Origin: Pseudodesulfovibrio mercurii | GTDB lineage: Bacteria; Desulfobacterota; Desulfovibrionia; Desulfovibrionales; Desulfovibrionaceae | Assembly (NCBI RefSeq): GCF_000189295.2 | Contig: NC_016803.1 | Span: 1,410,001-1,442,000, forward strand | Reading direction: 5' to 3' | DNA: 32,000 bases | In this document: piece by piece, positions 1 to 32,000 of the stretch | Layout of the letters: every line of letters begins with the position of its first letter | Position numbering within the stretch: the stretch's first letter is position 1 | The notes under the pieces: model-generated | What the model was told of the DNA's origin: nothing | The model's input: the letters and a program-made list of their open reading frames with translations, nothing else | Database searches by the model: none | Translations under genes and position numbers: made by a program

Positions 1-2
1 CC

Positions 3-1247
3 TACACCTTCCACACCCTCGGGGCGGCCAACGGCACGATCCTGACCGATGCGGGCGGCAGCGGCGTGACCCTGCTCAAGAGCAACAACGAGCAGTACGT
101 GGTCCAGGGCACGGCCGTGGATGGCGACGGCAACGGCGAGGTGCTCATCGACACCATCACCATCACCGCGGGCACGAACGCCTCGTTCGTCCTGTCGGCC
201 ATCGACGTGACCGCCGGTGGCTCGTGGCAGCAGACCGGCACCATCCCCGGCACACAGACCATCGTGCCCGCCTCCGGCAACCTGCTGGAAAACGCTTATA
301 GCTCGGACAACGCGGGCATGACCGCCGCCATCGTGGGCTCGGGCGTGGGCCTCTGGGGCACCCTGACGGTGGACTCCGCCACCGGCGACTGGACCTACAC
401 GCCCCGCAGCGACGCCTTCAGCGCCGACACCGCGACGGACGGCCCCACCGTGGAGCAGTTCACCTACCAGGTGACCGACGCCCACGGCCTGACCGAGACC
501 GCCACCCTGTACGTGCCGGTGCACCACAACGCCACGGTCACCGACACCGCCTCCGAAAACGGCGACGTGATGTACGGCAGCGACGGCGACGACACCCTCT
601 CCGGCCTGGGCGGCAACGACTTCCTGTACGGCGAGGCGGGCGACGACACCATCGACGGCGGCGCGGGTCACGACTACCTGAGCGGCGGCGACGGCATCGA
701 CCACCTGTACGGCGGCGACGGCAACGACTACCTGTTCGGCGGCAGCGGCGACGACGTGCTGCACGGCGGTGCGGGCAACGACCACCTGTTCGGCGGCAGC
801 GGCAACGACACCCTCTGGGGCGGCGCGGGCGACGACGTCATCGACGCCGGTTCCGGCGACGACACCGTCTTCATCAGCTCGGGTCACGACACCGTCACCC
901 TGGGCGCGGGCGCGGACACCATCATGGTGGACCCGAGCTACCTGACCACCGGCGAGACGCCCAGCTCCATGACCGTGACCGACTTCAACATCCACGAGGG
1001 CGACGCCATCGACCTGGGCAGCCTGTCCAGCGGCGTGGTGGACGTGACCTCCTCCGGCGACAGCGGCGACCTGGTCCTGACCATCGGCGGCGTGGACCCG
1101 GCCGGGGAGGACATCACCATCACCCTGCAGGGCGTGCTCCCGCCGACCCACGACGTGGTCGATCACCACGTGGACCTGTCTGCCACCGGCGACGACCTGA
1201 ACACCGTGGTCCAGCACATCATCAATTCCGGTGGACACACGTCCTAG
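3..1247 (+). CDS. C-terminal part of a large RTX-type calcium-binding T1SS substrate (adhesin-like); 5' end lies upstream of the window
   Basis: The frame is open from nt 3 (YTFHTLGAANG...), with no stop before the GTG at 66 used by the ORF track. It has a VCBS/cadherin-like unit (TLTVDSATGDWTYTPRSDAF...EQFTYQVTDAHGLTETATLYVPV). It has about ten tandem GGxGxD-type nonapeptides (GSDGDDTLSGLGGNDFLYGEAGDDTIDGGAGHDYLSGGDGIDHLYGGDGNDYLFGGSGDD..., nt ~576-870). The C-terminus is a T1SS target-type domain (MTVTDFNIHEGDAIDLGSL...ITITLQGV). Stop TAG at 1245-1247. Confidence 0.85.
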   Translation, partial: YTFHTLGAANGTILTDAGGSGVTLLKSNNEQYVVQGTAVDGDGNGEVLIDTITITAGTNASFVLSAIDVTAGGSWQQTGTIPGTQTIVPASGNLLENAYSSDNAGMTAAIVGSGVGLWGTLTVDSATGDWTYTPRSDAFSADTATDGPTVEQFTYQVTDAHGLTETATLYVPVHHNATVTDTASENGDVMYGSDGDDTLSGLGGNDFLYGEAGDDTIDGGAGHDYLSGGDGIDHLYGGDGNDYLFGGSGDDVLHGGAGNDHLFGGSGNDTLWGGAGDDVIDAGSGDDTVFISSGHDTVTLGAGADTIMVDPSYLTTGETPSSMTVTDFNIHEGDAIDLGSLSSGVVDVTSSGDSGDLVLTIGGVDPAGEDITITLQGVLPPTHDVVDHHVDLSATGDDLNTVVQHIINSGGHTS

Positions 1248-1260
1248 ACGAACGACAACC

Positions 1261-1286
1261 CCGACCCGGCCCCGAGGCCGGGTCGG
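1261..1286 (+). terminator. GC-rich hairpin between the RTX gene and the next ORF (weak terminator or attenuator)
   Basis: ccgacccggcc / ccga / ggccgggtcgg forms an 11-bp perfect stem. It is followed by gattcccttt, which is only a weak T tract. Confidence 0.3.
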
Positions 1287-1331
1287 GATTCCCTTTGCAC
1301 AGGCGATTCTCTCCTGAACGGAGATGCGGAT

Positions 1332-2147
1332 ATGAGCGACGACATGAATACGAACGAAACCACCATGCTCGGCACCTACGCCCTGGACGGCAACGTTCCG
1401 GTGGACCCGGAGATCGTTCTGGCCAACTGCCGCGACACGGCCATGCTCGGCCGGCTGGTGGACATGTTCGCGGGCGACCCGGACATCCGGTTCTTCCTGC
1501 TCCCGGACGTGGACCGAGCAGCGGTGGACCTCGCGGGTCCCTTCCATTTCATCCGGGACGCCGGGGACTGGGTGCTGGCCAACAGCGACACCCTGCACCA
1601 CGTCCTGTTCGACGACGCGGGTTTCCATCCCGGCGGGCACGAGGGGACCTTCGCCCTCATCAGGCTGGACGACGGCTCCTATGCCCTGGACACCGGTTCC
1701 CACGCGGACGCGGGCGCGGACCTGCCGCACGACGCCCTGCTCGTGGACATGCCGGGGCACGACATCTTCGTGGACGGGCACACCGCCCACCTGGCCGGGC
1801 ACCCGGACGGCCATACGGCGCACGCGGACGCGGACGACGGCCTGTTCATCGCCCCCTCGGTCCTGGGCGACGGCCAGAGCGAGATCGTGGTCACCAACTT
1901 CACCGTGGGCAGCGACCACCTGCACCTGTCCGAGAACCTGTCCGTCAAGGACGTGGTCGTGGACAACGAGCACGACCTGACCTCGGTGATCCTCGGCCAG
2001 AACGACCATGCGGGCGACGACATCGTGGTCAAGCTGCTGGGCGTCTCCCACCCGGACATCCCCGTGCACGACTTCCCCATCGACGCGGACCACTCCACCG
2101 ACGACCTGATCAACCACCTGATCCACTCCGGCAGACACGTGGGCTAG
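1332..2147 (+). CDS. Acidic His/Asp-rich 271-aa protein with a T1SS C-terminal target domain but no RTX nonapeptides (putative second T1SS substrate)
   Basis: ATG at 1332 is preceded by GGAG (acGGAGatgcggatATG). The C-terminal ~90 aa (IVVTNFTVGSDHLHLSENLS...DDIVVKLLGVSHPD...STDDLINHLIHSGRHVG) aligns with the C-terminus of the upstream RTX protein (MTVTDFNIHEGDAIDLGSLS...EDITITLQGVLPPT...TGDDLNTVVQHIINSGGHTS). The overlapping 1295..2308 frame is Arg/Pro/Gly-rich, a typical GC-rich off-frame artefact. Confidence 0.7.
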   Translation: MSDDMNTNETTMLGTYALDGNVPVDPEIVLANCRDTAMLGRLVDMFAGDPDIRFFLLPDVDRAAVDLAGPFHFIRDAGDWVLANSDTLHHVLFDDAGFHPGGHEGTFALIRLDDGSYALDTGSHADAGADLPHDALLVDMPGHDIFVDGHTAHLAGHPDGHTAHADADDGLFIAPSVLGDGQSEIVVTNFTVGSDHLHLSENLSVKDVVVDNEHDLTSVILGQNDHAGDDIVVKLLGVSHPDIPVHDFPIDADHSTDDLINHLIHSGRHVG

Positions 2148-2375
2148 CCCCGGCCGGAAGCGGGACATCCCTCGCACCATCGCGGCATCGCCCCGACAAA
2201 CGCGCAACAGAAGGACCGATACGTCCCCGGCGCAAGGCCCTGCCGGACAAACAGGAACACGCCGCTCAACCCCATGCCCCGGAACGGCGCATCCCCTCGG
2301 ATTCATGAGGAATCAAACAAAATGAACGGACCGGCCCGAAGTTTCCGATTTATAATTGGAGACGACCGTCATTTC

Positions 2376-2404
2376 TTGACCCAAAGTCCATAACCGGCTA
2401 TAAG
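2376..2404 (+). promoter_or_regulatory. Sigma-70-type promoter candidate for tolC
   Basis: TTGACC (2376-2381), a 17-nt spacer (caaagtccataaccggc), then TATAAG (2399-2404). It sits in a locally AT-rich stretch about 45 nt upstream of the tolC ATG. Confidence 0.5.
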
Positions 2405-2448
2405 TTTAGCGGTAAGTTTCTTACACAACCCGGAAATGGGATCTGACG

Positions 2449-3789
2449 ATGAAAAAACTTGTTCTTGCAATTCTTCTCTTTTCGTTGGCGCTGTCCGTGC
2501 CCGCCTTTGCCGATAACGGCACAATGACGCTCAAGGACAGCGTCGTCGCGGCGGTCAAGCAGCACCCGCAGATCAAGGCGCTCCTGAACAACAAGGACGC
2601 CGTCGCCAAGGCCCAGCTGTCCGCTCTGGGCCGCTTCTTCCCGTCCCTAGACCTGACCGGCGAGTACGGCAAGCAGCAGTACAGCAACTCGACCACGCGC
2701 AACAACGGAACGGACAAGCGCTGGCGCACTCCCTCCGAGTTCAAGGCCACGCTGACCCAGCCCATCTTCGACGGCTTCGACCGCTGGCACGACTACAAGC
2801 GTGAAGGCGCCCGTCTGACCTCGGCCGAAGGCCGCCTGGTGGACAACGTCGAGACCGTGGGCCTGGATGCGGTCCGCGCCCACGTGGACGTGGTCCGCCT
2901 GCGCAAGCTGGTCTCCCTGGCCGAAGACAACATCGCCGCCCACCAGCACCTGCTGGATTCCATTTCCGAACGCGTCGAAGGCGGAGCGGGCAACCGCGCC
3001 GACGAGATGCAGGCCAAGGGCCGCGTGGCCCGGGCCGAGACCACCCTGGTGACCTACACCGGCGAGCTGCGCGCCGCCGAGGCCGAATACATCCGCACCG
3101 TGGGCACGGCCCCGGTCTCCCTGGCCGATCCCCAGTACCTGCCCGACTACATTCCCGGCAAGGCCGACAACATCCTGGAACTCGCCCTGGACAACAACCC
3201 CAAGATCGCCGTGTACAAGGCCGAGATCACCGTGGCCGAACAGACCAAGGGCCAGCTCGAATCGACCATGTACCCGACCGTGGACGCCTACCTGTCCAGC
3301 CGCCACACCGACAATCTCGATGGCGTGGACTACTGGATTCAGGACAACAAGGCCATGCTGCGCGCCCGCTGGAACATCTTCAACGGCACCAGCGACTACT
3401 ACGACATCCAGACCGCCGCGGCTCGCATCCGCGAGGCGCAGGACAACCTGCAGGACACCACCGACGACATCATCCGCCAGGTGGCCGCCACCTGGGCCGA
3501 CTACCAGTCCAGCCTGAACCAGATCGAGAAGTACCAGGAAGCCCTGCAATACAGCATCGAATCCCTGGACATGTACCTGATGCAGTTCAACGTGGGCCAG
3601 CGCTCCCTGCTGGACCTTCTGGACGCCACCAACGAGGTCTTCTCCAACCGCGTGCAGCTCGAGACCGCGACCATGAACCGCGACTTCACGGTCTACAAGT
3701 TCCTGGCCCTCGAAGGCTCTCTCATGAAGACCCTCGAGATCGCCCCCTCCACCTACGAGCAGATGCCCACCGAGACCGCCGCCAAGTAA
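2449..3789 (+). CDS. tolC: TolC-family outer membrane channel of the type I secretion system
   Basis: Signal peptide MKKLVLAILLFSLALSVPAFA. The 446-aa length and two-repeat coiled/beta architecture are typical of TolC (…FFPSLDLTGEYGKQQ…, …LLDLLDATNEVFSNRVQLETA…). It lies adjacent to T1SS substrates and converges on the ABC/MFP genes. Confidence 0.9.
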   Translation: MKKLVLAILLFSLALSVPAFADNGTMTLKDSVVAAVKQHPQIKALLNNKDAVAKAQLSALGRFFPSLDLTGEYGKQQYSNSTTRNNGTDKRWRTPSEFKATLTQPIFDGFDRWHDYKREGARLTSAEGRLVDNVETVGLDAVRAHVDVVRLRKLVSLAEDNIAAHQHLLDSISERVEGGAGNRADEMQAKGRVARAETTLVTYTGELRAAEAEYIRTVGTAPVSLADPQYLPDYIPGKADNILELALDNNPKIAVYKAEITVAEQTKGQLESTMYPTVDAYLSSRHTDNLDGVDYWIQDNKAMLRARWNIFNGTSDYYDIQTAAARIREAQDNLQDTTDDIIRQVAATWADYQSSLNQIEKYQEALQYSIESLDMYLMQFNVGQRSLLDLLDATNEVFSNRVQLETATMNRDFTVYKFLALEGSLMKTLEIAPSTYEQMPTETAAK

Positions 3790-3813
3790 ACGGCGCACAC
3801 AATCGACTTCCCA

Positions 3814-3848
3814 GGGACGCGGCCACAAGGCCGCGTCCCTCTTTTTTT
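3814..3848 (+). terminator. Rho-independent terminator of tolC
   Basis: GGGACGCGGCC / ACAA / GGCCGCGTCCC forms an 11-bp perfect stem (3814-3839) followed by TCTTTTTTT. Confidence 0.8.
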
Positions 3849-3874
3849 CCCCATTAAGGCGCATGAACAGCAGC

Positions 3875-3995
3875 GGCTCGGTAGAGCGGGCCATCTGCAC
3901 ATTTTTCGGGGACCCGTCTGATCCTCACGTAGGAAGACTACGCTGCGGTCAGCCGGGCCCCCGAAAAATGCACAGCTGACCCACTCTACCGAGCC
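3875..3995 (+). repeat. Hairpin-forming repeat unit 1 (37-nt inverted arms at 3875-3911 and 3959-3995)
   Basis: Arm 3875-3911 is ggctcggtagagcgggccatctgcacatttttcgggg. The reverse complement of 3959-3995 is ggctcggtagagtgggtcagctgtgcatttttcgggg. They are identical at 32 of 37 positions, and four of the five differences are transitions. Confidence 0.75.
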
Positions 3996-4055
3996 TATCC
4001 TTAGCGCGGAGAGCCGCTGTTCGGGGCTGCGCCCCGAAGGCGCTCCAAAGAAGGG

Positions 4056-4108
4056 AAAAAAGCAAGGGCCTCGTCCGACACAACGTCGGACGAGGCCCTT
4101 GCTTTATT
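4056..4108. terminator. Bidirectional terminator-like hairpin in the convergent spacer
   Basis: A 19-bp perfect stem, agcaagggcctcgtccgac (4061-4079) / acaac / gtcggacgaggcccttgct (4085-4103). It is preceded by an A run (4056-4060, continuing into the first stem base) and followed by ttatt. On the minus strand the stem is followed by TTTTT, which suits termination of the minus-strand T1SS operon. Confidence 0.6.
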
Positions 4109-4271
4109 AGGACGCACCACAAAAACCTAGCAGCGCCTCGGGTGCGCAGCACCCGACAGCGGCTCTCTCCCCCGCGCTCGCACTAGGCTTTGATTCGCCC
4201 CGTCCTGGGGCTCACCCCTTCGGGGCGTTGCGGAAAGACCGCAACGTCCAAATCCGCTGTCCTGCGGATTT

Positions 4272-4436
4272 GTCGAGAGTGGGTCAGCTGTGCATTTTCT
4301 TCCGGCCGGGGCAACCGCAGCGTGCATCAGCTCTTAGGCCGAGCTTGCTCGGTCTTAGAGATGACGACAGCAGCGATAGCCGTCTACGTGAGGATTGGCG
4401 CGGCCGGAAAAATTGTGCAGATGGCCCGCTATCGGA
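4272..4436 (-). repeat. Repeat unit 2: inverted copy of unit 1 with an enlarged loop (arms 4272-4311 and 4402-4436)
   Basis: 4277-4298 (gagtgggtcagctgtgcatttt) is identical to the reverse complement of 3965-3986. The reverse complement of 4414-4430 (agcgggccatctgcaca) is identical to 3885-3901. The loop segment 4384-4395 is the exact reverse complement of 3921-3932 (atcctcacgtag). Confidence 0.75.
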
Positions 4437-4519
4437 AGCCGCTTACCGTCCCCAAAAACAAGCCCCGGCGTGGACGCCGGGGCTTTGCAACAACCAGATG
4501 GATGGAGAGAGGGTGTCAC

Positions 4520-6622
4520 TTAATCCTTATCACCCAATAATCTTTCTCCTGTCGGAGTATTGATGACATCAGAAAGGGCTTCTACCACGGCGGGATCGAA
4601 GCGACCGGTCTCGCCGGACAGGATTTCCAGGGCCTGCTCCGGCCGCTGGGCGCTGCGGTAGGAGCGCGGCCGGATCATGGCGCAGAACACGTTCAGGACC
4701 GAGAGGATGCGGGCCAGGAGGATGATGTCGCCGCCCTTGAGCTTCTTGGGATAGCCCGAGCCGTCCAGGCGCTCGTTCATCTGGTAGATGGCGGTCAGCA
4801 CGCCCTCGGCGATGTCGATGTCCTTGAGGATGCGGTAGGCGTATTCCACGTGCCCTTCCATGACGGCCATCTCCTCGGGGGTGAGCTTGCCCGGCTTGGT
4901 CAGGATCTCGTTGGGCACGAACATCTTGCCGATCTGGGACAGGTTGGCGGCGGTCTCGATCTCGGCGATGTCCATTTCGGACAGGTGCATGACCTTGGCC
5001 ACCTCCACGGACAGCCCGGCCAGGAGCTTGGTATGGCCGCCCAGGTACGGGTCGGCGGCCTCGATGGTCGAGCCGAGGGCCTCCATGGCGTTCTTGATCA
5101 GCCGCTTGTTCTTCTCCTGGGCGGCCACGAACTCGGTCACGTCGCGATAGACCTCGACGATGCCCTGACAGACGCCGTCCGTGCCGCAGTACGGGGACTT
5201 GGAAACCTGGAACTGGTGGCGGCGGGAGCGGATGTAGATGGGCTCGCTGATGGTCATCTTGCGGTTCTCGCGGACCACCACCTCGTCGATGGACTCCAGC
5301 CGCTTGGCCGTGTCGAAACCGAACACGGCGGCGGTGTCCATGCCGAGGAGTTCCTCCCTGGGCCGTCCTGCGGCCTCGGCAAAGGCGTCGTTGACGTAGG
5401 TGAACTTGCCGAGCGGGTCCTTGAGCACGATGAATTCGTCGATGTTGGCGTTGATGGAGTCGATGAACAGCTTCTGCTCCTCGATCCGCGTGGCCAGGGC
5501 GCGGAACTGCTCGGCGATGCGCTGGCTCTGCACCCCGGTCAGAATCCACCAGGCCAGCCCGGCGATGAGCAGGGCTGTCAGGATGCCCAGCCCGGCCACG
5601 GTGTAGACCGTGCGCCGGAACTCGACCACGGGCCGCATGGCTTGGTCGTAGTCGATCTCCTGGACCAGCCACCAGGCCGGGCCCGGAATGCGCACGCCCA
5701 GGGAATAGACCCGGGCGTCGCCGTCCTCGATGCTCGGACGCAGGCCGAAGGGGATGTGCCCGTTCTCGCCGATCTCGATGGGGAAGGGCACGTCCAGGAA
5801 GCCGTCGGCGGTCCAGGGCGCGACCTCACGGTAGCCCGCCCCGCTCTTCTGCATGAGCCGGGTCTTCTCGCCCTTGGCGGCCAGGGGCGAGTTGGACAGC
5901 AGTTCGGTGATCTTGCCGGAAATCTGGCGGGTCATCATGAGCACGCCAACGGCCTTCTGGCCGGGGGTCTCGTCGGTGCCGCCCACGGCGTCGGGCGGGA
6001 AGACGGGCACGAAGATGTCCATCTCCAGCCCCTGGGCGGTCTTGCGCAGGGTGGAATACTGCGGCCCGTTGTCCCGGATGGCGGCCATGGCCAGGCCGGT
6101 CTGCTCCTGATTCATGGGCGGCAGGTACCCGTCCGTGGCGATGTAGGCCTCGCCCTTGCGGCTGAGGATGCGGGCGTTGAGGAAACCCGCGTAGGTGGAG
6201 AACTCGCGGAGCATGTTCTCCATCATGGGCAGCTGTTCGGCCAAGGTCGTCCCCTCCTCGCCTCCGGCCGCGCCGTCGGCATGCAGCCGCCCGAAGAGGT
6301 TGGACAGGTCGCCGGCAAAGGAGTCCACCTCCGAGGCGTAAAGCCGGAAGAGGTCGGACTTGATCAGCCGGTCGCCCTGGTGGGACAGGTTCTCGAGCCA
6401 GGAGCCGATGACCTCGGTGCGCCCCTGGGTCAGGAGCTGGAACCGCTTCTGCTGGTTCTCCAGCACCGCGGCCTCCTTGTCCCGCACCGTCCTGGCGGCG
6501 AGCAGGACAATGCCCGCCGAGATGACCAGCACGAAGGCCAGGACCACGCCGATCTTGACGCCCTGCCCGGCCCCGCCGATTGACTTGGGGACCGCTGCGG
6601 TCTTGGTAAGATGTTCAGCCAT
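4520..6622 (-). CDS. Membrane receptor: TM, ~300-aa periplasmic domain, TM, PAS-like domain, then a degenerate HD-GYP domain (LapD-analogue candidate)
   Basis: ATG at 6622 is preceded by GGAGA (ccagatGGAGAagcgacATG). TM1 is GVKIGVVLAFVLVISAGIVLLAA and TM2 is VYTVAGLGILTALLIAGLAWWILTGV. A PAS-like segment follows (IDEFIVLKDPLGKFTYVNDAFAEAAGRPREELLGMD). The C-terminal HD-GYP family domain keeps ERLDGSGYP, but HDxGK reads SQIGK and HHE reads QMNE. Confidence 0.85.
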   Translation of the reverse strand: MAEHLTKTAAVPKSIGGAGQGVKIGVVLAFVLVISAGIVLLAARTVRDKEAAVLENQQKRFQLLTQGRTEVIGSWLENLSHQGDRLIKSDLFRLYASEVDSFAGDLSNLFGRLHADGAAGGEEGTTLAEQLPMMENMLREFSTYAGFLNARILSRKGEAYIATDGYLPPMNQEQTGLAMAAIRDNGPQYSTLRKTAQGLEMDIFVPVFPPDAVGGTDETPGQKAVGVLMMTRQISGKITELLSNSPLAAKGEKTRLMQKSGAGYREVAPWTADGFLDVPFPIEIGENGHIPFGLRPSIEDGDARVYSLGVRIPGPAWWLVQEIDYDQAMRPVVEFRRTVYTVAGLGILTALLIAGLAWWILTGVQSQRIAEQFRALATRIEEQKLFIDSINANIDEFIVLKDPLGKFTYVNDAFAEAAGRPREELLGMDTAAVFGFDTAKRLESIDEVVVRENRKMTISEPIYIRSRRHQFQVSKSPYCGTDGVCQGIVEVYRDVTEFVAAQEKNKRLIKNAMEALGSTIEAADPYLGGHTKLLAGLSVEVAKVMHLSEMDIAEIETAANLSQIGKMFVPNEILTKPGKLTPEEMAVMEGHVEYAYRILKDIDIAEGVLTAIYQMNERLDGSGYPKKLKGGDIILLARILSVLNVFCAMIRPRSYRSAQRPEQALEILSGETGRFDPAVVEALSDVINTPTGERLLGDKD

Positions 6623-6667
6623 GTCGCTTCTCCATCTGGTTTGTGGCCACGCCCTTGACGGCGGGCC

Positions 6668-7465
6668 TTATTGCTTCGCCTTTTCGTAGGTGGTCCGCTT
6701 CTGCGGGGCCACGTGCATCCAGCGGTACTTCTCGTTGATCGAGTACTGCGGGATGTAATGCTTGTACTTCGTATGGGACAGGACCATGTCGGTCTGATTG
6801 TCGAGAATGTAGATGTCGTCCGTGGCGTAAACCGCCAGCACGGCGTGGCCGATGCCCCGGATGGCGTCCTTGACGGCCACGATGCGCAGCTGGTCGTCGG
6901 TGAAGCCAAGTTCCTGAAGGGCGTAGAACTTGGCGATGGAATAGTCCTCGCAGTCCCCCGACTTCTTGAGAAATTCCCAGGGCGTCTCCCAGTAGTCGCT
7001 GACGCCCCAATTGGCCATGTCCAAACGGTACGGCCACTTGTTGAAGAACCTGGTCACGGCCCGGAGGCGGTCCATCTCGGACTTGTCGCCGACCTGTGCC
7101 TTGAGGGTGTTCCAGGCCTTCTTGGAGGGATGGTCGTTGGTCCGGTCGTCCTTGAAGTACCCCTTCCAGGCCTTCATCTTGTCGAGCACGCGCGTCCACT
7201 TGGGCAGTTTCTGGATCTTGCCCTTGAACTCCAGGGTCCCGAACAGCTGGCGCTTGTCGGACTTACCCGTCGTGTGATTGGCCGGCGCGGGTTGGACCGC
7301 CGAGGGCACGGCGGTCGCGGGCCGGACCGCTTCGGGCCGGGCCGTGGCCGGGTCCGGCGTCGCCTGGGCCGCAACGGCTCTCGGGGACAGGACCAGGACC
7401 ACGGCCAGACAGGCCGCGCAGAGCGCAACCATTGCCGCCGAGTATGTCCCCCGCATCGGCCTCAT
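6668..7465 (-). CDS. lapG: Periplasmic transglutaminase-like cysteine protease (BTLCP / LapG family)
   Basis: It has a signal peptide (MRPMRGTYSAAMVALCAACLAVVLVLSPRAVAA) and a Pro/Ala-rich linker. The Cys-His-Asp core is typical of the family (SGDCEDYSIAKFYAL...IGHAVLAVYATDDIYILDNQ). GAGG lies 5 nt upstream of the ATG. The gene sits between the MFP gene and the receptor gene. Confidence 0.85.
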   Translation of the reverse strand: MRPMRGTYSAAMVALCAACLAVVLVLSPRAVAAQATPDPATARPEAVRPATAVPSAVQPAPANHTTGKSDKRQLFGTLEFKGKIQKLPKWTRVLDKMKAWKGYFKDDRTNDHPSKKAWNTLKAQVGDKSEMDRLRAVTRFFNKWPYRLDMANWGVSDYWETPWEFLKKSGDCEDYSIAKFYALQELGFTDDQLRIVAVKDAIRGIGHAVLAVYATDDIYILDNQTDMVLSHTKYKHYIPQYSINEKYRWMHVAPQKRTTYEKAKQ

Positions 7466-7472
7466 CCACGCC

Positions 7473-8801
7473 TCATCGTTCCCTGAGCGCGTTCTGTTTT
7501 GCCTTGAGCAGGGGCTTGAGCAGGTAGTCCAGGACCGACTTGCGGCCGGTCAGGATGTCCACGCTCGCGGTCATGCCCGGAATGATGGGCAGTTGCTGTC
7601 CCCGGTAGGTGATGGCGTTTTCCTTGGTGCGCACCTTGACCAGATAGTGGCTCTCGCCCTTCTCGTCCTCGATGGTGTCGGCCGAGATGTTCTCGACGAT
7701 GCCGTCCAGGCCGCCGTAGATGGAGAAGTCGTAGGCCGTGATCTTGACCTTGGCCTTCTGGCCGGGGTGCAGGAAGGCGATGTCCGAGGGTTTGACCTCG
7801 GCCTCGACCAGCAGGGTGTCGTCCAGGGGCACGACCTCCATGATGGATTCGCCGGGCCGGATGACGCCGCCGATGGTGTTGACCATGATGTGCTTGACCA
7901 CGCCGCGCACGGGCGAGCGCACGTCGGTGCGGGTCACGCGGTCGCCGCCGGAACTCAGGTTCTCCTGGATGGAGTTGAGTTCCTGCCTGCGGGAGTTGAT
8001 CTCCTCCAGCGCGTCGGCCCGGTACTCGGCCCGGGCCTGGTCGATGCGCCCCTTGGCCTCCTTGGCGGCCCGCTGCACGCGGGGGATGCCCAGGGTCAGG
8101 GCCTGCATGTCGCCGCGCAGCTGAACCACGGTCTGCTCCAGGCGCAGGTAGTCGAGTTCGGAGTGGATGTGCTTCTCCACCAACGGCTTGGCGATGTTGC
8201 GCTGCTTCTCGGCCACGTCCAGGCTCTGGCGGAGCTGGTTGCGGCGGGCGACCATCTCGCTGACCTCCTGCTGGCGCTGCTGGTACTGGTCCTCGAGCAG
8301 GCCGATGTCGATGTTCAGCTTGTTGCGCTGGGCCACGAAGATGCGCCGCTGGTCCTCGACCAGCTGGGGCGCCTTCTTGACCACGTCGGGCGGGAAGTCC
8401 GGTTCGGCCGCGCCGTCCGCCTCGGCCTGGAGCCGGGCGATGGCCGCCTGGTGCTCCAGGGCCTTGCTCTGGGCGTCGCGGTAGTAACTGGCGGCCTGTT
8501 CGTTGGACAGGCGGCAGAGAATGTCGCCCTTCTCCACGGTCTGGCCCTCCTGGACGAACAGCTCGTTCATGATGCCGCCCTCCAGGTTCTGGATTTCCTG
8601 AATGCGCTGGGACGGGATGACCCGACCGAAGCCACGCGTGCGCTCGTCGAGCATGGCCAGCTTGGCCCAGACGATGAAGATGACGATCATCAGCAGGATG
8701 GCCGTGGACATGAGGTAGGCAAGCCGGTGGCCCTTGCCGTACATGGCCTGGTCCACCTCGCTCATGAACAGGAGCGTTTCTCTATCGAATTTCTTGCTCA
8801 T
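7473..8801 (-). CDS. HlyD-family type I secretion membrane fusion protein
   Basis: The start is placed at the ATG at 8801 (MSKKFDRETLLFMSEVDQAMYG...), 7 nt after the ABC gene stop, with GAGG overlapping that stop. The longer track ORF (to 8876) would overlap the ABC gene. It has a single N-terminal TM (AYLMSTAILLMIVIFIVWA), a long coiled-coil middle and a beta-barrel C-terminus typical of HlyD. Confidence 0.9.
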   Translation of the reverse strand: MSKKFDRETLLFMSEVDQAMYGKGHRLAYLMSTAILLMIVIFIVWAKLAMLDERTRGFGRVIPSQRIQEIQNLEGGIMNELFVQEGQTVEKGDILCRLSNEQAASYYRDAQSKALEHQAAIARLQAEADGAAEPDFPPDVVKKAPQLVEDQRRIFVAQRNKLNIDIGLLEDQYQQRQQEVSEMVARRNQLRQSLDVAEKQRNIAKPLVEKHIHSELDYLRLEQTVVQLRGDMQALTLGIPRVQRAAKEAKGRIDQARAEYRADALEEINSRRQELNSIQENLSSGGDRVTRTDVRSPVRGVVKHIMVNTIGGVIRPGESIMEVVPLDDTLLVEAEVKPSDIAFLHPGQKAKVKITAYDFSIYGGLDGIVENISADTIEDEKGESHYLVKVRTKENAITYRGQQLPIIPGMTASVDILTGRKSVLDYLLKPLLKAKQNALRER

Positions 8802-8808
8802 CGCGACC

Positions 8809-11403
8809 TCACAGGGAAACCTTGATTTGACCGGTCCTGAGGCCGTCGAGCACGGCCTTCTTGGGCCCGTCCACAACTATCCTGCCCCGGTCCATGATGA
8901 CCAGCCGGTCCACGAGATCGAGCATGGAATGGCGGTGGGTGATGACGATGAGCGTCTTGTCCTCGATATATTTCCGCAGCCGCTCCTTGAGGCGGAATTC
9001 CGACTGGTTGTCCATGTTGCTCGACGGCTCGTCCATGATCAGGATTTCCGGGTCGGGCAGGATGGCGCGGGCGATGGTCACGGCCTGGCGCTGGCCGCCG
9101 GACAGGGAGGTGCCGCGCTCGCCGACCATCAGGCCGAAGCCCGCCGGGTGGTCGCGAACGAAGTCGTTGACCCCGGCGATCTCGGCGGCCGCGTTGATGG
9201 ACTGGTCGTCCGCCTCGGGCAGGCCGAAGGCGATGTTGTCCTTGAGGGTGCCGTAGAAGAGCAGGCTGTCCTGGGAGATGTAGCCCACCTTGCGGCGCAG
9301 GTCGGCCACGTCCATCTGGCGCAGGTCGATGTCGCCCACCTGGACCGAGCCCTTCACGGGCTGGTAGAGGCCCACGCAGAGCTTGCCCAGCGTGGTCTTG
9401 CCCGCGCCGGTGCGGCCCACGATGCCGACCTTCTCGCCCGGCTTGAGCTTGAGGTTGATGTCGTGGAGCACGGCCTTGTCCGTGCCGGGATAGCTGAAGG
9501 ACACGTCGGTCAGGGTCACGGACGGCTCGATGACGCCGTAGTGGAAGGCCTCCTTGTCGTCGGGCCGCTCGGACGGCATCTCCATGAGCATGTCCAGGGC
9601 GTTCAGGGCCATGCGGGACTGCTGGAAACGGGAGAGCAGCCCGGCCACGGCGGACAGCGGGGCCATGGACCGGCCGGACAGGATGTTGCAGGCGATGAGC
9701 CCGCCCACGGTCAGTTCGCCCTTGGAGATGAGGTACACGCCGGTGATGACCACGGCCACGGAGACCATCTGGGTGACGAAGACCGAGAAGGTGATGGACA
9801 CGTTGGCCATGGTCTTGGCGTGGCTGTTGGAGTGGGCGGACAGGCCGACCACGTTCTCCCAGCGGGCCTGGATGCGGCCCTCGGCCATGGAGGTCTTGAT
9901 GGTCTCGAGCCCCTGGACGATCTCGAACAGGAGCGCGTACTTCTGGGTGGATTCCTTGTAGTGGTTCTCGATGATCCGCTGGAAGGGAATCTGCATGAAC
10001 ACGCCCACCAGGATGACCAGGGGCACGGCCACGAATATGGGATAGGCGATGGGTCCGCCGATGAAGTAGATGACGCAGATGAACAGGACCAGGAACGGCA
10101 GGTCGATGAGCGCCACCAGGGAGGACGAACCGAAGAACTCGCGCAGGGACTCGAACTCGCGGATGTTGTTGGCCACCGCGCCCGCCGACTCCGGCATGTA
10201 GTCGAGCCGGGCGGACATGAGGTGGTTCATGATCTTGGAGCCGATGAGCACGTCGGCGTTGCGCCCGGCCACGTCCACGAAATAGGAGCGCAGGTTCTTG
10301 AGCAGGAAGTCGAACAGGTAGGCGATGGCGATGCCGATGGCCAGGGCCCAGAGGGTGTCGGTGGCGTTGTTGGGGATGACCCGGTCGTACACGTTCATGA
10401 CGAAAAGCGGCGAGGCGATGATGATGATGTTGGTCATGATCGAGGCGCCGATGACGTGCTTGTAGATGGGCCAGAACTTGGCGATGACGCCCCAGAACCA
10501 GCGCTTGGTCTTGAGCAGCCGGAGCTCGCTGGCCCGCTTGTCCAGCTTGGACTTGCGGTGACAGAAGATGGCGTACCCGGTGTACTCCTCCTCGAGCTTG
10601 GACAGCGGCATCTCGGTCTCGTCCATGCCGTGGCCCGGCACGATGACCCGGGCCGTGCTGCCGGTGGTGTCCAGAAGCACGCAGGCGTTGCCCCCGCGCA
10701 GGAGCAGGATGCACGGCATGACCAGCCGGGTGATGGACCGCAGCTTCTCGCGGTACACGGTCTTGGCGGTGATGCCGATGCGCTCGGCCGAACGGACGAT
10801 GGCCGCGGCGGTGATGACCCCCTCCTGCTGGGGGATGCCCGCCTTGAGGGTGGCCGAGGAGACCGGCTTGCCGAGCAGACGGCTGATGATGGACAGGCAG
10901 ATGACCAGGGGCGGCTGAAAATCGATGTCCTTGGGGGTCAACCGCTCGTCGGTCTCCACCCGGGCGGGCCGCTCCATGCCCGGCAACGGCGGCATGCCCG
11001 GCGGCATCTGCCCCTTGACCGGCTGGCCCGGCTGCGGCCGACCAGCCTGCGGAGCGCCCGGTTGCGCCTTGCCGGACGCGGCATCCCCTTCCGGGACGGG
11101 CGCGGACGCCGGTGCGGCCTGGGTCGCGGACGCGGCGGCCGACTGGGGTGCGGCCCCAGGTACGGCCTGAGACGCCGACTGAGGCGCGGGTCCGGCCGGT
11201 TTGGCCGTGCCGCCCGGCATGGGGCCGGTGTCCATGCGCGTGGTCCCGGCAACGGGCTTGCCGTCGTCGCCCCTGACGGGGACGGGACGGGACGCGCCGG
11301 GGGCGGGCCTGGGCCCGGTCTGATCGGGCGAGGCTTCGGACCCGGTCCTGCGGTCCGGGGCGGGCTTCGGGGCTGCTGGTGACGCTTTCTTCTCGGGTGG
11401 CAT
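8809..11403 (-). CDS. T1SS ABC transporter (LssB/LapB type) with an N-terminal C39-like domain and an unusual ~140-aa Pro/Ala/Gly-rich N-terminal extension
   Basis: Walker A GRTGAGKTT, signature LSGGQRQ, Walker B ILIMDEPSS, and a six-TM exporter domain. The C39-like region is PLVICLSIISRLLGKPVSSATLKAGIP...PCILLLRGGNACVLLD. The start is uncertain: ATG at 11403 (MPPEKKASP...) is preferred, the track uses TTG at 11463, and the ATG at 10977 (MERPARVETDE) would remove the low-complexity extension. Confidence 0.85.
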   Translation of the reverse strand: MPPEKKASPAAPKPAPDRRTGSEASPDQTGPRPAPGASRPVPVRGDDGKPVAGTTRMDTGPMPGGTAKPAGPAPQSASQAVPGAAPQSAAASATQAAPASAPVPEGDAASGKAQPGAPQAGRPQPGQPVKGQMPPGMPPLPGMERPARVETDERLTPKDIDFQPPLVICLSIISRLLGKPVSSATLKAGIPQQEGVITAAAIVRSAERIGITAKTVYREKLRSITRLVMPCILLLRGGNACVLLDTTGSTARVIVPGHGMDETEMPLSKLEEEYTGYAIFCHRKSKLDKRASELRLLKTKRWFWGVIAKFWPIYKHVIGASIMTNIIIIASPLFVMNVYDRVIPNNATDTLWALAIGIAIAYLFDFLLKNLRSYFVDVAGRNADVLIGSKIMNHLMSARLDYMPESAGAVANNIREFESLREFFGSSSLVALIDLPFLVLFICVIYFIGGPIAYPIFVAVPLVILVGVFMQIPFQRIIENHYKESTQKYALLFEIVQGLETIKTSMAEGRIQARWENVVGLSAHSNSHAKTMANVSITFSVFVTQMVSVAVVITGVYLISKGELTVGGLIACNILSGRSMAPLSAVAGLLSRFQQSRMALNALDMLMEMPSERPDDKEAFHYGVIEPSVTLTDVSFSYPGTDKAVLHDINLKLKPGEKVGIVGRTGAGKTTLGKLCVGLYQPVKGSVQVGDIDLRQMDVADLRRKVGYISQDSLLFYGTLKDNIAFGLPEADDQSINAAAEIAGVNDFVRDHPAGFGLMVGERGTSLSGGQRQAVTIARAILPDPEILIMDEPSSNMDNQSEFRLKERLRKYIEDKTLIVITHRHSMLDLVDRLVIMDRGRIVVDGPKKAVLDGLRTGQIKVSL

Positions 11404-11484
11404 ACGGTTCACTTGGCTGAGGATTGCCTGTGCGCGGACCGCGAAAACGGGTCCGCCGTCCAATACTTACAGTAGTAGTGTCAC

Positions 11485-11513
11485 AATCTTTCCCGTGAGG
11501 CCTGTTTTGTCAA
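11485..11513 (-). promoter_or_regulatory. Sigma-70-type promoter candidate for the minus-strand T1SS operon
   Basis: The minus strand reads TTGACA (11513->11508), a 17-nt spacer, then AAGATT (11490->11485). The -10 element is weak (3 of 6). Confidence 0.3.
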
Positions 11514-11593
11514 GCCTCAAATAGATCATTCCTTAGCGATCCCGCACGGTTCATCAATGCGTGCGGGGGAAATACCGGTCGGTGTCCGCGTCC

Positions 11594-12589
11594 TCAGGCG
11601 GAGACCGAAACCCCGATCTTGCCCAGGGCACGGCCCGACTCCCAGTAGCGGTGGGCCGAGGCGATGTCGCGGAAGTCGAAGCGGCGCTCGTCCAGAAGCA
11701 CGGCCAGCTCGTCCGCGTCGGTGAGCGCGGCCACCTGGTCGAGGATCTCGCCGATCCGTTCGCGCCCCCTGCCGGTGATCAGCGGCAGGAGCATGAAGAC
11801 CACGTGCAGGGACAGGCTCTTGGCGTGCAGCGGGCCGAGATCGTGGGAGGAGCGGGTGTTGGTGGAGACCACCCGGCCGCCCATGCGGGCCGCCTTGAAG
11901 GAGGCGTCCAGGACGGGGCCGCCCACGGTGTCGAAGACCGCGTCGAACCCCCGGCCCGCCGTGTGTTCGTCCACGTAGTCGTCCACGCTCGCGGTCGTGT
12001 AGTCGATGGGCGTGCCGCCCAGGGCCTCGACCACGGAGGCCTTGTCCGGTGAGGAGACCGTGGCGAAGACCTCGGCCCCGGCGTGGACCCCGAGCTGCAC
12101 GGCCAGGTGCCCCACGCCCCCGGCCCCGCCCTGGACCAGGAGCCGTTCGCCCGTCTTGAGCCCGGCCTTGTCGAACAGGGCCAGCCAGGCGGTCACGGCC
12201 ACCAGGGGCATGGCCCCGGCGTCGGTCAGGTCCATGCACCGGGGTGCGCGGGCCAGCAGGCGCTCGTCCCCGACCATGAACTCGGCCAGAGCGCCGGGCA
12301 ATCCCCGGACACCGCCGGGGCAGCCGAACACGCGGTCGCCCAGGGCCAGACGGGTCACGCCGGGCCCCACACCCTCCACGGTGCCGGACACGTCCATGCC
12401 CAGCACGGCGGGCAGGTCGGGCGAGAAGGCCAGGGCCGAGCCCATGGTGGCGATCTTGTTGTCGATGGGGTTGAGGCTCGACCCGGCCACCCGGACCAGG
12501 ACCTGGCCCGGACCGGGTTCGGGCACGGCTATGTCGGACTCGGCAAAGGCGTATTCCCTGCCGTATTCTTCAATCAGCATGGCTTTCAT
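11594..12589 (-). CDS. Zinc-type alcohol dehydrogenase / NADPH:quinone oxidoreductase family (MDR superfamily)
   Basis: The start is taken as the ATG at 12589 (MKAMLIEEYGREY...), preceded by GGAGGA (agtGGAGGAagcatccATG). It has a GroES-like N-terminal domain and the Rossmann motif VQGGAGGVGHLAVQLG. The rest of the 1033-aa track ORF is antisense read-through of ygiQ. Confidence 0.85.
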   Translation of the reverse strand: MKAMLIEEYGREYAFAESDIAVPEPGPGQVLVRVAGSSLNPIDNKIATMGSALAFSPDLPAVLGMDVSGTVEGVGPGVTRLALGDRVFGCPGGVRGLPGALAEFMVGDERLLARAPRCMDLTDAGAMPLVAVTAWLALFDKAGLKTGERLLVQGGAGGVGHLAVQLGVHAGAEVFATVSSPDKASVVEALGGTPIDYTTASVDDYVDEHTAGRGFDAVFDTVGGPVLDASFKAARMGGRVVSTNTRSSHDLGPLHAKSLSLHVVFMLLPLITGRGRERIGEILDQVAALTDADELAVLLDERRFDFRDIASAHRYWESGRALGKIGVSVSA

Positions 12590-12709
12590 GGATGCTTCCT
12601 CCACTTTTTCCATCCTACCCGCATCGCGGCGGGCTGTACAGGGGAGGCGAGGCGGCAACCCGCGCGAAAAGGAGTGGACCAACGCGCGCGCCTGGGTCAT
12701 CATCTCCGG

Positions 12710-14521
12710 ATGGCACGCACACAACACGCACAAACCCTCCGCCAGCCCCCGGTCCTGCCCATGTCCCGCGAGGAGATGGACGCCCTGGGCTGGGAGGAAC
12801 TGGACATTCTCCTGGTCTCGGGCGACGCCTACGTGGACCACCCCTCCTTCGGCGCCCCCCTGCTCGGGCGCTGGCTGGTCCGCCACGGCTTCCGCACGGG
12901 CATCTGCGCCCAGCCCGCCTGGGACCGGCCCGACGACCTCCTGCGCATGGGCCGCCCGAGGCTCTTCGCGGGCGTCACCGCCGGGTCCCTGGACTCCATG
13001 CTGGCCCACTACACGGCCTTCCGCAAGAAGCGGTCCGACGACGCCTACACCCCCGGCGGCCAGGCGGGCGCGCGGCCCAACCGGGCGTGCATCGCCTACA
13101 CCAACGCGGTGCAGCGGGCCTTCCCCGGCCTGCCCGTGATCCTGGGCGGCATCGAGGCCTCGCTCCGGCGCGTGTCCCACTACGATTTCTGGTCCGACTC
13201 GGTGCGCAAGTCCGTGCTGCTCGATTCCAAGGCCACGGCTATCGCCTACGGCATGGCCGAAGACTCCATCGCCATTGTGGCGAAGACCATCGCGACCATC
13301 CTGGACGAGGTCGGCGAGGTGGACCTGCGCGCCCTCAGGCCCCAGCTGGTCGGGCTGCCGGGCCTGGCCGTGGCCGGGACCCGCGACGACATCCCGGAGG
13401 ACGCCGAGGTCCTGGAGCTGCCCTCTCACGAGGCGATCCTGGCAGACCCCAAGGCGCTCATCGAGGCCACCCGGCTCATGGAGAAGCAGGTCCACCAGAA
13501 CAAGGCCATGGCCGTGCAGGAGACCGACGGACGGCTGGTCCTGGTCTCCCCGCCCGGCCCCCTGCTCGACACGGCAGGCCTGGACGAACTGGCCGGGCTG
13601 CCCTTCACCCGGCTGCCCCACCCGTCCTACCGCCAGCGCATCCCGGCGGCGGAAATGATCCGGACGAGCGTGACCACCCACCGGGGCTGCTCGGGCGGCT
13701 GCTCCTTCTGCACCCTGGCCCTGCACCAGGGGCGGACCATCCGCTCGCGGAGCAAGGCGTCCATCCTGAAGGAGGTCCGGGCCATCACCGAGGTCAAAGG
13801 ATGGACCGGGTCCATCTCGGACGTGGGCGGCCCCAGCGCGAACATGTGGGGTGCACACTGCGCCTCGGACCAGTCCGCCTGCGAGCGGGCCAGTTGCCTG
13901 ACCCCGCGCATCTGCAAGCACTACCGCGTGGCCCAGCGGGACTTCGTCTCCCTGCTCCGGTCCGTGGCCGACGTGAACTCCGTGGAGCACGTGCGCGTGG
14001 CCTCGGGCTGGCGCATCGACCTGGCCGTGACCGACATGCAGGCCCTGACGACCATGATCCGCGAATTTGTGGGCGGCCAGGCCAAGGTCGCGCCCGAGCA
14101 CCAGGTGGACCACGTCCTCAAGCTCATGCGCAAGCCCGGCTTCGAGACCTTCGAGACCTTCCTGGACCTGTTCGACAAGGAATCGAAAAAGGCGGGCAAG
14201 AAGCAGTACGTCATCCCCTACCTCATGTCCGCCTTCCCCGGCTGCACCGAGGAGGACATGCGCAGCCTGCGCCACTGGCTCGATGCGCGCGGCTGGAAGC
14301 CCGAGCAGGTCCAGTGCTTCATCCCCCTGCCCGGCACGGCCGCCGCGGCCATGTTCCACGCCGAGTGCGACATGCAGGGCAACCCCATCCACGTGGCCAA
14401 GACCGACGCGGAACGGCTGCGCCAGCACGCCATCCTCATGCCCGATACCGGACGGCCGCCGGGCAACGCGCCGCACCGGGACCGGGGACGGGGCCGGAGC
14501 CGGAAGCACCCCCGGAAATGA
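12710..14521 (+). CDS. ygiQ: YgiQ-family (UPF0313) radical SAM protein
   Basis: It has the conserved N-terminus ...LPMSREEMDALGWEELDILLVSGDAYVDHPSFG, a CxxxCxxC-type motif (HRGCSGGCSFCTL) and an Arg-rich C-terminal tail. The start is ATG 12710 (MARTQHAQTL...) or ATG 12761 (MSREEM...). Confidence 0.85.
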   Translation: MARTQHAQTLRQPPVLPMSREEMDALGWEELDILLVSGDAYVDHPSFGAPLLGRWLVRHGFRTGICAQPAWDRPDDLLRMGRPRLFAGVTAGSLDSMLAHYTAFRKKRSDDAYTPGGQAGARPNRACIAYTNAVQRAFPGLPVILGGIEASLRRVSHYDFWSDSVRKSVLLDSKATAIAYGMAEDSIAIVAKTIATILDEVGEVDLRALRPQLVGLPGLAVAGTRDDIPEDAEVLELPSHEAILADPKALIEATRLMEKQVHQNKAMAVQETDGRLVLVSPPGPLLDTAGLDELAGLPFTRLPHPSYRQRIPAAEMIRTSVTTHRGCSGGCSFCTLALHQGRTIRSRSKASILKEVRAITEVKGWTGSISDVGGPSANMWGAHCASDQSACERASCLTPRICKHYRVAQRDFVSLLRSVADVNSVEHVRVASGWRIDLAVTDMQALTTMIREFVGGQAKVAPEHQVDHVLKLMRKPGFETFETFLDLFDKESKKAGKKQYVIPYLMSAFPGCTEEDMRSLRHWLDARGWKPEQVQCFIPLPGTAAAAMFHAECDMQGNPIHVAKTDAERLRQHAILMPDTGRPPGNAPHRDRGRGRSRKHPRK

Positions 14522-14673
14522 CCCGGCACGGACACCGAAACGACACCGGCGGGGTCCGCAATATTGCAGATATGTATATCCCCGACGCCTGAATAACATA
14601 TTTGTAATATTTTTCTTCCCTTTTCGTATGCGGGACCGCCCGGAAAGCCAAGCCCCGCGCCATATTTCGCGCA

Positions 14674-14688
14674 TGGCATCGTGTTTGC
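14674..14688 (+). promoter_or_regulatory. Sigma-54 (-24/-12) promoter candidate directly upstream of nifA
   Basis: TGGCAT-cgtgt-TTGC (14674-14688) is a good match to TGGCAC-N5-TTGC. The -12 GC lies only about 12 nt before the annotated ATG at 14701. Confidence 0.45.
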
Positions 14689-14700
14689 TATTCATCAGCC

Positions 14701-16284
14701 ATGCATGCGAATGTCCCCGGATTGAAACTGTCGGCCCTGCAGTCCATCTGCCAGGTCATCGACCAGGCCATGGACCTGCAATCGGCACTGGACGGCGTTC
14801 TGAAGATACTTTCGGAACAGCTGGCCATGCAGCGGGCCACGGTGACCCTCTTCGACCCCGAGACGGGCCAGCTGTCCATCAACGCCTCCTACGGCCTGAC
14901 CGTGGAGGAGAAGCGGCGCGGCGTGTACCGGCTGGACGAGGGCGTCACCGGGCGCATCTTCCAGACCGGTGAACCCTACTACGTGCCGGACATCGACAAG
15001 GAACCGCTCTTCCTGGACAAGACCGGGTCGCGCCGGGTCAAGCGCGGCATGATCTCGTTCATCGGCGTGCCCATCATCCTCCACGGCGACCCCATCGGCG
15101 TGCTCAACGTGGACCGCCTGTTCGAGGACGAGATCAGCTTCGAGGAGGACATCGACTTCCTCAAGGTGGTGGCCACGCTCATCGGCCAGTTCCTCAGCCT
15201 GAACGAGAAGATCATGGCCAGGGAGGCCGCCCTGAAGCGCGAGAACACCTCCCTCAAGTACCAGATTTCCAAAAATTCCAAGGGCCCGTACATCGTGGGC
15301 CAGAGCTCGGCCATGGTCGAGGTGCAGCGCCAGATGGAGAAGGTCTCGCCCACCCGGGCCACGGTCCTGCTGCTCGGCGAATCCGGCGTGGGCAAGACGC
15401 TCATCGCCAAGATCATCCACGAGCTGTCCGAGCGCAAGGGCAACCCGTTCATCAAGGTCAACTGCGCGTCCATCCCCGGCAACCTGCTGGAATCCGAGCT
15501 GTTCGGCCACGAGAAGGGAGCCTTCACCGGGGCCACGGGCACCCGGCCCGGCCGCTTCGAGGAGGCGGACACCGGGACCATCTTCCTGGACGAGATCGGC
15601 GAACTGCCCATGGGGTTGCAGGCCAAGCTCCTGCGCGTGCTCCAGGACAAGGAACTGGAGCGGCTCGGCTCCAACCGGACCCGGACCATCGACGTGCGCA
15701 TCCTGGCCGCCACCAACCGCGACCTGGGCCACCTGGTGGAGCGCGGCCGGTTCCGCCTGGACCTCTACTACCGGCTGAACGTCTTTCCCATCCGCGTGCC
15801 CCCCCTGCGCGAGCGCAAGGAGGACATCACCGGCCTGCTCAACCATTTCCTGCGCAAGATGGCCGAGGACTACGGGCGCAACATCCACCTGACCTCCACG
15901 GCCCTGGACGCGCTCATCCGCTACGACTGGCCCGGCAACGTCCGCGAGATGCAGAACCTCATCGAGCGGCTGGTGATCATGTCCGAGGAGGACCGCATCA
16001 GCCTGGAATTCGTCAAGTCCTACCTGGCGCCCGGCCAGTCGGCCGCGGTCCAGGAGGCCCTGCCCATCTCCGAGGACGCCCCGCGCCACACCTCCCTCAA
16101 GGAGTTCGAGCGCAACGAGGTCATGGCCGCCCTGGAGCGCAACGGCTGGGTCCAGTACAAGGCCGCCGAGGCCCTGGGGCTGTCCGCCCGCCAGATGGGC
16201 TACCGGGTCAAGAAGTACGGCCTGGAGTCCATGATCGCCGAGGGCCGGGCCCGAATCCGGCGGCTGAAGGACGGCCAGGCGTAA
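14701..16284 (+). CDS. nifA: Sigma-54-dependent transcriptional activator, NifA-like (GAF, AAA+, Fis-type HTH)
   Basis: The N-terminal GAF domain reads [28 protein letters not shown]...[18 protein letters not shown]. The AAA+ domain has GESGVGKT and the GAFTGA loop ([13 protein letters not shown]). The C-terminal HTH reads [28 protein letters not shown]. It neighbours the nif operon. The Cys-rich interdomain motif of O2-sensitive NifA proteins is absent. Confidence 0.85.
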
Positions 16285-16317
16285 ATTTTCGGCATACCTA
16301 CCTCCACCCCATTCAAG

Positions 16318-16358
16318 ATGCCCCTCGCCGGACGGTCCGGCGGGGGGCATCGGGTTTT
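16318..16358 (+). terminator. Terminator-like hairpin after nifA
   Basis: atgcccctcgccggacggtccggcggggggcat is a long GC stem (16318-16350) followed by cgggTTTTc. Confidence 0.5.
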
Positions 16359-16425
16359 CGGGGCTGCGCGCTTGCCTGCGGGCCCGGAGGACTTATCTTT
16401 TGGGGAGACGGAACGATCCGGCCCC

Positions 16426-16680
16426 ATGGCCGGAAAGGAGGTTGCCAAGACCTATGTTACCGCCGCACGGTTCGACAGGAACCGCCTGAAAAACGATGAA
16501 GCGCTCCGCGAAAAGGCGGAGGGCGTGCAGCGCCATCTCGAGGAGATCGCGCTGGACGTCGGCCTGGACCCGTCCAGGAACGTCATCCGCGCCGAAGTGG
16601 GCGACGAGGTCCGCATCGGCATCAGCGAGGACATGGACGAGTACTACCGCGAAGCGCCCGGAAGCTGGCGTTTCTACTAG
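16426..16680 (+). CDS. Hypothetical 84-aa acidic protein
   Basis: ATG at 16426 (MAGKEVAKTYVTAARFDRNRLKNDEALREKAEGVQRHLEEIALDVG...). Composition is protein-like and I recognise no family. The part of the track ORF upstream of this ATG overlaps the nifA terminator hairpin. The Shine-Dalgarno is weak. Confidence 0.45.
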   Translation: MAGKEVAKTYVTAARFDRNRLKNDEALREKAEGVQRHLEEIALDVGLDPSRNVIRAEVGDEVRIGISEDMDEYYREAPGSWRFY

Positions 16681-16704
16681 ACGCCCGCCCGAACGCCATG
16701 AAAA

Positions 16705-16736
16705 AGGCCCCGCCGTCACCGGCGGGGCCTTGTCGT
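16705..16736 (+). repeat. 32-nt hairpin repeat, copy 1
   Basis: aggccccgccgtcaccggcggggccttgtcgt has the stem ggccccgccg/cggcggggcc. It is identical over all 32 nt to 16880-16911 in the same orientation. It is preceded by AAAAA, so on the minus strand it reads as a hairpin followed by TTTTT. Confidence 0.8.
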
Positions 16737-16756
16737 GTTATCAAAGTTCATTCCGG

Positions 16757-16879
16757 CAGGTTGTCGAGAAAGGTTCGAGTGCCAGGCGCAAAAAAAGGCA
16801 AGGCCGACGCGTACTTCCTGTACGCGAGGGTTTGACTTTTTTGAAGCAACGACGCAATCGGGCCTTTCTCGGCAACCTG
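16757..16879. repeat. 17-nt inverted repeat pair (16757-16773 and 16863-16879) enclosing a bidirectional terminator-like palindrome
   Basis: caggttgtcgagaaagg compared with the reverse complement of cctttctcggcaacctg (caggttgccgagaaagg) matches at 16 of 17 positions. Confidence 0.7.
16790..16842. terminator. Bidirectional terminator-like element between the convergent transcription units
   Basis: A7 (16790-16796), N11, cgcgtac/ttcct/gtacgcg (16808-16826), N10, T6 (16837-16842). The flanks can extend the stem imperfectly. Read on either strand, the hairpin is followed by a T run. Confidence 0.5.
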
Positions 16880-16911
16880 AGGCCCCGCCGTCACCGGCGG
16901 GGCCTTGTCGT
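16880..16911 (+). repeat. 32-nt hairpin repeat, copy 2
   Basis: Exact direct copy of 16705-16736, located 20 nt downstream of the stop of the minus-strand 81-aa ORF. Confidence 0.8.
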
Positions 16912-16930
16912 TGAGGTCGGAACGAATCGG

Positions 16931-17176
16931 CTATTCGAGAACGCCGAGGGTGCGCACCGAGGCGATCTTTTCCCAGTCGTAGTAGGTGTTGATGTTCAGG
17001 CCGTCCTTGACGCAGGTCACGCGGACGAATTCCTCGCCCAGGAACAGGGTCGCTCCCTCGTAGACCTCGCCCTCGTTGACCTGGATCTTGACGTCCTTGC
17101 GCAGCTTGCGGGACATGGTCCCCTGCACGGGTTTGGACGCGTATTCGAAAACCTTTTCCAATGTCGCCTTGTTCAT
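16931..17176 (-). CDS. Hypothetical 81-aa protein, last gene of the nif operon strand
   Basis: A strong RBS precedes the ATG (atGGAGGAaaacATG). The sequence is MNKATLEKVFEYASKPVQGTMSRKLRKDVKIQVNEGEVYEGATLFLGEEFVRVTCVKDG.... I recognise no family. It has a vaguely Sm-like beta pattern. Confidence 0.6.
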   Translation of the reverse strand: MNKATLEKVFEYASKPVQGTMSRKLRKDVKIQVNEGEVYEGATLFLGEEFVRVTCVKDGLNINTYYDWEKIASVRTLGVLE

Positions 17177-17337
17177 GAGTTTTCCTCCATTCGGGTTCCA
17201 GGTTGCCGCGGGCCGGAAAGCCCGGCCCGGGAAAGACTGTCAAAGGTCGCGCCGGGCCGGTGCGGCCGTGCCGCACCCAAGGTCAATGCGGTCCGATGCC
17301 CCGCCGGAACGGGAGACCGGACCGTAGCGGCCCCGAT

Positions 17338-18606
17338 CTAGCCACACCCGGCCCCGCCGCCCGCGCAACCCGAGCCGATGCCCGAGCGGCGGACCTTCAG
17401 GGCGTTGATGTCGCCGCCCTCGAAGACGAAGCGCAGGGCGTCCTCGATGAAGCCGTCCACGGTGTGGGCCTTGATGTCGTGTTCCTCGAGAACCAGGCGC
17501 GGGGTCTCGCCCACGGCGGCGCAGAGCACCGCCCGGCAATCCTTGAGCAGGGCGGCCAGGTCGGCCCAGCGCTGGGGGCCGCAGCCCGCCTGCGGGGCGG
17601 GACGCTCCTCGATGAGCCGGTAGCCGCCGGACTCGGACTCGCCCCAGATCTGGAAGGACTTGGCCTCGCCCAGGTGCTGGTTGACGAGCAGCCCCTCGCG
17701 GGAGGCCACGGCCACGAACGGGCGGGCCATGGTCACTTCCAGGGGCTTGAGCTTGGAGCAGGCCTGGAGCGTGCCGCACAGGGCCGAGGACTGGTCGTTG
17801 TCGAGCAGACCGACCGCGTCGGCGCGGCAGCGCTTGCAGTGGGTCATCTGCTCGATGAAGGGTCCGGCCTCCTTGCGCAGGGGCAGGACGGTCTCGCGGC
17901 CCGGCTCGGGAATCCCGGCGAACGGGGTGTCGGCCGTGGGCTTGAGCGGAATCATGTTCTGGATGTCGGCCCCGAGCGAGGCGCAGACCTTGGCCACCTC
18001 GACGAGATGGTGGTCGTTGATGCCGGGGATGACGATGGAGTTGATCTTGACCGTGATACCGCGCTCCTTGAGGCCCTTGATGGCCTTGAGCTGGCGGTCC
18101 AGGAGAATCTCCGCGCCCTTCTCGCCGTGGTAGACCACGTTGCCGTCCTTGACCCAGGCGTAGATCTGGGCCCCGATGGCCGGGTCCACGGCCGAGATGG
18201 TGATGGTCACGTGGGACACGCCGAGCTCGGCGATGTCGTCCAGGTACGGCAGGATGCCCATGCCGTTGGTGGACAGGCAGAAGATCAGCTCGGGGTGCTT
18301 CGCGTTCAGCAGGCGCATGGTCTCCAGGGTCTCGGCCGGGTTGGCGAAGGGATCGCCGGGTCCGGCGATGCCCGCCACGGTGATGCGCGGTTCCTTTTCC
18401 AGGACCTTTTCCATGTATTCGGCGGCCTGGAACGGCTTGAGCACGCCGGAGGTCACGCCGGGGCGGGACTCGTTCACGCAGTCGTACTTGCGGTTGCAGT
18501 AGTTGCACTGGATGTTGCACTTGGGCGCCACGGGCAGGTGCACGCGGCCGCAGCTTCCGGCGCTCTTCTTGTTGAAACAGGGGTGCTTGGTGGTATCCTT
18601 GGACAT
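17338..18606 (-). CDS. nifB: NifB, radical SAM FeMo-cofactor (NifB-co) biosynthesis protein with a C-terminal NifX-like domain
   Basis: The start is placed at the ATG at 18606 (MSKDTTKHPCFN...), preceded by AGGAGA. It has HPCF, the radical SAM motif CNIQCNYC, a further Cys motif HCKRCRADAVG, and a NifX-like C-terminal domain (FVAVASREGLLVNQHLGEAKSFQIW). It ends in an unusual Gly/Cys tail, SGIGSGCAGGGAGCG. Confidence 0.92.
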   Translation of the reverse strand: MSKDTTKHPCFNKKSAGSCGRVHLPVAPKCNIQCNYCNRKYDCVNESRPGVTSGVLKPFQAAEYMEKVLEKEPRITVAGIAGPGDPFANPAETLETMRLLNAKHPELIFCLSTNGMGILPYLDDIAELGVSHVTITISAVDPAIGAQIYAWVKDGNVVYHGEKGAEILLDRQLKAIKGLKERGITVKINSIVIPGINDHHLVEVAKVCASLGADIQNMIPLKPTADTPFAGIPEPGRETVLPLRKEAGPFIEQMTHCKRCRADAVGLLDNDQSSALCGTLQACSKLKPLEVTMARPFVAVASREGLLVNQHLGEAKSFQIWGESESGGYRLIEERPAPQAGCGPQRWADLAALLKDCRAVLCAAVGETPRLVLEEHDIKAHTVDGFIEDALRFVFEGGDINALKVRRSGIGSGCAGGGAGCG

Positions 18607-18677
18607 GTCGTTCTCCTGTGGTCGCTCCGGCGGCCGGGCTCTGGGCGCCCGCCCGCCGCGACAGTGCTGCGTTCCGT

Positions 18678-20045
18678 TTAGATATATCCGTAGCCGATGG
18701 GCGAATCGGCCTGCTTCTTCTCGATGATCGCGTTGACCACCCGGTCGAACAGGGCCTGGGTGCCCTTGTAGCCGAGGGTCAGGGTGCGCTGGCCGCCGAA
18801 GCGGTCGTGGATGGGGAAGCCCACGCGGACCAGGGGCACGTTCCACGCCTTGGCGTAGCGATAGCCCTTGGAGTGGCCCACCAGCAGGTCCGGGGCCAGT
18901 TCCTCGGCCTCGGCCGCGATGTCGTGGAAGTCCACGGCCTCGCGCACCTGCGGGGCGATGCGGGCCACGCCGTCGGTGACCTTGGCGATGGCCTCCTCCA
19001 GCCCCTTGTTGCGCGCGCCGGTGCCGGCCAGGACCACGTCCACGCCGATCTCGGCCAGGAAGGCGCACAGGCCGACGACCAGGTCCTCCTCGCCGTAGAC
19101 CACGGCGCGCTTGCCGAAGATGTACTTGTGGCCGTCCACGTAGGCGTCCACCAGACGGCCGCGCTCCAGCTCGTAGCGGCGCGGCATGGGCTTGCCGGAG
19201 ATGTCCTCCAGGGCCTCGAAGAAACGGTCGGACTCGCGCAACCCCATGGGCAGGCCGAGGCGGTGGTTGGGCACGCCGAAGCGCTCCTCCAGGCTGGTGC
19301 CGCCGGTCTTGGCGGGCAGGCAGCGGCCGAACTCGATGGTCGCGCTGGAGCCGCTCATGGTCTTGATGTCCCGGATGGGCGTGCCGCCCTCGGGAATCTT
19401 GACGTAGTCCTCCAGCGCCGGGCCATCCAGGGTCTCGGAGATGTCCGGGAGGATGGTCGCCTCGATGCCGAAATGGTCGCAGATGTCGCGCAGGTGGCGG
19501 ACGTCCTCGCAGGAGACCAGGCTGGGCAGGATGTTCACCCGGCCGGTGGGCGGGGTCTCCTCCAGGCAGAGCTGCTCGACCATGGAGCGGACCGCGCCGT
19601 GCCAGCCGTCCATGTGCGTGCCGTTGTAGCTGGGGGTCGAGACCCGGACCAGCTCTGGCAGGTCGAGATCACCGAATTCCTTGTAAAACTCGCCGAAGTA
19701 CATGGGCACGTCGTCGCCGATGGTCTCGGTCAGGCAGGTGGTCGCCACGCCGATGAGCTGCGGCTCGTACTTCTTCATGACGTTGAGGATGCCCTTCTTC
19801 AGGTTCGGGCCGCCGCCATAGATGGCGTTCTTCTCGCCCAGCGCCGAGGAGGCGATGTCCACGGGCTCGCGAAAGTGGGAGATGATGTACCGGCGCATGT
19901 AGGTGGCGCAGCCCTGGGAGCCGTGCAGGAAGGGAATGGCCCCCTCCACGCCCCGGAAGGCCAGGGAGGCCCCGAGCGGCGTGCACAGCTTGCAGGCATT
20001 GGTGGTGGAGACGAAGTTCGGCTTCACGGTCTTGACCTTACTCAT
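18678..20045 (-). CDS. nifN: NifN, FeMo-cofactor biosynthesis scaffold subunit
   Basis: The start is the ATG at 20045 (MSKVKTVKPNFVSTTNACKLCTPLGASLAFRGVEGAIPFLHGSQGCATY...). It overlaps the nifE stop as ATGAGTAA and is preceded by AAGGAGG. The protein is NifK-like and sits immediately after nifE. Confidence 0.9.
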   Translation of the reverse strand: MSKVKTVKPNFVSTTNACKLCTPLGASLAFRGVEGAIPFLHGSQGCATYMRRYIISHFREPVDIASSALGEKNAIYGGGPNLKKGILNVMKKYEPQLIGVATTCLTETIGDDVPMYFGEFYKEFGDLDLPELVRVSTPSYNGTHMDGWHGAVRSMVEQLCLEETPPTGRVNILPSLVSCEDVRHLRDICDHFGIEATILPDISETLDGPALEDYVKIPEGGTPIRDIKTMSGSSATIEFGRCLPAKTGGTSLEERFGVPNHRLGLPMGLRESDRFFEALEDISGKPMPRRYELERGRLVDAYVDGHKYIFGKRAVVYGEEDLVVGLCAFLAEIGVDVVLAGTGARNKGLEEAIAKVTDGVARIAPQVREAVDFHDIAAEAEELAPDLLVGHSKGYRYAKAWNVPLVRVGFPIHDRFGGQRTLTLGYKGTQALFDRVVNAIIEKKQADSPIGYGYI

Positions 20046-21432
20046 TGACGGCCTCCTTGCGGGCTGCCTTGACGCGGTTGGCGCGCCTCGGGGCGAACTG
20101 CCAGACGGGGGACATGACCGAGGAGTGGATCTCGCGGGCGAAGTTGAGCATGCCGCGGAACCCTTCCAGGGCTTCCTTGCGCTCGTGGTTGTGGTCGCAG
20201 AAGCCCACGCCCAGCTTGTAGGCGATGGGCCGTTCCTTGACCCCGCCCACAAACACGTCCACGTCCTTCTCCTTGATGAAGTGGGAGAGTTCCAGGGGGT
20301 TGGCGTCGTCGATGATGACCGTGCCGGGATCGGTGATCTCGGCCAGTTCGGCGTAGTCCTCCTTGGTGCCGGTCTGGGAGCCGACGACCACGACCTTCAT
20401 GCCCAGGTGGCGGAAGGCCTTGACCAGGGAGAAGGCCTTGAAGGAGCCGCCCACGTACATGGCGACCTTCTTGCCCTCCAGATCCTTGCGGTAGCGGGCC
20501 AGCTCGGGCATGAGCTTCTGCAGCTCCTCGCGGACCAGGGCCTGGGTCCGCTCCACGATGCCGGGGTCCTTGTCCTTGAAGAAGTCGGCCACTTGGTACA
20601 GGGAGTCGGCCATATCCTCGATGCCGAGGTAGGAGACGCGCTTGAACGGGGTGCCGAACTCCTCCTGCATCATCTTGGCCAGGTCCAGGGTGGCTCCGGA
20701 GCACTGGACTAGGTTCAGGGCCGCGCCGTGGCAGCGGGCGATGTCGGCCACGCGGCCGTCGCCGGTGATGTTGGCCACCACCTGCACGCCCATGCGCTCG
20801 AAGTACTCGCGAATGATCCAGATCTCGCCGGCCAGGTTGAAGTCGCCGAGAATATTGATGGAAACCGGAGAAATGTCGGAGGTGTCGCCCTTGCCGATGA
20901 GCCGGAACATGGCCTTGCACGCGGCCAGGTACCCGGCGCGCTTGTTGCCCTTGAACCCCTCGGACATGACCGGCAGCACCGGGATGCCCTTCTTCTCGCT
21001 CATCTTGCGGCAGACCGCCTCCAGGTCGTCGCCGATGAGCCCCACGATGCAGGTGGAGTAGACAAAGGCGGCCTTGGGGGAGTGCCTGTCGATGAGTTCG
21101 TCCAGGGCGGCTTCGAGCTTTTTCTCGCCGCCGAAGATGACGTCCGTCTCCTGGAGATCCGTGGAAAAGGACAGCCGGTGGAGTTCCGGGCCGCTGGACA
21201 GCGAGCCGCGGATGTCCCAGGTGTAGACCGCGCAGCCGATGGGCCCGTGCACCAGGTGCAGGGCGTCGGCGATGGGATAGAGGACCACGCGGGAACCGCA
21301 GAACACGCAGGCGCGCTGGCTGACGGCGCCCGCCAGGGATTCGCGGTTGCAGGCGATGTCGATGGCGCCTTCGCCGGTGCGGTGGATCTGGTCCCGTCTT
21401 TCCTCGAGGATGGTCGAACTGGTCGTACGCAT
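20038..21432 (-). CDS. nifE: NifE, FeMo-cofactor biosynthesis scaffold subunit
   Basis: The protein is NifD-like (AVSQRACVFCGSRVVLYPIADALHLVHGPIGCAVYTWDIRGS...) and 464 aa long. It is followed by nifN with translational coupling. Confidence 0.92.
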   Translation of the reverse strand: MRTTSSTILEERRDQIHRTGEGAIDIACNRESLAGAVSQRACVFCGSRVVLYPIADALHLVHGPIGCAVYTWDIRGSLSSGPELHRLSFSTDLQETDVIFGGEKKLEAALDELIDRHSPKAAFVYSTCIVGLIGDDLEAVCRKMSEKKGIPVLPVMSEGFKGNKRAGYLAACKAMFRLIGKGDTSDISPVSINILGDFNLAGEIWIIREYFERMGVQVVANITGDGRVADIARCHGAALNLVQCSGATLDLAKMMQEEFGTPFKRVSYLGIEDMADSLYQVADFFKDKDPGIVERTQALVREELQKLMPELARYRKDLEGKKVAMYVGGSFKAFSLVKAFRHLGMKVVVVGSQTGTKEDYAELAEITDPGTVIIDDANPLELSHFIKEKDVDVFVGGVKERPIAYKLGVGFCDHNHERKEALEGFRGMLNFAREIHSSVMSPVWQFAPRRANRVKAARKEAVNE

Positions 21433-21455
21433 TTTACTTCCCCTATATCAAATAA

Positions 21456-21887
21456 TTACAAGTCGTTGCCCGGACGATGGATGTTGCGGCCGAGACCGGG
21501 GACCGGGGCCGCGTCCGGGTCCGCGAGGAGCATCAGTCTACCCGCGCTGTCGGCCCTGGCCCACTCGGTGAGCCGGTTGATCAGCAGTTCGCCGAGGCCC
21601 TGGCCCCGCCAATCCTCACGGACAACCACATCTTCGATGAGGACGGCGGGGCCGCCTTCAGCCTCAAGGATCGTCAGCCGTCCCGAACACATGCCGACCA
21701 CAGTCCCGTCGGCGACGTTCGCGATCAGGATGCGTCCCCGACCGTTTTTCAGCATCAGTTCCAGATCGCTCCGCCGCCCGTCCCCGGAGGCGCGGTCCTC
21801 GACGGGCGAGGAGGCCGAACCGGCCAGGGTCACGAGACCGGAAAGGTCCGCGCGGGTTGCGGGGCGGATGACGACGGCTTCAGGCAT
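21456..21887 (-). CDS. GNAT-family N-acetyltransferase
   Basis: 143 aa. The acetyl-CoA binding motif context is IEDVVVREDWRGQGLGELLINRL. It is tightly packed between the ferredoxin gene and nifE, with gaps of 15 and 23 nt. Confidence 0.75.
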   Translation of the reverse strand: MPEAVVIRPATRADLSGLVTLAGSASSPVEDRASGDGRRSDLELMLKNGRGRILIANVADGTVVGMCSGRLTILEAEGGPAVLIEDVVVREDWRGQGLGELLINRLTEWARADSAGRLMLLADPDAAPVPGLGRNIHRPGNDL

Positions 21888-21902
21888 GGGACTCTCGATT
21901 CC

Positions 21903-22205
21903 TTAGGACGCCAGGTAGTCGGCGGCGGGCTCGCCGTCTTCCAGACCGTCCAGAATTGCGTCGATCGCTGCTTCGGAATCCACGCCCTTGAACCACCAGT
22001 TCTCGGGCTGGATGACCATCATGGGCCCTGATTCGCACTGCTTCAGGCAGGTGGAACCGACAACCAGGGCGTCCAAACCGCGATCCAAAATTTCTTCCTC
22101 GATATACTGCAGGAAACCGTCGGTCTGCTTGTGGCAGATGCCCTTGGGCTCACCGGCCGCACGGAAGGACTGACAACAGATGATCATTCTCTGGGGGATA
22201 GCCAT
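21903..22205 (-). CDS. Thioredoxin-like [2Fe-2S] ferredoxin
   Basis: 100 aa, with AAGGAGA upstream of the ATG. Cysteines at positions 11, 24, 53 and 57 (IICCQSF...GICHKQ...STCLKQCESGP) match the spacing of the thioredoxin-like 2Fe-2S ferredoxin family, as in Clostridium pasteurianum-type ferredoxin. Confidence 0.75.
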   Translation of the reverse strand: MAIPQRMIICCQSFRAAGEPKGICHKQTDGFLQYIEEEILDRGLDALVVGSTCLKQCESGPMMVIQPENWWFKGVDSEAAIDAILDGLEDGEPAADYLAS

Positions 22206-22225
22206 TTCCTCAATTCTCCTTCTGG

Positions 22226-23401
22226 TTACTTCTTGTTCTTCTTGCCTTTCTTACCGCCCCCGTAGAGCACATCCACGGTTCCCTCGATCTCGCCGTCCGT
22301 GATCAGGACGGACAGACCCTTGCGGCTCAAAATTTGTCGCGGGCTCTCCCCGGCCGAGGCGGCCAGCAGGACGAAACAGTCGTGCAGGGTCTCGGACAGG
22401 TCCTCCCAGCGCTGGGCCCCGGTACCGGGCTCAGGCAGGTCGCGCATGCCCAGCAGGCAGGCCAGGCCGTCGCCGCGCGGGCCGTAGATCATGGCCTTGA
22501 TGGCGTGGCCCAGGTGCAGGTCCACCTCCATGCCGTTGGAGCTGACCACGGCCACGTTGGGCCGTTCCCTGGTGGGCTTGGGCAGGATCGAGACCTTGGC
22601 GTCGGTCTTGCCCGGCGTTTCCAGGCCGACCAGGTCCTGGCCGCACTCGTCGAAGCCGGGCATGATGTCGATGTGCCGGGCCGCGCGGTCGCGGATCTCG
22701 GCCAGCAGCTCCATGTCCGTGGCCGCGGGCGCGTCCTCCACGCCCTCCTCGGGGTGGTAGGGGACCACGGCCATGATGTCCGCGCCGAGCCCGGCCATGG
22801 TTGAGGCGATCTTCTCCACGTGCCCGGCGTTGTAGCCGGGGTACACGGTGGTGTTGATCTTGACGGTCAGACCGGCGCGCTTGAAGGCGGTCACGGCCCG
22901 GGCCTGGTCCGTGATGAGCAGCTCCACGGCCTCCTTGAGGGGCAGGGTGTGCCGCGCGGGCCTGACCCAGGCGTAGAGCTTCTCCGCCACCTCGGGGTCC
23001 ACGGCGTCCACGAGCACGGTCACGTGAGCCACGCCGAGGTCGGCCAGTTCCTCGGCGTACTCGGCGCCGTTCATGCCGAGCGTGGTCAGGCAGAGGGAAA
23101 GATCGGGGTACTTGTCCCGAACCAGGCGCAGGGTGCGCAGGGTCAGGTCGGGGGCGGTCAGGGGATCGCCGGGACCGGTGATGCCGACGATGCCGATGGG
23201 CTTGCCCTGCTCCACCACGTGGTCGAGCCAGTTCAGGGCCTCTTCGGGCATCATGGCGGGCTTGGAGCCGTTGCTCCCGGAAAAACGGATGCGGGCGTTG
23301 GCGCGCGGGGCCACGGGCAGGTGCAGGCGGCCCACGGTCTTGCGTGAGGTCATGCCGAAGCAGGGATGGGATGCGTAGCCTTCAGCGGTGGTCTTGGACA
23401 T
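22226..23401 (-). CDS. NifB paralog lacking the radical-SAM CxxxCxxC cysteines, with a NifX-like C-terminal domain
   Basis: 391 aa. It is collinear with the true NifB: HPCF...GRLHLPVAP / GIVGITGPGDP / LCLTT / HVTVLVDAVDP...YAWV / GLTVKINTTV / LGADIMAVVP, then a NifX-like domain (VAVVSSNGMEVDLHLGHAIKAMIY). Where NifB has PKCNIQCNYCN, this protein has PRANARIRFSG (nt 23279-23302). Where NifB has HCKRCRADAVG, it has FDECGQDLVG. Confidence 0.85.
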   Translation of the reverse strand: MSKTTAEGYASHPCFGMTSRKTVGRLHLPVAPRANARIRFSGSNGSKPAMMPEEALNWLDHVVEQGKPIGIVGITGPGDPLTAPDLTLRTLRLVRDKYPDLSLCLTTLGMNGAEYAEELADLGVAHVTVLVDAVDPEVAEKLYAWVRPARHTLPLKEAVELLITDQARAVTAFKRAGLTVKINTTVYPGYNAGHVEKIASTMAGLGADIMAVVPYHPEEGVEDAPAATDMELLAEIRDRAARHIDIMPGFDECGQDLVGLETPGKTDAKVSILPKPTRERPNVAVVSSNGMEVDLHLGHAIKAMIYGPRGDGLACLLGMRDLPEPGTGAQRWEDLSETLHDCFVLLAASAGESPRQILSRKGLSVLITDGEIEGTVDVLYGGGKKGKKNKK

Positions 23402-23437
23402 GACGGCCTTCTTGGTTAGGGGGAAACAGGGTTGTTT

Positions 23438-23474
23438 GGTCCGGGGCGGAGGGGGAAGGACTCCGCCCCGGACC
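23438..23474 (-). promoter_or_regulatory. Strong intercistronic hairpin after nifK (possible partial terminator or mRNA stabiliser)
   Basis: ggtccggggcggag (23438-23451), a 9-nt loop, then ctccgccccggacc (23461-23474) forms a 14-bp perfect GC-rich stem. It lies in the 83-nt nifK to NifB-paralog gap. No T run follows on the minus strand. Confidence 0.45.
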
Positions 23475-23485
23475 GGGTATGAACG

Positions 23486-24862
23486 CTACAGGACGAGTTC
23501 GAATTTCGTCTCCGGATCGTCGCGGTCCTTACGATCCAGCAGCAGATCCAGGATCTTCTCGAGAAGCCTGAGTCCGCCCTTGTAGCCGACTGTCGGGAAG
23601 TACTGGTGGCCCTGGCGGTCCAGGATGGGGAAGCCCCAGCGCAGCAGCGGGATGTCTTCGTCCCGGGCGATGTACTTGCCGTAGGTGTTGCCGATGAGCA
23701 GGTCGACCGGCTCGTTCTTGATCCACTGGTGCATCAGGAACATGTCGCCCTTGGCCTTGACCTTGACCTCGAAGGGCTGGCCTTCGCAGATCTCCTTGAT
23801 GCGGCGCTCGAAGGCCTTGCCCGGGGTGCCGGTGACCACGTAGACGGGCTGCATGTCCAGGGAGACCAGGAACTCGCACATGGAGATGAGCTGGTCCGGA
23901 TCGCCCCAGATGGCCACGCGCTTGCCGTAGAAGTACTGGTGCATGTCGGAGATCATGTCCACCAGCTGGCCGCGCTCGAGGTTCACGGACTCGGGCACGG
24001 ACACGCCGGCCACGGTGCGCAGGACGTCGATGAAGCGGTCGGTGGCGGCCAGGCCGAAGGGCATGTCCAGCACGGTGCACGGGACCTTGCACTTGGCGTC
24101 GAGCCAGCGGGCGGCGTCTGCCGAACACCATTCGCCGAGGGCCAGGGTGCCGAGCGCGTCGCCGGTCTTCTTGAGTTCCTCGATGGTCACGCCGCCGTCG
24201 GGGAACATCTTGTATTCGCCGGTCAGGGGGGCGTTGAGCACGCCGTCGGTGTCCGGGAACAGGGTGATGTCCACGCCGACCATGGCGCACAGCCGCTTGA
24301 TCTCGCCCATGTCGGAGGGTTCGACCCAGCCGGGGATGACGTTGACCTTGTGGCTCTTGTGGCCCGAGGGCTCGGCCAGCATGGCCATGGACTTGACCAT
24401 GTTGGAGAAGCCGGTCACGTGGGAGCCCACGTAGCTCGGGGTGGAGGCGCCGACCAGGGTCTTGCCGGCCGGGACCTTGCCTTCCTTCTGAGCCTTGTCG
24501 AAGATCTGGTTCAGATCGTCGCCGATGGTCTCGGACAGGCAGGTGGTGTGCACGGCGATCACTTCCGGGTCGTAGACCGTGAAGATGTTGTTGATCGCCT
24601 GGAGCAGGTTGGCGTGGCCGCCGAAGACGGACGCGCCTTCCGTGAACGAGCTGGTGGACGCGGACACGGGCTCCTTATAGTGCCGGGTCAGGGCCGAGCG
24701 GTGGTAGGCGCAGCAGCCCTGGGAGCCGTGGGAGTGCGGCAGGCAGCCGTGGATGCCGAGCGCGGCGTACATGGCGCCGATGGGCTGGCACGTCTTGGCC
24801 GGATTGATGGTCAGCGACTTGCGCTCCATCACTTCAACGGGGGTATGTCTGAGTAATGCCAT
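23486..24862 (-). CDS. nifK: Nitrogenase MoFe protein beta chain
   Basis: 458 aa (the short NifK form of anaerobe-type nitrogenases). Sequence includes TINPAKTCQPIGAMYAALGIHGCLPHSHGSQGCCAY.... The RBS is AAGGAAGGAAG. It follows nifD by 15 nt. Confidence 0.95.
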   Translation of the reverse strand: MALLRHTPVEVMERKSLTINPAKTCQPIGAMYAALGIHGCLPHSHGSQGCCAYHRSALTRHYKEPVSASTSSFTEGASVFGGHANLLQAINNIFTVYDPEVIAVHTTCLSETIGDDLNQIFDKAQKEGKVPAGKTLVGASTPSYVGSHVTGFSNMVKSMAMLAEPSGHKSHKVNVIPGWVEPSDMGEIKRLCAMVGVDITLFPDTDGVLNAPLTGEYKMFPDGGVTIEELKKTGDALGTLALGEWCSADAARWLDAKCKVPCTVLDMPFGLAATDRFIDVLRTVAGVSVPESVNLERGQLVDMISDMHQYFYGKRVAIWGDPDQLISMCEFLVSLDMQPVYVVTGTPGKAFERRIKEICEGQPFEVKVKAKGDMFLMHQWIKNEPVDLLIGNTYGKYIARDEDIPLLRWGFPILDRQGHQYFPTVGYKGGLRLLEKILDLLLDRKDRDDPETKFELVL

Positions 24863-24877
24863 GGTTCTCTTCCTTCC

Positions 24878-26515
24878 TTATTCCCACACAAAGGTGCCGG
24901 TGAGTTCGGGAGACTTCTGCCAGGGGGCCTCCGTGTAGGACCAGACCTTGCTGCTCACGAGGCGATCGACCGTCTTGTAGAAGTTGATCGCGCCCTTGAA
25001 GCCCGCGAAGGGTCCGCCGTAGTCGTAGCTGTGCAGCTGGAGCATGGGCACACCGTTCTTCTGGATGGAGTACTTCTCCTTGATGCCGGCGCAGAAGATG
25101 TCCGGCTTGTAGAGCTCCACCAGCTTTTCGGCCTCGTACTGGTTGAGGTCGTCGATGACGATGGTGCCGTTGCCCATCTGCTCGTTCATGCCGTCGTAGT
25201 CCTTGAACTCGAAGCCGGAATCCTCCATGGCCTTGATCTGCTCGGGGGACTTGCGCGGGTTGTAGAGTTCCGGATCGGCCGAGACCTCGATCTCCTCGAT
25301 GTTGCGGGAGTCGGCGTCCGGGACCAGTTCCGGGATGACCCGGCGGCCTTCATAGTCGTCGCGGTGGGCGAACTCATACCCTGCGGACAGGGTCTTCATG
25401 CCCAGCTCGGTGAACAGGTCCTGGTAGTGATGGGCGCGGGAACCGCCGACGAACAGCATGGCGGTCTTGCCCTGGGTGTGCGGCTTGTGCGCGGCCAGGG
25501 CGGCCTCGACGTCCTTCATCTCCTCGGCGATGACCTCTTCGATGCGGTCGATGAGCTTCTGGTTGCCGAAGTACTCGCCGATCTTGCGCAGGGACTTGGC
25601 CGCGGACTTGGCGCTGATGAAGTTCACCTTGAACCACGGGATGCCGTACTTGGTCTCCATCATGTCGGCCACGTAGTTGATGGACCGGTGGCACATGACC
25701 AGGTTCAGATCGGCGTGGTGGGCCCGGGCGAACTGGTCGTAGGACGAGTTGCCGGAGAAGGTGGACAGGCAGGTGATGCCGCACTTCTTGAAGATGCGGT
25801 CGATCTCGAAGCCGTCGCCGCCGATGTTGTACTCGCCGAGCAGGTTGATCTTGAACTCGCCGTCCTGTTCCTTCTGCTCCTCGCCCACCAGGTGGGTGAA
25901 GACCTGGTTGTTGGCGATGTGGTGGCCGGCGGACTGGGAAACGCCCTTGTAGCCCTCGCAGGAGAAGGCGAACACGTTGCAGTCCCCGAACTTCTCCTTC
26001 ATCTTCCTGGACACGGCATGGATGTCGTCGCCGATCAGGCCCACCGGGCAGGTGGCGAAGACGCAGATGCCCTTGGGATGGAGCAGGTCGTAGGCCTCCT
26101 GGATGGCGGCCGCGAGCTTCTTCTCGCCGCCGAAGATGATGTCCTGGTCCTGCATGTCCGTGGAGAAGCAGTAGGGCATGTAGTTGGCGCCGTCCGGACC
26201 GGGGTCGGTCTGGTTGCGGCGGGTCAGCCAGGAGTAGAATCCGCAGCCGATGGGGCCGTGGGTGATGTTCACGATGTCGCGGGTCGGGCCCATGATGACG
26301 CCCTTGCAGCCTGCGTAGGTGCAGCCCCGCATGGTGATGATGCCAGGGATGGTGCGGACGTTGGCCAGAATCTCCGGCGGCGAGTCGCTCCCCGTGGCTT
26401 CGTTGATCATGATCTGCTTGGCGCGCTTGCGGGCCACCTTCGGAGGATACTTGGAAAGGATATCTTCCTTCACGTCGGTGGGCGTGAGCTGCACGAGCTT
26501 TTTCGTCTTGGCCAT
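24878..26515 (-). CDS. nifD: Nitrogenase MoFe protein alpha chain
   Basis: The start is placed at the ATG at 26515 (MAKTKKLVQL...), preceded by GAAGGAGA. The track start at 26533 is a TTG inside that RBS region. The cofactor-ligand contexts are present (LNLVMCHRS and QLHSYDYGGPFAGFKG). At 545 aa it is the long NifD form typical of anaerobes. Confidence 0.95.
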   Translation of the reverse strand: MAKTKKLVQLTPTDVKEDILSKYPPKVARKRAKQIMINEATGSDSPPEILANVRTIPGIITMRGCTYAGCKGVIMGPTRDIVNITHGPIGCGFYSWLTRRNQTDPGPDGANYMPYCFSTDMQDQDIIFGGEKKLAAAIQEAYDLLHPKGICVFATCPVGLIGDDIHAVSRKMKEKFGDCNVFAFSCEGYKGVSQSAGHHIANNQVFTHLVGEEQKEQDGEFKINLLGEYNIGGDGFEIDRIFKKCGITCLSTFSGNSSYDQFARAHHADLNLVMCHRSINYVADMMETKYGIPWFKVNFISAKSAAKSLRKIGEYFGNQKLIDRIEEVIAEEMKDVEAALAAHKPHTQGKTAMLFVGGSRAHHYQDLFTELGMKTLSAGYEFAHRDDYEGRRVIPELVPDADSRNIEEIEVSADPELYNPRKSPEQIKAMEDSGFEFKDYDGMNEQMGNGTIVIDDLNQYEAEKLVELYKPDIFCAGIKEKYSIQKNGVPMLQLHSYDYGGPFAGFKGAINFYKTVDRLVSSKVWSYTEAPWQKSPELTGTFVWE

Positions 26516-26539
26516 GTATACTTTCTCCTTCAATAGGCG

Positions 26540-26914
26540 CTAAGCGATCGCCTTTTCACCGGTTTCATGGGTTCTGACGCGCACGGCGTCACCGACGGGC
26601 AGGACGAAGATCTTGCCGTCGCCGGGCTTGCCGGTCCGGTTGGCGGCCATGATGGCCTGAACCACGTCCTCCACCATGTCGTCGGGCACGACCACGGTCA
26701 CCATGCGCTTGGCGTAGAGCTTGCCCTTCTCGCCCAGCACTTCGGCCGCTTCCTCGTAGCCCTGCTCCACTCCGGAGACGATGGCCGCATTGACGAACCC
26801 CTTGCCGCGGCCCTGCGCCTCGTGGGCGAAGAAGGCATCCACACCGGCTTCGGTGAGGGCGGACTTGGTCTTGTTCATCATGTTCATGCGCACCACTGCG
26901 ATGACTTCCTTCAT
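26540..26914 (-). CDS. nifI2: PII-like nitrogenase regulator NifI2
   Basis: A GlnB-family fold with an extended T-loop (HEAQGRGKGFVNAAIVSGVEQGYEEAAEVLGEKGKLYAKR). Its ATG overlaps the nifI1 stop (TAATG at 26912-26916). It lies between nifH and nifD, as in nifI-containing clusters. Confidence 0.88.
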   Translation of the reverse strand: MKEVIAVVRMNMMNKTKSALTEAGVDAFFAHEAQGRGKGFVNAAIVSGVEQGYEEAAEVLGEKGKLYAKRMVTVVVPDDMVEDVVQAIMAANRTGKPGDGKIFVLPVGDAVRVRTHETGEKAIA

Positions 26915-27267
26915 TACGCGGCCCCCTCGCTGGCTGCGGCGGTCTCGTTGACGCCGGAGCTGATGGTGTAGACACCTTCCACTTCGGTGACGAAGATCTT
27001 GCCGTCGCCGAAGGCGCCCTTGGTGCCGGAGCGGGCGGCGTCCATGATGGTGTTGATGACGAATTCCTTGTCCTCGGCGTTGACGACGCTCATGAGCATG
27101 GTTTTGGGGATCTCGTCATAGGTGACCTCGCCGATCTTGATGCCGCGCTGCTTGCCGCGACCGGCCACGGAGTACTTGGTGACGGCGGGAAAGCCGTTGT
27201 CCATAAGGGCGGCCAACACGTCGTCCGCTTTCTCGGGCCGAACAATTGCTCGAATCATGATCATCAT
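26914..27267 (-). CDS. nifI1: PII-like nitrogenase regulator NifI1
   Basis: GlnB-family protein (MIRAIVRPEKADDVLAALMDNGFPAVTKYSVAGRGKQRG...GDGKIFV). The RBS AGGAGA lies 8 nt upstream of the first ATG. It is the first gene after nifH. Confidence 0.88.
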   Translation of the reverse strand: MMIMIRAIVRPEKADDVLAALMDNGFPAVTKYSVAGRGKQRGIKIGEVTYDEIPKTMLMSVVNAEDKEFVINTIMDAARSGTKGAFGDGKIFVTEVEGVYTISSGVNETAAASEGAA

Positions 27268-27332
27268 TTGTGGGATCTCCTATTTTCTTGCTATCTTTGG
27301 CTTTTGATTAATTTCAGCGTTAGTGACGGGAA

Positions 27333-28199
<867 letters not shown>

Positions 28200-28204
28200 C
28201 TATG

Positions 28205-28219
28205 GCAAAGGACGTGCCA
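28205..28219 (-). promoter_or_regulatory. Sigma-54 promoter of the nifH operon
   Basis: The minus strand reads TGGCAC-gtcct-TTGC (28219->28205), an essentially consensus -24/-12 element. The -12 element is about 45 nt upstream of the nifH ATG. Confidence 0.85.
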
Positions 28220-28279
28220 AACGCAAAATAACATGTCATCATGCTGTTTTTAAAGGAGAAATCAGATTGTCTACAGCAC

Positions 28280-28305
28280 TGTTGTTTCCTACGAAAAGTG
28301 TAGGT
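28280..28305. promoter_or_regulatory. Upstream palindromic repeat 1 (candidate enhancer-binding-protein site)
   Basis: TGTTGTttCCTACgaaaagtGTAGGT, an inverted CCTAC/GTAGG pair with a 7-nt spacer. Confidence 0.45.
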
Positions 28306-28329
28306 TGAGACCTCGGCTCCAGACACAAG

Positions 28330-28354
28330 TGTTGTAGCCTACAAAAACGTAGGT
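28330..28354. promoter_or_regulatory. Upstream palindromic repeat 2 (candidate enhancer-binding-protein site)
   Basis: TGTTGTagCCTACaaaaacGTAGGT. It starts exactly 50 bp after repeat 1. The pair is centred (~28318) on the midpoint between the two divergent -24 elements (~28320). Confidence 0.45.
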
Positions 28355-28421
28355 AAAATCCTCTCATTTCAGTCAAGAAATTACTTATTTTATTTCAATA
28401 TGATAGATGAAAAGTCCGCGT

Positions 28422-28436
28422 TGGCATCCTTCATGC
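28422..28436 (+). promoter_or_regulatory. Sigma-54 promoter candidate for the nifV-modB unit
   Basis: TGGCAT-ccttc-ATGC (28422-28436) has the GG and GC at correct spacing. It lies 48 nt upstream of the ATG at 28484. Confidence 0.55.
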
Positions 28437-28483
28437 TCAAGGGAAGGCAGGATCATCGACAACCATACAAGAGGACAAAGCAC

Positions 28484-29578
28484 ATGTTGATCGACACCAC
28501 ACTCAGGGAAGGAGCGCAGCTCTTCGGGGCCTACTTCTCCATGGAGGCCCGGGAACGGATCGTGTCCGGCTTGCTGTCCATCGGCGTGGACGAGATCGAG
28601 CTGGGCTGGGTCGGCCAGGAGGGCCTGGACGAACTCATCCATAGAATAGGGAAACGGCGCGGCCGGACCGCCCTGTCCGTCTGGTCGCCCTGCCGCGAGG
28701 CGGACATCCGCAAGGCCTCGGGCCTGAAGGTGGACCGCATCAACATCGGCGTGCCCGTTTCCGACCTGCACATCGAAAACCGACTCCGGACCGACCGCGA
28801 GGGGCTTCTGGAACGCCTGGCCCGCACCGTGCTCGCGGCCCGGCTCTTGGGGATGGATTACGTGTCCGTCGGCCTGGAGGACCTCTCCAGGGCCGACACG
28901 GACTTCGCCCTGAAGGCGGCCGGACTGGCCCAGGACGTGGGCGCGGCCCGCGTGCGCCTGTCCGACTCCCTGGGGCTGCTCACCCCGATGAAGACCGCTG
29001 AACTGGTCGCCGCCTTCCAGCGGAAACTGGACATCGACCTGGCCGTGCACTGCCACGACGACTTCGGCATGGCCACGGCCAACGCGGTCACCGCCCTGTC
29101 CAGCGGCGCGGACTACGCCGACGGCAGCGTGCTCGGCATCGGCGAACGGTCCGGCATCGCGGCCACCGAGGAGCTGGCCACCTACCTGACGCTCAAGGAG
29201 GAAAGTCATGCATACAAGGTTGAAGACCTTCGCGGCCTCTGCCATTTCGTTTCTCAAGCTGCCGGGGTGCCGATTCCCCGAACCAAGGCGATCGCGGGCA
29301 AGGACATTTTCGCTTGCGAGTCCGGCCTTCACGCGCACGCCCTCAGCAAGTCGCCTGAGCTTTTCGAGCCCTTCGATCCCGGCCGCATCGGCGCGGACCG
29401 GATGGTCGCGGTTGGCGGCAAGAGTGGGCGAGCGGCGGTCGCCCACGCCCTTGCGGACCGTGGGCTCGAGCTCCCCGAGCAGGGACTCCCGGCCCTTGTG
29501 GACGAAGTAAGGAAGCTGGCCTGGGAGCTGGAACGCCCCCTGACCGACAAGGAACTGACCAAGCTGGTCAAGAACTAG
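28484..29578 (+). CDS. nifV: Homocitrate synthase (NifV-type, HMGL-like / LeuA-family catalytic domain)
   Basis: The start is taken as the ATG at 28484 (MLIDTTLREGAQLFG...). The track start at 28400 lies upstream of the putative promoter. The metal-ligand motif is VHCHDDFGMATANA. Length (364 aa) and position next to nif genes fit NifV. The first motif reads LREGAQ rather than the more usual LRDGEQ or LREGEQ. Confidence 0.75.
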   Translation: MLIDTTLREGAQLFGAYFSMEARERIVSGLLSIGVDEIELGWVGQEGLDELIHRIGKRRGRTALSVWSPCREADIRKASGLKVDRINIGVPVSDLHIENRLRTDREGLLERLARTVLAARLLGMDYVSVGLEDLSRADTDFALKAAGLAQDVGAARVRLSDSLGLLTPMKTAELVAAFQRKLDIDLAVHCHDDFGMATANAVTALSSGADYADGSVLGIGERSGIAATEELATYLTLKEESHAYKVEDLRGLCHFVSQAAGVPIPRTKAIAGKDIFACESGLHAHALSKSPELFEPFDPGRIGADRMVAVGGKSGRAAVAHALADRGLELPEQGLPALVDEVRKLAWELERPLTDKELTKLVKN

Positions 29579-29586
29579 GAGGTTGC

Positions 29587-29724
29587 ATGTTCAAGAAGCT
29601 CATCTACGTCTGTCTGTGGCTCTGCATCCTGTCCGGCACCGCGTCCACGGCCTCTTCGCCGGCCGTGAGTCAGGCCCCGGCCTCCTTCGCGACGGCGCCC
29701 GTCCGGGCCACCCTCACCCCGTAG
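29587..29724 (+). CDS. 45-codon signal-peptide mini-ORF (possible 5' remnant of modA)
   Basis: AGGAGG (overlapping the nifV stop TAG), 4 nt, then ATG at 29587. Translation: MFKKLIYVCLWLCILSGTASTASSPAVSQAPASFATAPVRATLTP*. Stop TAG at 22-24 of line 29721 (29722-29724), 7 nt before the modB ATG. It is below the ORF-track size cut-off. It occupies the position where a mod operon would carry modA. Confidence 0.4.
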   Translation: MFKKLIYVCLWLCILSGTASTASSPAVSQAPASFATAPVRATLTP

Positions 29725-29731
29725 ACCCGGC

Positions 29732-30487
29732 ATGGACTTCACCGCGCTCCTGATCACCGGCAAGCTGGCCCTGGCGGTCACGCCCCTGCTGCTCGCCCTG
29801 TGCATGCCCCTGGCCTACTGGCTGGCCATGTCGCGCGCGCCGGGCAAACGCTTCGTCGAGGCGGCCTGCAACCTGCCCATGGTCCTGCCGCCCACGGTGC
29901 TCGGCTTCGGTCTGCTCATGGTCATGAGCCCGGCGTCCCCCTTCGGCGCGGCCTGGGAAGCCCTGTTCGGCTCTCCCCTGCCCTTTTCCTTTTCCGGGCT
30001 GGTTCTCGGTTCCCTGGCCTACAGCCTGCCCTTCGGGGTTCTGCCCATGCGCGCCGCCTTCGAGAAGATCGATCCCGGCATCGTGGAGGCGGCCCGCTGC
30101 TCGGGCATGACCCACGTCCAGGCCTTCCGCCACGTCATCCTGCCCAACGCCATGGGCGGGGTCACAGCCTCGGCCGCGCTCATCTTCGCGCACACCGTGG
30201 GCGAGTTCGGCGTGGCCCTGATGCTCGGCGGGTCCATCCCCGGCCGGACCAAGGTGGCCTCCATCGCCATCTTCGAACACACCGAGTCCCTGGAATACGG
30301 CCAGGCGGGCATGCTCTCCCTGGCCCTGCTGGTCGTGAGCTACGCGACCCTGCTTTTCATCGGACGCCACGGCCTGGCCGGACGCCCCGCACCCGCAAGG
30401 ACCCCGGCGGACGTCCGGTCCCGCCGCCGCGCCTTTCAAGATACCCAGAGAGGTTTCCATGCAGACCATATCCACGCAGTACGGTGA
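29732..30487 (+). CDS. modB: Molybdate ABC transporter permease
   Basis: CysTW/ModB-type permease (NLPMVLPPTVLGFGLLMVM, EAA-loop IVEAARCSGMTHVQAFRHVILPNA, LIFAHTVGEFGVALMLGG). It has a ~30-aa Arg-rich C-terminal tail that overlaps the next ORF by 29 nt. Confidence 0.85.
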   Translation: MDFTALLITGKLALAVTPLLLALCMPLAYWLAMSRAPGKRFVEAACNLPMVLPPTVLGFGLLMVMSPASPFGAAWEALFGSPLPFSFSGLVLGSLAYSLPFGVLPMRAAFEKIDPGIVEAARCSGMTHVQAFRHVILPNAMGGVTASAALIFAHTVGEFGVALMLGGSIPGRTKVASIAIFEHTESLEYGQAGMLSLALLVVSYATLLFIGRHGLAGRPAPARTPADVRSRRRAFQDTQRGFHADHIHAVR

Positions 30488-31313
30488 ACTGATCCCCCAA
30501 CACACCTCCGACGACTTACGCAAACGGGACATCCTGCCTGTGGAGTACCACGCCTCGGGAGTGGTCAAGTCCGTGCCCCTGGAGGAGCAGACCGTCATCG
30601 TCACCCCGATCGGCGACATCCCCGCCGAGCTGGTCTCCTTCCACGAGAACGGCACCCTGAACCGCGTCTTTCCGCTGAACGGCAAGCTCTCGGGCTACTG
30701 GAGCCAGGACGACGAGGCCGGGCTGTCCAGGCCCGTGACCCTGGCCACGCCCTTCGGCCCGATCCGCACCCGGATCATGAGCGTGGGGTTCTACGACGAC
30801 CGCAGCCTGCGCAGCCTGACCCTGTGGCCGGGCGAGACCCTGTCCGTGCCCACCCCGGCCGGACCCATGGAGGCGCGCGTCGGTGTGAGCTTCACCCGGG
30901 ACGGCCGGGTACGATCCCTGGAACCGGCCAAACCCACCGTCGTGCCCACCCGGGCGGGCGAGATGACCGCCTTCGATCCCGACGCCGTGGGCGTGAACGG
31001 AGACGTCAATTCCCTGGTCTTCGACGATGAGGGGAAGGTCTGCCGGGTGATCACCACCCTGACCAAGTTGACCGTGGTCCACCCGGACGGGCACACCGTG
31101 TGCCACGTCCCGGAACACCGGGAGAGCCTGTGCAGCGAGGCCGAACAGGAGGTGGTGCCCATGTGCGTGGAGTTCGACAGCGAGACGGTGCGCATCCGGA
31201 CCAACCCGGACAATGCGCCCCTGGTCCTGCCCGTGGAGGGACACGTCTTCTTCGCCGAGCCCTACCTGCCGCAGCTGGCCAATCCCTTCGTGGAGCTGCA
31301 CTGCTCCATCTAG
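30459..31313 (+). CDS. Hypothetical 284-aa protein built from about six degenerate ~40-aa repeats
   Basis: Recurrent [VL]xF-xxx-G/R-x-[LV]-[RK]-x-[LVI] units: VEYHASGVVKSV, VSFHENGTLNRVF, VGFYDDRSLRSLTL, VSFTRDGRVRSLE, LVFDDEGKVCRVIT, VEFDSETVRIRT. They are reminiscent of MORN-variant/YwqK-type repeats. GAGAGG lies 6 nt upstream of the ATG. Confidence 0.6.
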   Translation: MQTISTQYGELIPQHTSDDLRKRDILPVEYHASGVVKSVPLEEQTVIVTPIGDIPAELVSFHENGTLNRVFPLNGKLSGYWSQDDEAGLSRPVTLATPFGPIRTRIMSVGFYDDRSLRSLTLWPGETLSVPTPAGPMEARVGVSFTRDGRVRSLEPAKPTVVPTRAGEMTAFDPDAVGVNGDVNSLVFDDEGKVCRVITTLTKLTVVHPDGHTVCHVPEHRESLCSEAEQEVVPMCVEFDSETVRIRTNPDNAPLVLPVEGHVFFAEPYLPQLANPFVELHCSI

Positions 31314-31317
31314 GCGG

Positions 31318-32000
31318 CTATTCCAGGCCCTGCTGCATCATGAACCGGAACACGGTCTCCACGAACTTGCCGGAGACCACGTCCGCCAGGGCGAAGTGCG
31401 GCATGTCGCCGGTCACCATGGCCCCGGTGTAGGCGAACCAGATTTCCGCCGAGATCTTGCCCAGGGCGGGGGTGATCAGCGTGCCCCACAGCCCTCCCGC
31501 GTCGCTCTGGTCCAGGCCGAAGGCGCGGCACTGGATGGGCCGGTGCTCGAAAAGCCGGCACTTGCCGTCGTCGAGCAGGGGGCAGACCGAGCCGGACTCG
31601 GACAGGCAGTACTCCCCGTCCTCCCCGTCGCCCAGGTCGCGGACCGCCCTGCGCTCGGCCTGGGCTGCGGCCACGGCCCGCTCAATGACCTTGAGGCGCT
31701 CCTCGCCGGACAGCTTCTGGTTGATGCGGTGGGAGATGTACACGGCCTCGGCCAGGGTCAGGGAGACCGGGGTGGTGCAGCACTGGCTGTGATCCAGGCC
31801 GCAGGCCAGGCCGTTGACCGCCTGGCCGCTCTCATCCACCCGCTGGACCAGCTCCATGTAATCGTTGAAGAAGGGCGACAGGTCCACCAGCCGCTTGAAT
31901 TCCAGGGACGGCTCGCGCACGGTCAGCTGGCCGGACTGCTTGCCGTACTTGCGGATGGTCCGCCACTGGACGAAGTTGGCGGGCTTGCTCTTGAGCTTCT
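31318..32000 (-). CDS. YkgJ-family (CxxCxxCC-type) cysteine-cluster protein; may extend beyond the window
   Basis: LACGLDHSQCCTTP...VCPLLDDGKCRLFEHRPIQCRAF matches the zinc/iron-chelating CxxCxxCC family pattern. The first in-window start is the GTG at 31920. The frame stays open to nt 32000 (...KLKSKPANFVQWRTIRKYGKQSGQLT-VREPS...), so the true 5' end is uncertain. Confidence 0.65.
   Translation of the reverse strand, partial: KLKSKPANFVQWRTIRKYGKQSGQLTVREPSLEFKRLVDLSPFFNDYMELVQRVDESGQAVNGLACGLDHSQCCTTPVSLTLAEAVYISHRINQKLSGEERLKVIERAVAAAQAERRAVRDLGDGEDGEYCLSESGSVCPLLDDGKCRLFEHRPIQCRAFGLDQSDAGGLWGTLITPALGKISAEIWFAYTGAMVTGDMPHFALADVVSGKFVETVFRFMMQQGLE

Follow-up and report, generated by a model that had tools for sequence, protein, structure and literature searches.

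The closest described relative of the locus considered here is the Dvh biofilm-adhesin system of Desulfovibrio vulgaris Hildenborough, which comprises DvhA (DVU1012), DvhE (DVU1013), DvhB (DVU1017), DvhC (DVU1018), DvhG (DVU1019) and DvhD (DVU1020) (PMC10990149, PMC13090378). In this system DvhD, a non-catalytic HD-GYP c-di-GMP receptor with a periplasmic domain assigned as dCache (PMC13090378), controls the LapG-like protease DvhG (PMC10990149, PMC13090378). Reconstitution demonstrated c-di-GMP-responsive regulation of DvhG by DvhD (Karbelkar 2024, PNAS; PMC10990149), and a study that presented DvhD structures reported c-di-GMP binding without hydrolysis as well as cleavage at a di-alanine site (Font 2026, Nat Commun; PMC13090378). 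The supplement of the latter study, in an analysis of gene neighbourhoods, lists P. mercurii orthologs of DvhD (WP_014321916.1) and DvhG (WP_148266956.1), and most DvhG orthologs were found to carry signal peptides (PMC13090378). The logic is shared with the Lap system of Pseudomonas fluorescens and other Gammaproteobacteria (LapA, LapBCE, LapG and LapD), in which a periplasmic, calcium-dependent protease of the BTLCP class frees a giant RTX adhesin from its anchor in a type I secretion system (T1SS) by cutting at a di-alanine site, and a catalytically dead c-di-GMP receptor in the inner membrane controls this protease from the inside out.

Gene content of the P. mercurii locus

The window analyzed here is a stretch of 32,000 nt from Pseudodesulfovibrio mercurii (NC_016803.1, positions 1,410,001 to 1,442,000 of the forward strand), and all coordinates are positions within it. 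The part from about 1 to 11007 is very probably the P. mercurii ortholog of the Dvh system (DvhA/B/C/E/G/D). On the minus strand, the genes for the ABC exporter, the membrane fusion protein (MFP), the protease and the receptor follow each other, and the adhesin, a small ORF and TolC converge on them from the plus strand; the BTLCP protease gene adjoins the receptor gene, and both are linked to T1SS genes and to the giant RTX adhesin. An earlier note on this DNA had read the minus strand as a four-protein operon encoding an LssB/LapB-type ABC exporter with a C39-like domain, a HlyD MFP, a BTLCP/LapG-family protease and a 700-aa receptor with two transmembrane segments, and all four proteins were found in Pfam and NCBIfam with these domains. 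The domain HMM searches that it suggested returned PAS_4 and HD_5, Peptidase_C93, TIGR01843 and TIGR03375, and all component families and domains exceeded the curated cut-offs of the profile searches. Among the converging genes that it named, the RTX adhesin and TolC stood, and the second substrate proved to be the 271-aa ORF at 1332-2147 instead of an overlapping 337-aa ORF. The genes and the terminator-like elements are:

1..1247, plus strand: 3' end (last 414 codons) of a giant RTX adhesin, a DvhA-like T1SS substrate; frame open from the left edge
1260..1287, plus strand: terminator-like GC-rich hairpin just past the adhesin stop; 12-bp stem with 11 GC pairs, from a consensus scan only
1332..2147, plus strand: 271-aa putative second T1SS substrate ("mini-substrate"), 76% identical to L001:11255-12085
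2449..3789, plus strand: TolC-family outer-membrane channel (DvhE/LapE-like); OEP 4.3e-53, TIGR01844
3813-3840: terminator-like hairpin after TolC
4460..4485, minus strand: terminator-like hairpin at the end of the minus-strand operon; 11-bp stem with 9 GC pairs, T-rich tail
4520..6622, minus strand: DvhD ortholog, predicted inner-membrane c-di-GMP receptor of 700 aa (TM1, dCache-like periplasmic domain, TM2, PAS, degenerate HD-GYP)
6668..7465, minus strand: DvhG/LapG-like BTLCP cysteine protease; Peptidase_C93 3.5e-20
7473..8801, minus strand: HlyD-family T1SS periplasmic adaptor (DvhC/LapC-like); TIGR01843, 418.8 bits against a cut-off of 208.65
8809..11007, minus strand: LssB/LapB-type T1SS ABC exporter (DvhB-like) with N-terminal C39-like domain; TIGR03375

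A syntenic locus of P. karagichevae (L001) has the same gene order, with identities of 89% for the receptor, 94% for the MFP (442 aa in P. karagichevae), 96% for the ABC exporter and 90% for TolC, and of 90% for the protease over the aligned aa 71-265. The hairpin at 4460..4485 lies 35 nt past the receptor stop codon in a region that is conserved in P. karagichevae. Rfam gave 0 matches anywhere in the 32,000 nt, and a scan for sigma-70 promoters was uninformative (1 site compared to 1.4 expected).

Receptor and protease

The 700-aa receptor is 100% identical to a P. mercurii protein and matched all three crystal structures of D. vulgaris DvhD, namely 9RC0 (E 4.7e-89, covering aa 379-698), 9RBZ (6.4e-57) and 9RC2 (2.8e-55), which together cover its dCache, PAS and HD-GYP parts. 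Hydrophobic segments were located at aa 24-42 and 342-360, with a periplasmic region of about 300 aa between them. Its domains are:

5636..6448, minus strand: periplasmic dCache-like domain, aa ~59-329; matches the DvhD periplasmic-domain structure 9RC2 (E 4.4e-56)
5126..5458, minus strand: cytoplasmic PAS domain, aa 389-499; PAS_4 2.7e-13 (aa 394-499), PAS 1.1e-6
4586..5068, minus strand: degenerate HD-GYP domain, aa 519-679, predicted c-di-GMP binding module; HD_5 2.3e-41

The proposal of the earlier note that a PAS plus degenerate HD-GYP protein occupies the LapD position of a Lap-type module is borne out by the DvhD structure matches and by the lack of LapD domains: only PAS-type and HD-type domains were detected, with no match to LapD_MoxY_N, HAMP, GGDEF or EAL in Pfam (E<=0.01), and the NCBIfam profiles gave no LapD-type match. 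Since every LapD domain is missing, membership of the receptor in the LapD family was ruled out. The pair of a LapG-like protease and a non-canonical receptor that the same note mentioned for D. vulgaris is the Dvh system (PMC10990149, PMC13090378).

In the HD-GYP domain the HD motif is replaced by S562-Q563 and the HH motif by M615-N616, with the GYP motif kept at G623-Y624-P625; the same SQ and MN substitutions and the intact GYP are found in DvhD. The conservation of single residues was counted across 96 homologs of the receptor family, with residue roles assigned according to PMC13090378. S, Q, G, Y, P and R653 are invariant in all 96, M is present in 94 and N in 89. As the metal ligands of HD and HH are replaced by SQ and MN, the receptor is predicted to be non-catalytic like DvhD. 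The canonical c-di-GMP site of DvhD is formed by Y523, L577, K582, Y621, M646, R650, Y652 and E668, and seven of these eight contacts are retained in the receptor (Y526, L580, Y624, M649, R653, Y655 and E671). The eighth, the phosphate contact K582, corresponds to M585, a position with M in 63/96 and K in 26/96 homologs. The bridging c-di-GMP site of DvhD consists of P567, K520 and R569; its proline is kept as P570 (P in 84/96 homologs), whereas the polar residues are altered, K520 to A523 (A in 83/96) and R569 to E572 (E in 75/96). Since these polar residues differ, the stoichiometry or affinity of binding may differ from that of DvhD.

The protease scored 72.8 bits with PF06035 (Peptidase_C93/BTLCP; cut-off 27) and contains the motifs GDCEDY (C172), GHAVL (H207) and ILDN (D222), which constitute the Cys-His-Asp triad, with D171-C172-E173 as the flanking calcium motif. 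Triad and calcium motif align with the LapG structures 4U65_E of P. fluorescens (1.5e-23) and 4FGO_A of Legionella (4FGO, 2e-17). With the NCBIfam LapG equivalog NF045674 the protease reached 101.8 bits, which is under the cut-off of 320; judged by these profiles, it is a LapG-like BTLCP protease and not the gammaproteobacterial LapG equivalog. Its N-terminus begins with a signal peptide, followed by a linker of ~40-70 aa rich in P and A and by the catalytic domain; for the P. mercurii DvhG ortholog, SignalP gave a signal peptide value of 0.998 (supplement of PMC13090378).

Secretion machinery and its substrates

The ABC exporter matched TIGR03375 (type_I_sec_LssB) with 933.6 bits (cut-off 693.1) over residues 185-878 of its ORF. 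The C39-like domain was recognized by Peptidase_C39 of Pfam (4e-7) and had as its best PDB match the non-catalytic peptidase-like domain 3B79 (2.5e-15); by inference from an alignment read by eye, the catalytic Cys would be lost. The ORF is open across 8809-11463 on the minus strand (884 aa). GC3 is 0.82 in its first 486 nt as compared to 0.96 in the core, substitutions in the N-terminal extension are spread evenly across codon positions, and AAGGGG directly precedes the ATG at 11007. The first ~150 codons (11008-11463) are probably untranslated, and the 884-aa exporter with a P/A/Q-rich N-terminal extension was set aside, the GC3 and the substitution pattern pointing to an open non-coding stretch; the minus-strand operon is thus more likely to start near 11007. 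The ORF of the MFP is likewise open further upstream (7473-8876, minus strand), with the ATG at 8801 as the likely start (context TGAGGTCGCGATG). TolC scored 252.1 bits with TIGR01844 (cut-off 225.15) and has a hydrophobic signal at its N-terminus.

The adhesin part within the window comprises a Big_9/cadherin-like domain, RTX nonapeptide repeats and a C-terminal secretion region (Pfam HemolysinCabind 7.9e-37, plus Big_9); neither a von Willebrand nor a serralysin domain was evident in these last 414 codons. With the C-terminus of the 2899-aa P. karagichevae adhesin it shares 62% identity. The first ~100 aa of this complete relative form a beta-rich, glycine-spaced module that leads into LE-TAAG, with TAAG at residues 103-106; in D. 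vulgaris the di-alanine of DvhA is at 106-107. Because the P. mercurii adhesin N-terminus is located beyond the 32,000-nt stretch, the retention module and the cleavage site were seen in the close relative only. A scan of genome contigs with the adhesin C-terminus found P. karagichevae and otherwise only 78 unrelated RTX loci, and a protein search with the same region found only RTX proteins of <=725 aa. With the N-terminal 160 aa of the P. karagichevae adhesin, a protein search yielded three contig-edge metagenomic fragments, across which neither the N-terminal module nor the ETAA core of the motif varies. The same module and motif are also conserved in three giant adhesins found via the 271-aa protein.

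In this mini-substrate an N-terminal domain of the adhesin type precedes a secretion-signal region at the C-terminus; it lacks both a retention module and RTX repeats and had no match in Pfam or NCBIfam. Over its final ~100 aa it could be aligned to the adhesin C-terminus at 33% identity (E 9e-7), and its relatives are stand-alone proteins of ~260 aa as well as C-terminal regions of giant adhesins. The 337-aa ORF at 1295-2308 had no Pfam match and was rejected as second substrate because the conserved P. karagichevae counterpart corresponds to the other frame, 1332-2147.

Proposed mechanism and comparison with known systems

[quoted passage not shown] We infer that the same mechanism operates in P. 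mercurii, with a cleavage site in its own adhesin. Following this, the LssB-type ABC exporter, the HlyD adaptor and TolC would pass the giant RTX adhesin across the envelope, and its N-terminal retention domain would leave it plugged in TolC and thereby shown on the cell surface. The calcium-dependent Cys-His-Asp protease, exported by its signal peptide, would cut the adhesin at [T/A/P]AAG just past the retention domain, which would release the adhesin and lead to biofilm dispersal. The receptor is proposed to bind c-di-GMP via its catalytically dead HD-GYP domain, upon which the stalk helices may splay; the PAS domain may relay this change across the membrane to dCache on the periplasmic side, and the dCache domain would then restrain the protease (inside-out signalling). 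At high c-di-GMP the adhesin would stay on the surface, and at low c-di-GMP it would be released.

The receptor could instead be an active HD-GYP phosphodiesterase that lowers local c-di-GMP (or cGAMP) and affects the adhesin only indirectly. Its strong HD_5 (HD-GYP) score and its resemblance to the V. cholerae cGAMP phosphodiesterase 5Z7C (2e-28) and to PmGH 4MCW (1e-20) fit this reading; however, the positions of the metal-binding HD and HH are occupied by SQ and MN, which are invariant or nearly so among the 96 homologs, and D. vulgaris DvhD, which shares both substitutions, bound c-di-GMP in the absence of metal and left it unhydrolyzed (PMC13090378). The absence of the metal ligands rules out catalysis of this kind, and we consider the reading highly improbable. 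Equally slight is the chance that the protease-receptor pair adjoins the T1SS genes without acting on the neighbouring adhesin, either because its substrate is encoded elsewhere or because the adhesin is secreted and not retained. Such a view could draw on the location of the P. mercurii adhesin N-terminus beyond the window and on the observation that D. vulgaris DvhG also cleaves a second, unlinked adhesin, DVU1545. It is opposed by the retention-like module and the TAAG motif of the syntenic P. karagichevae adhesin, by the presence of both in the metagenomic fragments and the giant adhesins described above, and by the conserved gene order.

A further reading, which we regard as unlikely, takes the receptor chiefly for a sensor of the outside-in or multi-input kind, responding to a periplasmic ligand of dCache, to a cytoplasmic cue of PAS or to 3'3'-cGAMP, so that control of the protease would not lie solely or mainly with c-di-GMP. 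Both dCache and PAS are typical ligand-sensing domains, and the change of K582 to M585 and the altered polar residues of the bridging site are shared by the receptor and most Pseudodesulfovibrio-type homologs. On the other hand, the dCache pocket of DvhD showed no ligand density (PMC13090378), the PAS domain has no known ligand, the guanine-specificity residue E671 is retained in the receptor, and the function of DvhD was driven by c-di-GMP levels in the reconstituted system (PMC10990149). The preferred reading remains a c-di-GMP receptor that controls the LapG-like protease.

There is a small chance that the Pseudodesulfovibrio branch differs measurably from D. vulgaris in a dCache domain that captures a soluble protease, in altered nucleotide binding by the HD-GYP domain and in a mini-substrate acting as an undescribed partner or competitor of the adhesin. 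A soluble protease, carrying a signal peptide and a short linker, would need to be physically captured by the dCache domain in the way that LapD captures LapG. If these differences are real, the HD-GYP domain, which lacks the phosphate-contacting Lys (M585) and both polar bridging-site residues, might bind c-di-GMP in a stoichiometry other than 3:2 or lean more towards 3'3'-cGAMP, and the 271-aa protein could be a co-secreted partner or a competitor of the adhesin that has so far not been described.

The system had been reported in papers of 2024 and 2026, with P. mercurii among the listed orthologs, so the present analysis makes no claim to new biology. The earlier note had considered that the class may be partly described, but it underestimated the extent, as the P. 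mercurii orthologs were already listed (PMC13090378). Reading of the sequence alone had recovered a real Lap-like adhesin switch, with a receptor made of dCache, PAS and a dead HD-GYP domain in place of LapD. P. mercurii is a mercury-methylating sulfate reducer. The practical value is limited to a Dvh locus now annotated in an organism where biofilm control could be relevant, and the differences at the ortholog level (soluble protease, M585, unconserved bridging-site residues and an additional small gene for a putative substrate) could be used to direct comparative work.

Compared to the Dvh system of D. vulgaris, the gene set and its arrangement are the same, and exporter, adaptor and TolC belong to the same T1SS types. 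The receptor has the TM-dCache-TM-PAS-HD-GYP layout of DvhD but is only ~47% identical to it over the PAS/HD-GYP part and carries M585, A523 and E572 in place of K582, K520 and R569. The protease shares with DvhG the BTLCP class, the C-H-D triad and the D-C-E calcium motif; DvhG, however, has a TM anchor, a linker of ~180 aa and its Cys at 317, whereas the P. mercurii protease has a cleavable signal peptide, a short linker and its Cys at 172. The P. karagichevae adhesin is similar to DvhA, with a retention-like N-terminus and TAAG at nearly the same position, and the putative 271-aa gene between adhesin and TolC is extra, as judged from the P. mercurii side alone. The catalytic HD-GYP phosphodiesterases (PmGH 4MCW, V. 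cholerae V-cGAP3 5Z7C and PA4781 4R8Z) have the fold and the GYP motif in common with the receptor, but possess HD and HH metal ligands where it has SQ and MN. With the Lap system, the locus shares the LssB/LapB-type exporter and a protease that aligns with LapG (4U65, 4FGO) but remains far under the LapG equivalog cut-off. LapD is unrelated to the P. mercurii receptor, which has dCache, PAS and HD-GYP domains instead, and the interaction of the LapD tryptophan with the LapG pocket is absent in the Dvh type according to the Dvh literature.

Organization of the adhesin-release locus

In the window, which has a high GC content of ~65%, four successive minus-strand genes were found between 4520 and ~11000. 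An earlier note had read them as an operon for an exporter, an MFP (the HlyD-family adaptor), a protease and a receptor, and all four were borne out with the domains it had assigned. Plus-strand genes converge on this operon, and terminator-like hairpins are located 3' of the adhesin, TolC and receptor genes.

Operon and converging genes (window positions)
Off the left window edge, plus strand: 3' end of an RTX adhesin gene, last 414 codons
1332-2147, plus strand: small ORF, 271 aa
2449-3789, plus strand: TolC-family channel (TIGR01844, 252.1 bits, cutoff 225.15)
4520-6622, minus strand: receptor, 700 aa, last gene of the operon (PAS_4 at aa 394-499; HD_5, HD-GYP type, at aa 519-679, E 2.3e-41)
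6668-7465, minus strand: BTLCP protease, 265 aa, directly upstream of the receptor gene (Peptidase_C93/BTLCP match)
ORF open to 8876, minus strand: HlyD adaptor, upstream of the protease gene (TIGR01843, 418.8 bits, cutoff 208.65)
First in the operon, minus strand: LssB-type T1SS ABC exporter (TIGR03375, 933.6 bits, cutoff 693.1)

The extent of 4520-11463 proposed earlier for the module holds for the four genes but probably not for the initial ~150 codons of the ORF that encodes the exporter (11008-11463, minus strand), a P/A/Q-rich low-complexity stretch that is open in the close relative Pseudodesulfovibrio karagichevae too. This stretch is probably non-coding because its GC3 is 0.82 as compared to 0.96 in the core, substitutions relative to P. 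karagichevae are spread evenly across codon positions, and AAGGGG precedes an ATG at 11007, which is likely the true exporter start. The best match of the N-terminal C39-like domain of the exporter was 3B79, the peptidase-like domain from an ABC protein for toxin secretion in Vibrio. While the adaptor ORF is open to 8876, its P. karagichevae ortholog comprises 442 aa; downstream of the exporter stop codon there is an ATG at 8801, in the context TGAGGTCGCGATG.

At 3872-4443, where the TolC and receptor genes converge, the spacer is a nested imperfect palindrome of ~570 nt, with a minimum free energy of folding of -371.7 kcal/mol as compared to -233.6 ± 7.5 for shuffled sequences (z = -18). It had no match in Rfam, and the palindrome is absent from the same site in P. 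karagichevae. Its unit of ~170 nt was found again, at 70-81% identity, in seven metagenome contigs with no other relation to the window, and three of these contigs come from one sample; this recurrence points to a dispersed element, and the palindrome looks REP/MITE-like.

A nitrogen-fixation (nif) cluster spans 14701-29578, separated from the adhesin-release locus by a YgiQ-type radical SAM gene and a zinc-type dehydrogenase. The dehydrogenase belongs to a minus-strand ORF of 1033 aa (11594-14695), of which only the C-terminal ~300 aa match zinc-type alcohol dehydrogenase/quinone reductase and which, at its full length, is probably a high-GC artefact.

Genes in the rest of the window
12083-14521, plus strand: Radical_SAM_N (YgiQ-type) protein (E 1e-107)
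14701-16284, plus strand: GAF-sigma54 activator, NifA-like
17338-19068 and 22226-23401, minus strand: radical-SAM/NifB-NifX-like genes
18678-20252 and 20038-21432, minus strand: NifN/NifE-like genes
23486-24862 and 24878-26533, minus strand: NifK/NifD-like genes
26540-26914 and 26914-27267, minus strand: two PII genes
27333-28160, minus strand: NifH
28400-29578, plus strand: homocitrate synthase

The receptor and its predicted ligand

An NCBI protein from Pseudodesulfovibrio mercurii shares 100% identity with the receptor, which has ~100 full-length homologs, the named ones all from Pseudodesulfovibrio, Salidesulfovibrio, Maridesulfovibrio, Oleidesulfovibrio, Desulfovibrio or unclassified Desulfovibrionaceae/Deltaproteobacteria. 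The ~300 aa enclosed by its two strongly hydrophobic segments (aa 24-42 and 342-360) must be periplasmic, and neither LapD_MoxY_N, HAMP, GGDEF nor EAL domains were detected in the protein. Its PDB matches, all titled 'HD domain/sensory box protein', were 9RC0 (PAS/HD-GYP, E 4.7e-89), 9RBZ (HD-GYP, E 6.4e-57) and 9RC2 (periplasmic domain, E 2.8e-55), which are structures of DvhD (DVU1020) from D. vulgaris Hildenborough (Font et al., 2026, PMC13090378). The identity to DvhD is ~47% over the PAS/HD-GYP fragment. These matches, together with the shared motifs, support the earlier proposal of a Lap-type release module with a PAS and degenerate HD-GYP receptor.

In DvhD, the periplasmic domain adopts a dCache fold, and the HD-GYP domain, which carries no metal, binds c-di-GMP at two sites, the canonical one and one that bridges the dimer, without hydrolyzing it; upon binding, the stalk helices are splayed (PMC13090378). 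In the HD-GYP domain, where residue numbers in the window receptor are those of DvhD plus 3, the HD dyad is replaced by S562-Q563 and the HH pair by M615-N616, with GYP at 623-625, in exact match to the description of DvhD. Among 96 aligned full-length homologs, S, Q, G, Y, P and R653 do not vary, M is found in 94 and N in 89 of the sequences. The lack of the metal ligands contradicts the alternative that the receptor is an active phosphodiesterase, which is weak. Of the canonical c-di-GMP site, Y526, L580, Y624, M649, R653, Y655 and E671 are kept and also conserved across the homologs, but the phosphate contact K582 of DvhD is M585 here (M in 63/96, K in 26/96). The bridging site retains its proline (P570; P567 in DvhD), which is conserved across the homologs, but the polar residues K520 and R569 are replaced by A523 (A in 83/96) and E572 (E in 75/96); judging from these residues, this site may be lineage-specific, or shape and the proline may be all that it requires. 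M585 and the bridging-site differences are what speaks for a different or additional ligand, be it periplasmic, PAS-sensed or 3'3'-cGAMP, and this alternative likewise appears weak. The published Dvh model is the best-supported reading of the locus: the RTX adhesin, displayed by the T1SS, would be retained through an N-terminal plug until the BTLCP protease frees it by a cut at the di-alanine, and the dCache-PAS-HD-GYP receptor would bind c-di-GMP and restrain the protease by inside-out signalling.

Protease, adhesin and a small candidate substrate

The protease possesses a hydrophobic N-terminal signal and the motifs GDCEDY (C172), GHAVL (H207) and ILDN (D222), which can be aligned residue for residue to the catalytic motifs of LapG from P. 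fluorescens (4U65_E, E 1.5e-23) and Legionella (4FGO, E 2e-17). In D. vulgaris, DvhG has a TM anchor, a linker of ~180 aa and its catalytic cysteine at position 317, whereas the window protease has a Sec signal peptide (AVAA|Q), followed by a linker that is P/A-rich and just ~40-70 aa long, and Cys 172; the linker of the P. karagichevae protease is 25 aa shorter still. Signal peptides are present in most DvhG orthologs (PMC13090378).

The N-terminus of the window adhesin lies upstream of the window, and the best available proxy for it is the syntenic P. karagichevae locus, with the same gene order and 89% (receptor), 94% (MFP), 96% (exporter) and 90% (TolC) identity, as well as 90% for the protease over the aligned region aa 71-265. 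The adhesin of this locus is complete (2899 aa), contains cadherin-like, Big_9 and RTX repeats, and starts with a module of ~100 aa that has many spaced glycines, after which comes YLFAF...ADLE-TAAG, where TAAG is T103-A104-A105-G106; the scissile di-alanine of DvhA is at 106-107 (PMC10990149). The same module was found in three metagenomic N-terminal fragments with an invariant ETAA core, reading ETAAG or ETAAD, and in three giant adhesins (2346-3254 aa) to which the small 271-aa protein led, the motif reads ELETAAG, IQTAADG and ELETAAEG. On this sequence evidence, the N-terminal module and the di-alanine motif are present in this lineage, and we infer them for the adhesin of P. mercurii itself.

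For the second substrate proposed earlier, the ORF to be taken is 1332-2147, and the overlapping ORF 1295-2308 was dropped in its favour. The 271-aa protein had no match in Pfam or NCBIfam, has a His-rich middle and is devoid of RTX repeats and of a retention module. Over its last ~100 aa it can be aligned from end to end with the C-terminal secretion region of the adhesin (E 9e-7), and the N-terminal domain has its match in a module that giant adhesins carry close to their C-terminus. A HMMER scan of 1.84 billion cluster representatives yielded 25 matches, comprising about eight stand-alone proteins of ~255-295 aa (counted as 50%-identity clusters), some shorter fragments and C-terminal regions of giant adhesins. 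This small protein is probably co-secreted through the T1SS, as a substrate that combines an adhesin-type domain with a secretion signal.

Relation to the published Dvh system

LapG-like proteases and T1SS-linked adhesins without LapD were reported in SRB genomes, and DVU1020 was proposed as the LapD analogue (Karbelkar et al., 2024, PMC10990149). Reconstitution in P. fluorescens revealed a retention module in DvhA that is cleaved by DvhG, which in turn is regulated by DvhD according to c-di-GMP levels (PMC10990149). DvhG depends on calcium to cut at the di-alanine and recognizes its substrate in part through the retention domain (Font et al., 2026, PMC13090378). The supplement of the latter study contains the P. 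mercurii DvhD ortholog WP_014321916.1, in a gene-neighbourhood analysis of 78 DvhD homologs, and the DvhG ortholog WP_148266956.1, in a SignalP table (signal peptide 0.998, cleavage site 22-23); therefore, this exact locus is already catalogued as a DvhDG system. Taken all together, the system is known and its P. mercurii copy is in published lists, and only the ortholog-level variation and the side observations are mildly new. As compared to the Dvh prototype, the conserved small gene between adhesin and TolC may be a further difference of the locus, and its receptor differs at the positions of K582 and of the bridging-site residues K520 and R569.

What the first reader, a model, noticed from the sequence alone, without database searches (positions are those of the whole stretch)
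22226..23401. NifB paralog with the radical-SAM cysteine triad erased, embedded between nifK and nifE
Seen: the 391-aa product is collinear with the true NifB of the same operon (17338-18606). It shares HPCF, GR[LV]HLPVAP, GI[AT]GPGDP, the xCLxT motif, HVT[IV]..., YAWV, VKIN and LGADI, plus a C-terminal NifX-like domain. At the position of NifB's CNIQCNYC it reads ANARIRFS (nt 23279-23302), so all three SAM-cluster cysteines are replaced by A, I and S. The NifB motif HCKRCRADAVG is reduced to FDECGQDLVG. Only a few cysteines remain (HPC, LCLTT, DEC, LAC, HDC). It also ends in a Lys-rich tail, GGGKKGKKNKK. Established: radical SAM enzymes need the CxxxCxxC [4Fe-4S] site for SAM cleavage, and NifB uses it plus two further clusters to build NifB-co. 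Inference: this protein cannot do radical chemistry. It may be a pseudo-enzyme partner of NifB or a NifB-co/FeMo-co carrier. I see no separate nifX, nafY or nifY gene in the cluster, so it may fill that role. Its conservation of the non-catalytic fold and its operon position argue that it is functional rather than decaying.
Basis: partly seen in the sequence, partly recalled or inferred. Interest (0 to 1): 0.85.

Follow-up and report, generated by a model that had tools for sequence, protein, structure and literature searches.

The report
Catalytically dead NifB paralog, likely cofactor escort
Between the nitrogenase genes nifK and nifE, this sulfate reducer carries a conserved copy of the cofactor-building enzyme NifB that has lost its radical-chemistry iron-sulfur site but kept a cofactor-binding domain, so it most likely carries or hands over the nitrogenase metal cluster rather than making it.

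Summary
Window 22226-23401 (-) encodes a 391-aa protein, 36% identical and collinear with the operon's true NifB. It reads A-I-S where NifB has its CX3CX2C cysteines. It is 100% identical to a Pseudodesulfovibrio mercurii protein annotated "Radical SAM domain protein".

It is not a one-off or a decaying copy. At least 256 homologs lack the motif, and in a rough tree they form one clade apart from true NifB, in Desulfovibrionaceae and Desulfobulbales. In all 18 related loci the gene follows nifK. A 2Fe-2S ferredoxin, usually a GNAT gene, and a true nifB lie downstream wherever the contig reaches. dN/dS is about 0.2.

The predicted fold is a NifB-like barrel plus a NifX-like domain. The NifX-like domain is the better conserved half, the reverse of true NifB. 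Its invariant His296 aligns with NifX His35, the residue that ligates NifB-co.

The Desulfovibrionaceae branch, including this protein, also keeps the NifB K1-site triad and one K2 cysteine.

Best reading: a non-catalytic NifB-co/FeMo-co escort, still an inference. Nitratidesulfovibrio vulgaris lacks the gene, so it is an accessory. Published work has treated it only as "nifB_2" or a mislabelled NifX.

The parts
22226..23401 (-). Gene for the 391-aa catalytically dead NifB paralog. It is 100% identical to P. mercurii 'Radical SAM domain protein'.
22652..23329 (-). Residues 25-250: NifB-like partial (beta/alpha)6 barrel without a radical-SAM cluster site
   Evidence: Pfam Radical_SAM 47.7 bits. 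AF2 model pLDDT 87.8. Foldseek best matches are NifB 7jmb/7bi7/6y1x/7jma, E 1e-23 to 7e-22, TM 0.81-0.93 normalised to the target.
23279..23302 (-). ANARIRFS in place of NifB CNIQCNYC (Cys to Ala34, Ile38, Ser41). The replacement is itself conserved across the family as R-[AS]-N-[AST]-[RK]-x-[RK]-F.
23360..23362 (-). Cys14 (HPC), equivalent to MthNifB Cys18, the K1/bridging ligand
   Evidence: Alignment, ligand list (PMC8179604). Cys in 93% of close homologs.
23321..23323 (-). His27 (HLPVAP), equivalent to MthNifB His31, a K1 ligand
23090..23092 (-). Cys104 (LCLTT), equivalent to MthNifB Cys115, a K1 ligand
22643..22645 (-). Cys253 (FDEC), equivalent to MthNifB Cys263, a K2 ligand. The partner Cys260 is Phe250 here.
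22262..22567 (-). Residues 279-380: NifX/NafY-type cofactor-binding domain, the most conserved part of the protein
   Evidence: Pfam PF02579 E 8e-5. Domain model pLDDT 84.5. Foldseek NifX 9ian_F E 1.4e-7, TM 0.75 normalised to the query; NafY 1p90 E 1.9e-5. Domain identities.
22514..22516 (-). His296 (HLGH), invariant in 256/256 family members. It aligns with NifX His35 and NafY His121, the apical-Fe ligand of NifB-co/FeMo-co.
   Evidence: PMC13128457
22457..22459 (-). Cys315 (GLACLL): a cysteine specific to this family in the NifX-like domain (220/256). The true NifB has Arg here.
22376..22378 (-). Cys342 (HDC), present in 254/256 members. The D-C pair is shared with NifB, NifX and NafY.
22229..22261 (-). 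Conserved polybasic C-terminal tail GGGKKGKKNKK (family consensus LYGGGKKGKK). The model has low confidence here, so it is probably flexible.
23438..23474 (-). 14-bp GC-rich hairpin 12 nt after the nifK stop codon and upstream of the paralog's start. A hairpin sits at this position in related loci.
23486..24862 (-). nifK, always the upstream neighbour
21903..22205 (-). 100-aa thioredoxin-like [2Fe-2S] ferredoxin (Cys11, 24, 53, 57). It is the downstream neighbour in every locus that extends that far.
21456..21887 (-). GNAT acetyltransferase gene that travels with the paralog (12 of 13 informative loci)
20038..21432 (-). nifE
   Evidence: TIGR01283, 623.7 bits
18678..20048 (-). nifN (start approximate)
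17338..18606 (-). True nifB, with the complete RS, K1 and K2 ligand set plus a NifX-like domain
24878..28160 (-). nifH (27333-28160), two P-II genes nifI1/I2 (26914-27267 and 26540-26914) and nifD (24878-26533)

Best explanation
The gene encodes a non-catalytic descendant of a two-domain NifB. It has lost the [4Fe-4S]/SAM site needed for radical chemistry. Its conserved core has shifted to the C-terminal NifX-type domain.

Proposed mechanism (inferred, not shown):
- The NifX-like domain holds the 8Fe cofactor precursor (NifB-co/L-cluster), or finished FeMo-co, through His296 at one apical iron, as NifX His35 and NafY His121 do.
- The dead NifB barrel serves as a docking or holding module that keeps NifB's shape.
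- In the Desulfovibrionaceae branch, which includes this protein, the barrel also keeps the K1-site ligands Cys14/His27/Cys104 plus Cys253. It probably still binds an Fe-S cluster there.
- The protein would therefore escort the cluster between NifB, NifEN and apo-NifDK in nif systems that have no stand-alone NifX, NafY or NifY.
- It is made from the nifH operon, right after nifK.

Shown here: loss of the catalytic site, fold, conservation, purifying selection and fixed synteny. Inferred: cluster binding, the partner proteins and the direction of transfer.
For: Catalytic site lost.
- The three RS cysteines read A, I and S here, and the flexible loop with Cys52/Glu53 is deleted. All 120 close homologs lack the motif, as do 256 family members overall.

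An old family rather than an accident.
- In a neighbour-joining tree, motif-less proteins form essentially one clade apart from true NifB.
- About 95 of the best 150 clusters at 50% identity are motif-less.

Functional.
- dN/dS is 0.21-0.24 against L002/L003: barrel 0.22-0.27, NifX-like domain 0.15.

Fold.
- The full model has pLDDT 87.8. The barrel matches NifB structures at E 1e-23 and TM 0.83-0.93.
- The C-terminal domain best matches NifX in the NifEN-NifX complex (9ian_F, E 1.4e-7) and NafY (1p90).

Constraint is reversed relative to true NifB.
- In the same genome pairs, the paralog's NifX-like domain is 63-69% identical and its barrel 44-57%.
- True NifB shows the opposite: barrel 60-85%, NifX-like domain 55-73%.

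The cofactor-ligating histidine is invariant.
- His296 is present in 256/256 members and aligns with NifX His35 and NafY His121.
- PMC13128457 shows His35 bound to apical Fe1 of NifB-co. It separates NifX-like proteins with the histidine (carriers) from those without it (placeholders).

K1-site ligands are kept or lost almost as a set.
- The four-site pattern (Cys14, His27, Cys104, Cys253) is CHCC in 106 members, C... in 63.... in 58, and intermediate in 29.

Context.
- The order nifK, paralog, 2Fe-2S ferredoxin is seen in every related locus that reaches that far. A GNAT gene and nifE-nifN-true nifB follow where the contig continues.
- No stand-alone NifX-like ORF was found in any of these loci.
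- The gene sits where nifY lies in the nifHDKTY operons of Klebsiella and Azotobacter (my own knowledge of those operons, not tested here).
Against: - No experiment shows that any member binds metal or cofactor.
- The true NifB of the same operon already has a NifX-like domain with the same histidine, so a second carrier is not obviously needed.
- N. vulgaris DP4 has nifHI1I2DK-fdx-nifENB with neither this gene nor nifX, so the function is dispensable in a related diazotroph.
- The Pfam Nitro_FeMo-Co score of this protein is just below the gathering score (23.3 against 26.3).
- The K-site ligands are lost in the Desulfobulbales-type half of the family. Any barrel-bound cluster therefore cannot be the function common to the whole family.
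- The protein evolves 2-3 times faster than nifK, nifE and nifB.
Confidence: 0.55

Rival explanations
1. Pseudo-enzyme partner of NifB. The dead paralog forms a heterodimer with true NifB and activates, stabilises or gates it. This would resemble dead paralogs that switch on their active counterparts, such as the trypanosome AdoMetDC prozyme.
For: - The whole NifB architecture and fold are kept.
- A true NifB is present in every locus whose contig reaches it.
- The barrel is under purifying selection, dN/dS 0.22-0.27.
- The principle that a dead paralog can activate its enzyme is documented in PMC5201418 (listed).
Against: - The barrel, which would carry a homotypic interface, is the less conserved half.
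- The gene lies next to nifK, not next to nifB.
- N. vulgaris NifB works without it.
- No complex prediction could be run.
Confidence: 0.15
2. Cluster donor or store upstream of NifB. The retained K1 site (Cys14/His27/Cys104, plus Cys253) holds a [4Fe-4S] cluster that is passed to NifB as substrate. It would take the place of a NifU-type donor in these anaerobes.
For: - The crystallographic K1 triad is intact, and it is conserved across Desulfovibrionaceae members that are only 42-100% identical overall.
- A dedicated 2Fe-2S ferredoxin gene lies next to it.
Against: - About half of the family (Desulfobulbales type) has lost His27, Cys104 and Cys253 while keeping synteny, the NifX-like domain and the tail.
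- This idea does not explain why the NifX-like domain is the most constrained part.
Confidence: 0.1
3. Placeholder or antagonist. The protein occupies a NifB or NifX docking site on NifEN or NifDK without carrying a cluster, and so times or limits cofactor flow. This role has been suggested for NifY and NafX.
For: - PMC13128457 proposes such roles for some NifX-like proteins.
- The gene is dispensable in N. vulgaris.
- It sits behind a strong hairpin after nifK.
Against: The proposed placeholders are those that lack the cofactor-binding histidine. Here that histidine is invariant in 256/256 members.
Confidence: 0.08
4. Decaying duplicate of nifB with no function, or a sequencing artefact that hides an intact motif.
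For: - It evolves faster than its neighbours.
- One related assembly (L009) shows a frame break.
Against: - The ORF is intact in more than 250 homologs across two orders.
- dN/dS is about 0.2.
- The replacement motif itself is conserved (74% identity).
- No alternative frame holds the motif.
- L009 also has a break in the essential nifN, which points to assembly errors.
Confidence: 0.02
5. Still an enzyme. It would bind SAM or an Fe-S cluster in a non-canonical way and catalyse a step such as sulfur or methyl transfer.
For: - GPGDP, the counterpart of the SAM-binding GGE motif, is invariant.
- Conserved arginines line the former cluster loop.
Against: - No cysteine or histidine replaces the RS triad at or near that loop in any member.
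- The TxTxN asparagine and the ExRP/Cys52-Glu53 loop are gone.
Confidence: 0.03

Closest known systems
NifB (radical-SAM NifB-co synthase; TIGR01290; structures 6Y1X, 7JMB, 7BI7)
   Same: It is the clear ancestor. The two are collinear at 36% identity with the same two-domain layout, a barrel plus a NifX-like domain. The barrel fold matches at TM 0.83-0.93. The K1 ligands Cys18/His31/Cys115 and the K2 ligand Cys263 are kept in this protein, as is the GPGDP motif.
   Different: All three RS-cluster cysteines, the Cys52/Glu53 loop, the ExRP segment and Cys260 are gone. The protein scores far below the NifB family cut-off (191.8 against 343.65). Domain constraint is reversed. It forms a separate clade and always coexists with a true NifB.
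NifX (NifB-co chaperone; 9IAN/9IAO NifEN-NifX complex)
   Same: The C-terminal domain has the NifX fold (best Foldseek match). It carries the histidine that aligns with His35, which ligates NifB-co, and the shared D-C motif.
   Different: NifX is a small stand-alone protein with an acidic C-terminal tail that docks on NifE. This protein has a 260-residue dead NifB barrel at its N-terminus and a polybasic tail. Its gene lies after nifK, not after nifEN. Sequence similarity is only at profile level (E 4.5e-5).
NafY / NifY (gamma protein; FeMo-co insertase and apo-NifDK chaperone; 1P90)
   Same: Both have two domains, with an N-terminal partner-binding or other domain and a C-terminal NifX-like core. 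The histidine aligns with NafY His121. The gene sits directly after nifK, as nifY does in nifHDKTY operons (my own knowledge).
   Different: The N-terminal domain is unrelated, being a NifB barrel rather than the NafY N-domain. According to PMC13128457, NifY lacks the histidine. No binding data exist.
Dead-paralog regulators (for example the AdoMetDC prozyme, PMC5201418)
   Same: It is a catalytically dead duplicate, kept under selection, encoded alongside the active enzyme.
   Different: There is no evidence of a complex with NifB. The most conserved part is a ligand-binding domain rather than an interface.

Membership tests
Radical SAM superfamily (PF04055) | CX3CX2C (or variant) motif that binds the [4Fe-4S] cluster which cleaves SAM | tested here: not met
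   A34/I38/S41 stand in place of the three cysteines. The motif is absent in all 120 close homologs and 256 family members, and there is no motif in other frames.
Radical SAM superfamily (PF04055) | Partial (beta/alpha)6 TIM-barrel fold and a profile match | tested here: met
   Pfam 47.7 bits against a gathering score of 29.5, with the match starting at profile position 22. Foldseek matches to NifB and other radical-SAM enzymes.
Radical SAM superfamily (PF04055) | SAM binding and reductive cleavage | not testable with these tools
   GPGDP (the GGE-type motif) is invariant, but the cluster that anchors SAM is absent.
NifB (TIGR01290 equivalog) | Score above the curated cut-off of the NifB model | tested here: not met
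   191.8 bits against a cut-off of 343.65. The operon's true NifB scores 378.1.
NifB (TIGR01290 equivalog) | K1-cluster ligands (MthNifB Cys18, His31, Cys115) | tested here: met
   Cys14, His27 and Cys104 align with them. They are conserved in 106 Desulfovibrionaceae-type members and lost in the Desulfobulbales type.
NifB (TIGR01290 equivalog) | K2-cluster ligands (MthNifB Cys260 and Cys263; CxxCRxDAxG motif) | tested here: not met
   Only Cys253 (= Cys263) remains. Cys260 is Phe250 here and Trp in most relatives.
NifB (TIGR01290 equivalog) | Flexible loop with Cys52/Glu53 and the ExRP motif | tested here: not met
   The segment is shortened: NRKYDCVNESRPG in NifB against GSNGSKPA here.
NifB (TIGR01290 equivalog) | Synthesis of NifB-co from two [4Fe-4S] clusters and SAM | not testable with these tools
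   Predicted impossible without the RS cluster. This follows from established radical-SAM chemistry.
NifX/NafY family (PF02579 Nitro_FeMo-Co) | Profile match above the Pfam gathering score | tested here: inconclusive
   This protein scores 23.3 bits against 26.3 (E 8e-5). Most orthologs carry a precomputed PF02579 hit. A family-domain profile finds NifX 9ian at E 4.5e-5 and NafY 1p90 at E 7.8e-5.
NifX/NafY family (PF02579 Nitro_FeMo-Co) | NifX-type beta-beta-beta-alpha-beta-alpha-beta-alpha fold | tested here: met
   Domain model pLDDT 84.5. Foldseek gives 9ian_F E 1.4e-7 with TM 0.75 normalised to the query, and also 1p90, 2yx6, 1o13.
NifX/NafY family (PF02579 Nitro_FeMo-Co) | Cofactor-ligating histidine (NifX His35, NafY His121) | tested here: met
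   His296 aligns with both and is invariant in 256/256 members. Its role in NifX is documented in PMC13128457.
NifX/NafY family (PF02579 Nitro_FeMo-Co) | Binding of NifB-co, the VK-cluster or FeMo-co, and transfer to NifEN or NifDK | not testable with these tools
   This needs biochemistry.

The most novel reading that the evidence does not exclude
The dead NifB could be a product-release and hand-off factor. It would pair with true NifB through their common fold and receive the newly made [8Fe-9S-C] cluster in its preserved K1-type pocket (Cys14/His27/Cys104/Cys253). It would then pass the cluster to its own His296 site on the NifX-like domain and on to NifEN. That would be an intramolecular relay built from a fossil active site. 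The adjacent GNAT could tune its polybasic tail by lysine acetylation. The protein would then be a natural, radical-inert trap for the NifB product state.
Probability: 0.12. Interest if true: 0.8.

Novelty: new variant of a known kind. Interest (0 to 1): 0.6.

Why it matters
How NifB-co leaves NifB and reaches NifEN is known only for aerobic model organisms, where NifX, NafY and NifY do the work. The compact nifHI1I2DK...ENB clusters of anaerobes lack these proteins.

- A conserved dead NifB with an invariant cofactor-binding histidine, encoded right after nifK, is a concrete candidate for the missing carrier in Desulfovibrionaceae and Desulfobulbales, two widespread groups of sulfate-reducing bacteria that carry nif clusters.
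- Because it keeps the NifB shape, and in this branch the K1 pocket, without radical chemistry, it could serve as a tool for trapping or stabilising NifB-co. That is relevant to moving nitrogenase into plants, where NifB is the bottleneck (PMC5715403).
- It also matters for annotation. These genes are labelled 'NifB', 'nifB_2' or 'radical SAM protein' and can be miscounted as functional nifB copies.

Tried and rejected
- Hidden motif through a frameshift. Translating 23200-23420 in all three frames showed no CX3CX2C. Rejected.
- Charge swap at the tail-docking site. I tested whether the NifE helix that binds the acidic tail of NifX in A. vinelandii (R97-H104) is acidic here, to match the basic tail. 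It is GGEKKLEAALDELIDRH in the window, but its net charge ranges from -1 to +3 among loci that all keep the basic tail. No consistent swap; idea dropped.
- A 551-aa ORF at 14695-16350 (-) looked conserved next to nifB. It is a shadow of the + strand NifA-like gene at 14701-16284. Some dN/dS rows are also invalid and were ignored: L002 nifD and nifB, L003 nifN and nifB, L009 target. They come from hits to a paralog or from frame breaks.
- A plasmid search aimed at an annotated D. vulgaris copy found only the true NifB. The paralog is absent from pDV1 and pDVUL01.
- The cluster-member look-up of ten family members returned no names. Taxonomy of the distant loci was instead inferred from NifH/NifK 90% clusters.
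- Ten literature searches found no paper that characterises the family. The only traces are: Arragain 2017 set aside motif-less 'NifB' sequences as probable NifX; a P. methanolicus genome paper lists nifB_1 and nifB_2; surveys describe the cluster as nifHI1I2DKEN(X)B.
- Not attempted: complex prediction (NifB:paralog, NifEN:paralog) and inspection of side-chain geometry at the putative K1 pocket. The structure tool folds single chains and returns no coordinates.
Full report
**1. What is in the sequence**

The minus strand of the window carries one long nif operon:
- nifH (27333-28160)
- two P-II genes (26914-27267 and 26540-26914)
- nifD (24878-26533)
- nifK (23486-24862)
- the ORF in question (22226-23401)
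- a 100-aa thioredoxin-like 2Fe-2S ferredoxin (21903-22205)
- a GNAT acetyltransferase (21456-21887)
- nifE (20038-21432)
- nifN (about 18678-20048)
- a true nifB (17338-18606)

A homocitrate synthase gene (28400-29578, +) diverges from nifH. A NifA-like activator gene (14701-16284, +) lies beyond nifB. The ORF product is 100% identical to a protein of Pseudodesulfovibrio mercurii annotated 'Radical SAM domain protein'.

**2. Check of the observation**

- The 391-aa product aligns end to end with the operon's NifB (36% identity, E 2e-81).
- CNIQCNYC is replaced by ANARIRFS at nt 23279-23302.
- HCKRCRADAVG becomes FDECGQDLVG.
- Five cysteines remain, and the protein ends in GGGKKGKKNKK.
- The Pfam Radical_SAM match (47.7 bits) begins only at profile position 22, after the cysteine-motif segment.
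- The NifB equivalog model scores 191.8 bits against a cut-off of 343.65, while the real NifB scores 378.1.
- A frameshift does not hide the motif. The other frames contain none, and all 120 nearest homologs lack it too.

**3. It is a family**

A full HMMER scan of 1.8 billion cluster representatives found 983 relatives. About 95 of the best 150 clusters at 50% identity lack CX3CX2C. In a rough neighbour-joining tree, nearly all motif-less proteins form one clade separate from true NifB. This points to one old duplication of a two-domain NifB, not repeated decay.

Named members come from:
- Pseudodesulfovibrio, Maridesulfovibrio, Desulfocurvus, Salidesulfovibrio and 'Desulfovibrio' species
- Desulfobulbaceae, Desulfocapsaceae, Desulfurivibrionaceae and Desulfobacterales MAGs

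The nifH and nifK genes of the distant loci fall in 90% clusters with Desulfoprunum, Desulfocapsaceae, Desulforhopalus and Desulfopila.

In all 18 related loci that carry the gene, it directly follows nifK. The 100-aa ferredoxin follows it wherever the contig continues. The GNAT gene follows in 12 of 13 informative loci, and nifE-nifN-true nifB lie further downstream. No stand-alone NifX-like ORF occurs in the window or within 10 kb of the gene (less where a contig ends) in any of these loci.

**4. Selection**

Against relatives with informative synonymous divergence (L002, L003), dN/dS is 0.21-0.24. The barrel gives 0.22-0.27 and the NifX-like domain 0.15. For comparison, nifK and nifE give 0.07-0.12. 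The gene is therefore constrained, but two to three times less than its catalytic neighbours. Protein identities show the same thing: in L004, nifK is 83%, nifB 80% and the paralog 57% identical.

The pattern of constraint is informative. In the same genome pairs:
- true NifB conserves its barrel more than its NifX-like domain (60-85% against 55-73%)
- the paralog does the reverse (44-57% against 63-69%)

The stretch that replaced the cysteine motif, R-A-N-A-R-I-R-F, is itself 74% conserved.

**5. Structure**

AlphaFold2 with a 91-sequence family alignment gives a confident model (pLDDT 87.8, pTM 0.82). Confidence is low only at residues 1-4, the 252-269 linker and the basic tail.
- Foldseek matches the barrel to the four NifB crystal structures: E 1e-23 to 7e-22, TM 0.81-0.93 on the target, rmsd 1.9-2.7 Å. 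Other radical-SAM enzymes are far behind at about 1e-9.
- The C-terminal domain modelled alone (pLDDT 84.5) best matches NifX in the 2026 NifEN-NifX complex (9ian_F, E 1.4e-7, TM 0.75). NafY core (1p90) and archaeal or Thermotoga NifX-like proteins follow.

**6. Residue-level reading**

I used the HMMER alignment to M. thermautotrophicus NifB and the ligand assignments in Jenner et al. 2021 (PMC8179604).

| MthNifB residue | Role | This protein |
|---|---|---|
| Cys38/42/45 | RS cluster | Ala34/Ile38/Ser41 |
| Cys52/Glu53 | flexible loop | deleted |
| Cys18/His31/Cys115 | K1 ligands | Cys14/His27/Cys104, all kept |
| Cys260 | K2 ligand | Phe250 |
| Cys263 | K2 ligand | Cys253, kept |

Across 256 family members these four retained positions behave almost as a unit. 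All four are present in 106 members, and His27, Cys104 and Cys253 are all absent in 121 (63 of which keep Cys14). Only 29 are intermediate. The complete set marks the Desulfovibrionaceae branch, and the empty set marks the Desulfobulbales-type branch. Because this split follows the two clades, the members are not independent observations.

By contrast, three residues are kept across the whole family: His296 (256/256), Cys342 (254/256) and Cys315 (220/256). All three lie in the NifX-like domain. A profile of that domain aligns His296 with His35 of A. vinelandii NifX and His121 of NafY. Schneider et al. 2026 (PMC13128457) show His35 bound to the apical Fe1 of NifB-co during hand-over to NifE. 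They also divide NifX-like proteins into those with this histidine (carriers: NifX, the NifB C-terminal domain, NafY, VnfX) and those without it (NifY and NafX, possible placeholders). By that criterion this protein is of the carrier type.

**7. Interpretation**

Radical chemistry is excluded as far as sequence can tell. The protein is a pseudo-enzyme in the strict sense.

The best-supported function is a non-catalytic escort for the 8Fe precursor or the finished cofactor. The cluster would be held at His296, and the fossil NifB barrel would serve as a docking or holding module. In this organism's branch the barrel probably still binds an Fe-S cluster at the K1 pocket.

Its place directly after nifK, where proteobacterial operons carry nifY (my own knowledge), would also fit a NafY/NifY-like role at apo-NifDK. 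I cannot separate that role from a NifX-like NifB-to-NifEN shuttle.

The rivals are:
- a NifB-binding regulator
- a [4Fe-4S] donor, which cannot be the family-wide function because half the family lost the site
- a cluster-free placeholder, which the invariant histidine argues against
- a relic, which is refuted

Two facts temper the 'replaces the missing nifX' argument. The true NifB here has its own NifX-like domain with the histidine. And the N. vulgaris DP4 nif cluster has the ferredoxin but neither the paralog, the GNAT gene nor nifX. The protein is therefore an accessory, as NifX is in A. vinelandii.

**8. Prior knowledge and novelty**

The sequences are in public databases under misleading or generic names: 'radical SAM protein', 'NifB/NifX family molybdenum-iron cluster-binding protein', and JGI 'nitrogen fixation protein NifB'.
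- Arragain et al. 2017 removed 28% of annotated NifB sequences from their survey, most because they lacked Cx3Cx2C, and assumed they were NifX (PMC5715403).
- A 2024 genome paper lists nifB_1 and nifB_2 in Pseudodesulfovibrio clusters without comment (PMC11505543).
- Comparative surveys describe the Desulfovibrio-type cluster as nifHI1I2DKEN(X)B (PMC11773926).

I found no paper that recognises the family, the ligand pattern or the reversed constraint. The library searched is limited to open-access papers and bioRxiv. I rate it a new variant of a known kind: a NifX/NafY-type cofactor-binding protein built on a dead NifB.

**9. Side observations**

- A strong GC-rich hairpin follows the nifK stop codon (23438-23474, z -4.9). 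A hairpin of different sequence occupies the same place in all 12 related loci examined. There is no T-run after it and no sigma-54-like site before the paralog. The paralog is therefore probably read through from the nifH promoter at a reduced level.
- The GNAT gene that accompanies the paralog, together with the conserved KKGKK tail, suggests regulation by lysine acetylation. This is untested.

Noticed in passing
window 23438-23474 (-); also the nifK-paralog spacers of L001-L008, L011, L013, L015 and L017: A 14-bp GC-rich hairpin lies 12 nt after the nifK stop codon (-38 kcal/mol for the 101-nt context, z -4.9). A hairpin of different sequence sits at the same place in all 12 related loci checked, across two orders. 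It has no T-run, so it may be an mRNA 3' stabiliser, a processing site or an attenuator between nifHDK and the accessory genes.
   Followed up: partly
window 21456-21887 (-): A GNAT acetyltransferase gene travels with the paralog. It is present in 12 of 13 informative loci and absent together with the paralog in N. vulgaris DP4. It evolves fast (dN/dS 0.5-0.7). With the paralog's conserved KKGKK tail, this suggests lysine acetylation as a control. Untested.
   Followed up: partly
window 21903-22205 (-): A 100-aa thioredoxin-like [2Fe-2S] ferredoxin (Cys11, 24, 53, 57) gives only weak matches to the Clostridium and Azotobacter 2Fe-2S ferredoxin models. It is the most constant neighbour and is kept even in N. 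vulgaris, which lacks the paralog.
   Followed up: partly
window 14695-16350 (-) versus 14701-16284 (+): The 551-aa minus-strand ORF that looked conserved next to nifB is a shadow frame. The real gene is on the + strand and encodes a NifA-like activator (GAF, sigma-54 AAA+ and HTH_8 domains). Long antisense ORFs of this kind are common in this GC-rich window.
   Followed up: yes
window 28400-29578 (+), 29732-30487 (+), 28204-28219 (-): A homocitrate synthase (NifV-like) gene is transcribed divergently from nifH, followed by an ABC-transporter permease gene. A sigma-54-like site, TGGCACGTCCTTTGCC, lies 44 nt upstream of the nifH start codon. The number of such sites in the window is no more than chance, but this one is in the right position.
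   Followed up: no
proteins P0222, P0224, P0225, P0227, P0229, P0240: These show the reverse kind of degenerate NifB relative. They keep CX3CX2C and a NifX-like domain but lack most K-cluster ligands. They may be a different radical-SAM enzyme family fused to a NifX-like domain.
   Followed up: no
L009 10001-11114 and 13328-14694 (Desulfovibrio caledoniensis lm2024): Both the paralog and the essential nifN are split into two frames in this complete genome. Assembly indels are more likely than pseudogenes.
   Followed up: no
window 11594-14695 (-): A 1033-aa ORF has a zinc-type alcohol dehydrogenase / quinone oxidoreductase domain only in its last 330 residues. The first 700 residues have no family match and overlap long + strand ORFs, so the true gene is probably much shorter.
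   Followed up: no
window 16393-17276 (-): Two small ORFs downstream of nifB (186 and 108 aa) have no family match. They are conserved only in the closest relatives (L001, L009), and it is uncertain whether they are real genes.
   Followed up: no
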